Shown here piece by piece: positions 1 through 64,000 of a stretch of 64,000 bases of DNA. The stretch's first letter is position 1. Each line of letters starts with the position of its first letter. The notes under the pieces were generated by a model. It was given only the letters and a program-made list of their open reading frames with translations, was not told where the DNA came from and searched no databases. The translations under genes were made by a program, and so were the position numbers. This DNA comes from Candidatus Thorarchaeota archaeon (GTDB lineage Archaea > Asgardarchaeota > Thorarchaeia > Thorarchaeales > Thorarchaeaceae), in assembly GCA_030612005.1 (NCBI GenBank), contig JAUWOU010000005.1, positions 2,629-66,628 of the forward strand, in the 5' to 3' direction.

Positions 1-14
1 ATTGCGGCTCTACT

Positions 15-1673
15 ATGGCTCTCCTACATTCTGATATAGGTCGAAAGGAAGTGGAGTACACGTTCCTCTGTCCAATTCATGGTGTAAAACTGAAACGTAT
101 TCCTTCATATTATCACACATCTGTAACAAGTGCATTGGCAACGATAAATAGTGCAAAGTTTATTCTGGACTCACTCAGTTGTCAAAAATGTGGGCAAATA
201 TTCTCTGCACATGGGGTTGAAGAGAAAAAGGGGATAATGATAACCAAGTATCGCTGTCCGAGTGGGCATAAGGAAATCCGCTATGTCCCAACCGATGCAG
301 ACCCCGCAATTCTGAAGACTGTTTTCAAAAGGCTCGTTTACTGTGAGCAATGCGGTCTTCCATGCAAATTATTGGGCACTTCGGTAAAGGGTGATAAAGC
401 TCGAATTGAGGTTTCCTGCCCGGCACATGGCAAGACTCGCAAGGAGATGCCTGCTAAGCATGCTTGGATGATAGAAAAGATAGCAGCTGTTGTTTCAGAG
501 GGTTCTATCGTACGATCTATGCTCAATTGCACTGAGTGTTCCAGTAGGCTCTCAATTCGCAGCATTGAGATTGACAAGGAAAAATACAAGATAAAATGTA
601 GTTGTTCCAATGGGCATTCACGTGAGATGACACAACCAACTGAGCTTGATGAAGAAGCAATTGATGCTATTGTATCGGGAGTCCTAAAATGCAACCAATG
701 TGACTTGCTTACAGAGATTGTAAGCACCAAGGTCAGTGGCACTACAGTTGAACTTGAACTAGTCTGTCTAGTTCATCAGGTTATGAAGAAAGGAATTACT
801 GGGGATATCTATAAACATCTCGAAGAGCGTGAGCCACAAATCGATAGGATTGATGATATCGAAAAGAGTCTTACATGTGAAAAATGTCCGGCAATAATCA
901 CAATCAAAGATACAAAAGTGAAAGACAAAACCATTGAATTGAAGGTTGAGTGTCGTAATGGGCATGGTAGTGAGAGGTATCTCTCTCGCACTGCTGAACA
1001 TAAATCACTCTCACGTATCTATATGCAACTCTTTGAATGCCATAAGTGTCACAATAGTATAAACCTTGTAAGAATCGATGATACTGAAGAAGGAAAGACT
1101 GATGTATTCCTCTTCTGTGAACAACACCAAGATACCAAAGTTGCAATTCCTTCAGATCATAAGGAAGCTGTACGTGATGCGTTTCTGAAGACCAAGAAAC
1201 TACGTGATCTTGAAATTCTAGCTGATAAGACGCTCCAGACCAAACGTGCATGTGAGTACCAAATGGATGCAAAAGCAGATGTAAATGAAATGCTAGATAT
1301 TATCAAGAATGTAATAGAACAACATAGCGTTCTCTATGTTGACGAAAAGTCTAATCCCAAGACTGGTCTAGAGGCTTGGTATTACGGGAAGGCTCTCGAT
1401 GGTGATGAGTTCGTGGTTATTGGTTCTTCCTCAAAAGAAAATCTCTCTCTACGGATCACAGTTGCAAGCAATAATGAGAAGAAGCTAGAAGTAATGTTGG
1501 CTGAGATGCGTGAGAATCTACGAGAAGTACTTCTTCGGATTCAAACAAAGTCCGACGACACAGCACCACAGAAAATCTCTTGTCCACAATGTAATGCTGG
1601 TTTGGCAAAACGTGCGTTACCCGGAGAAACTATTGAATGCGAACACTGTGGCACTCCACTACATTTCGGTTGA
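15..1673 (+). CDS. Multi-zinc-ribbon repeat protein, function unknown; possibly 5'-truncated by the window edge
   Basis: 552-aa ORF. At least six tandem ~65-aa modules, each CxxC(G)..~20 aa..C(P)xxH(G): CQKCG..CPSGH, CEQCG..CPAHG, CTECS..CSNGH, CNQCD..CLVHQ, CEKCP..CRNGH, CHKCH..CEQHQ. A terminal CPQC..CEHC ribbon follows. The frame is open back to nt 3, and the upstream codons read CGST, which fits the CxxCG half-motif preceding CPIHG. Confidence 0.6.
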   Translation: MALLHSDIGRKEVEYTFLCPIHGVKLKRIPSYYHTSVTSALATINSAKFILDSLSCQKCGQIFSAHGVEEKKGIMITKYRCPSGHKEIRYVPTDADPAILKTVFKRLVYCEQCGLPCKLLGTSVKGDKARIEVSCPAHGKTRKEMPAKHAWMIEKIAAVVSEGSIVRSMLNCTECSSRLSIRSIEIDKEKYKIKCSCSNGHSREMTQPTELDEEAIDAIVSGVLKCNQCDLLTEIVSTKVSGTTVELELVCLVHQVMKKGITGDIYKHLEEREPQIDRIDDIEKSLTCEKCPAIITIKDTKVKDKTIELKVECRNGHGSERYLSRTAEHKSLSRIYMQLFECHKCHNSINLVRIDDTEEGKTDVFLFCEQHQDTKVAIPSDHKEAVRDAFLKTKKLRDLEILADKTLQTKRACEYQMDAKADVNEMLDIIKNVIEQHSVLYVDEKSNPKTGLEAWYYGKALDGDEFVVIGSSSKENLSLRITVASNNEKKLEVMLAEMRENLREVLLRIQTKSDDTAPQKISCPQCNAGLAKRALPGETIECEHCGTPLHFG

Positions 1674-1677
1674 GTAA

Positions 1678-2256
1678 CTAGTATTCTCCAGTCCATGTTG
1701 CGGCTGAATCTCTTGAGGAACTGATGTGTGAGAGGACTCTATCAACAATTGAGTCCACAAGATCCTCAATGGTCTTGGGCTTGTGCCAGAATGCTGGACT
1801 AGCAGGAATTACGATTGCCCCTGCTTGTGTTACCGTTTCCATATTTCGGATGTGAATCAGGTTGAGAGGACTCTCTCTTGGAACTAAAACTAGTTTTCGA
1901 CGTTCTTTCAGAGCACAGTCTGCGGCTCTTGTAATGAGATTATCTGCATATCCATGTGCAATACCAGCTAACGTCTTCATTGAGCAGGGGATAATAACGA
2001 CTGCATCTAAGTGAAATGAACCACTTGCAGGACCGGCAGTCTGATCATTCTCATCATAGACCTTATCGACCTTTGCAATTAGAGCTTTAACGTCTAAACC
2101 AGTTTCATAGGTCAGTGTTTCTGCTCCCCATTTACTAACTACAAGATGAACCTCATGTCCTAGTGATTTCAGTGCTTTAATTAGTCGCACTCCATAGATT
2201 GCGCCGCTAGCTCCTGTAATTCCAACAAAGATTCGTTTTTTACTCATCAAGTTCAC
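1678..2256 (-). CDS. ubiX: Flavin prenyltransferase UbiX (prenyl-FMN synthase)
   Basis: N-terminus KRIFVGITGASGAIYGVRLIKAL and the overall ~190-aa flavoprotein pattern (IIPCSMKTLAGIAHGYADNLITRAADCALKERRKLVLVPRESPL) are typical of UbiX/Pad1. Confidence 0.85.
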   Translation of the reverse strand: MNLMSKKRIFVGITGASGAIYGVRLIKALKSLGHEVHLVVSKWGAETLTYETGLDVKALIAKVDKVYDENDQTAGPASGSFHLDAVVIIPCSMKTLAGIAHGYADNLITRAADCALKERRKLVLVPRESPLNLIHIRNMETVTQAGAIVIPASPAFWHKPKTIEDLVDSIVDRVLSHISSSRDSAATWTGEY

Positions 2257-2264
2257 CTCAATGT

Positions 2265-4109
2265 TTAGATTAGAAAAGATATCAAAGTCAACGCAAGAAA
2301 TGCGATACCTCCTAAGCGAAGACCGTCTCTTTTTGCGACACCTGCTGCCTCAGCAACATTCTGAGTAAGTGTGTCAAAACCTTTCTCACCTAAGGTTCTA
2401 ATATTTTCGACCTTTCCAAAGCCCAGTCCTGCTAATACTGGTCTGACTAACTCTCTTGCTTTTGTAGCTGCTATCCCGATATGCTCAAGAGTTTCCTCAG
2501 GTTTGATACTTCCTACTGGAGGATATCCCTTACTGGATGCCGAAACAGCATTAACTACGTGAGTATCTGTGGTTGTAATCTCGGCTTTATCAAAGCCTTG
2601 CGTTTTCAGAATGCTAATCACTTCTTCTCTGAAACCTGGTTGAACATTGTTACCATCTACGGATACCAAAGCCATCTCTTGTCCTGCAGTTTTCAGAATT
2701 ATAACAGACACGCCTCCGGGACCGATTCCCTCTTCACAAGTTATATTGTCTGGATATACCGTGTACATTCCCATTTCCAATTTACTTCTGTTTTCATTTT
2801 TTGTAGTAAATACTGCAGCAGAAATAGTTCCGACGTATTCACTAGCTTCAGGATCTCCTTTCATTACTGATACTGCATCTTCATTGATGCAATTGTGAGC
2901 ATCAACAATCGCAACGCCTTTGATGTCTGGTGATTGTTTTCGTATCATATTTGCAGTATCATAACCAACTTCAAGCCCAATATCATCAGTGAATTCTGGT
3001 GCACTAGTACTAATTGTAAGAACATCTGAACCTACGAACATTGTCCAGGTCTTGAATTTATCGCCATCAGTCCAGTGAGGTCCTGATACCGTTGGATGGG
3101 TTTGAGTTTCCTTGATCAACCTATCAACCTCATCAAGTACAATGGGATAGTCCTTTTTGGTCGTGAGGTTTTGATGATGAGTGCAACTTCCATGAAGGAC
3201 AAAGGCAGGAATCCCATGTTTTTCCTGAATGTGCTCCATTATAGCCGACGGGAGACCGCTGCTACCAATGTCCCTGAAGGGTCCTGGATGGACATATTCG
3301 ATAACTCCACATGCAACTAGACCCTCTGAGTCTTTGAAAAGCAAAATCTCCATCGGGACACTTTGGATAGTTGCAATTTTCGTCAGGATTGTTTCCAATG
3401 GCTCAGGATTATCAGCTAACAAGTCGTATCCAAAAGCTCGAAGCACATCTGGCCCGTTTATTCCGAGATCCCTCTCGAATGGGACACTAACAGCTCGATA
3501 GATGTACTGAACTACGAGAGATGGAATTACTATGATTAGAATTGTAGTCACATACCAGTAGGTTCCCAGTGCTGGTAGTGCGGGATTTATGATTGGGAGA
3601 TAGTTCTCAAGGAGTAACCATATCCCAAGGGGTGCTAGTGCTCCAACAAAATGACGATAAATCGAATACGCACTAAGACTGTGGATGATGAATGCAAACA
3701 TAAAGTATGCAACAGCTGCACCTAGCATTAGGAATTTGATCTCGTAACCCTGCGTGGCTAGAACCGCGTCGACGGCTACACCAATAATGCTCAAGATATA
3801 CCATATAATGAAACCAAACATGGTTGCTCCTGCAGTTCTTCTAGGGTCTAGTGGTGAGCCTTCAGATGATCCTATCAGATAGAGCAAGCTGGTCCCCAAT
3901 AATACTGGAATGCCTAGAAGTAGTAGATACATGAACCAAGTGCCATAGAAATCTACGGTTACAGCTGTGAGAGTCTTGACTGCTGCAGAGAGAAATGATA
4001 TACATGTTGTAAGTATGACATGTATTGTTAGAATCCCCCGATAGGTTGGTAATTTGACAATCTTGGTGTATAATCGAACGGTTTCTTTGACCTTTGCCTT
4101 TTCTCCCAA
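2265..4109 (-). CDS. Archaeal membrane protein with a C-terminal soluble domain, DUF2070-like
   Basis: 614-aa ORF with a TTG start. About 8 N-terminal TM helices are followed by a soluble domain with His/Asp-rich motifs (HPGPFRDIGSSG, HGSCTHHQN, DAHNC, TTDTHVVN). The architecture matches my recollection of DUF2070; this was not verified. Confidence 0.55.
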   Translation of the reverse strand: MGEKAKVKETVRLYTKIVKLPTYRGILTIHVILTTCISFLSAAVKTLTAVTVDFYGTWFMYLLLLGIPVLLGTSLLYLIGSSEGSPLDPRRTAGATMFGFIIWYILSIIGVAVDAVLATQGYEIKFLMLGAAVAYFMFAFIIHSLSAYSIYRHFVGALAPLGIWLLLENYLPIINPALPALGTYWYVTTILIIVIPSLVVQYIYRAVSVPFERDLGINGPDVLRAFGYDLLADNPEPLETILTKIATIQSVPMEILLFKDSEGLVACGVIEYVHPGPFRDIGSSGLPSAIMEHIQEKHGIPAFVLHGSCTHHQNLTTKKDYPIVLDEVDRLIKETQTHPTVSGPHWTDGDKFKTWTMFVGSDVLTISTSAPEFTDDIGLEVGYDTANMIRKQSPDIKGVAIVDAHNCINEDAVSVMKGDPEASEYVGTISAAVFTTKNENRSKLEMGMYTVYPDNITCEEGIGPGGVSVIILKTAGQEMALVSVDGNNVQPGFREEVISILKTQGFDKAEITTTDTHVVNAVSASSKGYPPVGSIKPEETLEHIGIAATKARELVRPVLAGLGFGKVENIRTLGEKGFDTLTQNVAEAAGVAKRDGLRLGGIAFLALTLISFLI

Positions 4110-4181
4110 TATAGTGTCACTCTCACGTGTTTAGGTCGTAACTTATCTAATTCTTATCAAATTTGTCCTAGGTCAGCTATG

Positions 4182-4232
4182 CCGATATCAAACGCAAGCT
4201 TTATATCGCATTCGATATCGCATCCGATATTT
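4182..4232 (+). promoter_or_regulatory. Putative promoter/operator of the padR-ABC operon: four CGATAT-core repeats overlapping a TTTATAT TATA-like box
   Basis: The sequence gccGATATCaaacgcaagcTTTATATCGCATtcGATATCGCATccGATATtt lies 16-66 nt upstream of the ATG at 4248. AGGTGA at 4235-4240 is an SD-like site. Confidence 0.4.
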
Positions 4233-4247
4233 CCAAGGTGATTTTGT

Positions 4248-4775
4248 ATGAATGATGAAGATTCAAAGAAAGATTGTGAACATATGGCAATGCCTCAATC
4301 TGTCCCTAGGGGACTTCTTCGTCACCTCATACCGCGCTTACTCAAAGATGAGGATATGACCGGGACTCAGATAATGCAGGAATTTCGTGATAGAACAGAT
4401 GATGAATGGAATCCTAGTCCTGGAACAATCTATCCACTACTTGCTTCTCTTGAAGAGGATGGTTTCATTGAAACAGTCAAAATAGAGGGTCGAAGCAAGA
4501 CCTACCACCTTACTGATGACGGAAGAAAGAGAATTGAGAGTATGATCAAACTTCGAAAAGGTGGAGTTGGACATAAGACTCGATTAGGTCCGAAATTATG
4601 GGAACAATTCCTTGACCCCTCAGAAAGAGTACGATTTCATATTCATTGGATGACACATGCGATTGAAGGATTCGAATCTTTAGCTGGGACCTTGAAAACA
4701 AAAGATCGACAATTACTACTAAAACATCTGGAGGAGATGAATGTGAAGGTCTCCTCAATCATTGATACACTATAA
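4248..4775 (+). CDS. PadR-family winged-helix transcriptional regulator
   Basis: The motif LRHLIPRLLKDEDMTGTQIMQEF...GTIYPLLASLEEDGFIE is the PadR wHTH signature. The gene is immediately upstream of, and overlaps, the ABC exporter genes. Confidence 0.8.
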   Translation: MNDEDSKKDCEHMAMPQSVPRGLLRHLIPRLLKDEDMTGTQIMQEFRDRTDDEWNPSPGTIYPLLASLEEDGFIETVKIEGRSKTYHLTDDGRKRIESMIKLRKGGVGHKTRLGPKLWEQFLDPSERVRFHIHWMTHAIEGFESLAGTLKTKDRQLLLKHLEEMNVKVSSIIDTL

Positions 4776-6684
4776 TCTGGAGGAACTTAGATTGACAAAA
4801 AACACCAGTGAAAAGAAACGTTTCACTGCAGCAGGATACATGTTGAGTGGGCTGATTAAATACAAGGGAGTAACAACTGGGGCTATAATTCTAACCATCA
4901 TCTCCACTGTTCTTGTTACAATACCATCAATCATCATTGGTTTGGCGGTGAATGAACTTCGAGATCCGGCGGATCCATCTGGTCTGACTCCTGCGTTAGG
5001 TCTGACTCCCCAATTCATCCTCTATATTTGGATAATCATAGGGTTGGCCCTTCTCTACATGGGACTGTATTTTGTGGTAGGTTGGGTCTGGGCGATTGTC
5101 ACCCTGAGATGGGAACGAGATGCTCGACAGGACTTCTTTGAAGCTTTGCAAGAATATAGTATGACTTTCCATGATGAGGTTGATAGTAAGAGGCTTCTCT
5201 CAGTAGCGATGCAAGATATAACTTGGGTGCGCTTCTCTCTGAATCCTGCTATACGAAATATATTGGGCGGTTTCATCTCATTTGGAATTACAATGATAAT
5301 TCTCATTCAGATTGATTTCCGACCTATTATCCAGAACTTTGTTGTTGTATCATTTTTCGGACAGTCAATTTCACTTCCAGTATACACAATAATTATGGTC
5401 ATTGGAACACCACTCTACCTCATCTTATCATACAGGTATGCAAATGCAGTTGAACCAGTTCGAAGAAAGCGCTCTGAAGATATGGAACTTCTAACTGCTA
5501 GAACACAAGGAGTCTTTCAAGGAATTGAAGTTGTAAGGGCTTTTGGTACAGAACGTGTTGAACAAGAAAAGTTCCATGATATTAGTAAAACATACGAAGA
5601 GTCTGTAACTAAAGAAGGAAGATTGGCTGCGTTCTATCTTCCAGCTCTAGTGCTTGTGGCTATGACAACGATCGCATTCTTCTATTCAGCGTACGCTGTG
5701 ATCAATGGAGTTCTCAATCCTGGTGAGATGATAACTATACTTGTATTACTTGTTGCTCTTGAAGGATTGAATTTCCACTTCCCGCGGATGCTACTAGTTC
5801 TCAGGGGCGGATACGTAAATGCTCAAAGAATAGTAGACATTTTGAATTGGGATGAAACCATGATTGAACCTGTCACTGAAGTTACGGAAGTGAACTGGGG
5901 CGGAGATATTGTCTTTGATAATGTGAGTTTCAAGTATGGTTCAGAAGAAAATAATAATGACCACTATGCATTGAAAGAATTCAACATCACAATACCTAGT
6001 GGTTCCCGTGTTGCTCTGATTGGTGGTCCAGGTGGAGGCAAAAGTACTATCCTGAAACTCTTACTCCGTCTATATGATCCTACTGAGGGTTCGATTACTG
6101 TTGGAGGTGTCAATCTTCGTGATGTTACCACTGAATCCGTGCGTGATACTGTTGGACTTGTTGAGCAAGACATCTTCCTATTTCGGATGAGCGTACACGA
6201 CAATATTTCCTTTGGAAGAAGTCAAGCTACTCAGGATGAAATTGAGGATGCTGCCACACGAGCTCAAGCTCACGAATTCATAGTTGAACTTCCAGAAGGA
6301 TACGATACTATAATTGGTGAACGTGGAATGACTCTCTCCGGAGGTCAGCGGCAGCGGCTAGCTATTGCTCGTGCAATTATCCAAGATCCAAAGATTTTGC
6401 TTCTGGATGATTCAGTGAGTGCAGTAGATGCCCAAACAGAATTTCTCATGAGAAAAGCACTAAATGAAGTAATGGCGAATAGAACAAGCATTACGGTCAC
6501 TCAAAGATTGAGGACTCTGAAAGAATCAGACTTGATAGTCATCGTAGACAAGGGTCGCCTGATTGCAGCAGGGTGTCATGACGATCTATTACGGGATTCA
6601 GAACACTACCGTCGAATATTCGAACGGCTGCCTGGTGCTCAGAAATTACTGGCGGCAGCTCGTACAAGTGGAGGTGTTGCATAA
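4762..6684 (+). CDS. ABC exporter half-transporter (TMD-NBD) with a degenerate ATPase site
   Basis: Six-TM exporter domain plus NBD. Walker A is GGPGGGKST and the signature is LSGGQRQRL, but Walker B reads LLLDDS (catalytic Glu replaced by Asp) and the H-loop reads TVTQRL (His replaced by Gln). The start is uncertain: TTG 4762, TTG 4792 preceded by GGAGG, or ATG 4840. Confidence 0.9.
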   Translation: MIHYNLEELRLTKNTSEKKRFTAAGYMLSGLIKYKGVTTGAIILTIISTVLVTIPSIIIGLAVNELRDPADPSGLTPALGLTPQFILYIWIIIGLALLYMGLYFVVGWVWAIVTLRWERDARQDFFEALQEYSMTFHDEVDSKRLLSVAMQDITWVRFSLNPAIRNILGGFISFGITMIILIQIDFRPIIQNFVVVSFFGQSISLPVYTIIMVIGTPLYLILSYRYANAVEPVRRKRSEDMELLTARTQGVFQGIEVVRAFGTERVEQEKFHDISKTYEESVTKEGRLAAFYLPALVLVAMTTIAFFYSAYAVINGVLNPGEMITILVLLVALEGLNFHFPRMLLVLRGGYVNAQRIVDILNWDETMIEPVTEVTEVNWGGDIVFDNVSFKYGSEENNNDHYALKEFNITIPSGSRVALIGGPGGGKSTILKLLLRLYDPTEGSITVGGVNLRDVTTESVRDTVGLVEQDIFLFRMSVHDNISFGRSQATQDEIEDAATRAQAHEFIVELPEGYDTIIGERGMTLSGGQRQRLAIARAIIQDPKILLLDDSVSAVDAQTEFLMRKALNEVMANRTSITVTQRLRTLKESDLIVIVDKGRLIAAGCHDDLLRDSEHYRRIFERLPGAQKLLAAARTSGGVA

Positions 6685-8945
6685 TGGGAATGCATGGACC
6701 AAGAGCTCTTACAAGACAAAAGCAAAAAAGAAGTCGTCCAATACGTGTCCTTCTTGGTCGAATGATTTCCTATCTTGGAAAGTTCAAGCGGATAGTTACA
6801 ATAGGTGCAGTACTTTCGTTGCTAGCAACCATCGTTGCTGTATTTGACCCATTGATTCTATCAATTGGAATTAATTCTGTACTTACTGAAAATCCCGTTC
6901 TAGAAACAATTCTCTTGCTCACACTCATATATGCTATATTGAAGGTCACTTCATGGATAATGAGCAGTGTCAATACTTGGATTATGGCAGGAGCCCAAGC
7001 GGGTTTCATACAGAATGTTCAAGAAGACATCTACTCAAAATTACTTCAATCGGATTTGTCCTACCATAAGGGCGAGCAAAGTGGAAATGTAACATCAAGA
7101 GTGACATCTGATACTGTTGAGCTTGGCACTGGTGTTCAAGTGATGATTGACTTTTCAAGTCAAATATTGATGCTTGTATCCTCGTTCATTCTTCTCTTCT
7201 TAGTTAGCCCATACATTGCTCTTACTTCATTAGTCGTAGTTCCTGGAGTTGCTTTCATGGCACTTCTTTTTGGAACTGTTGGACAACGTATCATGCTAGC
7301 ATCCCGAAGAGCTAGCGGTGAGGTTTCGGGACAGATAGCTGAGAATCTTAGTGGCATTCATGTTGCTAAGGCGTTTAATCGTGAAGATGAACTTGCTGAG
7401 AGAATGATGGAGCTCAATCAGGAATCATACCGTCATGGATTCCGATTTATGATATTGATGAGTGCCATGCAACCGTTAGTGAGATCAATAGGTCAATTTG
7501 CTTTAGCTGCAATGCTATTCGTTGCAGGATCTCTTGCTGTCGGGACACTTCCAGCAATGAATATTGGTGATGTCTTCCTTGGAATTGTATTAATTAGCAG
7601 ATTTCTTTGGCCATTACTTTCGCTGACCATGATGTTCACATCAGTGCAATCCTCCTTAGCTGCAATGGACCGTGTTTCTGACATATTAGATTCAAAACCT
7701 GCTATTGCAGATACTCCTGAAGCAATTTCTCTAACGGACGAAAGTGATGGTATCTATTTCCAGAACGTAACTTTTGAGTACGTCAAAGATACACAAGTTC
7801 TAAAGAATGTCAATTTCTCAATTGAACCCGGTCAGATGGTAGCAATTGTGGGGCACACAGGTGCTGGTAAGACAACTATTGCTTCTTTAGTTAATAGATT
7901 CTATGACCCGAATGAAGGGCATGTATTGATAGGTGATCAAGATCTTCGCGGTGTAACGCAAGAATCTCTGCATAATGCCCTGAGTTTAATTCCACAGGAA
8001 CCATACCTCTTTGATGATACGATAACTGAGAACATTCGATATGGACGTCCTGAATCCACTGATGATGAGATCAAAGAAATCTGTAAAACAATCGGTGCTG
8101 ATGAGTTCATTGAGGTCCTAGCAGATGGTTATGATACAGTCATCATTGAAGGTGGAAAGAACCTGAGTGCTGGACAAAGACAGATGATTACCATTGCCCG
8201 AACAATGCTCGCGAATCCTAAGATTCTCATCCTGGATGAAGCTACAAGTAGGTTGGATGCGTATAGCGAGTCCCTCGTTCAGGATGCTCAAGAACGACTC
8301 TTTTCAAACCGAACAACTGTTGTTATCGCACATCGATTGACGACGATTGCTAATGCTTCCAAGATTTTGATGTTTGATCACGGAGAGCTGATAGAGGAGG
8401 GAACTCATGAAGAGCTCCTCGCACAAGGTGGTCAGTTCAAATCTCTCTATGAAACATATTACTCGCACCAAGGAATTGAAGAAATTTCTGAGGAAGTTGC
8501 TGAAGTAGCAAAAGAGCAGGTTGAGAAACATGGCGGTGAGACACCCGAACCCTCTGGTCCTGGAATGATGATGGGTATGGGAATGGGTGGAATGGGACCT
8601 GGTCACGGTGGCATGGGATCTGGTGGAATGGGAATGAAACCCACTCCTGAAATGATTGAGAAGATGAAAGAACTGTATAAGTCAGATCCTGATTCTATGC
8701 CTGAACCGATGAGAGAGATGATGGAAAAAATGTTAGAGAATGAAAATCAAGATGATAATAATGAAGAGTCTGTGGAAAACGTTCACCCTGACGAAACAGT
8801 TGGTTATGGTGGACCAAGCGGTTCTGGACGACCTTCTCCTGAAATGATGAAAAGAATGCATGAGCAGTACAAAAAAGATCCTGACTCCGTTCCAGCACAT
8901 ATGCGTGATCATTTCAAGAGAATGAGTGAAAAAGAGATTGAATAG
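6684..8945 (+). CDS. ABC exporter half-transporter (TMD-NBD) with a ~150-aa GGM-rich, repeat-containing C-terminal extension
   Basis: Walker A is GHTGAGKTT, Walker B is ILILDEATS and the H-loop is VIAHRL, all canonical. The signature is degenerate (LSAGQRQ). The ATG overlaps the upstream TAA (TAATG). The tail contains GMMMGMGMGGMGPGHGGMGSGGMGM. Confidence 0.9.
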   Translation: MGMHGPRALTRQKQKRSRPIRVLLGRMISYLGKFKRIVTIGAVLSLLATIVAVFDPLILSIGINSVLTENPVLETILLLTLIYAILKVTSWIMSSVNTWIMAGAQAGFIQNVQEDIYSKLLQSDLSYHKGEQSGNVTSRVTSDTVELGTGVQVMIDFSSQILMLVSSFILLFLVSPYIALTSLVVVPGVAFMALLFGTVGQRIMLASRRASGEVSGQIAENLSGIHVAKAFNREDELAERMMELNQESYRHGFRFMILMSAMQPLVRSIGQFALAAMLFVAGSLAVGTLPAMNIGDVFLGIVLISRFLWPLLSLTMMFTSVQSSLAAMDRVSDILDSKPAIADTPEAISLTDESDGIYFQNVTFEYVKDTQVLKNVNFSIEPGQMVAIVGHTGAGKTTIASLVNRFYDPNEGHVLIGDQDLRGVTQESLHNALSLIPQEPYLFDDTITENIRYGRPESTDDEIKEICKTIGADEFIEVLADGYDTVIIEGGKNLSAGQRQMITIARTMLANPKILILDEATSRLDAYSESLVQDAQERLFSNRTTVVIAHRLTTIANASKILMFDHGELIEEGTHEELLAQGGQFKSLYETYYSHQGIEEISEEVAEVAKEQVEKHGGETPEPSGPGMMMGMGMGGMGPGHGGMGSGGMGMKPTPEMIEKMKELYKSDPDSMPEPMREMMEKMLENENQDDNNEESVENVHPDETVGYGGPSGSGRPSPEMMKRMHEQYKKDPDSVPAHMRDHFKRMSEKEIE

Positions 8946-8955
8946 CCTCAGAAAG

Positions 8956-8980
8956 TAGACACCATCAGGTGTCTATTTTT
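8956..8980 (+). terminator. Hairpin plus T5 tract after the ABC operon
   Basis: tagacacc-atca-ggtgtcta is a perfect 8-bp stem followed by ttttt. It overlaps the last codons of the convergent minus-strand ORF. Confidence 0.4.
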
Positions 8981-9741
8981 CCTAAATCTCTAGCTAAGAG
9001 AAGTGCTGCACCGCAGAGTATGAAGGATTCGATTGCAATCACCCCATCTGTAGGTGATTCCAGACTTGCATCAACAAATATCCAGAGTAAAACGCGTATA
9101 AGATAAAGTGATAGAGCTCCCAGTATAAGGAACAGTGGTTTTGCTAATGTTCCCTTTCGAAATATCCATACTAGTATTGTACTAATGCCAGTAAGTAGTG
9201 CGAGACCAACAATAATTGGTGAAAGAATTAAACTCTCGACTAGACCAATCGTTGTAAATTGAGTCACGATGATAACAAAACTAATTGTGGAAAGAGTAAC
9301 TATTAGGAAGATACCAATCCACGGATTATTAGATTTGACAAAACCTAGAGATGAGTTCAGTGAGCGAAGATATTGTATAATTCCAAGTCCCCATAAGATA
9401 AGACCCGGCATCTGAGCGAGGGATATAATCAATAACATTTGATGTGAGGTTTGTGTTAGACCTACTAGTGTTCCTGCGAACTCAGCAAGACTTAGCATTA
9501 TCAAGCCAATTGCTAGCCATAAATTCAATGTGTTAAATTTGTCATCTTTCGTGCCTGATTCCTTCGCATAGATTCTCAGACCCATTATCCCAAGAAATAG
9601 GGCTACCAGTGGTGCAAGTACTGAAGTGATTACTAAGAGTAACTGTTCATTCGCTGTTGTTATTAGAAGAAGACTGGTTATGAGAATTATAAGACCCGCA
9701 CTGATGACTACTAACGTATCTCGCCAATCAGTTCTTCTCAC
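8965..9741 (-). CDS. Polytopic membrane protein, function unknown
   Basis: 258-aa ORF that is almost entirely hydrophobic helices (about 7-8 TM). No recognisable catalytic motif. Confidence 0.55.
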   Translation of the reverse strand: MRRTDWRDTLVVISAGLIILITSLLLITTANEQLLLVITSVLAPLVALFLGIMGLRIYAKESGTKDDKFNTLNLWLAIGLIMLSLAEFAGTLVGLTQTSHQMLLIISLAQMPGLILWGLGIIQYLRSLNSSLGFVKSNNPWIGIFLIVTLSTISFVIIVTQFTTIGLVESLILSPIIVGLALLTGISTILVWIFRKGTLAKPLFLILGALSLYLIRVLLWIFVDASLESPTDGVIAIESFILCGAALLLARDLGKIDT

Positions 9742-9814
9742 ACATATCCTGCTCCTAACAAATGTCTATGAGAAAGCATCAATTTCCTGTTTTGTACATT
9801 GTGCTGAGGTATGG

Positions 9815-11017
9815 TCACACACGAAATGTTTCCCACTCAATATAGTAAACAGTACTAGGAAAACGAAGCTCAATTTCATCCTTGGTGATTGAAAGAACTC
9901 GATTCACTGGACCTGCTCCCATCAAATCTTTCACTCTTCGAGTAATGAATTGCATCAGGACGCGAAGTCCATCATCTAAGATATCTGGTTCGATTGTGCC
10001 CTTCAGAGTTGCAGATAAGAGAGAGCTTCTCATTTCAATATCGACTCCGTCTTCAAGGGTTACAAAGGCAAGCCATGGATAGTTATCTACAAGCTCGTCT
10101 CTCGCATCAAAGAAGATGTTCCTCGTTACATTGAAACCTACAATATTGCCAAATTTAGTTAGTAGTGCCTGGAGTGCTGAGGAGTAACGAACAACTACAG
10201 CTTGTGAAGGTGTGACCAACTCCACCATCTTTCGTTTTTCTAGAAATGCAATTTCTTCAAGAAATCGTTTCAAGTCCACAGTTTTAACCCGCTCTGCTGC
10301 AATGGATAACGGTGTTTCTCCATCTAACTCTGTCAATGCTCTCGCAGCTTCTGGTGAGAGTTCATCATGTGATTCTTCCGTATGCGTTAATGCCGTTGTT
10401 TGGTAGATGTCATCGGGTTTTACCGGATTTGCAACTTGGATTGCACCCTCCCATAGAGCTTCTGCAGCAAGATTGAGAGCTATTTCAACTGGGACTTCAA
10501 GAAATTCTGCTGCATCATTGACAGCACAAATTGATGGAATAAGCCTAAGGAACGAGATCACATCAGGCCGCTTTGTATAATGCTCCCATTCTGATCGAAC
10601 AGTAATCAGAGTTTCAGGAGTTATCTTATCCCGAATAAACTCATCAATTACTCTCTGCTCAAAACGGGTCTGAATTGCAAGATCAAGGTCTACCCATTTT
10701 AAGACACTGAATTGCTCTTCAAATTTCACAATAAGCTTCTTCAACTTCGCTCGAATGTTTGCATTATCTCCTTTGGTTGAGATAGCTCCAAGGGTCCACT
10801 CACCGAATTCAACCACGATAGTATAGTCTGTTCCTTCGAATGCTCGGGCTTGTGATTTCACTGAACGAGTGGCTTCATCAAAAAAAGTAGTCATTGCAAC
10901 AAGAAATGACGAGAGAAGCTGGGGATCAAATGCAGTCCCTGTGAAGTCTTTATGGTACATACACATCCCTGTATCTTTTTTGATAATGTAGATACTCCTG
11001 ATGTCCATGAAACGCAC
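9815..11017 (-). CDS. Hypothetical protein with an N-terminal roadblock/longin-like domain
   Basis: 400-aa ORF. The N-terminus IYIIKKDTGMCMYHKDFTG..DPQLLSSFLVAMTTFFDEA...YTIVVEFGEWTLGAIS shows the alpha-beta-alpha pattern of roadblock/LC7/MglB or longin folds. The assignment is by eye only. Confidence 0.45.
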   Translation of the reverse strand: MRFMDIRSIYIIKKDTGMCMYHKDFTGTAFDPQLLSSFLVAMTTFFDEATRSVKSQARAFEGTDYTIVVEFGEWTLGAISTKGDNANIRAKLKKLIVKFEEQFSVLKWVDLDLAIQTRFEQRVIDEFIRDKITPETLITVRSEWEHYTKRPDVISFLRLIPSICAVNDAAEFLEVPVEIALNLAAEALWEGAIQVANPVKPDDIYQTTALTHTEESHDELSPEAARALTELDGETPLSIAAERVKTVDLKRFLEEIAFLEKRKMVELVTPSQAVVVRYSSALQALLTKFGNIVGFNVTRNIFFDARDELVDNYPWLAFVTLEDGVDIEMRSSLLSATLKGTIEPDILDDGLRVLMQFITRRVKDLMGAGPVNRVLSITKDEIELRFPSTVYYIEWETFRV

Positions 11018-11209
11018 TCCTCTAGTCTTCGCCTTTCATCCTTTAGTCCGGCGTCCTCTTCTGACTGTCACGTAGTGCTGGCGTGCACTACTCATTCTAT
11101 TCCGTAGCGCCTTTTGAGCATTTTAGGGATGTATCCATTAGCATGCTCTTAGTCATTGTACCAAATGGTCAGCCTTAATAGATTAGCATCGGGCAACAAA
11201 ACGGTCAAT

Positions 11210-11821
11210 ATGTCATCAGAAGATGAAGTGGTATCAATTTGTCCTTCATGTAGTAAAGGGAAGTTGAGAATTCAATCCATGCTCTACAGTGTTCCATTTT
11301 TCAACGAGCTAGCAATTTTCCATATACAATGTCCGGAATGTGGTTTCCGTCATAGTGATGTATTTTCTGCAGAGCAACGGAAACCAAGCAGGTTTACAAT
11401 GCATGTGAATGATGTATCACATCTCAATGTGCGAGTAGTACGCTCAGGATCTTGCACGTTTAGATTTCCAGAATGGGGAATTGATGTAGAGCCCGGTCCA
11501 ACAGCAGAGTCCTTCATCACGAATATTGAGGGTATCGTATATAGAGTACGTGCAGTCGTTGAAACTGCTAGGAATTTTGCGGATATGGAAGAAGAAATAC
11601 AACGAGCAAATGAGATACTAGAGGAGATGAAGGCTGCCCTCCGTGGAGAATTTTCATTCACACTCGTGATGGAAGATCCAGCAGGAGTAAGTGGTATCTT
11701 ACCTGATGATATGACACTTGTCAAGTACGAGGAATTGACTATCGAAGAAGCTTCCAAACTGAAAGGAGCTCCTTTCTGGGTTGATACAATGCGTGAAGAC
11801 TATTCAGAGCGTAAGGGTTAA
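11210..11821 (+). CDS. ZPR1-type zinc-finger protein
   Basis: CPSCSKGKL..SVPFFNELAIFHIQCPECGFRHSDV is the ZPR1 C4 zinc-finger signature, followed by the ZPR1 beta-rich domain. ATG 11210 is preferred over the ORF-track start at 11156. Confidence 0.75.
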   Translation: MSSEDEVVSICPSCSKGKLRIQSMLYSVPFFNELAIFHIQCPECGFRHSDVFSAEQRKPSRFTMHVNDVSHLNVRVVRSGSCTFRFPEWGIDVEPGPTAESFITNIEGIVYRVRAVVETARNFADMEEEIQRANEILEEMKAALRGEFSFTLVMEDPAGVSGILPDDMTLVKYEELTIEEASKLKGAPFWVDTMREDYSERKG

Positions 11822-11852
11822 AACAGCCTCCATAAGATTCCTCAATATCAGT

Positions 11853-11929
11853 GGGCCGATAGATTAGCCCGGCAGATCGCATGGTTTGCATCCATGAGGC
11901 CGCGAGTTCAAATCTCGCTCGGTCCACCA
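11853..11929 (+). tRNA. tRNA-Ala: tRNA-Ala (anticodon UGC) with encoded CCA
   Basis: Manual cloverleaf. Acceptor stem GGGCCGA/TCGGTCC with the G3:U70 Ala identity pair. D arm GATT-AGCCCGGCA-GATC. Anticodon arm CATGG-TTTGCAT-CCATG. Variable loop AGGCC. T arm GCGAG-TTCAAAT-CTCGC. Discriminator A followed by CCA. Total 77 nt. Confidence 0.9.
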
Positions 11930-11931
11930 CT
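11907..11931 (+). repeat. Direct repeat copy 1 (T-loop to CCA of tRNA-Ala plus 2 nt); att-like
   Basis: ttcaaatctCgctcggtccaccact recurs at 13589-13613 with one mismatch. Confidence 0.8.
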
Positions 11932-11989
11932 ACTTAAAAACCGAAAAACTTATTCCTCCCACTACAATTTCTATTTGTGGTAGATCAGC

Positions 11990-13585
11990 TTGGGAGGTAG
12001 GAAGAGTGATTTTACTTACTTGGTTTCAGTTCTTAGTGTTATCATCTTATTAGTGATTCTTTCACAATTGATTCTACTCACCCCATTAAGTGTCAACACC
12101 AGCCTTGAAGACCAGAGCATGGATAGAGAAAAACTATTCACTGAAACTCAAACAATTGATGGCAATGGTACAGAAGAGGATCCCTACATTATTGAGAATC
12201 AAGAGTTTCACTTGGAGAACTGGAAAACTCTCAAAATAATAACCGATACTGATGACTATTACATAATTCGTAATTGTCAATTTATTGCGACCATACACTC
12301 CCGTGTACGCATATTCAATTCAACTAATTCCATAGTTGAAAACTGTGAATTCACTAAAAGCGCGCTTAGTGTACATTCCTCTAGAAACAGCATAGTTAGG
12401 GGATGTACGTTTAGGGATGTTGACTGGATAGGAACTAGCGGATTAAGTATCTACTACTCTGTTAATTGTACTGTGATTGACAACACAGTTTATGGATGTT
12501 TCACGGGAATTCAGGTGACTGTTTCAAATGACACATTCGTTTCTCATAACATAATCTATGACAATATTTACGGTATCGAGTTCTTCTTTGCTGCAGGTAC
12601 AATCTTTCAGGACAATCAGTTGTATAACGACGAACTTCACATAAGATTGGACGGCATAACTACTTCACAACGATCATTTTATTGGTATCAATATATTGGA
12701 GCTAAACTTGTCTGTAATGGTAACTATGTAAACAATAAACCACTGGTATTCTACCAAGACTTAACATCAGGAAGTATTGATGCGTCAGACTATGGACAAT
12801 TGATCCTACAGAATTGTAGTAACATTGCTGTACGAAATGGTCTACTTAGCAATATTACATACGGAATGCAATTCTTGTTCTGCAGTGAGATTTTAATTAG
12901 GGATGTTGTCGTTACTAATTATTCTAGAACCGGAATTGATATTTTCCACACCAATTCTTCATCGATAGTAAATTGTTCAATTAGCGGAGAGGATTGGTGG
13001 GGGCTACGTGCTCAATATTGCTGGAATATTACAGTAGAAGGCAGTTACTTTGAGGGCAATCTAATGGGATTGTATTTAGGTTTCTGCAATAACTGCACAA
13101 TATCAAATAATACCGCCACAGGAAATGACAAGGGGCTTTACCTATCAAATTCCCATAATTCGACTTTCATTGGAAACTCACTTCTTCAAAATGATGCAGG
13201 AATTTTCTTCTATGATTCATGCCAAAATCTAGTAGTAAATAATTCGATATTATACAACACACAGTATGGAATCTATCTTGATAGGAATAGTCAGTATAAC
13301 AGGTTTTTCGGGAATTCTATTGGTTGGAACGGGAGATTCAATGCGTACAGTGAGTCAACCAATTACTTTGATGATGGTAAAAATACTGGAAACCTCTGGA
13401 GTGATTATGATGGGCATGGAGTGTACGAAATTTACTTCAGAGGGGAAGATAACTACCCATCAATTCTATATCCCAGCTCTTTTGTCGTGGCCACTTTGAC
13501 AATTCTGTTAGCTTCTGTTCTTATAGCTGTTTTACTGATCGGATTCATCCGGATAATCACAAAGATAAGATCAAGTCAAACATAG
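11990..13585 (+). CDS. Membrane-anchored surface protein with right-handed parallel beta-helix (PbH1/NosD-like) repeats
   Basis: 531-aa ORF with a TTG start. N-terminal TM/signal LVSVLSVIILLVILSQLILL. Many ~22-aa repeats of the type N..I.GN.I..N..GI.L (for example ISNNTATGNDKGLYLSNSHNSTFIGNSLLQNDAGIFF) and many N-x-S/T sequons. C-terminal TM VVATLTILLASVLIAVLLIGFI followed by a basic tail. Confidence 0.75.
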   Translation: MGGRKSDFTYLVSVLSVIILLVILSQLILLTPLSVNTSLEDQSMDREKLFTETQTIDGNGTEEDPYIIENQEFHLENWKTLKIITDTDDYYIIRNCQFIATIHSRVRIFNSTNSIVENCEFTKSALSVHSSRNSIVRGCTFRDVDWIGTSGLSIYYSVNCTVIDNTVYGCFTGIQVTVSNDTFVSHNIIYDNIYGIEFFFAAGTIFQDNQLYNDELHIRLDGITTSQRSFYWYQYIGAKLVCNGNYVNNKPLVFYQDLTSGSIDASDYGQLILQNCSNIAVRNGLLSNITYGMQFLFCSEILIRDVVVTNYSRTGIDIFHTNSSSIVNCSISGEDWWGLRAQYCWNITVEGSYFEGNLMGLYLGFCNNCTISNNTATGNDKGLYLSNSHNSTFIGNSLLQNDAGIFFYDSCQNLVVNNSILYNTQYGIYLDRNSQYNRFFGNSIGWNGRFNAYSESTNYFDDGKNTGNLWSDYDGHGVYEIYFRGEDNYPSILYPSSFVVATLTILLASVLIAVLLIGFIRIITKIRSSQT

Positions 13586-13588
13586 AAT

Positions 13589-13613
13589 TTCAAATCTTGC
13601 TCGGTCCACCACT
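13589..13613 (+). repeat. Direct repeat copy 2: orphan duplicate of the tRNA-Ala 3' end; att-like
   Basis: ttcaaatctTgctcggtccaccact matches 24/25 nt of 11907-11931. It starts 4 nt after the beta-helix gene stop. Confidence 0.8.
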
Positions 13614-13642
13614 TTCTTCTTTCTAAGTCACACAGAATCATA

Positions 13643-14707
13643 CTAAGTTATTCCGAGCCCCGGACCTTTTGGAGGGTGATAATTCCCGTGAACTTCTACT
13701 AGTCCATGGAATGGGTCCCCCTTAAGCGCACCTGGTGCAATCTCATGAGGATGGTTGAAGTTTGACTCTGAAAGGGCAAGGTGAACTGCTGCAGAAACTC
13801 CAATTTGAGTTTCCCAAGGACTGATAATCACACATTCGATATCATTCTCCTCGGCTAGTTTTGCGATTCTCTTTGTTTGGAATATTCCTCCGTGTTTAAT
13901 CAACTTCAGCCCAAAAAAGTCCACAGCATCATGGTCAATCAGAGTCTGTGCATCTTTATACGTGTATAGTGACTCGTCCGCCATTATTGGAACGCTACTT
14001 GATTTTCTAAGTTTACTAAATCCTTCATAGTCATCGACGGCTAGAGGCTGTTCTAGGTATTCAAGATTTAATTCTTCAGAAGCCTTGAGCACTCTTAATG
14101 CTTGTTTAACAGAATATCCGGTATTGGCATCTGCTCGGATCTTGGCTGATTCACCAACAGTTTCCCTGACCAGTTTCAATGTTTCAATATCTCTCTCAAC
14201 ATCTAATCCAACTTTGATTTTTACTGATTTCATTCCCTGACTTAGGTGATGTGCTGCTTCATTTGCAATGGACTGCGGTGTTCCTATTCCAAGCACTGCG
14301 GCAATCTCAACATGTTCACGGATTAATCCACCAAGCAGCTGGTACACTGGAACACTTCGGATCTTTCCAGCTAAGTCGTAAAGAGCAAGGTCGACTCCTG
14401 TGCGTGCCGTTCCTCCCACATCCGGAAACGTATCTGTCAATTCACGAAAGACATCTTGATTGAACGGGTCTTTACCAATTAGGAACGGTGTCAGTTGACC
14501 CTCGATTTCATTTCTTATTTGTACAGGATCATCATCTGCTGTGAATGGCAATGGGCAAGCTTCACCAATCCCTGTGATTCCACTATCAGATGTTATCCTC
14601 ACTATCACGTGGTGTCGAATGGATGGCTCTTCACCATAAGTTGTTGTGAAACCCTCGTCAGCTAAATGCGTTTCAATGGATTCTGTTTTGACTGATTTTA
14701 TTCTCAA
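13643..14707 (-). CDS. Enolase-superfamily enzyme, MR/MLE type (dipeptide epimerase or o-succinylbenzoate synthase-like)
   Basis: TIM-barrel metal-ligand pattern KIKVG..., IRADANTGYS, LEYLEQP, IMADES, plus a capping domain with GIGEA. Specificity cannot be assigned by eye. Confidence 0.8.
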   Translation of the reverse strand: MRIKSVKTESIETHLADEGFTTTYGEEPSIRHHVIVRITSDSGITGIGEACPLPFTADDDPVQIRNEIEGQLTPFLIGKDPFNQDVFRELTDTFPDVGGTARTGVDLALYDLAGKIRSVPVYQLLGGLIREHVEIAAVLGIGTPQSIANEAAHHLSQGMKSVKIKVGLDVERDIETLKLVRETVGESAKIRADANTGYSVKQALRVLKASEELNLEYLEQPLAVDDYEGFSKLRKSSSVPIMADESLYTYKDAQTLIDHDAVDFFGLKLIKHGGIFQTKRIAKLAEENDIECVIISPWETQIGVSAAVHLALSESNFNHPHEIAPGALKGDPFHGLVEVHGNYHPPKGPGLGIT

Positions 14708-14753
14708 CAGAGTCGCCTTCTAACTATAGTCCACCATATATCACTACTAATTG

Positions 14754-14900
14754 CTATTCTGTAACTTTTCCAGCACAGTCTTTGCAATACGGACGAGGTG
14801 GAGAACCTACATAGCTTGGTTCAGTTTTAATCTTCTTTTTGCATCTAACACATTTTATTTTTGTCATAGACATCCCACATTCATAATCTGGACAATGCAT
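14754..14900 (-). CDS. Candidate 48-aa cysteine-rich zinc-ribbon micro-protein (below the ORF-track cutoff)
   Basis: Manual translation gives MHCPDYECGMSMTKIKCVRCKKKIKTEPSYVGSPPRPYCKDCAGKVTE. CxxC..CxxC forms a ribbon, with an additional CPxxxC. It lies in an otherwise empty 450-nt gap. Confidence 0.3.
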   Translation of the reverse strand: MHCPDYECGMSMTKIKCVRCKKKIKTEPSYVGSPPRPYCKDCAGKVTE

Positions 14901-15158
14901 TTTGTTATTGCACTCAAGTTGATATCTAGGAACTGTTCTTATAACATATCACACTTGATGCCTATCTCTTGTTTATTCCACAGTTGCATGCTAAATATCC
15001 TTTCGTTTTGCACTTTGCATATTCAAACAATCCTGCAAAGATATCCTTAAGAGGAACCACTTTTGGCAACTGAAATAATACATACCGGAATCTAGGCCGC
15101 ACTATTGTGTTATCGGGAAATATCTCGGACCTAGACACACGGGATGGTGAAATAAAAT

Positions 15159-17591
15159 ATGCAATTATTCGAGACATTCCTATTTCAGATGTCTTTGCTA
15201 GAACAGACCATGATTGGGATTGTTATATTAGCAGCATTTGTAAGTCTCGTGTATGCCTGGTGGCTGAGGAAAGGCGTTCTTGCCCAACCAAAGGGTACAG
15301 AACAAATGCAGAAGGTCTGGAGAGGTATTCGAGATGGCTCCTTGTCTTATCTTGACAGGCAGCTGAGGACCATCATACCGATTCTAATCGGATTATCCGG
15401 CCTTCTATTCTTAACAGTATACATTACAACACCAGAAGCAGGTACTGCAGAACTATTTGGTATTGACATTACTGATCCTCCTGAAGTGTATCAGGCCGCT
15501 CTAGCTAATGCTAGATGGGTTGTTGGTCTTGGTCGTGCAATAGCATTTATTTTCGGTGCAAGCTTTTCATTGATTGTTGGACAACTCGGTATGCGTATCG
15601 CAGTTGAATCCAACATCAGAGTTGCTCAGGCTACACGTGACGGCGATAATAGATACAATCGAGCACTAACCATTTCTTACCGTGGAGGCACATTCACTGG
15701 AATGTTGACCGACGGTCTTGGTTTGCTTGGTGGAACAATGATATTCATCATCTACGGCTTAGCAGCCCCAGATGCACTCCTTGGATTTGGTCTTGGAGGA
15801 ACTCTCCTCGCCCTATTCATGAGAGTTGGCGGTGGTATCTACACTAAAGCTGCAGATATTGGAGCTGATTTGGTTGGCAAAGTTGAGCATGGACTCCCTG
15901 AAGACGATCCAAGGAACGCAGCAGTAATTGCAGACCTTGTAGGCGACAACGTCGGAGACTGCGCTGGAATGGCTGCAGACATCTTCGAATCATACGAGGT
16001 CACTATCGTTTCATCTCTGATTCTCGCAATTGTACTCTATCTTGAAACAGCTGCCGGGCACTTTCCAATGCTTCCTGGTGGTGCACTTGCAGTGGTTGTA
16101 TTCCCACTCTTTATTCGAGCAATTGGTGTGATTTCATCAATCATTGGAACTATCATGGTTCCAATCTGGCCTCGGATTCTGAAGACGCGAGATGTATATG
16201 CAGAGAAAGCGATGTTCCTTTCTTACGAAGTTTCGAGTGCCTTCACAATTATCCTGTCAATGCTTTTGTCATGGTTCTATGTTGGAGATATTCGCTTTGG
16301 AATATTAATTGGAACGGGTGTATTGCTTGCTGTGTCATTCAACCCACTCACAAGCTACTTCACATCACTGAAGAAACCTCCAGTCCAAGAGATTGTCAAA
16401 GCCACAGATACTGGTACTGCAACAATGATACTCTCGGGTATTGTTGCTGGATACGAGTCCACAGTAGCAGCTCTAGTTGTGATTGTTACAACTTTTGGAA
16501 TTGCATGGTGGCTATTCACAGCATCTGCAGTTGCCGCTCTGTCACCTCTCGTTGTAGTTGGTATTGAGGGTACAATCTGGACCCTTTACGGAATTGCACT
16601 GATTGGTATTGGAATGCTTTCCCACACTGGAAACAATGTGGCAATGGACGCATTTGGTCCAATCTCAGACAACGCAGCTGGTATAGGTGAACTCTCACCT
16701 GGTGACTTTGATACTGAATCAAGGAAGACCATGGCTGAGCTTGATGCAGTTGGTAACACAACCAAGGCTATCACAAAGGGAATCGCAATCGCTTCTGCAG
16801 TAATTGCTGCAGTTAGCCTCTTTGATGCCTTCATATTTGTTGCAATACTACCTCTTGGTTTGGACCACTTGTTCCTTGATGATCCTCGAGTATTCTCAGG
16901 ATTACTCTTGGGTGCCGCACTACCTTGGTTATTCTCAGCTGTGAATATCAAAGCAGTTACGCGTGCAGCAGGTGAAATGGTGAAGGAAGTTCGAAGGCAA
17001 TTCAAGATTCCTGGAATCTTAGAAGGTACGAAGGAGCCTGACTATGAACGAGCTGTAAATATCTCAACAACTGCAGCTCAGAAGGAGCTCATCTCCCTAA
17101 CTGTTATCACAGTTTCCACACCAATTATAGTCGGACTTCTACTTGGAGTTGCGGCTCTTGGTGGATTCCTTGGTGGAATCATCGTGTCTGGTCAACTGCT
17201 TGCAGTCTACATGTCTAATGCTGGTGGTGCCTTCGACAATGCGAAGAAAGCCATCGAAGATGAACCAGTAGATCTCGAAGCCAATACTGGCAAGGGATCG
17301 GAACGGCACAAGTCTGGAGTTATTGGTGACACCGTGGGTGATCCACTCAAGGACACTGCTGGGCCTGCTCTCAACCCAATGATCAAAGTAGTCAACCTAC
17401 TAGCTCTGATATTGGCTCCACTTCTGGTCATGCTTGAAACCACTGGTACTCCGGAAATGGTATATGCTGCTACTGCAGCACTCATCATCCTATCCGTGAT
17501 GACCGTCTGGGCTATTCGTAAGAGCATGAGACCTGCTGACTTCGGTACGGTTCATGAATTCACCGAAGAAGAAGGCGTCCTAGCAGAGTAG
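15159..17591 (+). CDS. hppA: Membrane-integral ion-pumping pyrophosphatase (M-PPase), predicted K+-independent type
   Basis: Diagnostic motifs GGGIYTKAADIGADLVGKVE, DNVGDCAGMAADIFESY, AMDAFGPISDNAAGI, GNTTKAITKG, SNAGGAFDNAKK and GDTVGDPLKDTAGPALNPMIKV. The true start may be ATG 15189 or 15210. Confidence 0.9.
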   Translation: MQLFETFLFQMSLLEQTMIGIVILAAFVSLVYAWWLRKGVLAQPKGTEQMQKVWRGIRDGSLSYLDRQLRTIIPILIGLSGLLFLTVYITTPEAGTAELFGIDITDPPEVYQAALANARWVVGLGRAIAFIFGASFSLIVGQLGMRIAVESNIRVAQATRDGDNRYNRALTISYRGGTFTGMLTDGLGLLGGTMIFIIYGLAAPDALLGFGLGGTLLALFMRVGGGIYTKAADIGADLVGKVEHGLPEDDPRNAAVIADLVGDNVGDCAGMAADIFESYEVTIVSSLILAIVLYLETAAGHFPMLPGGALAVVVFPLFIRAIGVISSIIGTIMVPIWPRILKTRDVYAEKAMFLSYEVSSAFTIILSMLLSWFYVGDIRFGILIGTGVLLAVSFNPLTSYFTSLKKPPVQEIVKATDTGTATMILSGIVAGYESTVAALVVIVTTFGIAWWLFTASAVAALSPLVVVGIEGTIWTLYGIALIGIGMLSHTGNNVAMDAFGPISDNAAGIGELSPGDFDTESRKTMAELDAVGNTTKAITKGIAIASAVIAAVSLFDAFIFVAILPLGLDHLFLDDPRVFSGLLLGAALPWLFSAVNIKAVTRAAGEMVKEVRRQFKIPGILEGTKEPDYERAVNISTTAAQKELISLTVITVSTPIIVGLLLGVAALGGFLGGIIVSGQLLAVYMSNAGGAFDNAKKAIEDEPVDLEANTGKGSERHKSGVIGDTVGDPLKDTAGPALNPMIKVVNLLALILAPLLVMLETTGTPEMVYAATAALIILSVMTVWAIRKSMRPADFGTVHEFTEEEGVLAE

Positions 17592-17610
17592 CTAACTACT
17601 AACAGTGTAA

Positions 17611-17650
17611 GGTGGTGGTACTTGGTACCACCCACCTCCCTCTTTTTTTA
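17611..17650 (+). terminator. Hairpin plus T-tract terminator after hppA
   Basis: ggtggtggtac-tt-ggtaccacccacc forms an 11-bp stem with one bulge. It is followed by ctccctcttttttta. Confidence 0.45.
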
Positions 17651-17748
17651 ATTTCAAATCGAACAAACAACAACCTTTTCTTCATTCGTTTTGTAAATGT
17701 ATATCCGCGCGACAGAATCTTTGAGGGGATTTACCTTTGGACGGAGAA

Positions 17749-18885
17749 ATGACGCCAAGCAATCAGATGGACGGGCATGAGTTCACTGTGTGGTCATTGG
17801 CAATTACGCCAAATGGTCAGATGATAATATCCGGTGGACAGGACGCTACTATTCGACTCTGGGATTTTACATCTGGAAAAGAAGTTCACAAATTTATTGG
17901 ACATGAAGGTCCTGTCTATAATATGGTAATGATGCAAGATGGAAAGCACCTTGTATCTGTGGCTGACAAAGATCTTGCAGTAAAGATCTGGAATATTGAA
18001 AATCAAGAGCTAGTAAGTTCCCTCGCACCAAATTCTGCTCACGTAACTGCAGTAGTAGTAAGTCCTGACCAGCGATTCTTAGTTACTGGTGGAGATGATG
18101 GTTTCGCTAGAATTTGGGATATAGACCGTGGGATTCTACTACGATCATTAGAACATGAATATGGTATCTATAGCATGACCATAAGTCCTGATGGACGACA
18201 CTTACTCTGTGGTAGTAAACGAAAACCTGGAGAGAGATATCCCGGTGTTGTCTGGATTTGGGACTTTGAACTAGGCGTGCAACTGAAAACTCTCAGCGGA
18301 CATATGGGTCATGTGACTGCAATAACTATGACTGCTGATTCCAAGTATGTACTCTCAGGAGATCAGCACGGTTCAGTTTACCTGTGGGATTTAGAAACTG
18401 GGACCTTGTTGAAAACGATGTCCGGGCATAATGCCCCAATTCTGACGATTCATGTATCTCATGATGGTCAACATGTTATTACTGGGTCCCCAGATGGCAC
18501 TGTACGGGTTTGGATTCTTCGAGGTGGTGTTCTTCTAGCTGATCTCACTCACACTGAAAATGTCCACTCACTTATCGTAAGCCCAGATTGCCGACATGTA
18601 ATCACAGGTTCGATGGAAGGGGCTGTGCAAGTTTGGGATTTTGACATGACCAGTCCGTGGATTGATCCCTCCAAGGAATTAGCAGAAGAAGCAAAAGCCG
18701 AGCTTGAAGCCTTCAGAATGCTCCAGTTGAGGAAAGTCATGACACGGTATGAAACACTACCACTGCTCAGGTTGGCAACACTTCTCCGTTTTGAAAGTCT
18801 TGAAGAGCTCGAAGATTGGCTTCTCGACCTACCTGTCGATATGCCTGTAAAAATCGACGGTCCACTCCTAGTAATCAAGAAATGA
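17749..18885 (+). CDS. Seven-blade WD40 repeat protein with a C-terminal PCI-like winged-helix tail
   Basis: Seven GH..(V/I)..(V/I)..SPDG..(V/I)(S/T)G..DG.(V/I).(V/I)WD repeats. The tail LPLLRLATLLRFESLEELEDWLLDLPVDMPVKIDGPLLVI resembles the PCI/PINT WH segment. ATG 17749 is preferred over TTG 17737. Confidence 0.85.
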   Translation: MTPSNQMDGHEFTVWSLAITPNGQMIISGGQDATIRLWDFTSGKEVHKFIGHEGPVYNMVMMQDGKHLVSVADKDLAVKIWNIENQELVSSLAPNSAHVTAVVVSPDQRFLVTGGDDGFARIWDIDRGILLRSLEHEYGIYSMTISPDGRHLLCGSKRKPGERYPGVVWIWDFELGVQLKTLSGHMGHVTAITMTADSKYVLSGDQHGSVYLWDLETGTLLKTMSGHNAPILTIHVSHDGQHVITGSPDGTVRVWILRGGVLLADLTHTENVHSLIVSPDCRHVITGSMEGAVQVWDFDMTSPWIDPSKELAEEAKAELEAFRMLQLRKVMTRYETLPLLRLATLLRFESLEELEDWLLDLPVDMPVKIDGPLLVIKK

Positions 18886-19131
18886 TAAAGCAGATTAATC
18901 AAGAATTAGAAGATGGGCCCGGATTGGAGAAAATTAGGGAAAGTTGTGCAGTATTCCTACTGCTATTCGCGTGGTTAGGAGGGGAGTTTGAATATCTCTT
19001 CACCGAACCCTATGTGTAATTCGTTTTGAATCTATATTAAGTATTTAGTTAGGTACATTAGGAATAATTAAATTTGAGTAAATACTCAATTGTGGATTTC
19101 ATGTTCTTGTTATTCTCTGATTAGAAATTCT

Positions 19132-19437
19132 TCAGTCACGACGTTTTTCATCATCGGGCATAATGACCCGAGGTGACTCAAAAGCTATCTGGCGACGCAT
19201 CTCGCGTTCTCTGGCACTTGAATCATCGCAAAAGAGATCCACAAGGAATACTACTGTAAAGAATCCACAGATGAGACCTATATATTGTCCAACATCTCTT
19301 ATGATTGGACAGAGAGGTGATTGATCTATACTGCCAGAAATAGCTCCACCAATGCACAGAAGAAAAAAAGGTATTGTCAAAGATGCATATAGAACAATCG
19401 CTATTACAATTGACACTTCGCCGATTCTCCCTACCAC
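19132..19437 (-). CDS. Small two-TM membrane protein, unknown function
   Basis: 101-aa ORF with two hydrophobic helices (VSIVIAIVLYASLTIPFFLLCIGG, YIGLICGFFTVVFLVDLF) and a charged C-terminal tail. Confidence 0.4.
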   Translation of the reverse strand: MVGRIGEVSIVIAIVLYASLTIPFFLLCIGGAISGSIDQSPLCPIIRDVGQYIGLICGFFTVVFLVDLFCDDSSAREREMRRQIAFESPRVIMPDDEKRRD

Positions 19438-19628
19438 GATTATTCACGCTGTTATCAAGTACACAAGCTTAGATAACATCTCTCATTTCAGTAGAATACT
19501 AAGAAGAAGATGGGACTCGATTCGATTTCAATGCAGTGCTGCTTATAGTATTAACAATATAGTCAATCTCAAAACATTGGTCAGAGAGAACTAGTGTCCA
19601 CTAATGGTGGGGGCCTGCACTTTGAGTA

Positions 19629-19985
19629 TTAGTATCCCCATTCCTGGCCCTGTCTCTGCCTGTACCATCTACTGCCTTTCTTGGATAGGGACCACTGGCC
19701 ACCTAATTGCATCACAAGACCCATATTCTCCATATTCTGAAGTACTCCGAAGAGTTTGTCGTCGGATGCCCCAGTTACTTCCTTTAGATTTGGGAAGCTC
19801 ATCTTTCCATTTCGCTTCAGATGCTGAGCAATATCGAACTTGCCAACTGCTCTTGATTCAGTACGGACTATGATGTGACCGCAGTTTGTGCAAAGAAGGT
19901 CTCCTTTGTTATCGTCACGGGCGACTTCCTTACTACCACAGATTGGGCAGGTTGTTTGTGAGAATCTTAATCCACGTCGGGACAT
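19629..19985 (-). CDS. Small TFIIB-type zinc-ribbon plus winged-helix protein (putative DNA-binding)
   Basis: The N-terminus CPICGSKEVARDDNKGDLLCTNCGHII is a TFIIB/TFB-like Zn ribbon. The C-terminal half (..LKEVTGASDDKLFGVLQNMENMGLVMQ..) looks like a wHTH. ATG 19985 is preferred over TTG 19994. Confidence 0.5.
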   Translation of the reverse strand: MSRRGLRFSQTTCPICGSKEVARDDNKGDLLCTNCGHIIVRTESRAVGKFDIAQHLKRNGKMSFPNLKEVTGASDDKLFGVLQNMENMGLVMQLGGQWSLSKKGSRWYRQRQGQEWGY

Positions 19986-20058
19986 AGTTTTCAACCGATT
20001 GTCAGGAAAAACTGTCTACTGATAAAACTAGCGAAGGCGCCATCAATTTCACAAGTGT

Positions 20059-20556
20059 CTAGCTCTCAACAAGCTCCTTGAAGAATGATTCATAATTTAT
20101 CTCAAAGGGCACTCGGGTACCAATTCGAACACGTTTCTTGTCCTGGTCTATCTCAACATAGCCTTGACCCTGCAATTCCCTTAGATCAGCCATTACTCCT
20201 CTCAATGCTTTCTTCCTGAATTCGCGTACCCTATCCACGCTAACCCAACCCCCTTCTTGATAGGCAAGTGTGATGACAATAAGAAGCGTTGCTGCAAGTC
20301 TATCAGGTAGAGCTGTTGTTTGAGCTAGATTCACTTCGTCAGATGTATCTAGGTAGAATACTCCTGCCACTGGATTATGTCTGATGTAAAGACCAAGTGG
20401 TGTGACTCTTTTGTGAAGACTTCCCATTTTTTGAAATAGGAGATGCCGTCCTGTATCTTCAGGAAGTCTAAGTGCATCTAGCATGTCTTCTACGCTTGCC
20501 CCAATGGGTGTTCCTGTTCTTGTGAGTAACTTGACCAGCACAGCATATTCGTTCAT
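20059..20556 (-). CDS. Tandem winged-helix protein, ScpB/KITE-like
   Basis: 165 aa. The first WH is (LVKLL..GASVEDMLDAL..LGLYIRHNPVAGVFYL) and the second is (RLAATLLIVITLAYQEGGWVSVDRVREF..VMADLRELQGQGYVEI). Together they mirror the ScpB pattern (..LAIIAY.QPIT..EI..IRG....L..L...GLI). Confidence 0.45.
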   Translation of the reverse strand: MNEYAVLVKLLTRTGTPIGASVEDMLDALRLPEDTGRHLLFQKMGSLHKRVTPLGLYIRHNPVAGVFYLDTSDEVNLAQTTALPDRLAATLLIVITLAYQEGGWVSVDRVREFRKKALRGVMADLRELQGQGYVEIDQDKKRVRIGTRVPFEINYESFFKELVES

Positions 20557-20713
20557 GAGATAGTTTCCAACCTACGCCTATCTGTTTAAAGTCTGACTTT
20601 CATGACGTAGAACGCGCTCTCTATCTAGTCACAACATGTGACTCTCATTTGTGACCCTCAATAGTGCCTTCGGTATATATACTAAATCTGAGTAGTAATT
20701 CTTGTGAAATATC

Positions 20714-20815
20714 ATGGCTCTAACAACTAACAACCGAACCTCATCTGTGCTGAAGAACAAACGCAAGGTATCAACCGATGCCGTTGCTTACGCTTACATT
20801 ACTGTTGTGAGGTAA
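20714..20815 (+). CDS. Micro-ORF A (33 codons), paralog of micro-ORF B
   Basis: Manual translation gives MALTTNNRTSSVLKNKRKVSTDAVAYAYITVVR. The C-terminal K(V/I)ST(D/E)A(V/I)AxAY(I/L) block is shared with 21072-21170. The stop lies 5 nt before ATG 20821. Confidence 0.35.
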   Translation: MALTTNNRTSSVLKNKRKVSTDAVAYAYITVVR

Positions 20816-21071
20816 TCTTCATGAAACTCTCTGAGCGACTGATCAACTGGCAACTCTCTGAGACCGACCTCTGGTCACAGAGTGGTCATAGTTATGGTCA
20901 GTCAGTCTCAGAAATATCATATCCAGTGACCAACCTATAGGAGATTGTGACTAATGATGACTGTAAACGATAATTCTCGAATGATTCGCATGACAATGGA
21001 AAATAGGCACATCAACGTACAATCTACCGAAATGTTGGTTCTTACTTATGACTCCACAATGAGGTGCTAAA

Positions 21072-21170
21072 ATGGCATTTGCGAAAATATACCCGAAACC
21101 CAGGAAATTGAATATAGAAAAGTCCAAGATCTCCACCGAGGCGATTGCTCGGGCTTACCTCCGGAGGTAA
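21072..21170 (+). CDS. Micro-ORF B (32 codons), candidate upstream/leader ORF of the MFS gene
   Basis: Manual translation gives MAFAKIYPKPRKLNIEKSKISTEAIARAYLRR. The stop lies 5 nt before the GTG start (21176) of the MFS transporter. Confidence 0.4.
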   Translation: MAFAKIYPKPRKLNIEKSKISTEAIARAYLRR

Positions 21171-21175
21171 ATCCA

Positions 21176-22528
21176 GTGACTGAAGTAGTAACCGTCGAAA
21201 GTACCGAGGAACAAACTGAGGTCAAAGGCTTCAGAGCTGTCCTTGGTCACCGTGATTTCTCCCGACTCTGGTCTGGACAACTAGTATCGAATATTGGAAC
21301 TGCAATTTCCTCACTAGCTTTGATGTTCTATGCTTACCATCTCACTGGTTCTGCCATGGCAATGGCAATCCTTGCAATAGTACAAGTAATTCCAGTAGTC
21401 ATTTTCGCAGGTTTTGTTGGTGTCTATGTAGATCAGTGGAATCGAAAGAAAATCATGGTCGCTTCTGATATTGTCCGAGCAATTGTTATCCTATTCATTC
21501 CACTCGCGATTTACTTCCCTACATTTCTACCCACAATTCAATGGGTATACTTGCTCACATTCATTTACGCATCAGCCAATGCATGGTTCTTTCCAGCAAG
21601 GAGTGCATCAATCCCTAATCTTGTAGAACGCGACGAACTAGTCGCAGCAAACTCCCTATCTCAGATGACTTTCCAGGTTGTTCAGTTAGTTGTTCCTCCA
21701 GTTGGAGGTATCCTGGTTGCACTCCTTGCCCCCGATTACTTCCTTGCCTTTGCAATTACATCGATGACTTTTGCATTTTCAGCTATTGCACTACAAGGAA
21801 TCAAAACAAATCTGACTCCAACTCGTAAGGATTTGGACAAGGAATCTCTACGATCTCAGATAGTTCAGGGTGGTCGTTATGTTATTGGTAATTCAATACT
21901 CTCATTTCTATTCGTATTCGCAATGCTCCTTGCTGGCTCCTCCGGAATTCTGAATGCACTCCTGATGCCTTACTTTGAAGGAGAACTTGGATTGGGCGCT
22001 GCTCAAATTGGTCTTGTCTTGAGTGCTGGTGCAGCCTCTGGTGCTGTAACTGCCATTTACTTCAGCAGAAAGAAGGAGATTGAGAAACCCCTCTTTATCG
22101 TAACCGGTGCTGGTCTAATTGCTGGTGTAGCAATCTTTGCAATGGTTCTCGCCTTTGATCTATTTACAGTAATGCTCTCTTGGGCATTGATTGGAACAGT
22201 AGATGTGATGTTGAGCATTCCACTTACTGTCCTGATGCAGGAACTTGTAGATGACGAGTTACGTGGTCGTGTATTTGCATTACTCAGTGTAGTATTCACT
22301 GCTGTACAGGTTATTGGAATGGGTATTGGTGGTGTGTGGGCCGAGTCAGTTGGCTCAACTGGTCCCCCCTTGATTGGTGCAGCTATTGCAATGGTTATAG
22401 TATCACTCATCGGATTTGCAGCGATTTCTAGATTCAAGCTACATTCTCTTCTTCCTCAGAAACAGAAAGAATCTGAGAAAGAATCTGTAGAAGAGGAATC
22501 AGTTGTTCTTGTGGAAGATCATGCCTGA
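21176..22528 (+). CDS. MFS transporter (12 TM, EntS/MFS_3-like)
   Basis: 450 aa. FSRLWSGQLVSNIGTA, the loop 2-3 motif VDQWNRKKIMVASDIVRA, about 12 TM helices and an acidic C-terminal tail. Confidence 0.85.
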   Translation: MTEVVTVESTEEQTEVKGFRAVLGHRDFSRLWSGQLVSNIGTAISSLALMFYAYHLTGSAMAMAILAIVQVIPVVIFAGFVGVYVDQWNRKKIMVASDIVRAIVILFIPLAIYFPTFLPTIQWVYLLTFIYASANAWFFPARSASIPNLVERDELVAANSLSQMTFQVVQLVVPPVGGILVALLAPDYFLAFAITSMTFAFSAIALQGIKTNLTPTRKDLDKESLRSQIVQGGRYVIGNSILSFLFVFAMLLAGSSGILNALLMPYFEGELGLGAAQIGLVLSAGAASGAVTAIYFSRKKEIEKPLFIVTGAGLIAGVAIFAMVLAFDLFTVMLSWALIGTVDVMLSIPLTVLMQELVDDELRGRVFALLSVVFTAVQVIGMGIGGVWAESVGSTGPPLIGAAIAMVIVSLIGFAAISRFKLHSLLPQKQKESEKESVEEESVVLVEDHA

Positions 22529-22557
22529 TTAACAGGCGTGATTCCATTCTTTTTTCA

Positions 22558-23211
22558 TTAGGTCGCTTCTGGAATTTGAGGTCTCCAAATCTCACGTGTG
22601 ACAGGGTTATAGAGCAATCTACCTCGTGAAACTAGGATGATTACATAGAGGAAGTGTTTCAGAAATAGATCAAACTTGTCACTCTCGACAATGTTATCGA
22701 AAATGACTTTTCCTTCTAAAGGGATTGAGCTTAGGAATTTCTCCAAGTCTTCTATGAAGATAGAGTCTTCAGTATCAAGTGCAAATCCATTTGGTAGTGG
22801 AGTCATTTCTGGAATCTTATCTTCGGGGGGTTCCTTCGACAACGCTTCAATGAGCTGTACCACTCTTTCAAGAGATGCTCCAAGTGAAGAATGTTCAAGG
22901 TGTCCTATAACAACTGGTTGTTTCTGTACAAGTAGTTTAGCTAGATTCTTTGTTGATTTTCCCTTTATACGAGCTACATAGATTTCAGGAGATGCTATGA
23001 CTCGCGCGAGTTCTTGGACTCTGTTTACCTTAACACCGAGGACCTCGTTTAGCATCTCGTCAATGTCCAATCTGCTATCGAGCTTTTCAGCTAGCTCCTG
23101 TAGTTCTCTATAAGAATCAGTCAATCTAATTTCGAGAGGATCTACATCACCTGAACGAGCCGCCTGCACAATTTGGTAAACCCGTTCTGCTAGGCTTTCA
23201 TTCTTAGACAT
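22558..23211 (-). CDS. Kleisin-like SMC partner (ScpA/Nse4-like)
   Basis: 217 aa. N-terminal helix motif DVDPLEIRLTDSYRELQEL (compare ScpA eiDI..I.I..IT.QYL.YL). C-terminal WH FLKHFLYVIILVSRGRLLY. The ATG is preceded by GGAGG and lies 12 nt after the SMC stop. Confidence 0.6.
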   Translation of the reverse strand: MSKNESLAERVYQIVQAARSGDVDPLEIRLTDSYRELQELAEKLDSRLDIDEMLNEVLGVKVNRVQELARVIASPEIYVARIKGKSTKNLAKLLVQKQPVVIGHLEHSSLGASLERVVQLIEALSKEPPEDKIPEMTPLPNGFALDTEDSIFIEDLEKFLSSIPLEGKVIFDNIVESDKFDLFLKHFLYVIILVSRGRLLYNPVTREIWRPQIPEAT

Positions 23212-23223
23212 CTATTATTCCTC

Positions 23224-26200
23224 CTACTGTCCTTTGAACTTGGGACTTTCGATAATTACCGACGGCTCAACACCATTTGGTGAAACCACTCCAAGTATCT
23301 TGTCCGCGTGTTTCAGAAGATGAGTGCTCTTTGCAGGTGTAAACAGAACAAATTGACTTCTTCTAGATGCATCATGCAATAATCTACTAACAAGCTCAGT
23401 ATTTGTTGCATCAAGAAATGTATCTACTTCATCAAGGACATACACTGGAGCAGGGTTGAATCTTTGAAGTGCCAGGATGAGTGAAATAGCAATGAGAGAC
23501 CTCTCTCCACCTGATCCTGCACTAATAGCTCCGAACCCTTCAGCTTTGATTCTTGATTTGAATTCTACTCCATAGTCACCATCACGCATTGCCAACTCAA
23601 ATCGTACACTTCCCGGAAATTGCACACTTCCAAGAACTTCGTTGACTCCTTTCTCGACCTTTCGAAGTGTTTCGTTCATACCGTTATGGTATTGCTCACG
23701 GATACTCTTGACTGTAGATTCTGCTTCATCAAGTTCTTCATGAAGTTCTGTAACTTTCTCAACAAGTGTCATCAGACGGTCTTTAAGTTGGGTTTCTGTA
23801 TGAGCTACGGTTTCTGAAACATCCTGATAATCATCGAGTATGTGTCGCAATTTAATAAGTTCATTTCTAACTTCATCTAGGGGTCTCACAGTTTCTGGTT
23901 GGTCTAATCCATCTAGTTCTGCTTGTAGGTTCTCTATTTCATATTCCATATTGGTGAGTTGCCTTTTCCCTTGCAGAACCTGAAGCTTCCGTTCTTTAAT
24001 CATGAGATTGAGTTCTACCATTCTTCCACTGATTGCCCTATTTGTTTCCTTAAGACCAGCCAAATCTTCGAGAAGTGTTGTACGTTTATTTTCAGTCTGA
24101 TCTTGACTTGATTTCATTACCTCAATCTTCTCAAGTATCTCTGAAGTTGCATTTTTCGATTCCTTAATCTCTATACGTAGTTCTTTCAAACTATTGGAAA
24201 ATATTTCAACATCTTCTGATATTCGCTTCAGGTCTTGACGCTTTATTTCTTCATCTCTCTCTGCTGCATTTGCTCTACTATCGATTGCTGTGAGCTCTGT
24301 CTGTAAACGTCTTTGTTTAATCCTAAGTGCTGAATCCTGCCCCACCAATCTACTTCGTTCAGGAGGTTGAGTATTGTCCAGTTTTCTAAGATCTCTCTCT
24401 GCCTTTCCTATGTCCGCTTGAAGTAACTTCAGCTCATCATCAAGTGCAACAATCCGCTCTTCCTGCTCAGGTATAGTATCAAGTAACTTCTTTCGGCGTT
24501 CCCAAGTTCCACTCCATCGAGTCATTTGACTGAGTAGATCAAGAACCTCCTCACGTTGAGCCGTCAGGTTGTCCAGATTTGTCATTGTATCTGTGACTTG
24601 CTTGCGTGAGATTGTGAGTTCCTTGCTAGCCCTTGACAGCCTACTTTGAAGTGGTGCAGTTGAGACCATTCCAGAAGGTACTAACTTTGGATTACTTACT
24701 ATCTTTCCGTCGTCTGGGATAATGACCTGTCCATCAATCGTAACTGCTCGCAGATTCTCTTTCGTTGCAAGCCTAGTGGCAGTTCTTACCGTCTTCGTGA
24801 CCACAAAGTTTCCAATGGCTTTCTGCAATAAGTGCTGGGTTTCAGAATCAACGTTAAGATTGTCCCAGAGCCACCCCTCTACTCCAGAAGAGCTCTTGAG
24901 TGTTGGTCGCTCATACAATTCTCCTGAATCTTTCAATAAGATGAGTGGTGAGGGAGCTTCTTCGTTATCTCGTAATTTTTGAAGAATTTGGAAATCCGTT
25001 TCTTCTGTAACGATAAAGGCTAGAGCAAGATTATCTGAGAGGACTGACTCTACTGCGGTTGCAATGGAATCATCAGCACTGAATACTTCTATCAACGGCC
25101 CCGTGACTGATTCTAACTTATGCTCTGTTATTGCATCTTTCAGATTCCGTACACTTTCAGGCATTCTCTTTGAGGTTTCTGACAATCGTACGTTGAGATC
25201 ATCAATCTCTTTCTGTAAGGTTGCAACCAAACTACTCTGTCTAAATCGCTCTTCATTTAGTGTTGCAATCTCCTTCTCAAATTGTCCCTTTCGACGAGTT
25301 AGTTCCTTCTCATCCGATTTCTCCATGATTGTCCAGACGTGAGACCACTTACTTTCGATTGCTTGCAGTTCTGCTTCCTCAACTTGAACTCGTTCTCTTA
25401 CACTTCTGAGGAGCAGATCTTTTCCCTCTATCTCAGCCTGAAGCGCCTTGTATTTGCCATGTGTTTCTGCTCTTTTAGTATTCCATTCTGCAAAAGCTTC
25501 CAATTCATCTCGAATTTTGGAACGTTCTTCTTCTATTTCTTGAATCTCTACTCGAAATTCTCTCTGTTTTTCCATGGTAGATTCTTTTGTCGCAGTAATT
25601 CGGTCAATATCTTCTTGGAGTTTCTCTTTGCGCTTCTTCTCTGAGTTGACTTGTTTCTCTAGCTCACGAAGCTCGCTTACTTGTTTCTTAGAGTCGCCCT
25701 CTAACCGTGCAAGATTTCTTTCTTCTTCCTCAATTTTAGCATCAATTCTACCTATTTCCACCTGAATGTTAGAGAGAGCAGTAGTAAGTTCCTCCGTTTC
25801 AGATTCATTATCAGATATACTAGATTGAATCTGGGTCTGCTCATCAAGAATCGAAACAAGACCTGATTCTTTCCCCTCGATTTCTTCTTTGATTTTTTGG
25901 ACTCTTTCTATGATATCATTTAATGACGCCCATTTTAAATCATGTTCAAGTGACTTTTCTTGCTCCAGAAAAGCTCGTTTTTTGTCCAATCTACTGAGGT
26001 CATGCTGGAGAAGTTCTAGTTCTCGCTCGACTGATTTTGATTCTGTAAGCGCGGTTTCCAACCTGTGCCGACTCTGAATTACCGCGGTTTCTTGGAGAAT
26101 AATTCTATCTCTTAGAGCATCAAGACCTGTTCCTTCTTCTACAAGTCTACGCACTTCGTAGGGATCCATATCTCGAATTGCATTGATTCTTTCCTGAGGA

Positions 26201-26595
26201 ATGAAAACTAGTGGATTATCTGTATCCAAACCGAATGAGTCTACAATATGTCGTAATTCTGCAGCCTTGACTCTACGTCCATCTACATATGCTCTTGGAA
26301 TTCCATCTCTGTCAATTTTACGTAGAAACTTCCTATTCTGACCATTTACTTTTACAGTGACCTCTACTTGGGCAGTACTGGCTCCATGACGGATGAAATC
26401 ACTCCACTTGGAATACCGATTCTCTCGCTGATTTGATCCAAGGGCAAATTTGAGTGCATGGAAAATCGAGGTCTTGCCAGATCCATTGGGTCCTGCTATC
26501 ACTGTGAGTCCTTTGTCAAAGAATACTTCCCCTGAGTAGAATGAGAGGAAGTTATCCAACTTTGCAGACTCTATGTGAGCTCTAACATTACTCAA
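23224..26595 (-). CDS. SMC-family ATPase with hinge; head motifs are SMC5/6-like rather than canonical
   Basis: 1123 aa. Walker A GPNGSGKT, long coiled-coil arms, a hinge block GPLIEVFSADDSIATAVESVLSDNLALAFIV, signature SGGERS and Walker B VYVLDEVD. Non-canonical FIPQERI and QFVLFTPAK. TTG start preceded by AGGAG. Confidence 0.9.
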   Translation of the reverse strand: MSNVRAHIESAKLDNFLSFYSGEVFFDKGLTVIAGPNGSGKTSIFHALKFALGSNQRENRYSKWSDFIRHGASTAQVEVTVKVNGQNRKFLRKIDRDGIPRAYVDGRRVKAAELRHIVDSFGLDTDNPLVFIPQERINAIRDMDPYEVRRLVEEGTGLDALRDRIILQETAVIQSRHRLETALTESKSVERELELLQHDLSRLDKKRAFLEQEKSLEHDLKWASLNDIIERVQKIKEEIEGKESGLVSILDEQTQIQSSISDNESETEELTTALSNIQVEIGRIDAKIEEEERNLARLEGDSKKQVSELRELEKQVNSEKKRKEKLQEDIDRITATKESTMEKQREFRVEIQEIEEERSKIRDELEAFAEWNTKRAETHGKYKALQAEIEGKDLLLRSVRERVQVEEAELQAIESKWSHVWTIMEKSDEKELTRRKGQFEKEIATLNEERFRQSSLVATLQKEIDDLNVRLSETSKRMPESVRNLKDAITEHKLESVTGPLIEVFSADDSIATAVESVLSDNLALAFIVTEETDFQILQKLRDNEEAPSPLILLKDSGELYERPTLKSSSGVEGWLWDNLNVDSETQHLLQKAIGNFVVTKTVRTATRLATKENLRAVTIDGQVIIPDDGKIVSNPKLVPSGMVSTAPLQSRLSRASKELTISRKQVTDTMTNLDNLTAQREEVLDLLSQMTRWSGTWERRKKLLDTIPEQEERIVALDDELKLLQADIGKAERDLRKLDNTQPPERSRLVGQDSALRIKQRRLQTELTAIDSRANAAERDEEIKRQDLKRISEDVEIFSNSLKELRIEIKESKNATSEILEKIEVMKSSQDQTENKRTTLLEDLAGLKETNRAISGRMVELNLMIKERKLQVLQGKRQLTNMEYEIENLQAELDGLDQPETVRPLDEVRNELIKLRHILDDYQDVSETVAHTETQLKDRLMTLVEKVTELHEELDEAESTVKSIREQYHNGMNETLRKVEKGVNEVLGSVQFPGSVRFELAMRDGDYGVEFKSRIKAEGFGAISAGSGGERSLIAISLILALQRFNPAPVYVLDEVDTFLDATNTELVSRLLHDASRRSQFVLFTPAKSTHLLKHADKILGVVSPNGVEPSVIIESPKFKGQ

Positions 26596-26610
26596 GTTTT
26601 CTTCTCCTAG

Positions 26611-27681
26611 TTAACGACCCATTATTCTGTGAAGTCTATCGCTACTTTTCTTTGCTCTAAGCAATCGTGTAAGACGATCTTCTGGACTGCCATTCAAAAG
26701 GTAGGGGTGCTTCGCAAGAAACTCCCTATCATTTTTTGATAGTGGCATTCCATCATTCAACACCTCTATGATCCGTTGGGTTCCAGCGTAGTCCTCTCCA
26801 ACAGCCATCAAGTAAAGTTGATCTAGAAAGTCGTCTGGATATTCGCTACTGAGAGCTTCCATTGGTGGTTGAGTTGTACCTGCAGTCCTTCTAACAACAG
26901 AATCGAGAAATCGAGGGTTACTTAGCGGTATTACTCCACTATTCTCAATAATCTCTTCTATTTGCTCTCGAGGTATCTGGCCAGTTTCATTAGTTTCCGA
27001 CATGAATAGTGATACTGATAGTCGCTTCATGCTTGTAAAGCTCCACCCATCAGTAAGTTCAGCAACTACTGTTGGGTCGATATCCTTCCTGTTTCGCAAG
27101 ACTTGTTCAAGGATACGAACTCTATCCTCCAATGAAGTGCCTTCAATGATGTAGGTTCTATCAAATGATGAGAGAAGCTCTGCATCGATATCACTTGGAC
27201 GAGTTGTTGTACCTATTACCAACACTTCCTCCCCATCCCAACTTGTTCTAGTGATCTCGTCAAGAAGTATAGCCGACTGGTCACTATTACCTGGAGCGAC
27301 TGCGTCTAACCTCTCCACCAACATCACTGTAGGAGAGTTCCTTCGTGCGAACTCAAACCCAACTCTAATTAACTCAGAACCTCTTTTAGCCTCATTGAGA
27401 ATTTCCTCCATTTTGAACCGTACCATTTTTAGTGGTACATCTCGACAAAGATGGTGAGAAAATGCTTCAAAGTCCGTTCCTGGTGGTCCAATAAGGAGTA
27501 CTCTTGCACCAAATTCTAGACCCGCCTCTGACATGTTTCGTTTAAGGATATCATAGCGACTCATCAATGATTGATGTTCCATTGCTTTTGTCACAACAGA
27601 GTACTGACTTATTCTCTCTGCAGGTTGTTTCTCTGGTTCTGTCAGGGTGACTGCTTCTGCATAGTTTATTTCTTCGCCCAA
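26611..27681 (-). CDS. AAA+ fold protein with all catalytic motifs degenerate (pseudo-ATPase); first gene of the SMC operon
   Basis: Classical AAA backbone (VLLIGPPGT.., ..PTVMLVERLDAVAP.., VLVIGTTTRPSDIDAELLSSFDRTYII). Walker A is GPPGTDFE (no Lys), Walker B has DE replaced by ER, sensor-1 has N replaced by T, and the Arg fingers are lost. The start is uncertain (TTG 27681 or a later ATG). Confidence 0.7.
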   Translation of the reverse strand: MGEEINYAEAVTLTEPEKQPAERISQYSVVTKAMEHQSLMSRYDILKRNMSEAGLEFGARVLLIGPPGTDFEAFSHHLCRDVPLKMVRFKMEEILNEAKRGSELIRVGFEFARRNSPTVMLVERLDAVAPGNSDQSAILLDEITRTSWDGEEVLVIGTTTRPSDIDAELLSSFDRTYIIEGTSLEDRVRILEQVLRNRKDIDPTVVAELTDGWSFTSMKRLSVSLFMSETNETGQIPREQIEEIIENSGVIPLSNPRFLDSVVRRTAGTTQPPMEALSSEYPDDFLDQLYLMAVGEDYAGTQRIIEVLNDGMPLSKNDREFLAKHPYLLNGSPEDRLTRLLRAKKSSDRLHRIMGR

Positions 27682-27905
27682 CTTGTAACCCCACGGTTTG
27701 ACCTTTAGTTTTTTTTTCTTGAAGCCATATTACATCTTCGGAGTGGAATAAATTTCCGCGCGCTTCACAGTTAGTTAGTTTTGAAATACTATGAACTCTT
27801 GGTTTCAACATTAGAGCAGTTCAAACTTAGGTCCATGATATTTCGCGCCTCATTATGCGAAGTTCATAAGCGTTATAGAGCTACAATATTGTAGGCTGTG
27901 TTACA

Positions 27906-29615
27906 ATGAGCATTCCTTCAGACAAGCTGAGAGAGTTAGTGAATAGTGTAGTAATGACAGTAGAGAGTAGAGGTCTCTTTGTTCATTCTACAGACCTCGA
28001 AATCAAGTACACTTCTAGTAGTAAGAACAAAAAGATTCAGACTGCTAGACTTCCTCTCATAGTCGGAACTTGCGTTCTCAATGCACTGGTTCCGCGATCT
28101 GCTATGTTGTTGGTTGGAGGTCATGGTGGCGGAAAAACAACGCTGGCCAAAATCCTTGGTCGGATGATGACAGGGAAGAGTCTTGAAGAAATTGAGGATG
28201 GCATTCTGCGCGGCCATTCAGGTCTTACAGAAGAAAAAATGGTCGCTACACTTCGACCTGGACCACTAATAAAAGACGGAATTGAAGTTGTTGTCTGGCG
28301 CTCATTTGTGACTGGTTTCTGGAAGATCATTGATGAAGTTAATCGACTCACTCCATTCTCTCAAAATATCCTCCTATCTCTGCTTGCAGAGGGTGAGGTG
28401 AAATATTATGATGAGGTTAAGAGATGTGAGGAATTCTGTCTATATGCTACCCTCAATCCAGCTGATGCAGGAACCTTCGATATGGGGCCTCCGTTCCTCG
28501 ATAGATTTGGGATGGCAGTTCCAATAACGATGCCGACTGTGAGCGACCTTGAACTGATACTTGCGGCGAGGGATGACCGCTTGTTTGGCTACGATGAGTT
28601 ATGGCAAGTCCCAGCTCTTCTGACAGAAGAAAATCTCTTGACCATATGGAATCTGGCTGATAAGGTTTCAGTATCATCTGAGGCTTCCGAATACTTGAGA
28701 TCCATCGTTCGAGAGTTTGGAGCTTGCATACGAGGTGACAAGAGCCAATCCTCCGGTCTTACAGTAGAAACAGGTCTCTGTGATGGATGTCATTTCAATA
28801 CCGCAAAGAGTGTCTGTAACAAGGTGATTATACCACTCAGTGTTAGAGCGGCAAAAGACCTGAATAGATACTCAAAGGCAGCCGCATGGCTTGTTGGAGC
28901 CCAGGAAGTGACCATCGCGATTGTGAAGTCATTGGCACCTCTTGTCTTCTGGCATAGAACTCGATTTGTGCGAGATGAATCAGAGAGGTCTCCGTACTAT
29001 GGTGATATCTATGCGTTCACACAACATCTTGTAGAATTAGCCTCAGCTAGGTTCGCGCAGAGAGGGGCCGCAGTAGAAATTATTGGGAATCTGAAACACG
29101 GCAAGCAATCAAAGGAGGCAATCGATCAACTCAAAGAGATGTCCAAGAGTGATTTACTTGTTCGGCTTGATTATGCCAAGTTTGCTAAGGAACTAAAGAA
29201 ATCAAAATATGCAAAGACAGTCCAAAGTATAGAACGAGGGATCAAAGATCGAGATGTTGACAAACTCACAAAATTACACGATGAGTTACTTCGTGATACA
29301 GACTTTCCTAACCGAAGTATGCTTCTGAAACAAACCTTAGATGCTCTGCACAAATTGACATTGACACAATTTGAATTGACATTTGAGCAATGGCAGGATA
29401 TCTGGAGCACGATTGGAATTAGTTATCCACTATTAACTCCCGTTCTCAAAGAGACCTTAGAACCTCCCAAAAGGAAAGTTCTCAGGATAGACGGTTTCAC
29501 TTTAGTGATCTACGTGACTGGTGACTCCCCTGAGTCTTCAGTCTTTCTTGAGATATCTGGTGGCTCTGAGGCATTGAAACTGAAGAAAGAGTTGGAGGAC
29601 CAGTTGAAGTCATAG
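27906..29615 (+). CDS. MoxR-like AAA+ ATPase with a Cys-containing lid insert and a ~190-aa C-terminal extension
   Basis: Walker A GGHGGGKTT, Walker B/sensor KIIDEVNRLTPFSQNILLSLLAEGEV, ATLNP and FLDRF. Lid segment VRAAKDL..AAAWLVGAQEVT...LVFWHRTRF, with the insert C-x17-CDGC-x9-C. Confidence 0.75.
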   Translation: MSIPSDKLRELVNSVVMTVESRGLFVHSTDLEIKYTSSSKNKKIQTARLPLIVGTCVLNALVPRSAMLLVGGHGGGKTTLAKILGRMMTGKSLEEIEDGILRGHSGLTEEKMVATLRPGPLIKDGIEVVVWRSFVTGFWKIIDEVNRLTPFSQNILLSLLAEGEVKYYDEVKRCEEFCLYATLNPADAGTFDMGPPFLDRFGMAVPITMPTVSDLELILAARDDRLFGYDELWQVPALLTEENLLTIWNLADKVSVSSEASEYLRSIVREFGACIRGDKSQSSGLTVETGLCDGCHFNTAKSVCNKVIIPLSVRAAKDLNRYSKAAAWLVGAQEVTIAIVKSLAPLVFWHRTRFVRDESERSPYYGDIYAFTQHLVELASARFAQRGAAVEIIGNLKHGKQSKEAIDQLKEMSKSDLLVRLDYAKFAKELKKSKYAKTVQSIERGIKDRDVDKLTKLHDELLRDTDFPNRSMLLKQTLDALHKLTLTQFELTFEQWQDIWSTIGISYPLLTPVLKETLEPPKRKVLRIDGFTLVIYVTGDSPESSVFLEISGGSEALKLKKELEDQLKS

Positions 29616-29627
29616 AGGCTTAGATAA

Positions 29628-31364
29628 ATGGAATCTTACAGCAACACACCAGTAGAGCAAGACACACTCAGAGTGGTTGCTGGACAGGCATGGTTTCGAG
29701 CAATTCAAGACTTCTATCATCCACCTCTACCTGAGCCTGAGATTGAACACATTCACGGAGCTTCTAGTTTCTTTTATATTGATACTGATAGTTGGACCGT
29801 TCATCTGAATACTGCTGGAGTACCAGTACATATGATAGCCTCAGACGCAGAGAATTATCTGACATCAGTATGCCATCATGAAATCCAGCATTATCTTCTA
29901 TGTCCGTTTGATGGCGTAATGAATGGGAGAATGTTTGTAGCTGCTCGAAAGCATGTGAATGATGCTACAGCTATGTTTGTTTGTAACCTCTTTGCAGATT
30001 TTGTGGTAGACTCTAATCTTCTAAGAAGATTTACTGATCTCACTCATAAGAGAATCAACTCATCAATCCATGATTCTGCTATACGTATACATGACCATAG
30101 CGACCTCTGGAAATTAATCGTTACTTGCTACAGAGTGATGTGGGGTTTTCCAATTCCGCCAACTGTGAAAATTGATCAGAATATCTTTGAAACTGCAAAT
30201 GAGATTGTGGACGTAGTTCGCGGTACAGTAGAGCACGAACACAAGTGGCCCAAGGCTTGTGAGAAGATTGCGAAAATAATCTCAGAGTGGATACCAGAGG
30301 ATGAGGAAGGATTGCCTGGAACTTCTTCTGGAGGGTCTAAGAATGTTGAGCATGAGAATGCAGATGGTTTGGAGGAAACGATAGAAATTCCCCTTGATGT
30401 GGATGCGATAATGGGTAACCCTGTTGAAGCAAGGAATGGAGACCGTGCAAAGAAATGCATAGAACGTCTTGAGAGACCTAATTTAGAAGAAGAGATGGAA
30501 CGACTAGCGATTGACGTTGAGCAGCTAGGTGGGGACATCGAGGATTTACAAGGTGTTTACCGTACAGCTGGAGTTGGTTCTGAACGAGCTGCGTGGACAA
30601 GATTTTGGTACAGGGCAAAAGCTCACAGAGCAATTAGATTTGAGGTTGATACGAAAAAGATGACTGGTTCAATTCCTCTTACTCCTGAAGTTTGGAGGTT
30701 GGGTGATCCACTTGAAGAACTTGATATTGTACAATCTCTTCAGACATTTCCTATTCTAATTCCTAATCGTTCAACGAGAAAATGGCAACAATATGAAACC
30801 ACCGGAACTGAGATTTCAAAATCGCCTCCTGATATGTTGATAGTCATTGATTCTTCAGGTTCAATGACTTGGGCTATGAGAACTCGTACGATATCAGGTG
30901 ATTATCATACCGCCTTGGTTGCTGCTTTTGCAGCGATGGATTTTGCATTTAGGCGTGGTTGCAGAGTCGCTGCCATAAATTTCAGCGATGGTACTAGTAC
31001 ATGTGATTGGTCCAATGAACGTACTCCCGTAGAAAGAGTCCTCCTATCTTACCAAGGCGGTGGTACAGTAGCCCCAGTCAAGAAGATTGTTGAAGCATGT
31101 GATAAAGCTGAATCCGATGTGATTGCTCTACTCATTACTGATGCAGAGGTTTCCAACTGGAAACAAATGGTTAAGGGTGTGGAGAAGTTGTCAAAACGTG
31201 GACACAAGCTCTTCTTGTTCCATATAGGTGCTGGAAAGAGCTCTCGAACATCCGCGATTCATCAATCTCTTTCCAAGGCAGGAGCCACTGTCTATCCTAT
31301 CAAGTCAGCAAAGGATCTTCCGGGTCTTGTAGTACGCGAAGTGCGCTCTGTTTACAGAAAATAG
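29628..31364 (+). CDS. HExxH metallopeptidase-like domain fused to a VWA domain (MoxR partner)
   Basis: The N-terminal part carries VCHHEIQHYLLCPFDG (HExxH). The C-terminal part carries MIDAS DMLIVIDSSGSMTW and a Rossmann-like VWA pattern. It starts 12 nt after the MoxR-like gene. Confidence 0.75.
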   Translation: MESYSNTPVEQDTLRVVAGQAWFRAIQDFYHPPLPEPEIEHIHGASSFFYIDTDSWTVHLNTAGVPVHMIASDAENYLTSVCHHEIQHYLLCPFDGVMNGRMFVAARKHVNDATAMFVCNLFADFVVDSNLLRRFTDLTHKRINSSIHDSAIRIHDHSDLWKLIVTCYRVMWGFPIPPTVKIDQNIFETANEIVDVVRGTVEHEHKWPKACEKIAKIISEWIPEDEEGLPGTSSGGSKNVEHENADGLEETIEIPLDVDAIMGNPVEARNGDRAKKCIERLERPNLEEEMERLAIDVEQLGGDIEDLQGVYRTAGVGSERAAWTRFWYRAKAHRAIRFEVDTKKMTGSIPLTPEVWRLGDPLEELDIVQSLQTFPILIPNRSTRKWQQYETTGTEISKSPPDMLIVIDSSGSMTWAMRTRTISGDYHTALVAAFAAMDFAFRRGCRVAAINFSDGTSTCDWSNERTPVERVLLSYQGGGTVAPVKKIVEACDKAESDVIALLITDAEVSNWKQMVKGVEKLSKRGHKLFLFHIGAGKSSRTSAIHQSLSKAGATVYPIKSAKDLPGLVVREVRSVYRK

Positions 31365-31422
31365 CTCTGCAAAGCGCCACCCAAACTTTTATTTCATGCT
31401 TGAAGTGGCAAACGGTTTGTGT

Positions 31423-31440
31423 CCCTCATTATAATGAGGG
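31423..31440 (+). terminator. Perfect 18-nt palindrome between the VWA gene and the nfnA-like gene (terminator or operator)
   Basis: ccctcatta/taatgaggg followed by tttc. T-rich tttatttc also occurs at about 31388. Confidence 0.3.
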
Positions 31441-31460
31441 TTTCTTAGAGGCTTTGAAAC

Positions 31461-32303
31461 ATGTACGAGGTCCTTGACAAGAAAATTATCAATGAAATCA
31501 CGAAAATGCTGGTAGTGCAAGCACCTGATATAGCGCGTGTATGCAAACCTGGCCAATTCGTAATGATTCGCATAAACGAAACTGGTGAAAGATTTCCTTT
31601 AACGGTGGCTGACTTTGACCGTAAGAAGGGAACAGTGACCATTACTTTTCAAGAGGTTGGTAAATCCACTAGATTGCTTGGAAGCCTAAATGTTGGTGAC
31701 AAGATTATGGACTTTGTAGGTCCTCTAGGTAAACCTTCTCCCTCTGACAAGGTCTTTGGTACTATTGTTGCAATAGGTGGAGGTTGTGGAAGCGCAATTG
31801 TCTATCCTGTAGCAAGAGCATTCAAAGAGGCTGGAAACACGCTCATTACCATCAATGGTGCTAGAACTATGGACCTTCTCATCTATAGAGAAGAACTCGA
31901 GTCTATCAGTGATGAGTTCTATGAAACCACCGATGATGGTACTTGCGGAACCCATGGGTTTGTCACAACAGTACTTGGTGATCTAATCAAACAAGGCCGT
32001 AAGATAGACCTCGTTTTCGCTGTTGGTCCTGTACCAATGATGAAGTTCGTTGCCAAGACCACTGAAGAAGCTAAGATACATACTATGGTCAGCTTAAACA
32101 GTATCATGGTCGATGGAACCGGAATGTGTGGTGCTTGCAGAGTTAGCGTCGATGGACAGATGAAATTCGCTTGTGTTGATGGACCTGAGTTTGATGGTCA
32201 CAAAGTCGATTTCGATGAGTTGATGGCTAGACTGAATGCGTATGTTGACCAAGAGGCAGTGTCCAATGAAAAGTGGGCGAGTGAGCATGGAGGTGCTGAG
32301 TGA
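31461..32303 (+). CDS. FAD/[2Fe-2S] oxidoreductase subunit, NfnA/SudB/PyrK-like
   Basis: 280 aa. Ferredoxin-reductase-type FAD domain (PGQFVMIR..GERFPLTVADFD), NAD domain (IGGGCGSAIVYPVARA) and a C-terminal Cys cluster CGACRV..C. Confidence 0.75.
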   Translation: MYEVLDKKIINEITKMLVVQAPDIARVCKPGQFVMIRINETGERFPLTVADFDRKKGTVTITFQEVGKSTRLLGSLNVGDKIMDFVGPLGKPSPSDKVFGTIVAIGGGCGSAIVYPVARAFKEAGNTLITINGARTMDLLIYREELESISDEFYETTDDGTCGTHGFVTTVLGDLIKQGRKIDLVFAVGPVPMMKFVAKTTEEAKIHTMVSLNSIMVDGTGMCGACRVSVDGQMKFACVDGPEFDGHKVDFDELMARLNAYVDQEAVSNEKWASEHGGAE

Positions 32304-33766
32304 TGACTAATAAAGAAAAGAAAGCAGCTCCAAAGGGAAAGGGGAAACCTCCAACTAAGAAAGCAGCTCCAAAGAGGAAGAGGAAACCACCAACAAAGAA
32401 AATCCCAATGCCTGAACAAGACGCAAAGAAGCGTAGTCATAATTTTGATGAGGTAGCTCTTGGTTATACTGCTAAACAGGCAAAAGCTGAGGCTGCAAAA
32501 TGTATCCAGTGCAGAAATCCTAAGTGTATCAGTGGCTGCCCTGTTGAAGTTGATATCAAAGGCTTCGTGCTTCTGGTGGCAGAAGGTAAGTTCATGGAGG
32601 CTGCAGCCATGATCAAGGAAACAAACAGTCTTCCTGCTATATGTGGTCGTGTTTGTCCGCAAGAAACCCAATGCGAGGCTACTTGTATTTACGGAATCCG
32701 CAATGAGCCAATTGCAATCGGTAGACTTGAACGATTCGTTTCAGATTATGCTCGTCTTCACGGTGAACCTCTACCAGAACTACCAGATAAGATTGGAAAG
32801 AAAATTGCTGTAATCGGTGCTGGACCTGCTGGTTTGACTTGTGCTGGTGACTTAACCAACATGGGATATGATGTAACGATTTACGAGGCATTCCACAAAC
32901 CAGGTGGGGTTCTTATTTATGGAATTCCTGAATTCCGATTACCAAAAGATGTCGTAATGGCTGAGGTTGAATTTCTTGAGAAACTTGGCGTTGAGATCAA
33001 GTACAATCATGTGATTGGAAAGATTAGAACAATTTCAGAACTGATGGAAGAGGATGGATTTAATTCTGTCTTCATTGGTAGTGGTGCTGGAGCACCTAAT
33101 TTCATGCGTATTGCTGGAATGAACCTGATCAACGTCTTCTCCGCAAATGAGTTCCTAACTCGTGTTAACCTCATGAAAGCATACAAGTTCCCAGAGTACG
33201 ACACTCCAGTAAAGGTCGGTAAACGAATTGCTATTATCGGCGGTGGGAATGTAGCTATGGATGCTGCTCGAACATCACTCAGACTTGGTGCTGAGGCCAT
33301 GATCGTCTATCGAAGAGCACGTGAACAGCTACCTGCTCGTCTAGAGGAAGTTCATCATGCTGAAGAAGAAGGTGTCGACTTCAATTTCCTAGTGAACCCG
33401 ATTGAGGTTCTAGGCGATGAAAAGGGTAGTGTCATTGGAATGAAATGCATCAGAATGGAACTCGGTGAACCTGATGACTCTGGTCGCAGGCGCCCTGTCC
33501 CAATTGAGGGTTCTGAATTTGATTTAGACGTTGATATGGTAATTGTAGCCATTGGCAACTCACCAAATCCAATCATTCCTGAATCAACTCCCGGTCTGAA
33601 GATATCTAGATGGGGTACAATCGAGATTAATGAAGAAACTGGAATGACTGATGTTTCTGGTGTTTTTGCTGGCGGAGATATTGTGACTGGTGCGGCAACT
33701 GTCATCAGTGCGATGGGCGCTGGTAAGCGTGCTGCCAGAGGAATCCATGATTTCCTAAACAAGTAA
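32303..33766 (+). CDS. NfnB / glutamate synthase small-subunit (GltD)-like Fe-S flavoprotein with a Lys-rich N-terminal repeat
   Basis: Cys clusters CIQCRNPKCISGCP and CGRVCPQETQCEATC. Two dinucleotide folds, VIGAGPAGLTCAGDL and IIGGGNVAMDAART. The ATG overlaps the upstream TGA (TGATG). Confidence 0.8.
   Translation: MTNKEKKAAPKGKGKPPTKKAAPKRKRKPPTKKIPMPEQDAKKRSHNFDEVALGYTAKQAKAEAAKCIQCRNPKCISGCPVEVDIKGFVLLVAEGKFMEAAAMIKETNSLPAICGRVCPQETQCEATCIYGIRNEPIAIGRLERFVSDYARLHGEPLPELPDKIGKKIAVIGAGPAGLTCAGDLTNMGYDVTIYEAFHKPGGVLIYGIPEFRLPKDVVMAEVEFLEKLGVEIKYNHVIGKIRTISELMEEDGFNSVFIGSGAGAPNFMRIAGMNLINVFSANEFLTRVNLMKAYKFPEYDTPVKVGKRIAIIGGGNVAMDAARTSLRLGAEAMIVYRRAREQLPARLEEVHHAEEEGVDFNFLVNPIEVLGDEKGSVIGMKCIRMELGEPDDSGRRRPVPIEGSEFDLDVDMVIVAIGNSPNPIIPESTPGLKISRWGTIEINEETGMTDVSGVFAGGDIVTGAATVISAMGAGKRAARGIHDFLNK
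32318..32395 (+). repeat. 39-nt tandem duplication encoding KKAAPK(G/R)K(G/R)KPPT x2
   Basis: The units aagaaagcagctccaaagggaaaggggaaacctccaact and aagaaagcagctccaaagaggaagaggaaaccaccaaca are directly adjacent and in frame. Confidence 0.85.
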
Positions 33767-33804
33767 TAGATTGTTGGGGGTCATAATGATCCCCACTCTT
33801 TTCT

Positions 33805-34476
33805 TCAAACCAATATTTTGCAAAATATACTCGATTCATCCACTTCAATTATTGATGCATTGAGTTCTAATTGCGATATCAGATTCTGGAAATCATTCTG
33901 AGTGAATGTTGTAGCCAAGAATCCATCCCTACAAGAAATGACACCATCTGATGTGCGATTCCAATCAATCTCTCCAATAAGACCCGCATCCGCTTGCAAT
34001 TTGAACCAGTCAATCCTATGTTTCCAGAACTTGTCAGAGTAACTAGAAAAAAAGCACTGTCCACCCTTTCTCGTGATTCGAACACTTTCTCTTAGGAGCT
34101 CCATTGGGTCCACTTTGAATGCAGAGATACCATTTTGAATACAGACAACTTTGTCAATAGAACCATCACATAGAGGTAGACTCTCTGCATTAGCCTGAAA
34201 CACTTGACACCTCGAATATTGTTCGACATGATCTTTGGCAATTAATAGACTCTCAATCGAAGTATCTATTCCAATAACACTCGAAGAGTAAGGTAATAGT
34301 TGTTTCAAGACTCGACCATATCCACAACCTAGTTCAAATACTGAATCAGTTTTCTGTAATTGTCCTCGTACATACTCAATTTCGGCGCGAAGATATTGTT
34401 TCACTCTTGGTGGTGCGATATCATAGCATTTCTTCAGATTGTTTGATGATAATCGCTCTGAGTAGTAGTCATTCAT
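33805..34476 (-). CDS. Class I SAM-dependent methyltransferase
   Basis: Motif I is VFELGCGYGRV, with post-I IGIDTS and motif IV-like VVCIQNG. Confidence 0.8.
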   Translation of the reverse strand: MNDYYSERLSSNNLKKCYDIAPPRVKQYLRAEIEYVRGQLQKTDSVFELGCGYGRVLKQLLPYSSSVIGIDTSIESLLIAKDHVEQYSRCQVFQANAESLPLCDGSIDKVVCIQNGISAFKVDPMELLRESVRITRKGGQCFFSSYSDKFWKHRIDWFKLQADAGLIGEIDWNRTSDGVISCRDGFLATTFTQNDFQNLISQLELNASIIEVDESSIFCKILV

Positions 34477-34595
34477 TCTTGAAAGGTCTCACAAACATAT
34501 CTAATCTAGATTGAAAAGAGTCTTGTTGTTCAAGAAATGATTGATATAAGGAGCATGTTTCAGGGAAACTATTACTCTGATGAGTGTGACAATCG

Positions 34596-36113
34596 ATGGA
34601 CTTCAGACCCATAACCACTGATGAAATGCGTTCTCTCGAACTTAACGCAAAGTATCTCGGGATTATCCACAGTCTTCTCATGCAGATTGCAGGTCGAGAG
34701 GTTGCTAGAGTAATAACTGACAATGAGGATGTTAAAGACAAATCAATCGTCATTTTATCAGGGCTAGGTGGAAATGGTGGGGACGGTATTGTTGCAGCAA
34801 GGTACCTTGACGAAGCTGGTGCAAATGTAGAGGTCTTTCTCCTGGGTCATGAGAAGACAATTTCAAGTGAAGATACACTGATGAATTGGAATATCCTGAA
34901 GAATCTAAAACACATCTCGATGGCGACTCTCAAGACAGAATCCGCAGTAAAATCATGTAAAGCGATAGGATCCGCTGATATCATTCTAGATGGAGTAATG
35001 GGATTTGGTCTCCATTCAAAACTTAGAGAACCACTTTTGACAGCTGTGAAGATGATCAATAAATCTAAAGCTATCAAATACTCAATCGATATGCCAACAG
35101 GTATTGACTCTGAAACGGGTGCGATTCACGGAGAAGCAGTTGTGGCTAATCACACAATTTCTCTTCATGCTACAAAAATTGGATTGACACTGGCGCAGAA
35201 GAATGCGGGTAAGGTGCATATCGTAACAATCGGAATACCACGAGAAGCAGCTTCCATCTGTGGACCCGGAGACCTCATAATCTTCAACCAACCTCGCAGT
35301 TCATCTGCAAAGAAAGGGGATTCTGGTAGAATTCTTGTCATTGGAGGTAGTGATGTATATTCAGGGGCACCCGCTCTTGCTGGGATGGCTGCACTCCGTA
35401 CCGGTTCTGACCTAGTTAGTATCCTTGCTCCAGAACCAGTTGTGTCTGCAATCCGTGAATACAGTCCTAATCTTATGGTCACAAGTTTAGGGACCCAGAT
35501 TCTTCAGCCAGAAGTCGTCGATACTGCGCTTGACATGGTCAACGGTAATGATGTCATCGCATTTGGTCCTGGATTAGGAACACATCCTGAAACATTCGTT
35601 GCTGTGAATTCACTTGTCAAGAAAATAGTCGAAACAGGTAAGCCGTTAGTGCTAGACGCTGACGGGCTCAAGGCAATCTCATCTTCTGGAATTGAGATGA
35701 ATCCTGACAATGTAGTTCTGACACCACACTGGGGTGAGTTGAAGATTCTAATGTACGCGGACCTTGGGGATTCCAAGAACCAAGCGAATCGAATCAAGAG
35801 ATCTGTTGATGCTGCAAAACAATACAATTGCATAATCTTACTGAAGGGCTCTGTTGATGTAATAGCCCATCCAGATGGCAGTTACAAGTTGAATCGAACT
35901 GGCGTGCCTGCTATGACTGTTGGTGGCACAGGGGATGTCTTGACAGGAATCATTGCATCTCTACTATCTAGAGGTGGGAATGCATTCAAGGCTGCAGCTG
36001 CTGGCGCATTTGTGTCTGGATTGGCAGGAGAGTTAGCTGCACAGGAGCTTGGTGACCATCTGGTTGCAACAGACTGCATTGAAAAGATTCCTGAAGTCTT
36101 CAAAACTGTATAG
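34596..36113 (+). CDS. nnr: Bifunctional NAD(P)H-hydrate repair enzyme (epimerase + ADP-dependent dehydratase; YjeF-N/YjeF-C)
   Basis: N-terminal YjeF_N domain (VILSGLGGNGGDGIVAARYL). C-terminal carbohydrate-kinase domain (KGDSGRILVIGGS..YSGAPALAG, TPHWGE, GTGDVLTGIIASLL). Confidence 0.85.
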   Translation: MDFRPITTDEMRSLELNAKYLGIIHSLLMQIAGREVARVITDNEDVKDKSIVILSGLGGNGGDGIVAARYLDEAGANVEVFLLGHEKTISSEDTLMNWNILKNLKHISMATLKTESAVKSCKAIGSADIILDGVMGFGLHSKLREPLLTAVKMINKSKAIKYSIDMPTGIDSETGAIHGEAVVANHTISLHATKIGLTLAQKNAGKVHIVTIGIPREAASICGPGDLIIFNQPRSSSAKKGDSGRILVIGGSDVYSGAPALAGMAALRTGSDLVSILAPEPVVSAIREYSPNLMVTSLGTQILQPEVVDTALDMVNGNDVIAFGPGLGTHPETFVAVNSLVKKIVETGKPLVLDADGLKAISSSGIEMNPDNVVLTPHWGELKILMYADLGDSKNQANRIKRSVDAAKQYNCIILLKGSVDVIAHPDGSYKLNRTGVPAMTVGGTGDVLTGIIASLLSRGGNAFKAAAAGAFVSGLAGELAAQELGDHLVATDCIEKIPEVFKTV

Positions 36114-36130
36114 GACAACGTATCCTACAA

Positions 36131-37126
36131 CTACTGGATTATTGGCATCTGTTCAAGAAGTTCACGTGCTAGTATTTTGTTTTCAGGTGTAACAGGAACC
36201 CAAACAATGCCAACATCTGGTTGACCATAGAGGATGACAGAATCCTCTGGTGCTAGAAGTACAGCAGGAAATCCTAGGAGGTCCTCTTCACCATCAACAG
36301 TCACCAATGTTGGTTTGCTGTGATGTATTGCAGTATCTATAGTGGACCAAGCTTCAGGGTAGATTACTGCTGCTGGGTTGTAAATGAAATACTCATATTC
36401 TGCCTTGAACTCTTTCTCGTAGGGTCCTCTCTTTGTGATCCCATCAATTATCATCACTTGAGGTGTATATCCTTCTTCAAGTACAGTGTCGACAGTAACA
36501 TCTCCTACAGCTATAACAATCTCAGGTGACTCTTTCTCTATCCTCTCTACAACACGCTTCTCAGGAGGTCCGTCTTTTGTATCGTAGACATCACCCTTCG
36601 GAGCCTTTAGTCCAGTGCGTCCTTCAAACTTGAGCAATCTTGGTGGTTCTGATGTTCCTCGGAGCTTGTTACCCTGTCTGTCAATCTGCCCATTTCTTAT
36701 CCTTGCTGAAGCAATCTTATCTCCATCATTCGCTCGTACTGGTTTGAGAAACTCTATGGCGTCATCTACACCTAGCTTCTGCTTTCTGATATCTAAGGCT
36801 CCAGATTGGATTTCAGTGCAGCAAGGACCTTCATACATCAGAAAAGTAACATCTTTCTTGATAGGAAGCAACTCCTCATTTAGAGTAATGCCCCTGACCT
36901 CAACAATGTCATTTAGCTTGGACTCAATCAGATATTCTTTGAGTCTTTCAACTCGTACTTCTAGCGGCTGGATAAGACTTTGAAGTTCCAATCCCTGACC
37001 CACAAGTTCACCACTTGTCACAGCTGCAACAGGGTTTGGCATCTCCACTAATCTATCAATCATCACATGATGCCCCAGATGTAGGCGGTCGAAGAGATTC
37101 AATGCCCAGGTTGTCATTCGAGTCAC
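36131..37126 (-). CDS. Fusion of a PPAT-like cytidylyltransferase domain and a DUF359 (GTP-dependent dephospho-CoA kinase) domain
   Basis: N-terminal FDRLHLGHHVMIDRL (HxGH nucleotidyltransferase motif) and IASARIRNGQID (ISSTRIR-like). C-terminal VIAVGDVTVDTVL..PQVMIIDGITKR and VDGEEDLLGFPAVLLAPEDSVILYGQPDVGIVWV (UPF0218/DUF359 pattern, from recollection). Confidence 0.65.
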   Translation of the reverse strand: MTRMTTWALNLFDRLHLGHHVMIDRLVEMPNPVAAVTSGELVGQGLELQSLIQPLEVRVERLKEYLIESKLNDIVEVRGITLNEELLPIKKDVTFLMYEGPCCTEIQSGALDIRKQKLGVDDAIEFLKPVRANDGDKIASARIRNGQIDRQGNKLRGTSEPPRLLKFEGRTGLKAPKGDVYDTKDGPPEKRVVERIEKESPEIVIAVGDVTVDTVLEEGYTPQVMIIDGITKRGPYEKEFKAEYEYFIYNPAAVIYPEAWSTIDTAIHHSKPTLVTVDGEEDLLGFPAVLLAPEDSVILYGQPDVGIVWVPVTPENKILARELLEQMPIIQ

Positions 37127-37204
37127 GATTTTTGTATCGTCAATTGTAACACTTAATATCTATGGTTTCATCTCTATTCTCAACAACTTGGGAAGTATTC
37201 ACTT

Positions 37205-37900
37205 GTGAAGATGCTAGCCGTTGCAGATGTACATTGTCCGAGATTTCTACCTGCGTTTAAACAATCTCTGACACAATTGAGTGCACCTGATGCCTTCTTC
37301 TTTGCTGGGGACATGATAAATCGCGGCAAATCATCTGAGTACATTACCGTCCTTGATACTATTGAAGATACTCTGGGAACTGGCTTTCCAATCATTGCTT
37401 GTTTTGGGAATGAAGAGTATAGTGAAATGCGCAAAGAAATCCTCTACCTTGTTGGCGATCGGATTCTCTTTCTGGATGAGAAATCAACCATTTTGGAAAG
37501 TAGTTCCGATCAGATTGGAGTTGTTGGTACACAAGGCTCTCTTGACAAAGCTACTAGTTGGCAACGAAGAAACATTCCCAGTGTCAAAGGAGTATTCGAG
37601 AGACGAGCACAAAGGGCAGCCTCTCTTCTTAAAAAAATGACGACGCAGGTTGACAAGAGGATTCTACTGATGCATTATAGCCCATGTTTGGAAACCTGTG
37701 AAGGTGAGTCTGAGCGCTCATTTGCTTGGCTTGGCAGCAGGAAATTTTATCGAGCGGTAGAAGAACAACAACCTGACTTGGTCATTCATGGGCATGTGCA
37801 CAATGCTACAAAACATAAAGCTATGATAGGGACCTCGCTAGTTCATAACGTGTCCTTACCAGCTGTTGGTTCGATTACTGAACTGGACCTTTGGGAATGA
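37205..37900 (+). CDS. Calcineurin-like metallophosphoesterase, paralog 1
   Basis: Motifs AVADVH, FFAGDMINRG, CFGNEEY, LLMHYSP and VIHGHVH. Confidence 0.8.
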   Translation: MKMLAVADVHCPRFLPAFKQSLTQLSAPDAFFFAGDMINRGKSSEYITVLDTIEDTLGTGFPIIACFGNEEYSEMRKEILYLVGDRILFLDEKSTILESSSDQIGVVGTQGSLDKATSWQRRNIPSVKGVFERRAQRAASLLKKMTTQVDKRILLMHYSPCLETCEGESERSFAWLGSRKFYRAVEEQQPDLVIHGHVHNATKHKAMIGTSLVHNVSLPAVGSITELDLWE

Positions 37901-38553
37901 AATACATGAGAATCGCTGCAGTTGGAGATATACACTGTCCAAGGTTTTTCCCAATTTTTGAAAAGTCACTCCGGGAGATTGAGAGACCTCATGTCTTCAT
38001 GCTTGCAGGTGATATAGTAAATCGTGGGAAGGCAAACGAATACCCTGTTGTTGTTGATGCCATTGATTCGATTCATGGACAAGTTCCGATTGTTGCTTGT
38101 TTTGGTAATGAAGACAATGAGCTATACCACGAACATGAGATAATCGAGCTTGTTGGTGATCGCGTAACATTCCTTGATGATGCTACTGCTTCACTTTCAA
38201 TTGGTGGATCTACACTTGGTGTGATCGGAGTATCAATTGTCAATGAGAAGGTAAAAGACGTAGAAACAATGCAGACAATCTTTGAAGACCGTGCAGGTAG
38301 GATATCTGAGAGTCTAAAGGAACTGACTGATGTTTCAGATTATACAGTTGTTCTATCACATTATAGTCCGCTAGTAGAAACTGAAACTAAGTTCTCATGG
38401 TGGTTTGAAAAAGCTGTGAAAGATATCCGACCCTCACTGATAATCCATGGTCACATACATATTTCAACGAAAAATAGAGTGGTGGTAGAATCCACGCCTG
38501 TTTACAACGTGGCTCTACCAGCAGTAGGTTCAATCACTGAGATTGTTCTATGA
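37897..38553 (+). CDS. Calcineurin-like metallophosphoesterase, paralog 2
   Basis: Motifs AVGDIH, MLAGDIVNRG, CFGNEDN, VLSHYSP and IIHGHIH. The ATG overlaps the upstream stop (ATGA). Confidence 0.8.
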   Translation: MKYMRIAAVGDIHCPRFFPIFEKSLREIERPHVFMLAGDIVNRGKANEYPVVVDAIDSIHGQVPIVACFGNEDNELYHEHEIIELVGDRVTFLDDATASLSIGGSTLGVIGVSIVNEKVKDVETMQTIFEDRAGRISESLKELTDVSDYTVVLSHYSPLVETETKFSWWFEKAVKDIRPSLIIHGHIHISTKNRVVVESTPVYNVALPAVGSITEIVL

Positions 38554-38560
38554 GATTGAG

Positions 38561-38986
38561 CTATTGTTTGTGTCCAGTGACTTTCATCACGGGCTCGAAC
38601 TTGTATCCGTATACAATGATTCCGCTGTGACCAAATTCCTTGATCTTTCGGAAGCATGCACGAACTCTCATTCCAATCTCAACATCTTCTGGATCTACAT
38701 TGACGATCTGTGTAGTGAGTCGGGTACCCTCGTCAAGTTCAACTTGAGCAACAACATAGGGCATCTGACGTTTGAAGTCGTCAGGAGCTTGACGGACAAT
38801 TGAGAATGTGTAAATTGACCCCAGTCCCTTGAAAGTATAATTCTCAAGCTTTCCTTTCCTTCTGCACTCTGGACAGACAGGTCGTGGTGGGAAGAAGTGA
38901 GTACCACATGTTTCACACTTGTTTCCCTCAATCCTGTACATAGCTCTGATTCGTCTCCAGACTTGGGCTACACCTTGTTCTGCCAT
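38561..38986 (-). CDS. DUF35 Zn-ribbon/OB-fold protein (scaffold of the archaeal thiolase-HMGCS complex)
   Basis: CETCGTHFFPPRPVCPECR rubredoxin-like ribbon plus an OB fold. It is the third gene of the conserved archaeal trio. Confidence 0.85.
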   Translation of the reverse strand: MAEQGVAQVWRRIRAMYRIEGNKCETCGTHFFPPRPVCPECRRKGKLENYTFKGLGSIYTFSIVRQAPDDFKRQMPYVVAQVELDEGTRLTTQIVNVDPEDVEIGMRVRACFRKIKEFGHSGIIVYGYKFEPVMKVTGHKQ

Positions 38987-38992
38987 TTGATA

Positions 38993-40153
38993 TCATCTCC
39001 CAACAATGTGAACGATACTAGTGGCACCTGTACCACCAATGTTCACTGCGAGTCCCTTTTCTGCTCCATCGACTTGACGTTTGTCTGCGTCACCACGAAG
39101 CTGTAAAACCAGCTCGACAATTTGTGCTACGCCGGTAGCGCCTATCGGGTGGCCTCGTGCTTTGAGACCGCCTGAAGGGTTGACCGGGAATTTACCTCCA
39201 ATTTCGGTTATGCCCTCTTCTAGGGCTTTACAACCCTCACCTTTCTTGGCAATGCCAACGTCCTCTGTGAGCATGATTTCTCCAATTGAGAAACTGTCAT
39301 GTAATTCTAGGACATCAATATCCTTGAGTTCAAGACTTGCTTCCTGGAGTGCAGATTTCGTTGATGATACTACTGAATTGAAAGTAGTGATTGATTTCCT
39401 ATCATGGAGTGCTAATGTATCGGTACGTTGTGCTGATGACTCTATGAAAATTGGCGTATCTGTGTACTTCTTTACCAGATCCTCTCTACACATTACAAGA
39501 CCTGCTGCTCCATCAGTTATTGGTGCAGAATGAAGAACTCTCAGAGGATCAGCTAGCATTCCTGATCTCATCACAACTTCAATTGGAACTGCACGCTGAA
39601 ACTGAGCGAATTCATTGTGTGCTGCATTTGCATGATTCTTTACGGTAGGTAAAGCGAGGTGTTCTTCTGTTGTGCCATATTCCATCATATGCCTTCGTGC
39701 CATGAAAGCATAGAGAGCTGGAAAAGTGGCGCCGAACATGCCTTCCCATTCCCAATCGCTTGCGACTGAGATTGTGTTCATTGCTTCTGTCTGGTTCACA
39801 TCGCTCATTTTCTCACTACCGAGGACGAGCATAACATCATGTTCTCCAGACTTGATTGACATGTATGCGTGTCTTACAGCTGCACCACCACTGGCACAAG
39901 CTGCTTCAACACTATATGCGGGAATATCTCCAAGACCACTCAAATCAACAGCTTGGGCACCAAGATGCTCTTGACCGGTGAATCTTCCTGCGGACATGTT
40001 ACCTATTACCATTCCATCAATATCTGAACCTGGAACTCCTGCATCAAAGATTGTGTACATTCCTGCTTCGAGAGTAATATCTCTTAGGTTTTTGTCCCAA
40101 AGCTCTCCAAATTTTGACATTCCAACTCCGGCAATTGCTACTCTGTTACTCAT
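38993..40153 (-). CDS. Acetyl-CoA acetyltransferase (thiolase, archaeal type)
   Basis: 386 aa. Active-site region VEAACASGGAA and C-terminal NPSGGLKARGHPIGATG..NIGGTGAT. Confidence 0.9.
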   Translation of the reverse strand: MSNRVAIAGVGMSKFGELWDKNLRDITLEAGMYTIFDAGVPGSDIDGMVIGNMSAGRFTGQEHLGAQAVDLSGLGDIPAYSVEAACASGGAAVRHAYMSIKSGEHDVMLVLGSEKMSDVNQTEAMNTISVASDWEWEGMFGATFPALYAFMARRHMMEYGTTEEHLALPTVKNHANAAHNEFAQFQRAVPIEVVMRSGMLADPLRVLHSAPITDGAAGLVMCREDLVKKYTDTPIFIESSAQRTDTLALHDRKSITTFNSVVSSTKSALQEASLELKDIDVLELHDSFSIGEIMLTEDVGIAKKGEGCKALEEGITEIGGKFPVNPSGGLKARGHPIGATGVAQIVELVLQLRGDADKRQVDGAEKGLAVNIGGTGATSIVHIVGR

Positions 40154-40165
40154 TCTTTGACCTCC

Positions 40166-41215
40166 TTAACCAAGTGCCTTGATCTTTCGCCTGAACTTAG
40201 CATAAGTTGCATAGTCCACGTACGTTTTACGTTCAATATAATCATCAACTGTTGGAACCTGTCCGCGACGTTCTTCAATTGCGTCTTCAACAGTTATTGA
40301 GAAAGCATCGCTTCCTGCCCCCGAACCATAAGCTACCATGAAGATTTTAGATCCTGGCTTAGCAATGTCTAATATTCGTGCTAGGCCTATCATAGCTGAA
40401 CCAGAGTAAGTGTTTCCAATCTGGCGAACAACAAGACTGTCCTCTAATTTCTCCGCTGGTACTCCGAGCTGTTTGCCCATGGCAATTGGGAACTTTCCAT
40501 TGGGCATGTGGAAAATAAAGTAATCATAATCATCGACTGTTGTCTTCGTTTTCTTAAACAACGATTTTGCTCCTTCTCCGACATGTCGGAAGTATGCTGG
40601 TTCTCCTGTGAATCTTGCTCCGTGACTTGGAAAATCTTCACCCTCTCTCCTCCAGAAGTCTGGAGTGTCTGTGGTGAATGAAACTGTTTCTTCAATTGTG
40701 GCAAGAGGATTCTTCATTCCAATTAGAAAAGCTGCACCGCCTGCTGCCGCTGAATATTCTAACGCATCTCCAGGTCTTCCTTGTGCAGTGTCTGAGCCGA
40801 TAGCCAGGCCGATTTTAATCATCTTAGATAGAACAAGCCCCATCGTGACTTGCATTGCAGCTGTGCCTGCTTTGCATGCAAATTCAAAGTCTGCGCATGT
40901 CATATCATGTGTGCATCCAATCGCCTCTGCAACTATTGTCCCTGTGGGTTTAACTGCATAGGGATGTGACTCTGACCCAACATATAATGCTCCGATATCT
41001 TTCGGGTCAATCTGTGATCGTTTGATCGCATTCCGTGCAGCTTCCACTGAGATTGTGGCTACATCTTCATCGGGTCCGGGTACTGACTTTTCAAATACGC
41101 CGAGTCCTTTCCCGATTCTCCCACTAGTATCGCCCCAGACTTCTGCAATATCTGTGGTCTTAATTCTGTAACGTGGGACGTATACTCCATATCCTACAAT
41201 ACCAACCATATGCAA
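40166..41215 (-). CDS. Hydroxymethylglutaryl-CoA synthase (archaeal)
   Basis: 349 aa. [25 protein letters not shown] (catalytic Cys region), FHMPNGKF and [11 protein letters not shown]. Confidence 0.9.
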
Positions 41216-41450
41216 TTCTCTCCTTGAATAACAAATCGGTGAACGTCGAATTGCGTTACGTCATTATTTTACGGGCTTGGCTGCAAGGTTCTTATGAACA
41301 TTGCGCTGTTGCCACCAATTTTGTAACGTCTTTTACCGATTTTTCTTCATTAACTTTGAATTATGACGACGATATCTTAAGAGTGATACACTATTTATTA
41401 CTAGCGCAAGGACAACGATGATTGCTGATATCTAGATAGAGCTTTGTCGA

Positions 41451-42347
41451 CTATTCTATATTATTTAGAAAATCTTGGATTGCTGATTGGAGTTCTCTCT
41501 TAGTCAGACCTCTCATAGTATCTACATTGGCTCGCAAAGATTCTACAAGCATTTTCGATGTACCAGAGCTATACTGCGTGGCACGTTTTGGTGTCATCGC
41601 TATTTCTCTAGGAACTCCCAACTTCATTGCCAATTCTCTAAACATCAGTTTCCTAGCAGGCTTTCTATTCGGGTCAATATTCAATGTTGCAGGTAGAGTG
41701 AGAGCTGTCCTTGCAAAGTCTAAATCTAGAAACGGAAAGAATGTTTCAAGTCCATGGGCACTGATAGCACGAATATCACGTTGGATATTAGCTTCATCGG
41801 TAACTGAGAAATCTGCCCATAGAGCTTCCTCGACTTTCTCTGTACCCTGTTCTATCATGAGCTTCTCATATCTTGCATATCCTGCAAACAGCTCATCTGG
41901 ACCTTGTCCTGAGATGATCAGATTGTATCCTCGTTTTCGAGATTCTCGCGCTGCGAAGAAGAATGGAATTGCAATTTCTACATCCATTCTTTTTCTAGTC
42001 TTGATTGAATGTACTACTTGTGGAAGTGCTTCCCATAATGAATTTGCATCGATATTAACCTCTACAATTTCCAGTGACATTCCTTTTGCTGCTCTTACTG
42101 CTACTTCCTCATCGTGGGAACCCTCACATCGTGCAGTTAGAAGTAATGTATCCTCACAGTATTTCTTTGTCAATAATGCAGCAAGAGAACTATCTACTCC
42201 TCCAGAGAAGAGAACCGCACATTTTTTCTCTCCTTCTAGACGCGTGAATGAATTTTCCAGGTGAAGTTTCAGAGAATCTAGAGCTTGGTCCGGACTTATA
42301 TCACGTTGAACAATTGGACGATTTACCAGACCTGACATTGAACCCAA
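41451..42347 (-). CDS. Asparagine-synthase-type ATP pyrophosphatase domain protein (no glutaminase domain)
   Basis: PP-loop AVLFSGGVDSS and the Asn_synthase motif ISGQGPDELFAGYARY. At 298 aa it lacks the N-terminal Ntn domain. Confidence 0.7.
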   Translation of the reverse strand: MGSMSGLVNRPIVQRDISPDQALDSLKLHLENSFTRLEGEKKCAVLFSGGVDSSLAALLTKKYCEDTLLLTARCEGSHDEEVAVRAAKGMSLEIVEVNIDANSLWEALPQVVHSIKTRKRMDVEIAIPFFFAARESRKRGYNLIISGQGPDELFAGYARYEKLMIEQGTEKVEEALWADFSVTDEANIQRDIRAISAHGLETFFPFLDLDFARTALTLPATLNIDPNRKPARKLMFRELAMKLGVPREIAMTPKRATQYSSGTSKMLVESLRANVDTMRGLTKRELQSAIQDFLNNIE

Positions 42348-42400
42348 ATATCCTCTGATTATTGATATGCTTCGGTATGTCCAAAGTACGATCTATAATA

Positions 42401-42814
42401 TCAATTAGGTACATCTTGAAGCAGAACTTGTTTGACACCTGTGATATTGTTCAATCGCTTATTGAGGTCATCGACTTCAGCATTCAATTGCTGAGGTGTG
42501 AAGTAGCATTCGTAAAAACATTGGTCGGCCGCTTGGCAAATTCCACTTGTAAAGAGAATATCTTCAAGACCAACTTCCATGAAGACCATTGTGAGTTCTT
42601 CGAGGAAGCTTTTGCTGAGTTTATCAATGACGAGCTTAAGATACATAACACGCTCGCTATCAACTGGATACATTTTCACATTACCATCTTTCATAATAAG
42701 AATGGTCAATCCGTATTTATGACCAATATTCTTTATGAACTCTGCTGGTAGAGTGATTGTATCACCCTTTTCGATTTTTAGAACTCGTGCTTGAGTCATG
42801 TCACCTTTACTCAA
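42401..42814 (-). CDS. Hypothetical protein with an N-terminal AbrB/SpoVT-like swapped-hairpin domain
   Basis: ARVLKIEKGDTITLPAEFIKNIG resembles the SpoVT/AbrB DNA-binding motif. The C-terminal ~80 aa may be an ACT-like or ligand-binding domain. Confidence 0.4.
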   Translation of the reverse strand: MSKGDMTQARVLKIEKGDTITLPAEFIKNIGHKYGLTILIMKDGNVKMYPVDSERVMYLKLVIDKLSKSFLEELTMVFMEVGLEDILFTSGICQAADQCFYECYFTPQQLNAEVDDLNKRLNNITGVKQVLLQDVPN

Positions 42815-42886
42815 ATGTTTCTGCCTCCGGACAGTTAATAGGCGTCTTGTCAGTATTGATTATATCTCTTGTGGGTTGTACAATCC

Positions 42887-44467
42887 TTACGGACTTCCAC
42901 CAAACCATCTACGAATTCTGGTCAAAGCTTCAATTTCTGGTTTCTCAACAACTCGGAGATTCCATTTACATTCTTCTTCGCTTGTATATTCAAGAAAGGC
43001 AACTTCCCCCTCAGAGCGAATCTTCTCCATTTCTTGGAGTTTTCCGGTTAACCATGCCTTCCTTGATACTGGCATTCTTGATGTAGCCAAGTCAAATAAT
43101 GCTGGGTGAAGATCAAATATCAATGCTCTTTCTTGCATGTATTCGATAACGCCTTCTTGCAAAGCCTTGCTAATCTTTTCTCTATCTGTGAAGAATGAAG
43201 CAGCCACTGACATATTCGGGAATTTATCAGGAATATTCAGCGCAAATTTGAATGACCTATTGAATTTTGATAGGTGTGTTGCAGCATCCAAGAAGAGAAT
43301 TGTTTCAGGTTTTCCTTCGAACTCATCTTCAGATATATCAATTTTAGATCGGGAGAGGTCTTCATCTTTTTCAATCATAGATTGAATTAACTGGTCTGTT
43401 ACTGGTGGAAGATCCTCTTCTGATATTCCTTCTATAGATTCGTAGGTTAGATATTCATCATCAAAGTCTTTTTTCTGCGTGTCTTTCTTCTTCTTATCAT
43501 CGATTTTCCTTGGGCGTCTGTGTGGTGGAATATATCCAATCTCCTCTACTAAATGCTGAAGAACTAAAGGTAGAAACAGATCATAGAGGGTACCCCGTGT
43601 TTCAATTATGAGGAGAATTGGTTTGAATGAGCTTACCGCATTAATTAGACCTGAATCAAAATCTGGAGAATCGTCGAAGAATTTCCTGAGATTCTCCTCA
43701 GTATAACCCTTTTCAACTCTCTCCGTCCATTCATGATAAACTTCTTTCATCTCTTGTTTTCTGCGGTCTTTGACTAAACTCATGAACTTACCAAGGTACT
43801 TTACACCACGAGTCACTGCTGTTGCTGGACTGATGAACACAGTCATTAATCCAACAGCTTCTCCAGCATATTCGCTCGCTTCCGTACTCCGAATCTTACC
43901 CATTACTTCTTCCGACAGCGATGGTGGTCCTAATTTTTCAATAAGGACTTCTATCATTCCTGCAAAGTCTTCAAATGCTGCGTCTGCAGGTGCAATAATT
44001 TCTCCAACTGGTGATGCATCTGATAATACCTCCGAAAATACATTGGGTCTCTTTGCCAGCCAGCTTAATGGAATTTTCAAGGTTTGATATTCATGAAGCC
44101 ATTTTCGTTCAGTATCCTTAGATCCAACGTAATACTTGGTTGCACCCGGAAATAATCCCTCAAAAAGTTCTATGAACTGGTCAAACCCTGATTTGGTGCT
44201 AAGTCCCATCTCTCCTTTTTCCAATGCATCAACCACTATAACGAGCCCAGCCTCTTTCTTCTTAGCTATTTTTGCCATGGTTAACATTACTTGTTTTGGT
44301 GAGAGGTAGAGAAGGTCACTCTCAGCATATGGTGCGTCGTAAAATGAGAAGAGTCCCAGACGTTTCCACTCCTTCTTTAGAAGGCGGGTATTCGCAAGGT
44401 GGGAGAACCACTCATACCCACGTTTGTATCTTGGGATTGACTCTTCATCAATTTCGGAGTGTGCCAT
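42887..44467 (-). CDS. Large cytoplasmic hypothetical protein with an acidic/Lys-rich linker
   Basis: Long ORF (554 aa from TTG 44551, 526 aa from ATG 44467). No motif recognised. Central RRPRKIDDKKKKDTQKKDFDDE linker. Confidence 0.55.
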   Translation of the reverse strand: MAHSEIDEESIPRYKRGYEWFSHLANTRLLKKEWKRLGLFSFYDAPYAESDLLYLSPKQVMLTMAKIAKKKEAGLVIVVDALEKGEMGLSTKSGFDQFIELFEGLFPGATKYYVGSKDTERKWLHEYQTLKIPLSWLAKRPNVFSEVLSDASPVGEIIAPADAAFEDFAGMIEVLIEKLGPPSLSEEVMGKIRSTEASEYAGEAVGLMTVFISPATAVTRGVKYLGKFMSLVKDRRKQEMKEVYHEWTERVEKGYTEENLRKFFDDSPDFDSGLINAVSSFKPILLIIETRGTLYDLFLPLVLQHLVEEIGYIPPHRRPRKIDDKKKKDTQKKDFDDEYLTYESIEGISEEDLPPVTDQLIQSMIEKDEDLSRSKIDISEDEFEGKPETILFLDAATHLSKFNRSFKFALNIPDKFPNMSVAASFFTDREKISKALQEGVIEYMQERALIFDLHPALFDLATSRMPVSRKAWLTGKLQEMEKIRSEGEVAFLEYTSEEECKWNLRVVEKPEIEALTRIRRWFGGSP

Positions 44468-44547
44468 ATATAACACCTTGTAGTAGCTGGCCAATAATGG
44501 CCTAGTGGGCTTGTTTGCAGTAGAGAGGTGATAAAGCTTTGTCTCTA

Positions 44548-45753
44548 TCAATCTCTACGAATACTAACAATCGCCAACACAAGAGCCACTAAGATAATGC
44601 CAATAATGACTATGTATCTCCAGTCGAGAACTAATCCGCCTGGAAGGTATGGATCTTCTGAAGCCGCGAGTATACTAGCTGCGTTTCCGAACAGGTTCAA
44701 CAACTCACAGGCTTGTCCTGCATATATCAAATTACCAAGACTTGCTCCAGGAATATATCCCCACGAACCATCTTCAACTTGGCAGTTCAAAATGAAGTCA
44801 ATTACCATCGACTCATTGACTGAAACAAGATTACTAGTGTAACTCAATAGTTTTAGAGCATAGTAAGTACTCTGGAAATTTGGATCTCCAGTTGTGAATC
44901 CTTCTTCAAATCCACCTGAGAAATCATCATCGTACGCGTCTATTATTTGTCTTGTAAGAATCCAGTTTGATGCATCTTGAAGACCTGGAACTATTCCTAC
45001 ACTAGGTAGCAAACCAAGCGCCATTATTCCTGCGGCAGTTGGAGTAACGCCAATTGTAACCGAGTTTGGATTTAATTTGAAACCATCATCAATACGACAA
45101 TCATTAATCCATTCCAGTGTCAAGGACTCATTAGCAAGAATATCCCAAGCATTAAGGGATGGGTCATATGTACTGAGAAACTCTATGATGCTGAGTGCTT
45201 CATATGTTGATACAATATCTGGGCTATGATTTCCTGCAAGACTACTGAAACCTCCTGATACGGTCTGTGTTCGGTTAATGAAACTTAATAGAGAACTCTT
45301 GTTAATATCATTATTTGTGATTCCGGGATAATCTGCCTGATTCTTCAGCATCTGAAGTAGAACTACCCCTTTGAAGGTCATTCCCATTGTAACAGGGCCG
45401 AGTAGATATTCACTGAATCCTCCATATCTTTCTTGGTCCAGTTCAACATCTAGATCATTTGAAATCCATTGACGTGAAATCAGAGCATCTAGTGCTTTTG
45501 TGAGGTTGATTGGTGGAGGTCTAGTGTCAAGAGATCCAAGTTCATCCAGAGCGAGAATGGCTCCATATGTTGCATCAACGCGAACAACGCTATCGATAGG
45601 TGGACTATAACCTCCTCTCACACCATCGTATCTCCCATTGATATAGGAAAATAGGGAATCAGATCTGCTTGCTGCAGCAACTGGTTGTGCTGATGCTGCG
45701 ACTAACACGAGCATAAATGCGAATGCAATTGTAATTACCTTGACCCTTTTCAT
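44548..45753 (-). CDS. Secreted, C-terminally anchored protein with prenyltransferase/terpene-cyclase-like alpha-alpha toroid repeats
   Basis: Signal peptide MKRVKVITIAFAFMLVLVAASAQPVAA. Recurrent GG(Y/F)S../DGSWGY repeats (RGGYSP, YGGFSEY, SGGFSS, SGGFEEG, EDGSWGY). C-terminal TM IVIIGIILVALVLAIVSI. Confidence 0.6.
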   Translation of the reverse strand: MKRVKVITIAFAFMLVLVAASAQPVAAASRSDSLFSYINGRYDGVRGGYSPPIDSVVRVDATYGAILALDELGSLDTRPPPINLTKALDALISRQWISNDLDVELDQERYGGFSEYLLGPVTMGMTFKGVVLLQMLKNQADYPGITNNDINKSSLLSFINRTQTVSGGFSSLAGNHSPDIVSTYEALSIIEFLSTYDPSLNAWDILANESLTLEWINDCRIDDGFKLNPNSVTIGVTPTAAGIMALGLLPSVGIVPGLQDASNWILTRQIIDAYDDDFSGGFEEGFTTGDPNFQSTYYALKLLSYTSNLVSVNESMVIDFILNCQVEDGSWGYIPGASLGNLIYAGQACELLNLFGNAASILAASEDPYLPGGLVLDWRYIVIIGIILVALVLAIVSIRRD

Positions 45754-45894
45754 GACAACATCCCGGTCAAATTTGATGCAGCTGAGAAGCTTTCCTCAGC
45801 GCGTTGAGCATCGGACTGGGTGGATGTTATTAACGTTTCCCATCATCAGGAGTCGTACTAACAACTATCCATTGCTACTTGCATCATTAAACTT

Positions 45895-46356
45895 ATGAGC
45901 GAAATTAGAAGTTGTTTCATAGATTTTGGGAGTAGTGTTTATTTGATGGCTGTAGATGGAACTCAATCACGAGTTCAAGTATGGACTATTGGCTTAATTG
46001 CAGGTATGCATTTCATTAGACTAATTTCTCTTCAGACTTTTGTATTGATACTGATATTTACGTTTAACCGTACTTTCACAATAATTGATATTATACCTGT
46101 ACTAATCCTCATTCCTATTGTTATTCTTGATTTTCTAGTTGGATTTTATATTGTGAAGGGAAAGCTCTATGCGATACTTGTTTCAACAATCTATGCAACC
46201 TTCATCTTTTTATTTAACATTCTCAGATTGATTCATCCTATTTCATTTGATATACTGTCCATCTCATTTTATTCCAGTTTTGTAGAGTTGCTATTGGTGA
46301 TGTTTCTGGGAATAATAACGTTGAACAGAGAATGGGTACGTGATTCTGCTGACTAA
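45895..46356 (+). CDS. Small polytopic membrane protein, unknown function
   Basis: 153-aa ORF with about 4 hydrophobic helices. Confidence 0.4.
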   Translation: MSEIRSCFIDFGSSVYLMAVDGTQSRVQVWTIGLIAGMHFIRLISLQTFVLILIFTFNRTFTIIDIIPVLILIPIVILDFLVGFYIVKGKLYAILVSTIYATFIFLFNILRLIHPISFDILSISFYSSFVELLLVMFLGIITLNREWVRDSAD

Positions 46357-46487
46357 CCCATTCCACAAACTGATAAGCAACACCCGCGTAAGTAAATTTG
46401 GCGGTCGATGAAGCTATAATTACTGTCGGAGAATGAAATATTCGATGACGAAACGGTGAGCAGCTGAGACTTGCCACACTCCAGTAA

Positions 46488-47450
46488 CTATGCGAATCCT
46501 CTTTTTCCTTCTTGTCCTCTCTGAATTTTCCTGACATATGCATAGGCTGAATCTGCAGCGATAGCACCATGACCTACTGCAACTGCAATCTGTTTCATGG
46601 ACTCGACAACATCACCCGCGGCATAGACCCCAGGAATATTGGTTGCCTGTTTTGCATCAACTAGGACTTCGCCCCGCTCATTTGTTTCTACACCAATACT
46701 CTTTGCTAGAGAACTCTCCGGCTTTGAGCCTAGTGCAATGAATGCACCCTCTATCTCAAGAGTTGTTTGTTCACCTGTCTTAACATTTTCAAGAACAAGT
46801 GCATTCACGAGATTATCTCCATTGATTTCCTTCACAACTGAATCCCAGAGGATCTCCACATCTGATTTGAAAACATAGTCCTGCAATATTTTCTCAGCTC
46901 TGAGTTCATCTCTACGGTGAATCAGGTATACCTTCTTCGTGACTTCAGCTAAATAGAGTGCTTCAGTTACTGCTGTGTTTCCACCACCAACAACAGCTAC
47001 AGTTTTGTCTCTGAATAATGGGCCATCACATGTGGCACAAAATGAAACTCCGCGACCAGTGAGTATCTCCTCCCCTGGTACATTCAGATGTCTGTGCCCT
47101 CCACCTGTTGCTACTATGATTGCTTTAGCTCTATAGATACCTCTGCGAGTATCAAGCAGAAAGTCGCCATCTTCACCTTCACGTTCGATACTACGTACAT
47201 CAGTGATTTCCTTGATATTTGCACCAACCTTTTTCACTTGCTCTTTCATTTTGGTTGCAAGGTCAATTCCGACAATGAATGTATAACCTGGATAGTTCTC
47301 TATACCCGGACTCGTGGCTTGCGCCCCACCCAAGACTTTACCTTCAATTAGAAGTGTCTTGAGTCCATATCTTGCCCCATAAATTGCTGCGGTCATCCCA
47401 GCTGGTCCGCCACCAATGACTACTAGTTCCCAGTCTAATTCTTCTGTCAA
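46488..47450 (-). CDS. trxB: Thioredoxin-disulfide reductase
   Basis: FAD fold VVIGGGPAGMTAAIYGAR, redox-active CATCDG, NADPH fold VVGGGNTAVTEALYL and C-terminal GVYAAGDV. Confidence 0.9.
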   Translation of the reverse strand: MTEELDWELVVIGGGPAGMTAAIYGARYGLKTLLIEGKVLGGAQATSPGIENYPGYTFIVGIDLATKMKEQVKKVGANIKEITDVRSIEREGEDGDFLLDTRRGIYRAKAIIVATGGGHRHLNVPGEEILTGRGVSFCATCDGPLFRDKTVAVVGGGNTAVTEALYLAEVTKKVYLIHRRDELRAEKILQDYVFKSDVEILWDSVVKEINGDNLVNALVLENVKTGEQTTLEIEGAFIALGSKPESSLAKSIGVETNERGEVLVDAKQATNIPGVYAAGDVVESMKQIAVAVGHGAIAADSAYAYVRKIQRGQEGKRGFA

Positions 47451-47506
47451 TACAATTTCTCCACAGATTTGGTCCCGATCGCACGGTAAGAAACCATCAA
47501 TAGTGC

Positions 47507-48376
47507 TTAATCATTCTTTCCTGTGTGGCACTCAATTCCAAGCTTTGCCAGTTTATCACAATCTAGTTCAGTACTTGGTTCAATCTCGACTCGATTAGTT
47601 GGTTTTAGAAGGTCTGCCATTCGACTGAAAGTTACTTCTCTTATAGGCAATCTTTCTTTATAGTAAAGGAATGTTGCTTTGCGAAAACGTTCTGGGTCGT
47701 AGCTAAAGATATGCCCTGGACTTACAACAAGCACGTGATCGACCTCTAGCAGGTTTTCCCATGGCCATGCTGAATCGTTGAATGATTCTATGATGATGTT
47801 CTCTGCTGATTTTTCACTCTCTGCAAATGCTGCTGAAACATAATCCTCAAAATGCTGATGTTCAAATTCCTGAAATGTTTCAAAGTTGTTTGCAGAAAAT
47901 ATGCTTGAGTTATGAGAAAGCTTTCCTATTTCCTCAAGCCCTATGATCACTCTCTCTTCTTCCACAAGTGAATCGGCAATGAGCATTGTAGTATCAAACT
48001 CATCATTTACTGGTCGACTGAATCTCTGCATTACTAGAATTGAGTTAGATCCTGCTAACCCGAAACTCGAATGCAAGTTCTGGAGCGGTCTCTCAATCCT
48101 CGCTGGGACGAAAAGACTGTGAATTGGATTCATCAGATACAAGTCATTCCTGAGGTCCAGTTCTTTCTTAACATGAGATGCATCTTTTGATACAAGTTTC
48201 CCAATCTCAAGACACCCTTGAGTATGCTCATAATTGTACCAGTAGTTATGACCACTAACAGGCTTGAAATATTCTGCAGTTTGCCCAGAATCTCTTAGAC
48301 TCTTTCCTAGCCCCACAGCAAGACGTGTCTTACCAGAATCGAAGGAATTTGAGCCTACAATCAATATTCTGGCCAT
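47507..48376 (-). CDS. P-loop NTPase of the dethiobiotin-synthetase/CobQ N-terminal-like fold
   Basis: MARILIVGSNSFDSGKTRLAVGL resembles the BioD-type GTxTxxGKT loop. The rest is unassigned. ATG 48376 is preferred over the ORF-track start. Confidence 0.5.
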   Translation of the reverse strand: MARILIVGSNSFDSGKTRLAVGLGKSLRDSGQTAEYFKPVSGHNYWYNYEHTQGCLEIGKLVSKDASHVKKELDLRNDLYLMNPIHSLFVPARIERPLQNLHSSFGLAGSNSILVMQRFSRPVNDEFDTTMLIADSLVEEERVIIGLEEIGKLSHNSSIFSANNFETFQEFEHQHFEDYVSAAFAESEKSAENIIIESFNDSAWPWENLLEVDHVLVVSPGHIFSYDPERFRKATFLYYKERLPIREVTFSRMADLLKPTNRVEIEPSTELDCDKLAKLGIECHTGKND

Positions 48377-48442
48377 TTTGAATACCTCAATGAAAAAGAG
48401 AATGAGTGGAGCCTTGCGGCTCCATTTCATCTATGTTCGTTA

Positions 48443-50101
48443 TTACATCATTCCGGGCATTCCGCCCATGCCGCCCATTCCACCCATGCCTCCTCCGGCA
48501 CCCGGTGGTGGACCTGCACTAGCTCTTGCAGCAATGACATCGTCAATTCGCAAGATCATTTGAGCAGCCTCTGCTGCGGAACGAATTGCCTGACTCTTGA
48601 CACGAGCTGGTTCAATTACTCCAGCCTTCATCATGTCAGCAGTCTTGCCCTTGGCTACATCAACACCGAACCAGAGCCCAGTCGCACTTGAGTGGTCCTT
48701 GTTCAGGTCTGCAATGATGTCGATGGGATCATGACCACCGTTCTCAGCAAGAGTCTTAGGAACTACGCGTAGTGCTTCAGCGAAAGCCTCGATTGCAAGC
48801 TGCTCGCGACCACCCACCTTGTTGGCGAATGCTTCTAGGCGCTTAGCCATCTCAGCTTCTACGGAACCACCACCTGCAACGTATGTACTATCCTCGACAA
48901 CGTTCCTGACAACACTAAGCGCATCATGTAGTGCCCTGTCTGCTTCATCAACAACGTGCTCGGTACCACCGCGAATAACGATGGATACTGCCTTAGGATC
49001 CTTGCAGTTTCTAACAAAGACAAGCTTGTCGTCGCCAATTCTGACTTCTTCGACAATACCTGCTGTTCCAAGATAGCTAGCATCTAGCTCATCTAGGCTT
49101 GTGGCTGACTTTGCACCTGTAGCCTTACCCAATTTCTCGAGTGTGCTCTTCTTGGCTCTGCGGATTGCCATAATGCCTTCCTTGGCCAGATAGTGCTGTG
49201 CAACATCATCAATTCCTTTTTGACAGATTAGAACATTTGCACCAGAAGCAATGATCTTGTCAGTCATGCTCTTTAGCATGCGTTCTTCCTCGTTGAGGAA
49301 TGCCTGAATCTGTTCAGGACTGTCAATCTTGATCTCTGCATCGAACTCAGTCTTCTCGATTTCGATAGCTGTATTGACGAGAGCAATCTTTGCGCCTTCA
49401 ACCTTCCTTGGCATGGATGCATGAACAATCTCTTTGTCAATGACCATTCCAGTAACTAGCTCAGTTTCGTTGAGGCTTTTACCTTGCTTCTTGATAATCT
49501 CAATCATATCAATGTCAGCTCTAGTCTTGCCATCAGTCTTCTCAGCAATCTGAAGTACTGATTTGACCGCAATCTTTGCAAAGTGTTCCTTTGCACCAAC
49601 GACTGATTTGCTGTTCATTGAGGTTTCAGCAATATCAGTGAGAATTTTCTTGTCCATTCCCTCCATCGATACTGAAATTGAATTGAGTATCTTGGTTGCC
49701 TCCTCAGCAGCCTTCTGATAGCCGCCAACGAGAATTGTGGGGTGGATCTTCATCTCGAGCAATTCCTGTGCTCTCTTGAGAAGCTCACCAGCAATAACAA
49801 CTGAGGTTGTTGTGCCGTCACCTGTTTCTTGGTCCTGGCTCTTTGCAACTTCAACAAGCATCTTTGCAGCTGGGTGCTGAACATCAATTTCTTTCAAAAT
49901 TGAAGCGCCGTCGTTTGTGATTGTCACATCTCCGAGACTATCCACGAGCATTTTATCCATGCCGCGTGGCCCCAGAGTTGATTTAACGGCGTCAGAGATG
50001 ACGATACCTGCCATTATGTTGTTTTGCTGTGCGGTTTTCCCGCGAGTTCTTGAAGTACCCTCCTTTAGGATGAGGATGGGTTGACCTGACAACTGTGCCA
50101 T
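48443..50101 (-). CDS. ths: Thermosome subunit (group II chaperonin)
   Basis: [37 protein letters not shown] and the C-terminal [17 protein letters not shown] tail. ATG 50101. Confidence 0.95.
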
Positions 50102-50173
50102 TTTTAATCCCCTAATGGTTTGTTTTCGCAAGCCACCTTGTTATCTATTTCAAAGTAGGATGCTATTCATTTG

Positions 50174-50285
50174 ATAAAACTGTACAAGCACTTCGGCATG
50201 TACTGTTAATAAAACTGTGCTAGCTCTTCGCTTTTAAAACTTACCAACTGTCTCTTCTGAGGTAAAACTGGTACGAGCAGTTCAC
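50174..50285 (+). repeat. Three ~22-nt direct repeats in the thermosome upstream region
   Basis: The three copies are ataaaactgtacaagcacttcg (50174), ataaaactgtgctagctcttcg (50209) and gtaaaactggtacgagcagttca (50262). On the coding (minus) strand each ends in a TATA-like TTTTAT/TTTTAC. Confidence 0.6.
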
Positions 50286-50291
50286 TTTCGA

Positions 50292-50777
50292 TCAGACCCG
50301 GAAGAATATCCTCTTCTTGCAAGCAAGCGGACCCGCGTGTAGAATCTCCATTCCGACCTTCTCATCCAAGATTTCACCAAGCATACCACAGAGATAACCA
50401 TTGGTGAGATAGCAGATTGGACCACACTGTTCCATATTCTTAGACTTCACTGCATCTCTGATTGGACAATCACGAACAATCACATTGAATGATGGTTGAC
50501 CCAGCGAGTCAATAAAGAAATGCGACTCGCCCTCTTTCGCATGTAACTCAATACTCCACACACCCTCATATGCTTCATTTAGGGTCCGTATTGCACTCTG
50601 TATAGTATCAGTCTTCTGAAAATCTAGAGCGATACGTTTACCCTCATCCACTCCAGTCCCAAATACCAGTCCCTTGGAAGCTGGGCCTAGTAAGTCCACG
50701 ATGCCTTTGTTGATTGTAGTCAATAACGAGAGATATGCATCTACTCTGTTAGATTCACTGTCCTTTGAGGGTTGCAT
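50292..50777 (-). CDS. V4R (4-vinyl reductase-like) domain protein
   Basis: C-terminal pattern RDCP...CGPICYLTNGYLCGMLGEIL......GPLACKKRIFF resembles the Cys-containing V4R small-molecule-binding domain. ATG 50777 is preferred. Confidence 0.5.
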   Translation of the reverse strand: MQPSKDSESNRVDAYLSLLTTINKGIVDLLGPASKGLVFGTGVDEGKRIALDFQKTDTIQSAIRTLNEAYEGVWSIELHAKEGESHFFIDSLGQPSFNVIVRDCPIRDAVKSKNMEQCGPICYLTNGYLCGMLGEILDEKVGMEILHAGPLACKKRIFFRV

Positions 50778-50941
50778 GGCTTTGCTTTGGCGAGTAAAAT
50801 GAAGATATAACACCATCGGATATAGTTGTACTTCAATACAATTTCCAAAGTGGTTATCCTCCTCTAGTGCGAGGATTTCACTTTCGATTTGTTTATCAAG
50901 TTGAAAGAGTTAAATTAGAAATATTGGATGGAGGACTTTGA

Positions 50942-51571
50942 ATGGCAGATGAAGATGATCCTGACTTGGAACTCTACGGAACAAGCCCTGGAGTCATTGC
51001 ATTCTTTATGATTCTGATATCACTGATAGTACCAATCGGGATAATTCCAATGAATGCCGCATATATTTTCGGTTATGGAATGTTCTACGCTGATTTCATT
51101 ATTTATGGATTAATCTGGTCTTATACACCTGAAATCTATTATTCTTCATTTACAATCTTTGTATTCATACTTTCGAATATCTGGGTTACAATACCACTCA
51201 CTATATTCAATGTTCTATATATCAGACAAATTATTCGGTATTATCAGGGAAAGTGTACGAGGTACAGTGCTGTTTGGGTGGGAATACTAAGTATAGTCTT
51301 ACCAACCTTGGTTGCACTTAGTACATCAGGTATTCTTGTTCCCAATAGTGAATTCATATTCATAGGACCAATCCCTATACAATTCGTTGCTGGGTTGTAT
51401 TTCCTTCGTAAATACCCTGGTCCCGAGATGACCTCTCCTTGGGTTGGAAATCTAGATGATAGCTCATGGTGGCGTCCAAAGAGACCTCAGTGGTGGTATC
51501 GAATGTTTCCACCCAAAGGTGAAGAGATCACAGAAGAATCTGAGAACGAATCCCCACCTGAAGCTGATTGA
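50942..51571 (+). CDS. Polytopic membrane protein with a Trp/Pro-rich and acidic C-terminal tail
   Basis: 209-aa ORF with about 5 TM helices and the tail SSWWRPKRPQWWYRMFPPKGEEITEESENESPPEAD. Confidence 0.5.
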   Translation: MADEDDPDLELYGTSPGVIAFFMILISLIVPIGIIPMNAAYIFGYGMFYADFIIYGLIWSYTPEIYYSSFTIFVFILSNIWVTIPLTIFNVLYIRQIIRYYQGKCTRYSAVWVGILSIVLPTLVALSTSGILVPNSEFIFIGPIPIQFVAGLYFLRKYPGPEMTSPWVGNLDDSSWWRPKRPQWWYRMFPPKGEEITEESENESPPEAD

Positions 51572-51660
51572 CTGGAAACTGAATAATATTGAATGTGTTT
51601 CGACGTAGCGAAGAACATAAGAGGGTGTGAAATGAACAATAGTTATTCTGGGAGTGACTA

Positions 51661-53385
51661 GTGACGATGGAAATTACGTTCAATATCGGAGGTGCGGCTG
51701 GTCAAGGCATTGACACGATTGGTGACTTACTCAACCAAGTCTTTGTACAGGCAGGATTCTACACCTTTACGATTAAGGACTTTGAGTCTCGGATCAGAGG
51801 CGGATACAACTTCATTCAGATTCGAGTTAGTGACAAACCGATCCATGCGTCTGTTGACCATGTTGACGTGATTATTGCTCTATCAAAAGATGCAGTAATA
51901 GGACAACGTGACAGACTTACACAGGGTGGAGTTATCATCTTTGATGAAGGAATCGAATTTGATGACTTAGAGGCATGTCATTTTTCTGCACCACTTGAGA
52001 AGACTGCTCGAGAAGTGGGTGGCAATATTCGAATGATGAATGCTGCAGCACTCGGTGCTGTACTCGCGGTAATCAGTTTTCCTTTTTCACTTGCTGAGAA
52101 GGCATTGACAGGTATATTCGGAAGGAAAGGTGAGAAGATAGTTGCAGGAAATGTTAACGTCGCTAAGGCGCTCTATGATTTGACAAAGAGCGATTTCAAA
52201 GGAACCTGTAGTTACAATCTTGAAACTCTAGACCAGGGTCCATGTAAGGCCAAGCTATTACTTACTGGTAACAAAGCACTAGCACTGGGGGCAATTGCGG
52301 CTAATCTGAAGTGGATTTCATCATACCCGATGAGTCCCTCCACTTCTTTGTTTGAGAATATAGTAGCCTATTCACATCAGTTGAAGATTGGTGCTCTACA
52401 GACTGAGGACGAGATTGCTTCGATTACCATGGCAATTGGAGCATCATATGCAGGGGCTCGATCTATGGTTACTACATCTGGAGGAGGTTTTTCTCTGATG
52501 GTTGAAGCCCTTGGTTTTGCAGCCATGGTGGAGGTCCCAATCGTAATTTACAATGCTCAGAGACCTGGCCCGAGTACTGGCTTACCGACAAGGATTGAGC
52601 AATCTGACCTTCTTTTCATGGGTTTCGCAAGTCAGGGAGAATTTCCTAGAATCATGCTCGCTCCTAAAGACCCGATTGAAGGTTTCGATGTTGCTACTCG
52701 CGCATTCAACTTGGCTGACAAATTCCAGATACCAGTTATGATCCTTGGAGATCAATACTTTGCAGACTCGGTGATGAATATTCCTAGAATTGATGCATCT
52801 GGAGTTAAGAGGGACCAAGGTAAGCTTGCAAAGTCAGGCCCTGATTCCGATTACAAGAGGTATCTTCTTACAAAGGATGGAATCTCACCACGAGCATTTC
52901 CGGGTGATAAGGGTAAGACCATCGTTTCTTCAGGGAATGTCCACCGTGAGGACGGACATATCACTGAGGACTCAGAGATGAGAACCCTCATGGTTCAGAA
53001 ATTTATGAATAAGATTCCTGCAATAATGACTGAGTTGAATCCCCCACAAGTCTATGGTGAAGAGAAATCTGAAATAACTCTGCTCACTTGGGGATCGACA
53101 TGGGGTGCAGCGAATGAAGCTGTTGAAGTTCTAGCCTCTGGAGGTGTATCAATCAATCAGCTACATTTCTGCGACGTATTTCCATTGAGAACCGCAAAGC
53201 TTCGTGAGGTATTCTCACAATCAAAACAAGTCATCTCTGTAGAACAGAATATCACTTCACAGTTTGCTTCACTGGTCCGTATGCAGATAGGACTCGGAGT
53301 AACTCAACATATCAACAAATACGATGGGAGACCTATGACCCCCGGATGGATAATTAGTGAACTAGAGGAGGGTGGTATCGTATGA
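51661..53385 (+). CDS. korA: 2-oxoacid:ferredoxin oxidoreductase, fused gamma-alpha subunit
   Basis: N-terminal gamma-type domain (ITFNIGGAAGQGIDTIG). Alpha domain (GNKALALGAI.., SYPMSPST, TTSGGGFSLM, RPGPSTGLPT). Confidence 0.85.
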   Translation: MTMEITFNIGGAAGQGIDTIGDLLNQVFVQAGFYTFTIKDFESRIRGGYNFIQIRVSDKPIHASVDHVDVIIALSKDAVIGQRDRLTQGGVIIFDEGIEFDDLEACHFSAPLEKTAREVGGNIRMMNAAALGAVLAVISFPFSLAEKALTGIFGRKGEKIVAGNVNVAKALYDLTKSDFKGTCSYNLETLDQGPCKAKLLLTGNKALALGAIAANLKWISSYPMSPSTSLFENIVAYSHQLKIGALQTEDEIASITMAIGASYAGARSMVTTSGGGFSLMVEALGFAAMVEVPIVIYNAQRPGPSTGLPTRIEQSDLLFMGFASQGEFPRIMLAPKDPIEGFDVATRAFNLADKFQIPVMILGDQYFADSVMNIPRIDASGVKRDQGKLAKSGPDSDYKRYLLTKDGISPRAFPGDKGKTIVSSGNVHREDGHITEDSEMRTLMVQKFMNKIPAIMTELNPPQVYGEEKSEITLLTWGSTWGAANEAVEVLASGGVSINQLHFCDVFPLRTAKLREVFSQSKQVISVEQNITSQFASLVRMQIGLGVTQHINKYDGRPMTPGWIISELEEGGIV

Positions 53386-54251
53386 TCACACCAGAAATGC
53401 TTGAAGAACCACAGAAAATCACATGGTGCACTGGATGTGGAAACTTTGGAATCATTGCAGCTTTGAAGAAGGCAGTAATCGAGTTGGATAAACCTATTCA
53501 CGAGCTTGTACTCACATCAGGTATTGGATGTTCGAGTAAGATTCCACATTACATCGGAGGCGTGAATAGTATCCATACTCTGCATGGACGACCAGTTCCT
53601 GTTGCCACGGGAATTCATCTGGCAAATACTGATCTAGAAGTATTCGTACACACTGGAGATGGTGACTGTCTAGCAGAAGGCCTCGGACACTTTATTCATG
53701 CAGCACGCAGGAATGTCAACATAGCTGTGTTCATTCATGACAATGGTGTTAACGGACTGACAAAGGGACAATTCTCACCAGCAGCACCTCGAGGTTACAT
53801 CTCAAAGACTTCTCCACCTCCACCTGGCGCTCCAATGGATCCTGTAAGTACAACTGCACAAGCAATCACTGCAGGAGCAACTTTTGTTGCACGTGGCTTC
53901 TCCGGTGATCAGAAGGGTCTCGTCAAACTCATGGTACAGGCAATCCGCCACAAGGGTTTCGCTGTAATCGATATTCTTCAACCATGTGTGACTTGGAATC
54001 GTCAATTAACATGGAAATACTACAATGAGCATACCTACTCATTGGAAGAGAATGGGCATGATGTCACTAACAAGCTTCAAGCTTTAGAGAAAGCTATGGA
54101 GAACGGTGACAGGTATCCAGTAGGAATCTTCTACAATGTTGAATGTCCTGACCTTGCTTCAGGAATTGCTCTGCCAGAAAAGGGGGCGTTGAAGGACCAT
54201 AAGACTAACCTGAAAGATGTTCAGAAGATAATCGACGATCTAATGCTCTAG
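53382..54251 (+). CDS. korB: 2-oxoacid:ferredoxin oxidoreductase, beta (TPP-binding) subunit
   Basis: WCTGCGNFGI, SGIGCSS, TGDGDCLAEG and HDNGVNGLTKGQ. It overlaps korA by 4 nt. Confidence 0.9.
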   Translation: MITPEMLEEPQKITWCTGCGNFGIIAALKKAVIELDKPIHELVLTSGIGCSSKIPHYIGGVNSIHTLHGRPVPVATGIHLANTDLEVFVHTGDGDCLAEGLGHFIHAARRNVNIAVFIHDNGVNGLTKGQFSPAAPRGYISKTSPPPPGAPMDPVSTTAQAITAGATFVARGFSGDQKGLVKLMVQAIRHKGFAVIDILQPCVTWNRQLTWKYYNEHTYSLEENGHDVTNKLQALEKAMENGDRYPVGIFYNVECPDLASGIALPEKGALKDHKTNLKDVQKIIDDLML

Positions 54252-54281
54252 AGATTTCAATATTAGTTTCATATCGAGAGG

Positions 54282-55679
54282 ATGAAGAGGATGGGAACGA
54301 CTAGAATCGAGAAGGACTCTATTGGTGAATTAGAGGTACCTGCCGATGTCTATTGGGGAATCAATACTCAGAGAGCATTAATGAACTTCAAAATAAGTGG
54401 GAAAACATTTCCTAAGGAATTCATCACTGCTCTTGCACAGGTCAAGAAGGCTTGTCTAATTGCGAACACGAGTGCCAAAAAGATTGACAAAAACATCGGT
54501 GACGCAATCAGTCAAGCAGTAGATGAAATCATCAATGAGGAAAAGTTCTTGGACCAATTTCCGATTGACGTCTTCCAGACCGGCTCTGGAACTCAGACAA
54601 ATACAAACATGAATGAAGTATTGAGCAATAGAGCAAATGAGATACTTGGACATCCTAAGGGTACAAAGTCTCCAGTTCATCCAAACGACCACGTTAATGC
54701 TTCACAATCTTCGAATGATGTAATCCCAACAGCAATGCATGTAGCTGCCGCTGTATCCTTTCGTGATGATCTTATGGTTCCATTAACAAAGCTGAGGGAT
54801 GTTCTTACAGACAAGATAGCTGATTTTGATGGGATAGTAAAGGTGGGTCGTACTCATCTAATGGATGCCGTACCAATTCCTCTCACAACAGAATTCAAAG
54901 TGTACAAACAGCAAATAGAGACCTCTATTTCTAAAGACCTCGGTCCAGTATGGGAAACCTTGATGGTTGTTCCACTTGGTGGTACCGCCCTAGGAACTGG
55001 GCTAAACACACCAAAGGGGTTTGCTGAAAGGGCAGTAAAGGAACTCCGCAAAATTGTTGGTTTCAAGTTTACAGTTAATCCTGTTCTGGCAGAGGGTATC
55101 TCATCACACATTGCAATCGTACGTGCAAGTGCGGCACTGAGAAGCCTTGCATTAACTTGCATGAAAATGGCGAATGACATTCGCTGGATGGGAAGTGGTC
55201 CCCGTGCAGGGCTTGGCGAATTAATACTTCCAGAGAATGAACCTGGATCTTCTATCATGGCTGGAAAAGTCAATCCAACGCAGTCTGAAGCTTTGATTCA
55301 AGTCTGTCTACAGGTCATTGGCAATGATGCAACAATTGCAGCAGCTGAGGGATTCGGAAGCGTTTTGGATCTTAATATGAGTAAACCTGTGATGATCATC
55401 AATCTCTTGGAATCTATGCGATTGCTAGGTGCCGGAATTGATTCCTTCACTCAACATTGTCTCATGGGTCTCAAAGTCAATAAGGAACGGATTGCACAAC
55501 AACTTGACCAGAGCCTCATGCTAGTAACTAGACTTGCTCCAGTGATTGGATATGACCGAGCAACTGAGATTGCTAAGAAAGCCCATGAAGAAGGAAAGAC
55601 CATCAGGGAAGTCCTTCTTGAACAACGAATTGAGATTGAGAATCTTGATGAGCTACTTGACCCATCCAAGATGGTTTAG
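54282..55679 (+). CDS. fumC: Class II fumarate hydratase
   Basis: QTGSGTQTNTNMNEV, SQSSNDVIPTA, GRTHLMDAVP and the signature GSSIMAGKVNPTQSEA. Confidence 0.92.
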   Translation: MKRMGTTRIEKDSIGELEVPADVYWGINTQRALMNFKISGKTFPKEFITALAQVKKACLIANTSAKKIDKNIGDAISQAVDEIINEEKFLDQFPIDVFQTGSGTQTNTNMNEVLSNRANEILGHPKGTKSPVHPNDHVNASQSSNDVIPTAMHVAAAVSFRDDLMVPLTKLRDVLTDKIADFDGIVKVGRTHLMDAVPIPLTTEFKVYKQQIETSISKDLGPVWETLMVVPLGGTALGTGLNTPKGFAERAVKELRKIVGFKFTVNPVLAEGISSHIAIVRASAALRSLALTCMKMANDIRWMGSGPRAGLGELILPENEPGSSIMAGKVNPTQSEALIQVCLQVIGNDATIAAAEGFGSVLDLNMSKPVMIINLLESMRLLGAGIDSFTQHCLMGLKVNKERIAQQLDQSLMLVTRLAPVIGYDRATEIAKKAHEEGKTIREVLLEQRIEIENLDELLDPSKMV

Positions 55680-55684
55680 CTTAA

Positions 55685-56476
55685 CTAGCCGTATCCCACA
55701 CGTTGATCTTCCAAAGACTCGGGAAGAGGCTTTTGCTGACGCTTTTGAAGATTTGACAACCAAAGACATGCTATGACAATGAAGGGACCTAAGGTACCGA
55801 ACATGAAGAAGTTACGAAACGCATTCCTACTAAAGGACTCTAGTAAATAGTTGATATCCATTTCGTAAGCGAGTCGCTGGCTGGATAGTGATAAACGAAT
55901 GAAATCCCATCCGTTGTTTGATGTGGCATTGATGGCCATCCCTTGTAGCACCCCATCATCTAGCTCCCAAGCCATGAAATAACCCAAAGAACCAAATTCT
56001 GCTGAAACATAGGATCTACTGAAGGTCATCTCTCCCCACCACTCGCGCACCAAATTTATGCTGGTGGCCTGATCTAACGTTTCATCGATTTCTTCCCAGT
56101 ATCCAGTAGGCAGGAAAAATGGTAGGCTCGAGTTTCGGAGAATCCAATCCTCACCGAACTGCTGTTCGACTTGTACTACACCTGTGAATTTCAACAGATT
56201 TTCACAGATTCCAGAAATATTTATGATCGAAGGGGTTTCTGCTGCGCGAATCTTAAAGGATGAGCCTGACGTAATTCCATAATCATTGAGGATATCCACA
56301 ACAAAGGTATCTCCAGCATTGACTTCTGCGGTCACAGAATATTGAATCTCATCATTTTGCCTGATAAGCCATCCTTCATATTCAGCGGATGGAAGAGTGG
56401 CGTATAAACTAAAGCTAACACCTGCGATGACAATCAAGACTATTGTGATTACTTTCTTAACATTCTCATTCAACAC
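55685..56476 (-). CDS. Hypothetical extracytoplasmic protein with N- and C-terminal TM anchors
   Basis: 263 aa. N-terminal TM VITIVLIVIAGVSFSLYA, a beta-rich middle and a C-terminal TM FMFGTLGPFIVIACLWL. Confidence 0.5.
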   Translation of the reverse strand: MLNENVKKVITIVLIVIAGVSFSLYATLPSAEYEGWLIRQNDEIQYSVTAEVNAGDTFVVDILNDYGITSGSSFKIRAAETPSIINISGICENLLKFTGVVQVEQQFGEDWILRNSSLPFFLPTGYWEEIDETLDQATSINLVREWWGEMTFSRSYVSAEFGSLGYFMAWELDDGVLQGMAINATSNNGWDFIRLSLSSQRLAYEMDINYLLESFSRNAFRNFFMFGTLGPFIVIACLWLSNLQKRQQKPLPESLEDQRVGYG

Positions 56477-56633
56477 GATTCCCCGACAATTTGTGCATCC
56501 TCATGTAGGCTTATCATCTTTGTCAAATCTAGTATCGTTTGTGGATGGACAGCTTGATATTCAAGTTTGTCCAACACAAAATGAACTGTTAAGAAATAGA
56601 ATATAACGAATTGTCCTTATTGAATAATCTGAG

Positions 56634-58325
56634 GTGCTAACAATTACCCAACACAAACACGATTTGCTCATCATCGGAGCTGGTCTCGCGGGACTTAGAG
56701 TTGCTATTCAGTTGGCAAAGGACTTTGATGTTGCTGTCATAACCAAGGTCCATCCACTGCGGTCTCATTCTGTAGCAGCACAAGGGGGCATTAATGCATC
56801 TCTTGGTGAAGGTGATTCTTGGGAGAGTCATGCATTTGATACCGTCAAAGGTTCTGACTACCTTGCAGACCAAGACGTTACTGAGATATTAGCAAAAGGA
56901 GCACCTGGGGCAGTCATTGAAAACGAACGTTGGGGAACTGCATTTTCTCGTACTGATGATGGCAAGATTGCTCAGCGACCATTCGGCGGTGCAGCGTTTC
57001 CAAGGACTTGCTATGCTGCTGATAGAACAGGACACAATCTCCTTCATACAACATTCGAGCAAGCGCTTAGAAGTGGTGTCACATTCTATAATGAGTGGTT
57101 TGTTACCTCACTAGTTCGAGATGGAAACAGTATCTGTGGTTTAACAGCTCTAGATATTGCTACCGGTGAAATTCATAGCTTTGTAGGTAAATCAGTTGTT
57201 ATCGCAACTGGTGGTTTTGGTCGTGTTTATAGTCACTCAACAAATGCAATTATCAACACAGGCGATGGTTGTGCCTTAGCCCTTCGAGTGGGGGCACCTT
57301 TGAAAGATATGGAATTCATCCAATTTCATCCAACAACCCTCTATGGCTCAAGTATCCTCATGAGTGAAGGTGCAAGAGGTGAGGGCGGTTATCTTGTCAA
57401 TTCAGAGGGTGTGCGGTTTATGGATAAGTACGCTCCTGAAAAGATGGAGCTGGCCCCTCGGGACATTGTTGCCCGTGCAATACAGACCGAGATCAATGAA
57501 GGCCGCGGAATTGATGACGAGTATGTACATCTCGACCTGCGGCATCTTGGTCGGGAGAAGATACTCGAACGACTTCCAGGTATTCGAGAGATTTCCATCC
57601 ATTTTGCAGGAGTCGATCCTATTGATGAACTAGTACCCATCAAACCCGGTCAGCACTATTCAATGGGTGGAGTTCATTGTAACAAAGACGGTGTAACACC
57701 AATAGCTGGATTATTTACTGTCGGTGAAGCTGCATGCATGAGTGTTCATGGGGCAAACCGTCTCGGTGGAAACTCACTCCTTGAAACTCTCGTATTCGGT
57801 AAAATTGTGGGTAATAAGATTGGAGAATACTTACCCGATGCTCCAGAGCCTAATTTTGAATGTGTCGAGGATGAGGCTTTCAAAATACGTGAAAAACTAC
57901 AGGAGTTAATGCTCAAAGAAGATGGGGAATCTCCTTCTGAAATCCGTGAAGTAATGGGTAGTACCATGGATAGCCTTGTTGGAGTCTATCGAAAAGAGGA
58001 AGATCTCAAAGCCGCACTTAGTATGATTCGCGAACTCAAAGAGCACTTCAAAAAGGTCTTTGCAGGCCATAGCGACAAACGTTTCAATTTTTCATTGATT
58101 AGAATTCTTGAACTGGAAAATATGCTTGATCTTGCTGAAGTAATCACCATGGGCGCACTAATGCGAAGGGAGAGTCGAGGAGCGCACTGGAGACTTGATT
58201 TTCCTGAGAGGGACGACGAGAACTTTCTGAAGCACTCATTATTCACGAAAATTGATGATTTTGTAAAGACCGAATTAATCGATGTCAATCTTGGGATGTT
58301 TGAAGTAAAGGAGAGGACATACTGA
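56634..58325 (+). CDS. sdhA: Succinate dehydrogenase/fumarate reductase flavoprotein subunit
   Basis: IIGAGLAGLR, RSHSVAAQGGINA (His for covalent FAD), HPT..., GEGG and RLGGNSL. GTG start. Confidence 0.9.
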   Translation: MLTITQHKHDLLIIGAGLAGLRVAIQLAKDFDVAVITKVHPLRSHSVAAQGGINASLGEGDSWESHAFDTVKGSDYLADQDVTEILAKGAPGAVIENERWGTAFSRTDDGKIAQRPFGGAAFPRTCYAADRTGHNLLHTTFEQALRSGVTFYNEWFVTSLVRDGNSICGLTALDIATGEIHSFVGKSVVIATGGFGRVYSHSTNAIINTGDGCALALRVGAPLKDMEFIQFHPTTLYGSSILMSEGARGEGGYLVNSEGVRFMDKYAPEKMELAPRDIVARAIQTEINEGRGIDDEYVHLDLRHLGREKILERLPGIREISIHFAGVDPIDELVPIKPGQHYSMGGVHCNKDGVTPIAGLFTVGEAACMSVHGANRLGGNSLLETLVFGKIVGNKIGEYLPDAPEPNFECVEDEAFKIREKLQELMLKEDGESPSEIREVMGSTMDSLVGVYRKEEDLKAALSMIRELKEHFKKVFAGHSDKRFNFSLIRILELENMLDLAEVITMGALMRRESRGAHWRLDFPERDDENFLKHSLFTKIDDFVKTELIDVNLGMFEVKERTY

Positions 58326-59056
58326 TGAAACTGAGAGTTGCTAGGAGTCGAGAGGGCGGGAAAGTAACACATTATGACCTTTACAAGATTGAACACAAAA
58401 AGGGAATGACAATTCTTGATGCGCTTTTTCAGATTCAAGATAAAATGGACCCATCTCTCTCTTTCAGATATTCATGTAGGGGTGCAGTTTGTGGCAGTTG
58501 TTCCATTCTTATTAACAAAGAGCCTCGTTTAGCTTGTAGAACTCAGGTGAGTGAAGTACAAGGAATGGATATGCGGCTCAAGGATTTCCCTGCTCTCTCT
58601 GAAACTCCATCTGGGTGGAATAGTGAAGAAGAGATACTCATTGAACCTCTCCCCAATATGCCAATTGAGAAGGATCTTGTTGTGGATATGACGCGATTTT
58701 ATCGTGCTCTAGAAACCATGAAACTTTGGGTTGATTCAGAGGAAGGTGAAGAGATACGACTCCAGAGTCCGTCTGATAGGAAGAGGATTGACAGGTATGT
58801 CAACTGCATTCTCTGTGCACTCTGTTTTGGATCTTGTCCTGTGAATGCAGAACAAATAGAGTATGTAGGACCCGCTGCACTCACAAAGGCTTGGCGTTTT
58901 TCAGAGGATAGCAGAGTTAAAACTCCTGAGAGATATCTTGAAGCTGCAAATGCACTAAATGGTGCGCCGCTTTGTGACCTCATAATGAACTGTGTGAAGG
59001 CTTGCCCCAAAGGAGTTGCACCAGGTGGGGCGATTAGGAAACTTAAGAACCCTTGA
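58325..59056 (+). CDS. sdhB: Succinate dehydrogenase/fumarate reductase iron-sulfur subunit
   Basis: Three Cys clusters: CRGAVCGSC..C (2Fe-2S), CILCALCFGSCP (4Fe-4S) and CDLIMNCVKACP (3Fe-4S type). The ATG overlaps the sdhA stop. Confidence 0.9.
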   Translation: MKLRVARSREGGKVTHYDLYKIEHKKGMTILDALFQIQDKMDPSLSFRYSCRGAVCGSCSILINKEPRLACRTQVSEVQGMDMRLKDFPALSETPSGWNSEEEILIEPLPNMPIEKDLVVDMTRFYRALETMKLWVDSEEGEEIRLQSPSDRKRIDRYVNCILCALCFGSCPVNAEQIEYVGPAALTKAWRFSEDSRVKTPERYLEAANALNGAPLCDLIMNCVKACPKGVAPGGAIRKLKNP

Positions 59057-59112
59057 ATTTTGAAGTGAAACCTTTACATAACTTGAGTACAATACAAATC
59101 TAGGGGAAATTC

Positions 59113-60207
59113 GTGTCTGGTAACGAGAAAGTAGCTCCTATTTGGTGTGAGTACAAGAAATCTCGGATTTGGAAGAAACTTCCTGCGATTGGGAGCTTTG
59201 TGGTTGTTGTAATATGGATTGTGTATAATTCTATATTGTTGAACCAAGAAGCGATTCGTCTTGACTCCATTCTTCCAATTATTGAGGCTCACAGGATTGA
59301 CAATATCCTCATCGGGGCAATAATTACTGCTTTTCTAGGTATTCTCACATATTTTGCTCTAGCATTTCTCACAAAGATATACTTCCTATCTGGTACAGAG
59401 GATAGTGAATTGTGTGATCTATTGAAACGAGTAAAGATGAAAATGGGGATTGATTTCAATATTCACCTTAGGATTCACGATGGAGAAGGACTGAATATTG
59501 TTACAGAACGAAATGCGTTGTTTTCATCAATAGCAATGTCTCGTGACGCACAGACAGCAATTATTGACCAGCAGGATAAAGGTGAAGTCGTACTTGCTGG
59601 TGAAGTCAGTTCTTTAGAAGGCACCAGACCTTTGTTAGCAATTTGTGGATTTGCATTTATCTTTGGATGTGCTTGGATGTTCTTGATTACAAAACCGGTT
59701 ATTATTGACGTCGTTGACATGTATGGATCTATCGCATTCCTCACTGAAGCTTCTATACCATTTATTCTAGCGTTCTTAGGATTTCATCTGGTCCTCTTTA
59801 GAAGCCGCCCGAAATACACACGATCTGAGATAAAGACAATCACAGAATATCAGATTTCATCAACTTTGGCAAGATCGATTGTATTTGAAAAATTAGTACT
59901 TTCAGATGAAGAAATAGAGAAGAGAATGAAACATCTTCGATTCAACCTAAATCAATATCTTGATAATTCTGAGCTAGTTGAAACTTTCCCAGTAATTTTC
60001 ATTGTTTCTATACTCATAGTACTTGGGATACTAATCCCTATATTGGGAACCGGATTTGTACCAAATTCTTTCGTTTTACCATTATTTGCACTTTCATTTA
60101 TTGCTGCCGTTCTGATGAGTCTACTTTTTACTTACAAACTCAATCTCATTGGTGATTCAAAACCAAGTCCATTTTACGAATTAGAACAATCATCAAGAGA
60201 TCAATAA
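59113..60207 (+). CDS. HtpX/M48-like polytopic membrane protein lacking the HExxH motif (pseudo-peptidase), paralog 1
   Basis: Topology is 2 TM, a soluble domain, then TMs. The segment ELCDLLKRVKMKMGIDFNIHLRI....NALFSSIAMSR.....GEVVLAGEVSSLE aligns by eye to M48 (..L..lA.kaGi..P.vyi...NAFATG....Ele.VlAHElsHi), with HELSH replaced by GEVSS. Confidence 0.5.
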   Translation: MSGNEKVAPIWCEYKKSRIWKKLPAIGSFVVVVIWIVYNSILLNQEAIRLDSILPIIEAHRIDNILIGAIITAFLGILTYFALAFLTKIYFLSGTEDSELCDLLKRVKMKMGIDFNIHLRIHDGEGLNIVTERNALFSSIAMSRDAQTAIIDQQDKGEVVLAGEVSSLEGTRPLLAICGFAFIFGCAWMFLITKPVIIDVVDMYGSIAFLTEASIPFILAFLGFHLVLFRSRPKYTRSEIKTITEYQISSTLARSIVFEKLVLSDEEIEKRMKHLRFNLNQYLDNSELVETFPVIFIVSILIVLGILIPILGTGFVPNSFVLPLFALSFIAAVLMSLLFTYKLNLIGDSKPSPFYELEQSSRDQ

Positions 60208-60328
60208 GAATGAGAACTCATATTGCCCTCTACCATATTAACGGAATCTTGCAATGTGTGAACATCCATTCGTTCATCAAATATATTATATCGTTACGTT
60301 GCACTTGTTGGATTAGGTTCAGTTTGGA

Positions 60329-61429
60329 GTGGAGAAGCGATTGAGCATTCAGCAGGATAAGCGCGTGGTAAAACCAAGCAAGTGGTCAGAGAGATATGCA
60401 CGATGGTTCAGCACGAGAGTACCTTCTACTTCCCCAATGTTTCGATATATGGTGGTATTCATTCTTGCCATACCCTGGTCTTACATTTATTTCAGCATTC
60501 CAGGTATGATAATGGACATCTACTTCCTAGTGCCAATAACATCTGTATTTGGATTGGTAGTTTATGGTGTGTATCTAACTATCCTCAAGAATAGATTTGA
60601 ACTATCCATTCCCGACCAACCTTTCTTACAACTTGTTAATTCTGCCCTAGAACGAACTGGTACTGGAAATAGAGTAGTTGTTTGGCCACGCTTCGATGAT
60701 GAACCGTATATCACATCGACTTACAATTCGAGTTTTGAAGCAGTTATAGTATCTACCAAAATGATGGAGCTGATGGTTGCAATGCCTGAGAGTGGAGAAG
60801 CATTGCTTGCATTTCATCTTCTCCGTATGCCAGAGAGAAAGAATGTATTGGATTTCGTTGCTGGTGTTCTCACATTTTCTGTTGCATCAACCTTGATGAC
60901 CTTCCTTCTCGTGTACCTAATATCATTTTCAGCATCTTCGTTCATCATTCTCATGTTAATGATGGTACTTTGGCCGGTGTTCGCAGTGCCGCTGGTTTTG
61001 ATTCTTGCGCTTCGTAGTGCCTTTTGGAGACATGAAACTGCTTTTGAACGCACATTGGGGCTTTACAAGATTCATCCTCAGGTGGCAAAAGATGAGGTCA
61101 TATCGTCTCAGAAATTAGATGAAGAGCTTTCCAAATCGACTATTTGGTCGGTAAAACAGTGGGAAGAAAACAGACGAAGCAGTCGAAGATCAAGCATCTT
61201 TCTTCTTACAATTTTGATTATTTTTGGACTTGAATACTACTTGTTATTTTTGAGTCCAAATTTATTTTTCACTATTTTTATGAATTTACAATTTCTATCG
61301 CTATTGCTAGCGTTTCCAGTAATTGTAGGAATATTGATCTATCTCATATTACGAAGATGGGATAAAACATGTATGGGTGAAATCTACTACGACGTTACTG
61401 ATGGTCACGAACGAATTTGGGTTGACTGA
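60329..61429 (+). CDS. HtpX/M48-like polytopic membrane protein lacking the HExxH motif (pseudo-peptidase), paralog 2
   Basis: Same topology as paralog 1. PFLQLVNSALERTGTGNRVVVWPRFDDEPYITSTYNSSFEAVIVSTKMMELM...GEALLAFHLLRM has AHELSH replaced by AFHLLR. GTG start. Confidence 0.5.
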   Translation: MEKRLSIQQDKRVVKPSKWSERYARWFSTRVPSTSPMFRYMVVFILAIPWSYIYFSIPGMIMDIYFLVPITSVFGLVVYGVYLTILKNRFELSIPDQPFLQLVNSALERTGTGNRVVVWPRFDDEPYITSTYNSSFEAVIVSTKMMELMVAMPESGEALLAFHLLRMPERKNVLDFVAGVLTFSVASTLMTFLLVYLISFSASSFIILMLMMVLWPVFAVPLVLILALRSAFWRHETAFERTLGLYKIHPQVAKDEVISSQKLDEELSKSTIWSVKQWEENRRSSRRSSIFLLTILIIFGLEYYLLFLSPNLFFTIFMNLQFLSLLLAFPVIVGILIYLILRRWDKTCMGEIYYDVTDGHERIWVD

Positions 61430-61439
61430 TCTCGCGTAA

Positions 61440-61658
61440 TTATGCTCCACCATATTGACGAAGTCTTGACATAACTTCTGTATAATCCTCAGATGCGCCA
61501 TCGAAGAACGATGCATCATAGACCTTTGAGGCATACAGTTTCTCTGCATTAGTTCGTCCTGCAGCTTTATCACGAGGAGAACGATTGAAGAAACTTCCCC
61601 ACCGTGAAAATACATATAGTATGATTGCTCCCCCGAAAATGAATAGTCCAAGCCACAT
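61440..61658 (-). CDS. Small single-TM protein downstream of the DNA methyltransferase
   Basis: 72-aa ORF with the N-terminal TM WLGLFIFGGAIILYVF and a soluble tail. Confidence 0.35.
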   Translation of the reverse strand: MWLGLFIFGGAIILYVFSRWGSFFNRSPRDKAAGRTNAEKLYASKVYDASFFDGASEDYTEVMSRLRQYGGA

Positions 61659-61713
61659 CTGAAGGCCTCCTAGCTACTAATATGTTAAAATAGACATATA
61701 CACTTTTTCATTC

Positions 61714-62781
61714 TTAGGATTGATTTGCAACATCAACGAATGAATAGTCATTCTCTTCGTCAATAGAATCCAATCTATTTGAAATTACATCGATGGCTGA
61801 CTGCGATTCATCACAAATCACCCACCTTCTACCACTCTTTTCTGCTACGACTGCTGTAGTTCCAGAGCCAGCAAAAAAGTCGCCGATTAAGTCCCCCTTC
61901 TCCGTTGCTGCATTGATTACTCGTTCAAGAAGTGCTTCTGGTTTTTGAGTTAGGAATCCTGTATTCTCTTGTGATGCTCCCTGCAAAGGAGCGATATCGT
62001 ACCAAAGGTCTGATACAAGAATACCTGGAGAATCTTTTAGGTGCTGTTTCTTTGTATATCGACCATTGCGACTTCTATAGATCATTCCGTTCTCCCACCA
62101 CACATCGAGTTTCTCTTTCTTGTAGAGATATGGAGCTGTTCTTCCTCTCCATTCAAACTGTCTTCTACCCTGAGTTCGTTGAATACCTTGAGCTTCTATC
62201 TCGATGAGCCTGAACTTACCTTTCTCATCTTTGTAACTGTACGGCTTTAACGACTTGGCATCATGTTCTCTGTAGATTGACTTTGTCTGAAAACTCTTAG
62301 AATCTACTGCATAAAGGAGAATCACATCATGTTGAGTTCCAAATCCTTTACTCTGTGCTTTGGGGCTATTTGTTCTCTTCCACACAATCTCATTTACAAA
62401 GTTCTTGTACCCGAAAATTTCATCTAGAATTACTTTGACATAGTGTGAAACATGCCAATCCAGATGTACCCAGAGACTCCCATCATTTGAAAGCAGGTCT
62501 TTCATAGCTTCTAGTCGCGGTTTCATGAATGATAGATAATGCTCTAAACCATCCCACCTGTCATTGTACGTGGGGGTTTCTGAGAGAGTACCTGCAGTAC
62601 CCGCATCCCCTTCTGATTTTTTCTTCAGAGTATATTGGGTTCCAGATAGAAAGGGTGGGTCGATGTAGATTAAACGGAACTCACCTTTGAAACCTTCAAG
62701 TTTCTTATGGATTGTGTCAAGACAATCACCTTTGAAAAGTAGGTTCTGCCAGGGGTCCATGATAAGGAGGTTGGTCTTCAC
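61714..62781 (-). CDS. Beta-class exocyclic DNA methyltransferase (DPPF motif, probably m6A), apparently orphan
   Basis: Motif IV LIYIDPPF lies near the N-terminus and motif I DFFAGSGTTAVVA near the C-terminus (beta permutation). No nuclease-like neighbour was recognised. Confidence 0.85.
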   Translation of the reverse strand: MKTNLLIMDPWQNLLFKGDCLDTIHKKLEGFKGEFRLIYIDPPFLSGTQYTLKKKSEGDAGTAGTLSETPTYNDRWDGLEHYLSFMKPRLEAMKDLLSNDGSLWVHLDWHVSHYVKVILDEIFGYKNFVNEIVWKRTNSPKAQSKGFGTQHDVILLYAVDSKSFQTKSIYREHDAKSLKPYSYKDEKGKFRLIEIEAQGIQRTQGRRQFEWRGRTAPYLYKKEKLDVWWENGMIYRSRNGRYTKKQHLKDSPGILVSDLWYDIAPLQGASQENTGFLTQKPEALLERVINAATEKGDLIGDFFAGSGTTAVVAEKSGRRWVICDESQSAIDVISNRLDSIDEENDYSFVDVANQS

Positions 62782-62860
62782 CCTTAAGACTCCTTTCTGA
62801 GTAGAAGTATGTTATTTGGCACATCCACTCACCGTGTAAAAAATGCAAATGAAACGTAAA

Positions 62861-63112
62861 TTACATTTCAGTATCGGTGCTAGTAAATTCTTCACCAGGT
62901 TCTGCTGCTTCATATGCTGCACGTGCAACACCAATCTTGATCAATCCAACAAGATAACCAGCAATTCTGTTACGAACCTTCTTTGACTTGGTATCAGTGA
63001 GTTGTTCGACCATTCTCTTATTCGATTCAAAATCATCTGTAAAAGTATCTGGATAGAGCGCTAAGAGATTTTTAGCAGCATTTTTGATGTAACGTGGTCG
63101 GACTGAACCCAA
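62861..63112 (-). CDS. rps17e: 30S ribosomal protein S17e (eS17)
   Basis: (M)GSVRPRYIKNAAKNLLALYPDTFTDDFESNKRMVEQLTDTKSKKVRNRIAGYL matches the eS17 pattern. The TTG start at 63112 is preceded by GGTGA, and the ORF-track N-terminal extension is implausible. Confidence 0.8.
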   Translation of the reverse strand: MGSVRPRYIKNAAKNLLALYPDTFTDDFESNKRMVEQLTDTKSKKVRNRIAGYLVGLIKIGVARAAYEAAEPGEEFTSTDTEM

Positions 63113-63208
63113 TTTTATTCTCACCTGACAAAGTCTGTGAATGCAGCAGTGCTCTTGGCTGCGTTTATAAAGAATATGGTTAGCCACTAAAATAGTGGGT
63201 TAAAATCG

Positions 63209-64000
63209 ATGTTTTATCAAGTGCTCGCACAAGCATATGATGAGATTGAGTCAACATCAGGAACCCTCGACAAGATTCAGATTTACTCAGATATGCTCAA
63301 GGATGCAGAGTCGGAAGAAATCGATAAGATTGTTGCCCTTACCATGGGCAAGTTACATCCTGACTGGAAAAGTGAAGCGGAGATTGGGATTGCTGAGAAA
63401 ATGGCAATTCAGGTGGTAGCTACTGCCGCCTCGGTGCCGGAGAAAGTTGTGCGAGATCTACTCCGAAAAACTGGAGATATTGGTAGTACTGGAGAAGCTC
63501 TCCTTCAAGAAAGTGCACAGGCTACCCTTTTTGCGGAGGACCTGACTGTTTCTATTGTATACAATGCACTGGTACTGACTGCGAAATTAAGTGGGCCTGG
63601 GAGCAATAAAGCGAAGGTTTCGAAACTCGCGGGTCTATTAACCGATGCTAACCCAATTGAGGCTAGATACATTCTGAGAACAATCACAGGGTCTCTACGA
63701 CTAGGTCTCGGTGATATGGGGATTATCGATAGTCTCTCCACAGCATTCACTGGAAACCGAGATGCACGAAGTGATATTGAGACTGCGTTCAATGTATGTA
63801 GTGATCTTGGACGTGTTGCCAATGTTCTGGTAGAGAAAGGTATTGACGCAGTTCGAGCCATCCATACCCAAGTAGGGGTCCCAATCCGGATGATGGCGGC
63901 TAAGAAATTGTCTGATGCGGAAGAGATCATGGAGAAAATTGGAAAGAAAGCTTTTGTTGAGTACAAGTATGATGGTGAACGTGTGCAAGCCCATAAGAAT
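63209..64000 (+). CDS. lig: ATP-dependent DNA ligase, N-terminal part (runs off the window)
   Basis: Manual translation from ATG 63209 is open for all 264 codons to nt 64000: MFYQVLAQAYDEIESTSGTLDKI...EARYILRTITGSLRLGLG...VGVPIRMMAAKKL...AFVEYKYDGERVQAHKN. It includes the adenylation motif I, KYDGER. It is absent from the ORF track because no stop falls in the window. Confidence 0.9.
   Translation, partial: MFYQVLAQAYDEIESTSGTLDKIQIYSDMLKDAESEEIDKIVALTMGKLHPDWKSEAEIGIAEKMAIQVVATAASVPEKVVRDLLRKTGDIGSTGEALLQESAQATLFAEDLTVSIVYNALVLTAKLSGPGSNKAKVSKLAGLLTDANPIEARYILRTITGSLRLGLGDMGIIDSLSTAFTGNRDARSDIETAFNVCSDLGRVANVLVEKGIDAVRAIHTQVGVPIRMMAAKKLSDAEEIMEKIGKKAFVEYKYDGERVQAHKN

Follow-up and report, generated by a model that had tools for sequence, protein, structure and literature searches.

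SMC5/6-related complexes of archaea

Asgard and TACK archaea possess SMC5/6-related SMC-kleisin-kite operons, for example NZ_CP042905.1_495/496/497 of Prometheoarchaeum syntrophicum and MDVS01000027.1_69/68/67 of Heimdall LC_3, and this lineage, a paralog of Smc-ScpAB, is thought to be ancestral to the eukaryotic Smc5/6-Nse4-Nse1/3 complex (Yoshinaga and Inagaki 2021, PMC8665677; van Hooff et al., bioRxiv 10.1101/2024.01.07.573240). TACK members make up most of the published SMC5/6-related clade. The published representative of Thorarchaeia has two SMC5/6-related SMCs and no canonical SMC, a single Nse1/3-related kite whose gene is not next to that of its SMC, and a separate adjacent ScpA-like/ScpB-like pair; an Nse4-related kleisin was undetected for this representative in the published survey. 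Baldrarchaeum has SMC5/6-related SMCs and Nse1/3-related kites only, and other Asgard genomes have a separate condensin-related set beside the SMC5/6-related one.

The 64-kb stretch of Thorarchaeota DNA analyzed here (the window) contains a locus that probably encodes, in its Thorarchaeota form, a non-canonical SMC holocomplex that occurs Asgard-wide and belongs to the archaeal "SMC5/6-related" lineage. The suggestion of an SMC5/6-related complex had been made in a sequence-only reading of the same DNA, and is largely right but not new: the evolutionary significance of the locus is real, but has been in print since 2021.

The SMC protein and its separation from canonical SMC

The SMC ATPase gene (23224..26595, minus strand, 1123 aa) has a TTG start, which is supported by the alignment of residue 7 with residue 3 of Pyrococcus furiosus (Pfu) Smc; the database gene call (P0001, 1111 aa) begins 12 codons later. 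The product matches SMC_N over residues 8-1105 (Pfam, 6.7e-40) and SMC_hinge at residues 495-610 (2.2e-9), and is a complete SMC, with ATPase motifs intact and a hinge present. Its N-terminal head (~26080-26595, minus strand) contains Walker A GPNGSGKT (26470-26493, residues 35-42) and the Q-loop FIPQERI (26185-26205, residues 131-137); the hinge (24766-25113) reads GPLIEVF... from residue 499; and the C-terminal head (~23227-23754, minus strand) contains the signature SGGERS (23497-23514, residues 1028-1033), Walker B VYVLDEVD (23422-23445, residues 1051-1058) and the family-specific QFVLFTPAK (23329-23355, residues 1081-1089). All SMC peptides quoted in the sequence-only reading were located in the 1123-aa translation. 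The open reading frames and the tight packing that it described, with 12-15 nt spacers and Shine-Dalgarno-like motifs, were likewise found as claimed: the stop codon (TAA) of an AAA gene is followed by a 15-nt spacer (ctaggagaagaaaac) with AGGAG and then the SMC start, and the SMC stop codon (TAG), overlapped by GGAGG, is followed by a 12-nt spacer (gaggaataatag) and the ATG of a kleisin-like gene.

The protein scores 278 bits against TIGR02169 (canonical archaeal Smc) versus a cutoff of 729 bits and is, as judged by this family model, not a canonical archaeal Smc. Orthologs occur across Thorarchaeota metagenome-assembled genomes (MAGs) with 51-94% identity. In a search of SMC representatives, Asgard clusters score 200-974 bits, after which generic SMCs fall to ~100-157 bits, and there is no clearly TACK member among the best 150 representative matches. 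The Asgard-wide family thus delimited (family A) spans Thor, Jord, Baldr, Odin, Loki and Sigyn-like lineages; cluster look-ups returned Thor, Jord, Baldr, L. ossiferum, Hel and Odin for family A, and Thermoplasmatota and Aquificae for the generic side. A neighbor-joining tree of family A and 85 canonical SMC representatives (444 head and hinge columns) splits the two sets in 100/100 bootstraps. All family A members have one extra residue ahead of the Q-loop, and where canonical SMCs read QFIV[I/V][S/T]-[L/H][R/K/N] they carry two inserted residues, "xP" (QFxxx[T/V/M]P); these indels map to the Q-loop and H-loop. The view that the SMC and its neighbor form an SMC and kleisin-type pair other than Smc-ScpAB holds on the family-model score, the bootstrap split and the lack of ScpA or ScpB matches among the partners.

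Affinity to eukaryotic Smc5/6

Head profiles of family A and of canonical SMC were compared by paired bit scores. Human Smc5 (142.5 with family A versus 111.5 with canonical), yeast Smc5 (133 versus 112) and yeast Smc6 (112.5 versus 88) score higher with the family A profile, SMC1-4 (147-175 versus 254-302) and Pfu Smc (190 versus 497) do the opposite, and the Rad50 Mja control is neutral (123 versus 124). By these profiles, Smc5/6 heads are closer to family A than to canonical SMC. In absolute terms, Smc5/6 (89-142 bits) still rank below SMC1-4 (147-175 bits) with the family A profile.

Single-sequence similarity of the SMC leans to Pfu Smc, SMC2 and Rad50. Rad50 and Pfu Smc are better matches of the N-terminal head than Smc5/6, the sole PDB matches of the Q-loop segment are SMC2, and for the C-terminal head segment the best match is Pfu Smc (64 bits; Smc5/6 27-31 bits). 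As a test of similarity, the likening of FIPQERI and QFVLFTPAK to Smc5 does not stand up. What survives of the proposal that the protein is SMC5/6-type rather than ScpAB-type is its non-canonical character and the affinity of the family A profile to Smc5/6; the motif argument does not. The profile differentials, together with the published tables, point to an SMC5/6-related placement, and family A presumably corresponds to the published SMC5/6-related clade.

The kleisin-like and kite subunits

The gene downstream of the SMC (22558..23211, minus strand, ATG start) encodes a 217-aa candidate kleisin-like subunit, identified by position and predicted fold. An N-terminal helical domain carrying SGDVDPLEIRL (23122-23154) is followed by a disordered middle (residues 76-146) and a C-terminal winged helix (residues ~147-213; FLKHFLYVIILVSRGRLLYN at 22606-22665). 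The AF2 model is of low confidence overall (pLDDT 54.9), with a C-terminus of H-H-H-β-β topology (pLDDT 71-82) and a disordered linker, and Foldseek found no significant match with it. Sequence searches of Pfam, NCBIfam and PDB sequences gave no match for the protein; the C-terminal winged-helix domain of Pfu ScpA (4i99_C) is a weak profile match at the corresponding position (E=1.1), and alignment by hhalign of the IDP(L/W)(E/D) N-terminal motif with ScpA-like neighbors of canonical SMCs has a probability of just 6%. The partners in every family A locus lack Pfam matches to ScpA, ScpB, Nse4, Nse1 and MAGE; for comparison, the neighbor of a canonical Thermoplasmata SMC matches SMC_ScpA (1.2e-3). 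No sequence-level link of the kleisin and kite to Nse4, Nse1 and Nse3 was found. Of the two models, ScpA and Nse4, that the sequence-only reading proposed for comparison with the partner, neither is matched in sequence, but the kleisin architecture is there. Kleisin homologs occupy the same position in further Asgard loci, and kleisin and kite are conserved across Thorarchaeota MAGs.

A 165-aa tandem winged-helix protein (20059..20556, minus strand) lies beyond the segment covered by that reading, which overlooked it. It would be the third subunit of the complex, and modeling supports a kite fold: the AF2 model has two winged-helix domains (pLDDT 77.5), and its top Foldseek matches in the PDB are JetB (7.9e-6), ScpB (3.3e-5), MukE (1.9e-4) and MAGE-G1 (7e-4). 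JetB and ScpB outrank MAGE/Nse3 as structural matches. A profile of the kite family retrieves Loki, Sigyn-like, Odin, Jord and Baldr counterparts (1e-15 to 1e-61), and the kite of one ortholog has a weak match to DUF4194, the JetB family (1.8e-3).

Gene neighborhood

The gene order AAA-SMC-kleisin-kite is found in 15 loci from at least six Asgard lineages, with the kite directly after the kleisin in L001, L003, L005, L007, L021, L022 and all other family A loci. In the window, a gene for an MFS transporter (21176..22528, plus strand, Pfam MFS_1 1.4e-30), which is outside the complex, separates kleisin from kite; locus-tag gaps between the two genes in several Thor MAGs show that this arrangement is real. 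In L003 the MFS gene follows the kite. A gene for a TFIIB-type zinc-ribbon and winged-helix protein (19629..19994, minus strand, 121 aa, Pfam Zn_Ribbon_TF 2.3e-8), whose place downstream of the kite is conserved only in Thor-like lineages (the six loci named above), may be accessory or regulatory. GC content is uniform, and no second SMC is visible within the 64-kb window.

The AAA homolog lies immediately upstream of the SMC on the same strand in 15/15 family A loci read. In the window (26611..27681, minus strand, 356 aa, Pfam AAA 6e-13) it combines a classical AAA fold with a conserved C-terminal helical module (~26611-26841), and is predicted to be a catalytically dead, conserved pseudo-ATPase, with degenerate Walker A (GPPGTDFE, 27466-27489) and Walker B (VMLVERLD, 27304-27327) motifs; among family A homologs, GPPGTGKT and DE are retained in the Odin copy only. 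The loss of the Walker A lysine and the Walker B acidic pair had been overlooked in the sequence-only reading. The nearest NCBIfam/PADLOC model is the anti-phage ATPase IteA/IetA. Divergent from the operon are a MoxR-like AAA_5 ATPase (27906-29615, plus strand, Pfam AAA_5 2.7e-12) and a VWA-like protein (29628-31364, plus strand, weak Pfam VWA); the position of this pair is kept in Thor-like loci, and in Jord (L023) and Baldr (L025) the pair is co-directional and immediately upstream of AAA-SMC-kleisin-kite. Published descriptions of archaeal SMC5/6-related systems (van Hooff et al.) mention neither the pseudo-AAA+ protein nor the MoxR-VWA neighbors, and the conserved pseudo-AAA+ is possibly an element of the locus that is new.

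Proposed function and alternative explanations

The genes for SMC, kleisin and kite would be co-transcribed with that of the pseudo-AAA+ protein, and an SMC homodimer would be bridged by the small kleisin, which would carry a dimer of kites. By analogy with established SMC biology, the SMC hinges would dimerize; ATP, sandwiched between Walker A/B of one head and the partner head's signature motif, would engage the heads; the kleisin would bind one neck of the SMC dimer through its N-terminal domain and the opposite head's cap through its C-terminal winged helix, so that a tripartite ring is closed; kites on the central kleisin would help to clamp DNA against the engaged heads; and ATP cycles would power DNA entrapment, translocation or loop extrusion. 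Such a complex may act in repair, in a replication-associated process or in chromosome organization, and the pseudo-AAA+ protein may be a regulator or loader.

The locus could instead encode an Asgard-specific SMC paralog complex without specific kinship to eukaryotic SMC5/6, family A then being a different clade from the published SMC5/6-related one and the apparent affinity being a long-branch or composition effect. The partners' lack of Nse4 or Nse1/3 signal, the higher absolute scores of SMC1-4 and the absence of clearly TACK members from the best 150 matches, although the published clade is mostly TACK, are consistent with this, and a genome scan did not recover the published genes of P. 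syntrophicum and Heimdall LC_3. It is nevertheless unlikely: with the Rad50 control the family A profile has no general edge, whereas Smc5/6 gain 21-31 bits; the Thorarchaeia and Baldrarchaeum representatives are tabulated with SMC5/6-related SMCs only; and the gene order and Pfam-invisible partners fit the description of P. syntrophicum 495-497.

A fast-evolving housekeeping condensin, the Thorarchaeota ortholog of Smc-ScpAB escaping family models, would account for the source annotation ("chromosome segregation protein SMC"), the ubiquity of the gene in Thor MAGs in a core-genome neighborhood, the single SMC of the window and the heads of Pfu Smc being the best single-sequence PDB matches. 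The bootstrap split, the family A indels and the low TIGR02169 score make it very unlikely, as do other Asgard genomes, in which the same family occurs beside a separate condensin-related set, and the separate ScpA-like/ScpB-like pair of the published Thor representative. Least probable of all is a defense-type SMC (Wadjet, MksBEF or Lamassu-like) that would serve to restrict plasmids or viruses and not to act on the chromosome. JetB as the kite's best structural match, the DUF4194 match and the IteA/IetA-like AAA partner agree with it, and eukaryotic Smc5/6 itself restricts extrachromosomal DNA (van Hooff et al., 10.1101/2024.01.07.573240), but PADLOC yields no JetA, JetB, JetD or nuclease match and a JetC match of 26.8 bits in coiled coil, the hinge is of the classical SMC type, GC content does not vary, and the locus is near-universal, syntenic and single-copy in housekeeping surroundings in Thor and other Asgard lineages, whereas defense islands are patchy.

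Comparison with known systems

With Wadjet JetABC(D)/MukBEF the Thorarchaeota locus shares an SMC-like ATPase, a kleisin and a kite whose top structural matches include JetB and MukE, but it lacks a JetD/MksG nuclease and sequence matches to JetA, JetB and JetC, its hinge is not MukB-type, and it is a vertically conserved part of the core genome. Like canonical Smc-ScpAB (P. furiosus, Bacillus subtilis; TIGR02169/TIGR02168), which supplies the best single-sequence PDB matches of its SMC, it has an SMC with a hinge, a kleisin that begins with a helical domain and ends in a winged-helix domain, a tandem winged-helix kite and the order smc-kleisin-kite; unlike it, the SMC is below the equivalog cutoff and splits off in every bootstrap, the Q-loop/H-loop indels differ, and the partners are missed by ScpA and ScpB models.

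Eukaryotic Smc5/6 has the same SMC, kleisin and kite (not hawk) architecture, its heads score 21-31 bits higher with the family A profile than with the canonical one, and the significant structural matches of the Thorarchaeota kite include the Nse3-type kites MAGE-G1 and MAGE-A4. It differs in having an Smc5/Smc6 heterodimer rather than one SMC gene (presumably encoding a homodimer), and Nse1 and Nse3 rather than one kite; the Thorarchaeota locus is without a RING domain, the Nse2 SUMO ligase and Nse5/6, and its SMC has lower raw identity to Smc5/6 than to Pfu Smc or SMC2. Relative to archaeal SMC5/6-related operons, the window differs in the MFS gene that splits kleisin from kite and in offering a kleisin candidate for Thorarchaeota, where the published survey detected no Nse4-related kleisin in the Thorarchaeia representative; the separation of that representative's kite from its SMC is what a kleisin in between would lead one to expect. 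In common with those operons, it comes from an Asgard archaeon, has one SMC gene with genes for a small kleisin and a small kite after it, partners unrecognized as ScpA/ScpB, and an SMC distinct from canonical archaeal SMC.

The SMC gene cluster

The three closely packed minus-strand genes picked out in an earlier sequence-only reading were recovered exactly: an AAA protein of 356 aa (26611-27681), an SMC protein of 1123 aa with a TTG start (23224-26595), and a 217-aa partner (22558-23211), with AGGAG inside the 15-nt AAA-SMC spacer and GGAGG overlapping the TAG stop codon at the 12-nt spacer between SMC and partner. All of the peptides quoted in that reading are present in the SMC translation.

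SMC proteins sensu stricto combine a head of the ABC type, made up of an N-terminal and a C-terminal part (Walker A, Q-loop, signature, Walker B and D-loop) with a central hinge dimerisation domain between long coiled-coil arms. The translated SMC of the window has a complete set of head motifs (GPNGSGKT, Q134, SGGERS and VYVLDEVD) in the split ABC-type arrangement, Pfam SMC_N covering residues 8-1105 (6.7e-40), and an SMC_hinge domain (residues 495-610, 2.2e-9, over the 22.5-bit cutoff) flanked on each side by a predicted coiled-coil arm of ~320 aa. The public gene call for this protein (P0001, 1111 aa) begins 12 codons past the TTG at 26595 (window 26560-26595). The longer TTG form is favoured by homology to the N-terminus of Pyrococcus furiosus (Pfu) Smc, residue 3 of which aligns to residue 7 of the TTG-started protein, and by the AGGAG located 7 nt upstream.

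The best 120 homologs of the SMC protein are 51-94% identical to it, those that are named come nearly all from Thorarchaeota MAGs, and they are annotated as 'chromosome segregation protein SMC' or 'AAA family ATPase'. The flanking genes (H+-pyrophosphatase, WD40 protein, NAD(P)HX repair, DUF359, and an Fe-S/flavin oxidoreductase pair) are syntenic with those of relatives and GC content is even along the window; thus, the SMC locus belongs to the core chromosome and not to an island. There is no second SMC-sized gene within the 64-kb window, and the close representatives examined for a second, canonical SMC in Thorarchaeota (P0362-P0371) are all syntenic orthologs, with no paralog among them.

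Separation from canonical Smc-ScpAB and other SMC-like proteins

When 1.84 billion cluster representatives were searched exhaustively with the SMC protein as query, the scores fell in steps, with Thor-type orthologs at 718-974 bits, further clusters at 200-440 bits, and thousands of generic SMCs at ~100-157 bits. The upper-scoring clusters derive from Thorarchaeota, Jordarchaeales, Baldrarchaeia, Lokiarchaeum ossiferum, Helarchaeota, Odinarchaeota and unclassified Asgard archaea, and the named lower-scoring (canonical) clusters from Thermoplasmatota and Aquificae. Every member of the Asgard SMC family, to which the window protein belongs, carries an additional residue ahead of the Q-loop (N-P/I-x-x-F-x-[P/S/A]-Q) and a two-residue insertion that produces Q-F-x-x-x-[T/V/M]-P where canonical proteins have Q-F-I-V-[I/V]-[S/T]-[L/H]-[R/K/N]. 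Because these indels are common to all members, the FIPQERI and QFVLFTPAK segments to which the sequence-only reading drew attention are real signatures of the family.

Several identities other than an SMC5/6-type protein were weighed. Against a canonical Smc, the protein falls below the equivalog cutoffs (TIGR02169, 278.1 versus 729.4 bits; TIGR02168, 261.9 versus 567.35 bits), and a neighbor-joining tree of 444 head and hinge columns separates 28 Asgard-family from 85 canonical SMCs in 100 of 100 bootstraps. Its partners are also not ScpA or ScpB: neither PF02616 nor PF04079 has a match at E<=1 among the window proteins, nine orthologous kleisins and eight kites, and in a control the neighbour of a canonical SMC matches SMC_ScpA at 1.2e-3. 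By these sequence comparisons, the window SMC is not a canonical archaeal or bacterial Smc. Rad50 has a zinc hook in place of the hinge, which is present here, and the window SMC reaches just 50-77 bits with Rad50 models whose cutoffs are 700-1087; an archaea-specific SMC-related protein (ASRP) is rejected likewise, by the hinge and by a score of 141 bits against the cutoff of 300 (NF045487). As for Wadjet, Lamassu or other SMC-like defence systems, the similarity that PADLOC detected was confined to generic ABC-head matches (mad3, LmuB N-terminal), with no matches for the kleisin, kite, MoxR or VWA proteins, no JetA/B/C/D or LmuA/B/C assignment and no nuclease effector; the lack of defence-system signatures together with core-genome conservation makes a defence role unlikely.

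Kleisin-like and kite subunits

Kleisins consist of an N-terminal helical domain for binding the SMC neck, a flexible middle and, for binding the SMC cap, a C-terminal winged helix. The 217-aa protein (22558-23211, minus strand) has 216 homologs; the 120 of them that were listed are 64-96% identical, and the named ones among these 120 are all Thorarchaeota 'hypothetical protein' entries; a Pfam domain is absent from every listed homolog. The protein itself has no sequence match in Pfam, NCBIfam or PDB. Its AlphaFold2 model comprises a helical N-terminal part (pLDDT 50-62), disorder at residues 76-146, and a C-terminal H-H-H-β-β winged helix (pLDDT 71-82), so that on its predicted structure it has the layout of a kleisin, and with its gene adjoining that of the SMC it is a candidate for this subunit. 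Foldseek with the low-confidence whole model gave no significant match. PDB searches with the kleisin and kite as single sequences and Thor profiles, and with a broad Asgard kite profile, yielded one on-target signal, a weak match (E=1.1) of the kleisin profile to the C-terminal winged-helix domain of Pfu ScpA at the corresponding position. In hhalign, 'G-D-V-D-P-L-E-I-R-L' of the Asgard kleisins paired at a probability of 6% with 'G-S-I-D-P-W-D-I-D-L' of the ScpA-like neighbours of canonical Thermoplasmata SMCs, the aligned part being the N-terminal IDP(L/W)(E/D) motif. The Thorarchaeota lineage, in which the published survey detected no kleisin, now has a concrete candidate.

The SMC and kleisin genes were present as the sequence-only reading had described them, but a third subunit gene lies outside the stretch that it flagged. 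Gene order in relatives is AAA, SMC, kleisin (~211 aa), a gene of ~168 aa and a Zn-ribbon gene; in the window, the ~168-aa gene corresponds to a 165-aa minus-strand ORF (20059-20556) that is 62% identical to those of two homologous loci, L001 and L003. Its AlphaFold2 model has two tandem winged helices (pLDDT 77.5), the fold of the kites that partner kleisins, and JetB, ScpB or MukE account for nine of its ten best Foldseek matches in PDB, with MAGE-G1 in eleventh place (probability 1.00, E 8e-6 to 7e-4; JetB and ScpB ahead of MAGE). The predicted fold and these structural matches identify the protein as a kite. The kites of all Asgard family loci, that of Baldrarchaeia included, are mutually homologous (1e-15 to 1e-61).

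In the window, an MFS transporter gene (21176-22528, plus strand) separates kleisin from kite, and the kite gene is preceded by a gap of 619 bp; L003 has its MFS gene after the kite. Locus tags in several Thorarchaeota MAGs also leave gaps of one or two genes between kleisin and kite, indicating that the split arrangement is real, and the MFS insertion, the 619-bp gap and the locus tags together suggest that in this sub-lineage the kite is probably transcribed from a promoter of its own. In every Thor-like locus, the kite is followed by the gene of a 121-aa protein (19629-19994, minus strand, in the window) that combines a zinc ribbon of the TFIIB type with a winged-helix-like region at its C-terminus; the Loki, Sigyn-like, Jord, Baldr and Odin loci have no such gene in this place.

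The order SMC-kleisin-kite is found in the 15 Asgard family loci read, the partners being invisible to ScpA and ScpB models. A member of the Sigyn-like sub-clade, 41% identical, is encoded on a contig labelled 'Candidatus Bathyarchaeota' (L011, WJJB01000312.1), which is either mis-binned or evidence of a TACK member of the Asgard SMC family. In the sub-clade labelled Sigynarchaeum/'Hodarchaeota' (proteins P0381, P0382, P0384 and P0389; loci L008-L010), the ABC signature S-G-G-E/Q is replaced by S-E-G-Q, an unusual substitution in an ATP-contacting motif.

A degenerate AAA+ protein and other linked genes

A homolog of the AAA gene was found directly upstream of the SMC gene, on the same strand, in each of the 15 Asgard family loci read: the window, six other Thor-like loci, one each from Jord, Baldr, Odin and L. 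ossiferum, one further locus, and three Sigyn-like (window 26611-27681, minus strand; L001 8914-9984; L004 8607-9971; L023 5183-6004; L024 3862-4977; L025 4082-5029; L026 3456-4982; L010 8656-9948). The fold matches PF00004 (6e-13). Active classical AAA+ proteins have GxxxxGK[ST] as Walker A and hhhhDE as Walker B; the window protein has GPPGTDFE and VMLVERLD at these positions, and 11 of 12 aligned orthologs have lost both the lysine of Walker A and the acidic pair of Walker B. Only the Odin copy is intact (GPPGTGKT and DE), and it looks like an active AAA+ of the classical clade. All copies have in common a C-terminal helical module that is specific to the family.

A pair of MoxR-like AAA_5 and VWA-like genes (window 27906-31364, plus strand; L023 1865-5177; L025 609-4095) is divergent from the SMC cluster in Thor-like loci. 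In Jordarchaeales and Baldrarchaeia the pair lies immediately upstream in a co-directional MoxR-VWA-AAA-SMC-kleisin-kite array, which suggests that it is functionally linked to the SMC cluster.

Van Hooff et al. do not mention the pseudo-AAA+, MoxR-VWA and Zn-ribbon partners, for which no description turned up in a literature search either; the pseudo-AAA+ partner is the one potentially new element of the locus. Tentatively, and with somewhat less than even confidence, the pseudo-AAA+ protein could be an integral, undescribed fourth subunit or a loader/regulator of an Asgard SMC5/6-type complex, possibly acting with MoxR-VWA in the Thor, Jord and Baldr lineages. If so, direct archaeal relatives of Smc5/6 already had a dedicated accessory factor that is neither kleisin nor kite, and in function the pseudo-AAA+ could have foreshadowed the eukaryotic accessory subunits or be analogous to them. 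Across Asgard lineages a degenerate AAA+ protein (in some of them MoxR-VWA also) is linked to SMC as tightly as are kleisin and kite, giving a testable hypothesis on the accessory factors of a pre-eukaryotic SMC5/6-type machine.

Possible affinity to SMC5/6

The motif resemblance from which the sequence-only reading had argued for an SMC5/6-like head was not borne out by direct similarity tests: SMC2 is the only PDB match of the Q-loop segment, for the C-head segment Pfu Smc comes first (64 bits), ahead of SMC2-4 and SMC1 and then of Smc5 (31 bits) and Smc6 (27 bits), and Rad50 and Pfu Smc rank first for the N-head. Raw similarity therefore does not reveal a likeness to SMC5/6, and a full-text literature search found no papers with the Smc5/6 motif strings cited in that reading.

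Because eukaryotic Smc5/6 evolve fast, two head-only profiles, built from 25 Asgard family members and 25 canonical SMCs, were compared against PDB. Scores with the family and canonical profiles, respectively, were 190 and 497 bits for Pfu Smc, 158 and 456 bits for Bsu Smc, 147-175 and 254-302 bits for SMC1-4, 142.5 and 111.5 bits for human Smc5, 133 and 112 bits for yeast Smc5, 112.5 and 88 bits for yeast Smc6, and 123 and 124 bits for Methanococcus jannaschii Rad50. Thus, relative to the canonical profile, the family profile gains 21-31 bits on Smc5/6, loses 94-130 bits on SMC1-4 and is neutral on this Rad50, although its absolute scores are still higher for SMC1-4 than for Smc5/6. By these scores canonical SMC lies far nearer to condensin/cohesin-type SMCs than the Asgard family does, whereas the family appears to be the nearer of the two to Smc5/6, and Rad50 as outgroup gives no sign of a generic bias; this is the pattern expected for a specific SMC5/6 relationship, read from a comparison of profiles and not from a phylogeny. 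Nse1, Nse3, MAGE and Nse4 gave no sequence match to the kite and kleisin profiles in PDB or Pfam. A possible Nse1/3-like character of the window kite has an indirect argument in its favour, namely its homology to the family kite of Baldr, given that the published kites of Baldrarchaeum are all Nse1/3-related.

Proposed complex and comparison with known SMC systems

An SMC with every catalytic motif and a hinge, accompanied by kleisin-like and kite partners, would most likely form an SMC homodimer-kleisin-kite2 ring, an ATP-driven, DNA-entrapping and loop-extruding machine of the Smc5/6/ScpAB/MukBEF (kite) class, to which the pseudo-AAA+ protein might contribute as a non-catalytic accessory factor. 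We infer the assembly, stoichiometry, DNA activity and biological role of this complex by analogy.

Yoshinaga and Inagaki reported 80 homologs termed 'SMC5/6-related aSMC', mostly in TACK and some in Asgard archaea (PMC8665677). Two operons in TACK and Asgard archaea were described by van Hooff et al., one condensin/cohesin-related with ScpA/ScpB-like partners, the other comprising an SMC5/6-related SMC, an Nse4-related kleisin and an Nse1/3-like kite, as in P. syntrophicum genes 495-497 (bioRxiv 10.1101/2024.01.07.573240). Their Thorarchaeia representative lacks a canonical SMC but has two SMC5/6-related ones, together with a single Nse1/3-related kite located apart from its SMC and, separately, an adjoining ScpA-like/ScpB-like pair, and no Nse4-related kleisin was detected in it; in Baldrarchaeum, the only SMCs are SMC5/6-related and the only kites Nse1/3-related (bioRxiv 10.1101/2024.01.07.573240). 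The co-localised kleisin and kite of the Asgard loci, distinct from a ScpA/ScpB set, fit the published operon description, and the L. ossiferum family member has the same SMC-220aa-187aa layout with partners that Pfam does not see. From the published counts, the kite homology that extends to Baldr, and the L. ossiferum layout, we infer that the Asgard family is the published SMC5/6-related class; the identification is indirect because a search of genome contigs with a profile of the Sigyn/'Hod'-labelled sub-clade, which recovered 13 loci but neither Heimdall LC_3 nor P. syntrophicum, missed the published gene identifiers.

The SMC5/6-type reading of the locus was right in kind, although its motif basis was not borne out by similarity tests, it omitted the kite, and the idea had already been published. 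Since the point was made in 2021 and full Asgard SMC-kleisin-kite operons followed in 2024/25, the window is a well-resolved Thorarchaeota example and not a discovery. Archaeal relatives of SMC5/6 bear on the origin of the eukaryotic set of SMC complexes. The conserved cluster contains no RING, SP-RING or solenoid gene; unlike eukaryotic Smc5/6, which has an SMC heterodimer, two kites (one of them RING), the Nse2 SUMO ligase and Nse5/6, the window locus encodes a single SMC and a single kite.

Follow-up and report, generated by a model that had tools for sequence, protein, structure and literature searches.

Which part can an AAA protein play at the head of an SMC operon once its active site has degenerated? 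The question is raised by a 64,000-nucleotide stretch of a Candidatus Thorarchaeota genome (contig JAUWOU010000005.1; hereafter the window), in which an open reading frame, whose product we give the working name AAAx, lies directly upstream of an SMC gene (Table 1). A first-pass annotation, made without database searches, had read the product as a catalytically dead AAA+ protein and its gene as the first of the SMC operon. Our analysis favours, with a probability of about 0.6, the reading that AAAx is a non-catalytic accessory or regulatory subunit of a non-canonical, probably SMC5/6-related, Asgard SMC-kleisin-kite complex, an association that is inferred from gene neighbourhood only.

Table 1. 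Coordinates of the AAAx gene, its domains and relic motifs, and the neighbouring features in the window.
Feature	Coordinates	Strand	Size, residues or sequence	Basis and remarks
AAAx, catalytically degenerate AAA-fold protein	26611..27681	(-)	356 aa	TTG start; end coordinate counts the stop codon
Relic P-loop	27466..27489	(-)	AAAx residues 65-72, GPPGTDFE	Asp70-Phe71 in place of the Gly-Lys of GxxxxGK[ST]
Relic Walker B	27304..27327	(-)	AAAx residues 119-126, VMLVERLD	Asp to Glu123; catalytic Glu to Arg124
Second region of homology	27157..27213	(-)	AAAx residues 157-175, GTTTRPSDIDAELLSSFDR	Alignment and homologue conservation
AAA lid, small helical subdomain	26941..27132	(-)	AAAx residues 184-247 (approximate)	AF2 helices
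C-terminal helical domain, family-specific	26614..26841	(-)	AAAx residues 281-356 (76 aa), YPDDFLDQLYLMAVGEDY...RLLRAKKSSDRLHRIMGR	Conservation, AF2
Spacer between AAAx stop and SMC start	26596..26610	(-)	15 nt, ctAGGAGaagaaaac	Sequence; Shine-Dalgarno-like AGGAG at 26604-26608
SMC, non-canonical paralogue	23224..26595	(-)	1123 aa	Pfam SMC_N and SMC_hinge
p217, kleisin candidate	22558..23211	(-)	217 aa	Position after SMC; weak profile links
Divergent intergenic region, AAAx/MoxR gene	27682..27905	(.)		Presumed promoters
MoxR-type AAA+ ATPase	27906-29615	(+)		Pfam AAA_5 and AAA_lid_2; divergent from AAAx
VWA-domain protein with HExxH motif	29628-31364	(+)		Pfam VWA; pair with MoxR spans 27906..31364

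AAAx retains the AAA fold and has lost the catalytic motifs

Residues 61-178 of AAAx match the Pfam AAA profile (PF00004) with an E-value of 6e-13 (49.8 bits, against a cutoff of 21.2), and a phmmer search of the PDB aligned the protein with NVL, with both the D1 and D2 domains of Cdc48/p97, with AFG2 and with PAN (E-values down to 2e-18). The AF2 model has a pLDDT of 83.8 and retrieved only classical AAA proteins in Foldseek, the top matches being FtsH, PAN, p97 and spastin (E about 1e-12). On the Pfam match and the model, AAAx satisfies the criterion for an AAA alpha/beta plus lid fold. The lid carries a near-invariant TDGW motif, with W213 nearly invariant among 73 family representatives, and is separated from the C-terminal domain by a linker that AF2 predicts with low confidence. 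Most members of the family are annotated as 'hypothetical protein', while Thorarchaeota members are misleadingly annotated as 'ATP-binding protein', 'AAA family ATPase' or even 'FtsH 4'.

AAAx has the same fold and block order as the classical AAA ATPases (Cdc48/p97, NVL/Rix7, AFG2, PAN/Rpt and FtsH; PF00004), sharing with them the position of the P-loop, the Walker B strand and the skeleton T-x-R-P-x-x-[IL]-D...F-D-R. It differs from them in that the Walker A Lys and Thr, the Walker B Asp-Glu, the sensor-1 Asn and both Arg fingers are replaced. In the PDB alignments GPPGTDFE lies opposite GPPGTGKT, VMLVERLD opposite IIFIDEID, TTTRP opposite ATNRP, and LLS--SFDR opposite LRRFGRFDR; within the second region of homology the sensor-1 Asn has become Thr160 and both Arg fingers are gone, with a two-residue deletion. 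AAAx fails the Walker A (GxxxxGK[ST]), Walker B (hhhhDE) and sensor-1 Asn/Arg-finger criteria of classical AAA ATPases. The four substitutions listed by the first-pass annotation are thus real and in register by both Pfam and PDB alignments, and profile and pairwise alignments put the motifs where that annotation had put them, with none of them intact. AAAx also lacks the aromatic pore-loop residue (A-K-R-G where K-[YFW]-[VI]-G is usual), and has a single AAA module without a Cdc48-type N-terminal substrate domain, followed by an unrelated 76-aa C-terminal domain.

The replacement residues are themselves conserved. All 107 full-length homologues share D70 and F71 (107/107); residue 123 is E in 93 of them, residue 124 is K or R in 104, and residue 160 is T in 92 and N in only one. 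Given this near-uniformity, the substitutions are fixed in the family and not due to chance. A relic of the form G-x-[D/E]-hydrophobic takes the place of GK in Thorarchaeota, in Loki CR-4 (PPGEDI) and in most other lineages; only one of 73 full-length representatives, the Helarchaeales protein P0170, keeps the P-loop lysine (GTGKS), and it keeps the sensor-1 Asn too, with the Walker B Glu and the Arg fingers absent. Judged from sequence alone, AAAx no longer hydrolyses ATP and almost certainly no longer binds it in the canonical way, and the inactivation is likely to be ancient and selected. The claim that the protein is catalytically dead is supported to that extent, as no other kind of evidence bears on the ATPase loss.

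The loss of every catalytic motif could also be read as the mark of a decaying AAA ATPase remnant (a pseudogene) or of an annotation artefact. Against this, over 100 homologues keep the 356-aa frame unbroken, the substituted residues do not vary and the gene is transcribed in metatranscriptomes. The dN/dS ratio is 0.10-0.13 for AAAx and 0.03-0.06 for its C-terminal domain, compared with 0.06-0.07 for SMC. AAAx is under purifying selection, and the selection and conservation data lead us to reject the pseudogene reading, which is all but excluded.

The C-terminal domain is the hallmark of the family

The helical C-terminal region of about 150 aa in the first-pass annotation held only in part: it consists of the ordinary AAA lid and a separate, family-specific domain. 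The latter is the most conserved and constrained part of AAAx and the hallmark of the family; it terminates in a basic helix (RLLRAKK..DRL), and AF2 folds it on its own with a pLDDT of 87.4. It defines 107 clusters at 50% identity, nearly all of which carry the domain at the extreme C-terminus. The named members are all Asgard archaea, except for one doubtful Bathyarchaeota label, and include the cultured Lokiarchaeum ossiferum.

A Foldseek search of the PDB with the isolated domain gave no fold match (best E-value 4.1), and a PDB sequence search gave no significant match. Identification of the domain as a winged-helix, kleisin-like or other known SMC-binding module was unsupported by these searches. 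As no known SMC-binding module matched, the docking role that we propose for it below is a guess from conservation.

AAAx is linked to an SMC paralogue across Asgard archaea

In all 52 Thorarchaeota-type species-representative loci recovered with AAAx, the gene is followed by SMC and then p217 wherever the contig allows, and additional Thorarchaeota loci found from the SMC side and checked individually all have AAAx upstream. The adjacency is also present in Lokiarchaeia CR-4, Helarchaeales, Lokiarchaeum ossiferum and other Asgard MAGs, at protein identities below 20%. Distant AAAx homologues lie directly upstream of SMC in locus L093 (hhalign probability 99.9), in Loki CR-4 (probability 96.3, E-value 1.6e-9), in L102 (probability 96.4), and in L100 and L103. 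All seven distant members examined (P0137, P0170, P0152, P0185, P0219, P0163 and P0180) precede SMC; five of these loci also have kleisin-sized and kite-sized genes, and the remaining two contigs break off inside SMC. The complete four-gene order is found in L. ossiferum (AAAx is NEF87_002455). A protein search with a widened AAAx alignment returned only Thorarchaeota among its best 120 matches.

AAAx was never found away from the SMC paralogue in any locus examined. Conversely, no AAAx C-terminal domain was found within 3.5 kb of canonical SMC-ScpA-ScpB loci of Asgard archaea, Bathyarchaeia or Halobacteria. Two scans with SMC-head alignments were swamped by the generic Walker-A pattern, mostly recovering bacterial SMC loci, and were used only as negative controls. 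Within the loci examined, AAAx strictly co-occurs with the SMC paralogue in a fixed gene order and is absent from canonical Smc-ScpAB loci. The identities of AAAx, SMC and p217 drop in parallel between loci, and the locus therefore looks vertically inherited. One sequence, P0087, had the appearance of an AAAx-ScpB fusion and was set aside; its 1.4-kb contig switches abruptly from AAAx residues 1-250 to a ScpB-like tail and more probably reflects a chimeric assembly.

The genes are tightly packed and co-expression is supported

The AAAx stop codon (26611-26613) is separated by the 15-nt spacer from the TTG start of SMC at 26595. In 68 Thorarchaeota locus records the gap is 3-19 nt; overlaps of 4 nt occur at some loci, and a few distant loci have larger gaps of about 50-110 nt once SMC starts are corrected. 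We infer from the 3-19-nt gaps or 4-nt overlaps that AAAx and SMC are co-translated. All three genes, AAAx, SMC and p217, are covered by metatranscriptome contigs, two of which (26442-26623 and 26372-26632) span the AAAx/SMC junction. The short gaps or overlaps and these two contigs therefore fit co-expression; however, the junction-spanning contigs enter AAAx by only 10-19 nt, so a promoter within the 3' end of AAAx is not excluded. At the other end of the gene a contig (27531-27680) stops at the AAAx start codon, and the DNA from about -39 to -23 relative to the AAAx TTG is A-rich. A related strain has a 1063-nt insertion in the intergenic region between AAAx and the MoxR gene. One run labelled RNA-Seq (X5) was DNA-like, its depth being uniform and its 8-kb contigs running through divergent genes, and was excluded as expression evidence.

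The first-pass annotation had also placed the stop 15 nt upstream of the SMC start with a Shine-Dalgarno site in between, proposed co-expression and made conservation of the adjacency in related genomes its test. The spacing and the site held, co-expression is supported, and the adjacency is kept in every Thorarchaeota locus with sufficient contig and in distant Asgard lineages. The position of AAAx as first gene of the operon held as well; gene neighbourhood alone supports the step from there to an accessory subunit.

That step can be questioned. AAAx might have a function unrelated to SMC, for instance as a scaffold or chaperone-like factor in another process, and merely share the operon, for example for cell-cycle co-regulation. 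In favour of this, operon membership does not prove complex formation, and neither PDB sequence searches nor Foldseek recognised a known SMC-interaction module in AAAx. Against it, adjacency and order outlast divergence to below 20% identity in several Asgard classes in which the other neighbours all change, no examined locus has AAAx without the SMC paralogue, and the gaps and overlaps point to coupled translation. Coupled translation is typical of stoichiometric partners. We consider an unrelated function unlikely.

The downstream genes encode a non-canonical SMC and a kleisin candidate

In the SMC protein, Pfam places SMC_N at residues 8-1105 and SMC_hinge at residues 495-610, and the Walker A (GPNGSGKTS), Q-loop, signature (SGGERS) and Walker B (LDEVD) motifs are intact. 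With its head motifs, coiled coil and hinge it meets the SMC criterion of an SMC-kleisin-kite operon. It scores below the cutoffs of the canonical equivalogs (TIGR02169, 278 bits against 729; TIGR02168, 262 against 567).

The kleisin candidate p217 starts 8-16 nt past SMC in all Thorarchaeota loci. It has no Pfam or NCBIfam match and no significant PDB sequence match, with only weak PDB matches to the C-terminal winged-helix domain of ScpA (5xg3_C, E-value 0.07; 4i99_C, E-value 0.7). By hhalign it is transitively linked to ScpA, through a kleisin-like set (probability 86) that in turn matches ScpA (probability 85). No kite gene lies beside p217 in the window, where the next gene encodes an MFS transporter on the other strand. 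After the kleisin candidate, some Thorarchaeota loci carry a gene of 165-196 aa, as do L093, L097 (from the Loki CR-4 assembly), L103, L111, L270, L272 and L276; these kite-sized genes have only weak winged-helix, ScpB or DUF4194 matches and no significant PDB sequence match.

Neither p217 nor its relatives matched ScpA (PF02616), and no kite matched ScpB (PF04079) above threshold (best E-value 0.018). The same test on true canonical loci, as a positive comparison, gave E-values of up to 1e-13 for ScpA and 1e-33 to 1e-37 for ScpB. With neither the equivalog scores nor the ScpA and ScpB criteria met, the locus is not a canonical Smc-ScpA-ScpB locus. Ranking of PDB profile scores failed to separate SMC5/6 from SMC1-4 for its SMC. 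The complex is nevertheless likely to be SMC5/6-related, a label that we take from published work on one Thorarchaeota genome and one Loki CR-4 genome and not from a phylogeny of our own: a table in bioRxiv 10.1101/2024.01.07.573240 lists as SMC5/6-related both SMCs of the former and the only SMC of the latter, and scores Nse1/3-related kites for both genomes.

SMC proteins also occur in defence. A further reading casts the four genes as a mobile system of the Wadjet or Lamassu type, directed against phages or plasmids, in which AAAx would serve as sensor or effector. In favour of this, PADLOC gives generic matches of the SMC head to LmuB, mad3 and JetC and a weak match of AAAx to IetA (22 bits), and the L093 kite weakly resembles DUF4194/MksE. 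Against it, all PADLOC matches are weak and confined to shared ATPase folds, p217 has none, the operon contains no nuclease or other effector gene, housekeeping neighbours are stable across the whole class, the locus looks vertically inherited, and SMC is full length with a normal hinge. The criteria for Wadjet JetABCD and for Lamassu are unmet; the defence reading is very unlikely and was rejected.

A MoxR-VWA pair adjoins AAAx in part of the range

The MoxR-VWA pair adjoins AAAx divergently in every Thorarchaeota locus, and in the Helarchaeales locus L269 a VWA homologue precedes AAAx co-directionally, with 11 nt between the two. Neither MoxR nor VWA is present in the Loki and other Asgard loci examined. 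A functional link between AAAx and the pair is possible and remains unproven.

This arrangement bears on a further alternative, in which AAAx would join an active ATPase, such as Cdc48, PAN or MoxR-VWA, in a mixed assembly as its non-catalytic member, targeting that machine to SMC for loading, unloading or turnover, or would bind nucleotide non-canonically. In its favour are the MoxR-VWA adjacency in Thorarchaeota and the co-directional VWA homologue in Helarchaeales, as well as the nearest relatives of AAAx, which are Cdc48/NVL/PAN-type domains. Inactive AAA subunits within active assemblies also have established precedents, such as FtsHi of the Ycf2 motor, one of the fold matches of AAAx. 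The GTGKS motif and sensor-1 Asn of the Helarchaeales member mean that nucleotide binding is possible at least in that lineage. Against a mixed assembly, AAAx lacks the Arg fingers and the ATP site through which classical AAA rings normally cohere, and MoxR and VWA are missing outside Thorarchaeota and Helarchaeales in the loci examined. AAA similarity is mostly undetectable across the family, with only 9 of 73 representatives matching Pfam AAA, which argues against a conserved ring interface. We regard this alternative as improbable.

Comparison with known AAA proteins and SMC accessory subunits

Non-catalytic structural subunits of the AAA/AAA+ type include FtsHi of the chloroplast Ycf2 motor, the D1 rings of Pex1/Pex6 and the clamp-loader delta and delta-prime subunits, and they sit in rings or spirals beside active paralogues. 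As in these proteins, the AAA fold of AAAx has been selected after loss of the nucleotide site, presumably for binding. Unlike them, AAAx has no evidence of a ring partner, and its conserved genomic partner is an SMC (ABC-type) ATPase and not an AAA protein.

Like the known SMC accessory subunits (the kites ScpB, MukE and Nse1/Nse3, the hawks, Nse5/Nse6 and Nse2), AAAx is encoded, and presumably acts, with an SMC-kleisin core. It would resemble Nse5/6 in being an extra partner, neither kite nor kleisin, of an SMC5/6-type complex, a functional analogy only. No sequence or fold similarity to SMC accessory subunits was found by Pfam, Foldseek or PDB sequence searches, and no SMC accessory protein is known to have an AAA fold. 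Archaeal SMC5/6-related operons have been described as three-gene SMC-kleisin-kite operons (Yoshinaga & Inagaki 2021, PMC8665677; bioRxiv 10.1101/2024.01.07.573240), and the genes downstream of AAAx fit this description, with a non-canonical SMC, a kleisin candidate outside the ScpA model and a kite candidate outside the ScpB model. In the literature searched we found no description of AAAx, as the first-pass annotation had supposed for a pseudo-ATPase SMC accessory: the papers on Asgard SMC operons give SMC, kleisin and kite and no AAA gene. The text and supplements of the bioRxiv study make no mention of an AAA protein or fourth subunit, with 'AAA' occurring in the supplements only in taxon labels.

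A proposed role for AAAx

AAAx is the first cistron of a tightly packed Asgard operon, AAAx - SMC - kleisin (- kite), and retains the classical AAA fold, alpha/beta subdomain and lid, which in the reading that we prefer serves as a scaffold. Its C-terminal domain may dock on SMC or kleisin, or on DNA, and its part in the SMC ATPase cycle would be that of an adaptor, loader or regulator and not that of a motor. Physical binding, the binding surfaces and the direction of any regulatory effect are all inferred, without protein-protein contact data. Gene order alone can mean co-regulation without complex formation, which limits the subunit reading.

A bolder form, to which we give less credence than doubt, makes AAAx a stoichiometric fourth subunit of an Asgard SMC5/6-type complex, which would have lost its ATP site before the Asgard classes diverged and serve as a fold-only scaffold, a counterpart by function and not by descent of Nse5/6 and Scc2/4, the loader or regulator modules on which eukaryotic SMC5/6 and cohesin depend. 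It is conceivable, further, that through the MoxR-VWA pair of Thorarchaeota and Helarchaeales AAAx links the loading or removal of SMC with an AAA+ remodelling machine.

Asgard archaea are the closest known relatives of eukaryotes, and their two SMC systems are discussed as ancestors of condensin/cohesin and of SMC5/6. To our knowledge no mechanism for loading or regulating archaeal SMC has been identified; ParB-type loaders are lacking and the role of the kite is itself questioned. Given this gap, a conserved gene at the head of the operon that previous lists omit makes AAAx a concrete candidate for the missing regulator, and its presence in the cultured L. ossiferum makes the subunit idea directly testable. 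If the idea is true, AAAx would be the first protein with an AAA fold to be linked to an SMC complex. It also offers a clean example of a pseudo-enzyme in which the dead active site is itself conserved.

A degenerate AAA protein encoded ahead of SMC

AAAx, a protein with a catalytically degenerate AAA fold, is encoded directly ahead of an SMC protein and of p217, a kleisin candidate (see the table). The AAAx stop codon and the SMC start codon are separated by 15 nt that include AGGAG. The SMC protein matches Pfam SMC_N over its entire length, contains a hinge domain and has an intact Walker A, Q-loop, signature and Walker B, while scoring 278 bits, far below the canonical SMC equivalog threshold of 729. 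The divergently transcribed neighbours encode a MoxR-type AAA+ ATPase, whose Walker A and B motifs are intact, and a VWA protein of 578 aa that carries an HExxH motif (HHEIQH, about residues 83-88). Close homologues of AAAx were found exclusively in Candidatus Thorarchaeota MAGs, and near-identical DNA is present in cold-seep and marine-sediment metagenomes. Genes for a WD40 protein and a membrane H+-pyrophosphatase, a few kb away, are ordinary in Asgard genomes and unrelated to AAAx.

Features of the window and of loci fetched from other genomes (L-numbers)
Feature	Source	Position	Strand	Details
AAAx	window	26611..27681	-	356 aa, TTG start, first of three tightly packed ORFs
SMC	window	23224..26595	-	1123 aa, TTG start, second ORF
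p217	window	22558..23211	-	217 aa, third ORF
MoxR-type AAA+ gene and VWA-domain gene	window	27906-31364	+	divergent, upstream of AAAx
AAAx-MoxR intergenic site	window	27807-27837		
WD40 beta-propeller protein	window	17737-18885	+	382 aa
Membrane H+-pyrophosphatase	window	15159-17591	+	
MoxR gene without VWA	L093, uncultured archaeon	2480-4177		adjoins AAAx
VWA-protein homologue	L269, Helarchaeales	1-471	as AAAx	ends 11 nt upstream of AAAx
Small Arf/Ras-like GTPase	L097, Lokiarchaeia CR-4-type	3083-3625	as AAAx	shortly upstream of AAAx
Small Arf/Ras-like GTPase	L111, Lokiarchaeia CR-4-type	963-1514	as AAAx	shortly upstream of AAAx
HEAT-repeat protein	L276, Lokiarchaeum ossiferum	276-3857	as AAAx	1193 aa, ~3 kb upstream of AAAx
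Third operon type	L195	4471-7535		
Third operon type	L196	294-3982		
Third operon type	L205	4489-7491		

The AAA fold is retained without its catalytic residues

Pfam AAA matches AAAx at residues 61-178 (E=6e-13), and phmmer searches of the PDB aligned it with NVL, Cdc48/p97 D1 and D2, AFG2 and PAN. In these alignments GPPGTDFE replaces GPPGTGKT at Walker A, VMLVERLD replaces IIFIDEID at Walker B, TTTRP replaces ATNRP at sensor-1, and the Arg-finger region reads LLS--SFDR rather than L(R)xxGRFDR, so every substitution listed in the first-pass annotation held. The pore-loop position is A-K-R-G; AAAx lacks both the pore-loop aromatic and Arg fingers, which makes a role as hexameric unfoldase very unlikely.

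An AlphaFold model built from 31 homologues (pLDDT 83.8) consists of an N-terminal hairpin and long helix, an AAA alpha/beta subdomain, a lid (about residues 184-247), a low-confidence linker and a C-terminal helical domain (residues 283-355). Foldseek searches with this model returned classical AAA proteins and nothing else. The earlier claim of a 150-aa C-terminal helical domain held only in part, as this region comprises a normal AAA lid and a distinct 76-aa domain. No relative of that domain was detectable by PDB sequence search or by Foldseek with the isolated domain.

The substituted positions are themselves conserved among 107 full-length homologues: all share D70 and F71, which replace Gly-Lys; 93 have Glu at position 123, 104 have Lys or Arg at position 124, and 92 have Thr at position 160, where one has Asn. 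AAAx retains only the fold of an AAA protein, its nucleotide-site residues having been swapped for other, conserved ones. It is conceivable, though speculative, that the relic P-loop Asp pairs with the Arg/Lys at the former catalytic-Glu site and fills the empty pocket.

Compared with three orthologues, AAAx has a dN/dS of 0.10-0.13 (SMC, 0.06-0.07; p217, 0.085-0.105). Its C-terminal domain is the most constrained segment (0.03-0.06), with Q288, P313-L314, L340 and A343-K344 invariant. The low dN/dS and the conserved dead-site residues argue against AAAx being a pseudogene, a reading that is all but excluded; AAAx is a pseudo-enzyme under selection, and the C-terminal domain is the constrained element that defines its family.

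Gene order is conserved in Thorarchaeota

Scanning GTDB species representatives with the AAAx alignment recovered 52 Thorarchaeota loci (37-94% identity). In each, where the contig permits, SMC and a p217 homologue follow on the same strand, and the MoxR and VWA genes adjoin AAAx divergently upstream in every locus. A scan started from SMC added further Thorarchaeota loci, and all those checked individually have AAAx upstream. The gaps are 3-19 nt between AAAx and SMC (68 locus records, some being one contig fetched twice) and 8-16 nt between SMC and p217. Mere co-regulation of AAAx with SMC, without a shared function, is an unlikely explanation.

The MoxR-VWA pair, which may be functionally linked to the operon, was missing from the examined loci of Loki and other Asgard archaea. 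That AAAx serves as an adaptor to an active AAA+ machine, this MoxR-VWA pair included, is unlikely. Single MoxR or VWA genes adjoin AAAx in L093 and L269 (see the table). At the AAAx-MoxR intergenic site, a related-strain contig (95-99% alike) from run X5 has 1063 additional letters where 29 would stand, possibly an insertion element in the divergent promoter region.

In the window the gene after p217 encodes an MFS transporter, on the opposite strand, and not a kite (a tandem winged-helix SMC partner). A 165-171-aa kite-like gene directly follows the kleisin candidate in other Thorarchaeota lineages (L025, L031, L040, L045 and L049), suggesting that the kite gene was moved or lost from the operon in the window lineage.

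The family extends across Asgard archaea

Distant SMC loci also have an AAAx-homologous gene directly upstream of SMC. Profile comparisons supported homology in L093 (hhalign probability 99.9), in L097 and L111 from the Loki CR-4 group (probability 96.3, E 1.6e-9, 343 columns) and in L102 (probability 96.4), whose Bathyarchaeota label is doubtful since its nearest relatives are Asgard. Partial ORFs upstream of SMC in L100 and L103 contain the C-terminal domain.

The 84-aa C-terminal profile alone, run exhaustively with HMMER against 1.84 billion cluster representatives, yielded 107 clusters at E<=1e-3. The domain lies at the extreme C-terminus of proteins of 320-620 aa; shorter entries are fragment-like. 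Members carry the names Helarchaeales, Lokiarchaeia, Sigynarchaeota and 'Promethearchaeota', and include hypothetical protein NEF87_002455 of the cultured Candidatus Lokiarchaeum ossiferum. An SMC homologous to that of the window follows in L. ossiferum and in all seven distant members looked up (P0137, P0170, P0152, P0185, P0219, P0163 and P0180). Genes of kleisin size (216-260 aa) and kite size (171-195 aa) come next in L. ossiferum and in five of the seven; in the other two the contig stops within the SMC gene. An interpretation of the operon as a defence system is very unlikely.

Only 9 of 73 full-length representatives still match Pfam AAA, which accounts for the 'hypothetical' annotation of most members. 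Many lineages share a P-loop relic of the form G-x-[D/E]-[I/L/F] (PPGEDI, NPGSDI, PEGTDF, SIGSEL), and GxxxxGK[ST] survives in a single representative, Helarchaeales P0170 (GPLGTGKS). Together these patterns suggest, from sequence alone, that inactivation predates the divergence of the Asgard classes. P0170 retains the sensor-1 Asn, has Pro for the Walker B Glu and lacks the Arg finger; Helarchaeales may preserve an intermediate state.

Several other gene arrangements were observed. A small GTPase gene lies near AAAx in two CR-4-type loci. In L. ossiferum a glycoside hydrolase gene and an HD-domain gene lie between AAAx and a HEAT-repeat gene, whose product has faint matches, the condensin Cnd1 family among them; the proximity of the HEAT-repeat gene is probably coincidental. 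P0087 (354 aa, on a 1399-bp ENA contig) joins AAAx residues 1-250 to an ScpB-like winged-helix tail (Pfam ScpB and AAA); it appears to be an assembly chimera rather than a real fusion. It does indicate that its Thorarchaeota also encode an ScpB-type kite elsewhere.

Association with one type of SMC

The canonical SMC loci examined belong to Asgardarchaeum abyssi, Bathyarchaeia, Halobonum and DPANN. Their ScpA and ScpB genes match Pfam clearly, and no AAAx C-terminal domain was found within 3.5 kb of any of them. The kleisin and kite candidates of AAAx-linked operons fall below the ScpA and ScpB models. We consider p217 a probable kleisin, based on a transitive link to ScpA through a third kleisin-like set (hhalign probabilities 86 and 85) and weak PDB matches to ScpA C-terminal domains.

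Two SMC-kleisin-kite operons have been reported in Asgard and TACK archaea, one condensin/cohesin-like and one SMC5/6-like (PMC8665677; bioRxiv 10.1101/2024.01.07.573240). The preprint's table lists two 'SMC5/6-related' SMCs in one Thorarchaeota genome, and one plus an Nse1/3-related kite in Loki CR-4, the assembly behind L097 (bioRxiv 10.1101/2024.01.07.573240). We provisionally label the AAAx-linked SMC as SMC5/6-related on this published table, as we have no phylogeny of our own and PDB scores did not separate the SMC classes.

A third operon type, in Thermofilales-type archaea and one uncultured archaeon, encodes a short SMC-like protein (572-639 aa, N-terminus VILENFMSY...GPNGSGKSS) with kleisin-like (242-251 aa) and kite-like (177-197 aa) genes and no AAAx gene.

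Expression

In four metatranscriptome runs from related populations, p217, SMC and AAAx are partly covered by short contigs, and two of these contigs (26442-26623 and 26372-26632) span the AAAx stop and SMC start. This evidence that the operon is transcribed is weak but consistent. Another contig (27531-27680) stops exactly at the AAAx TTG, with an A-rich tract about 23-39 nt upstream; the two would be compatible with an archaeal TATA-like box and a leaderless mRNA, which is no more than a hint. Run X5, labelled RNA-Seq, behaved like DNA and was dropped as expression evidence.

A putative SMC accessory subunit

We lean towards AAAx being an accessory or regulatory subunit of the SMC-kleisin-kite complex (probability about 0.6); the association is inferred, without binding data. 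AAAx would act as a binding protein working with this complex, docking through its C-terminal domain. Eukaryotic SMC5/6 has additional partners that are not kites, and AAAx would be analogous to these in role without sharing their descent. Papers analysing archaeal SMC-kleisin-kite operons describe three genes only (PMC8665677; bioRxiv 10.1101/2024.01.07.573240), and the full-text literature searched yielded no account of SMC complexes with an AAA or pseudo-ATPase partner, which is absence of evidence given incomplete coverage. Within that literature, it would be new for an SMC complex to have an accessory protein whose fold had not previously been linked to SMC, the subunit role being inferred. 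The existence of a cultured host, L. ossiferum, adds to the interest of the family, and AAAx is relevant to how the archaeal complexes ancestral to eukaryotic SMC complexes may have been regulated.
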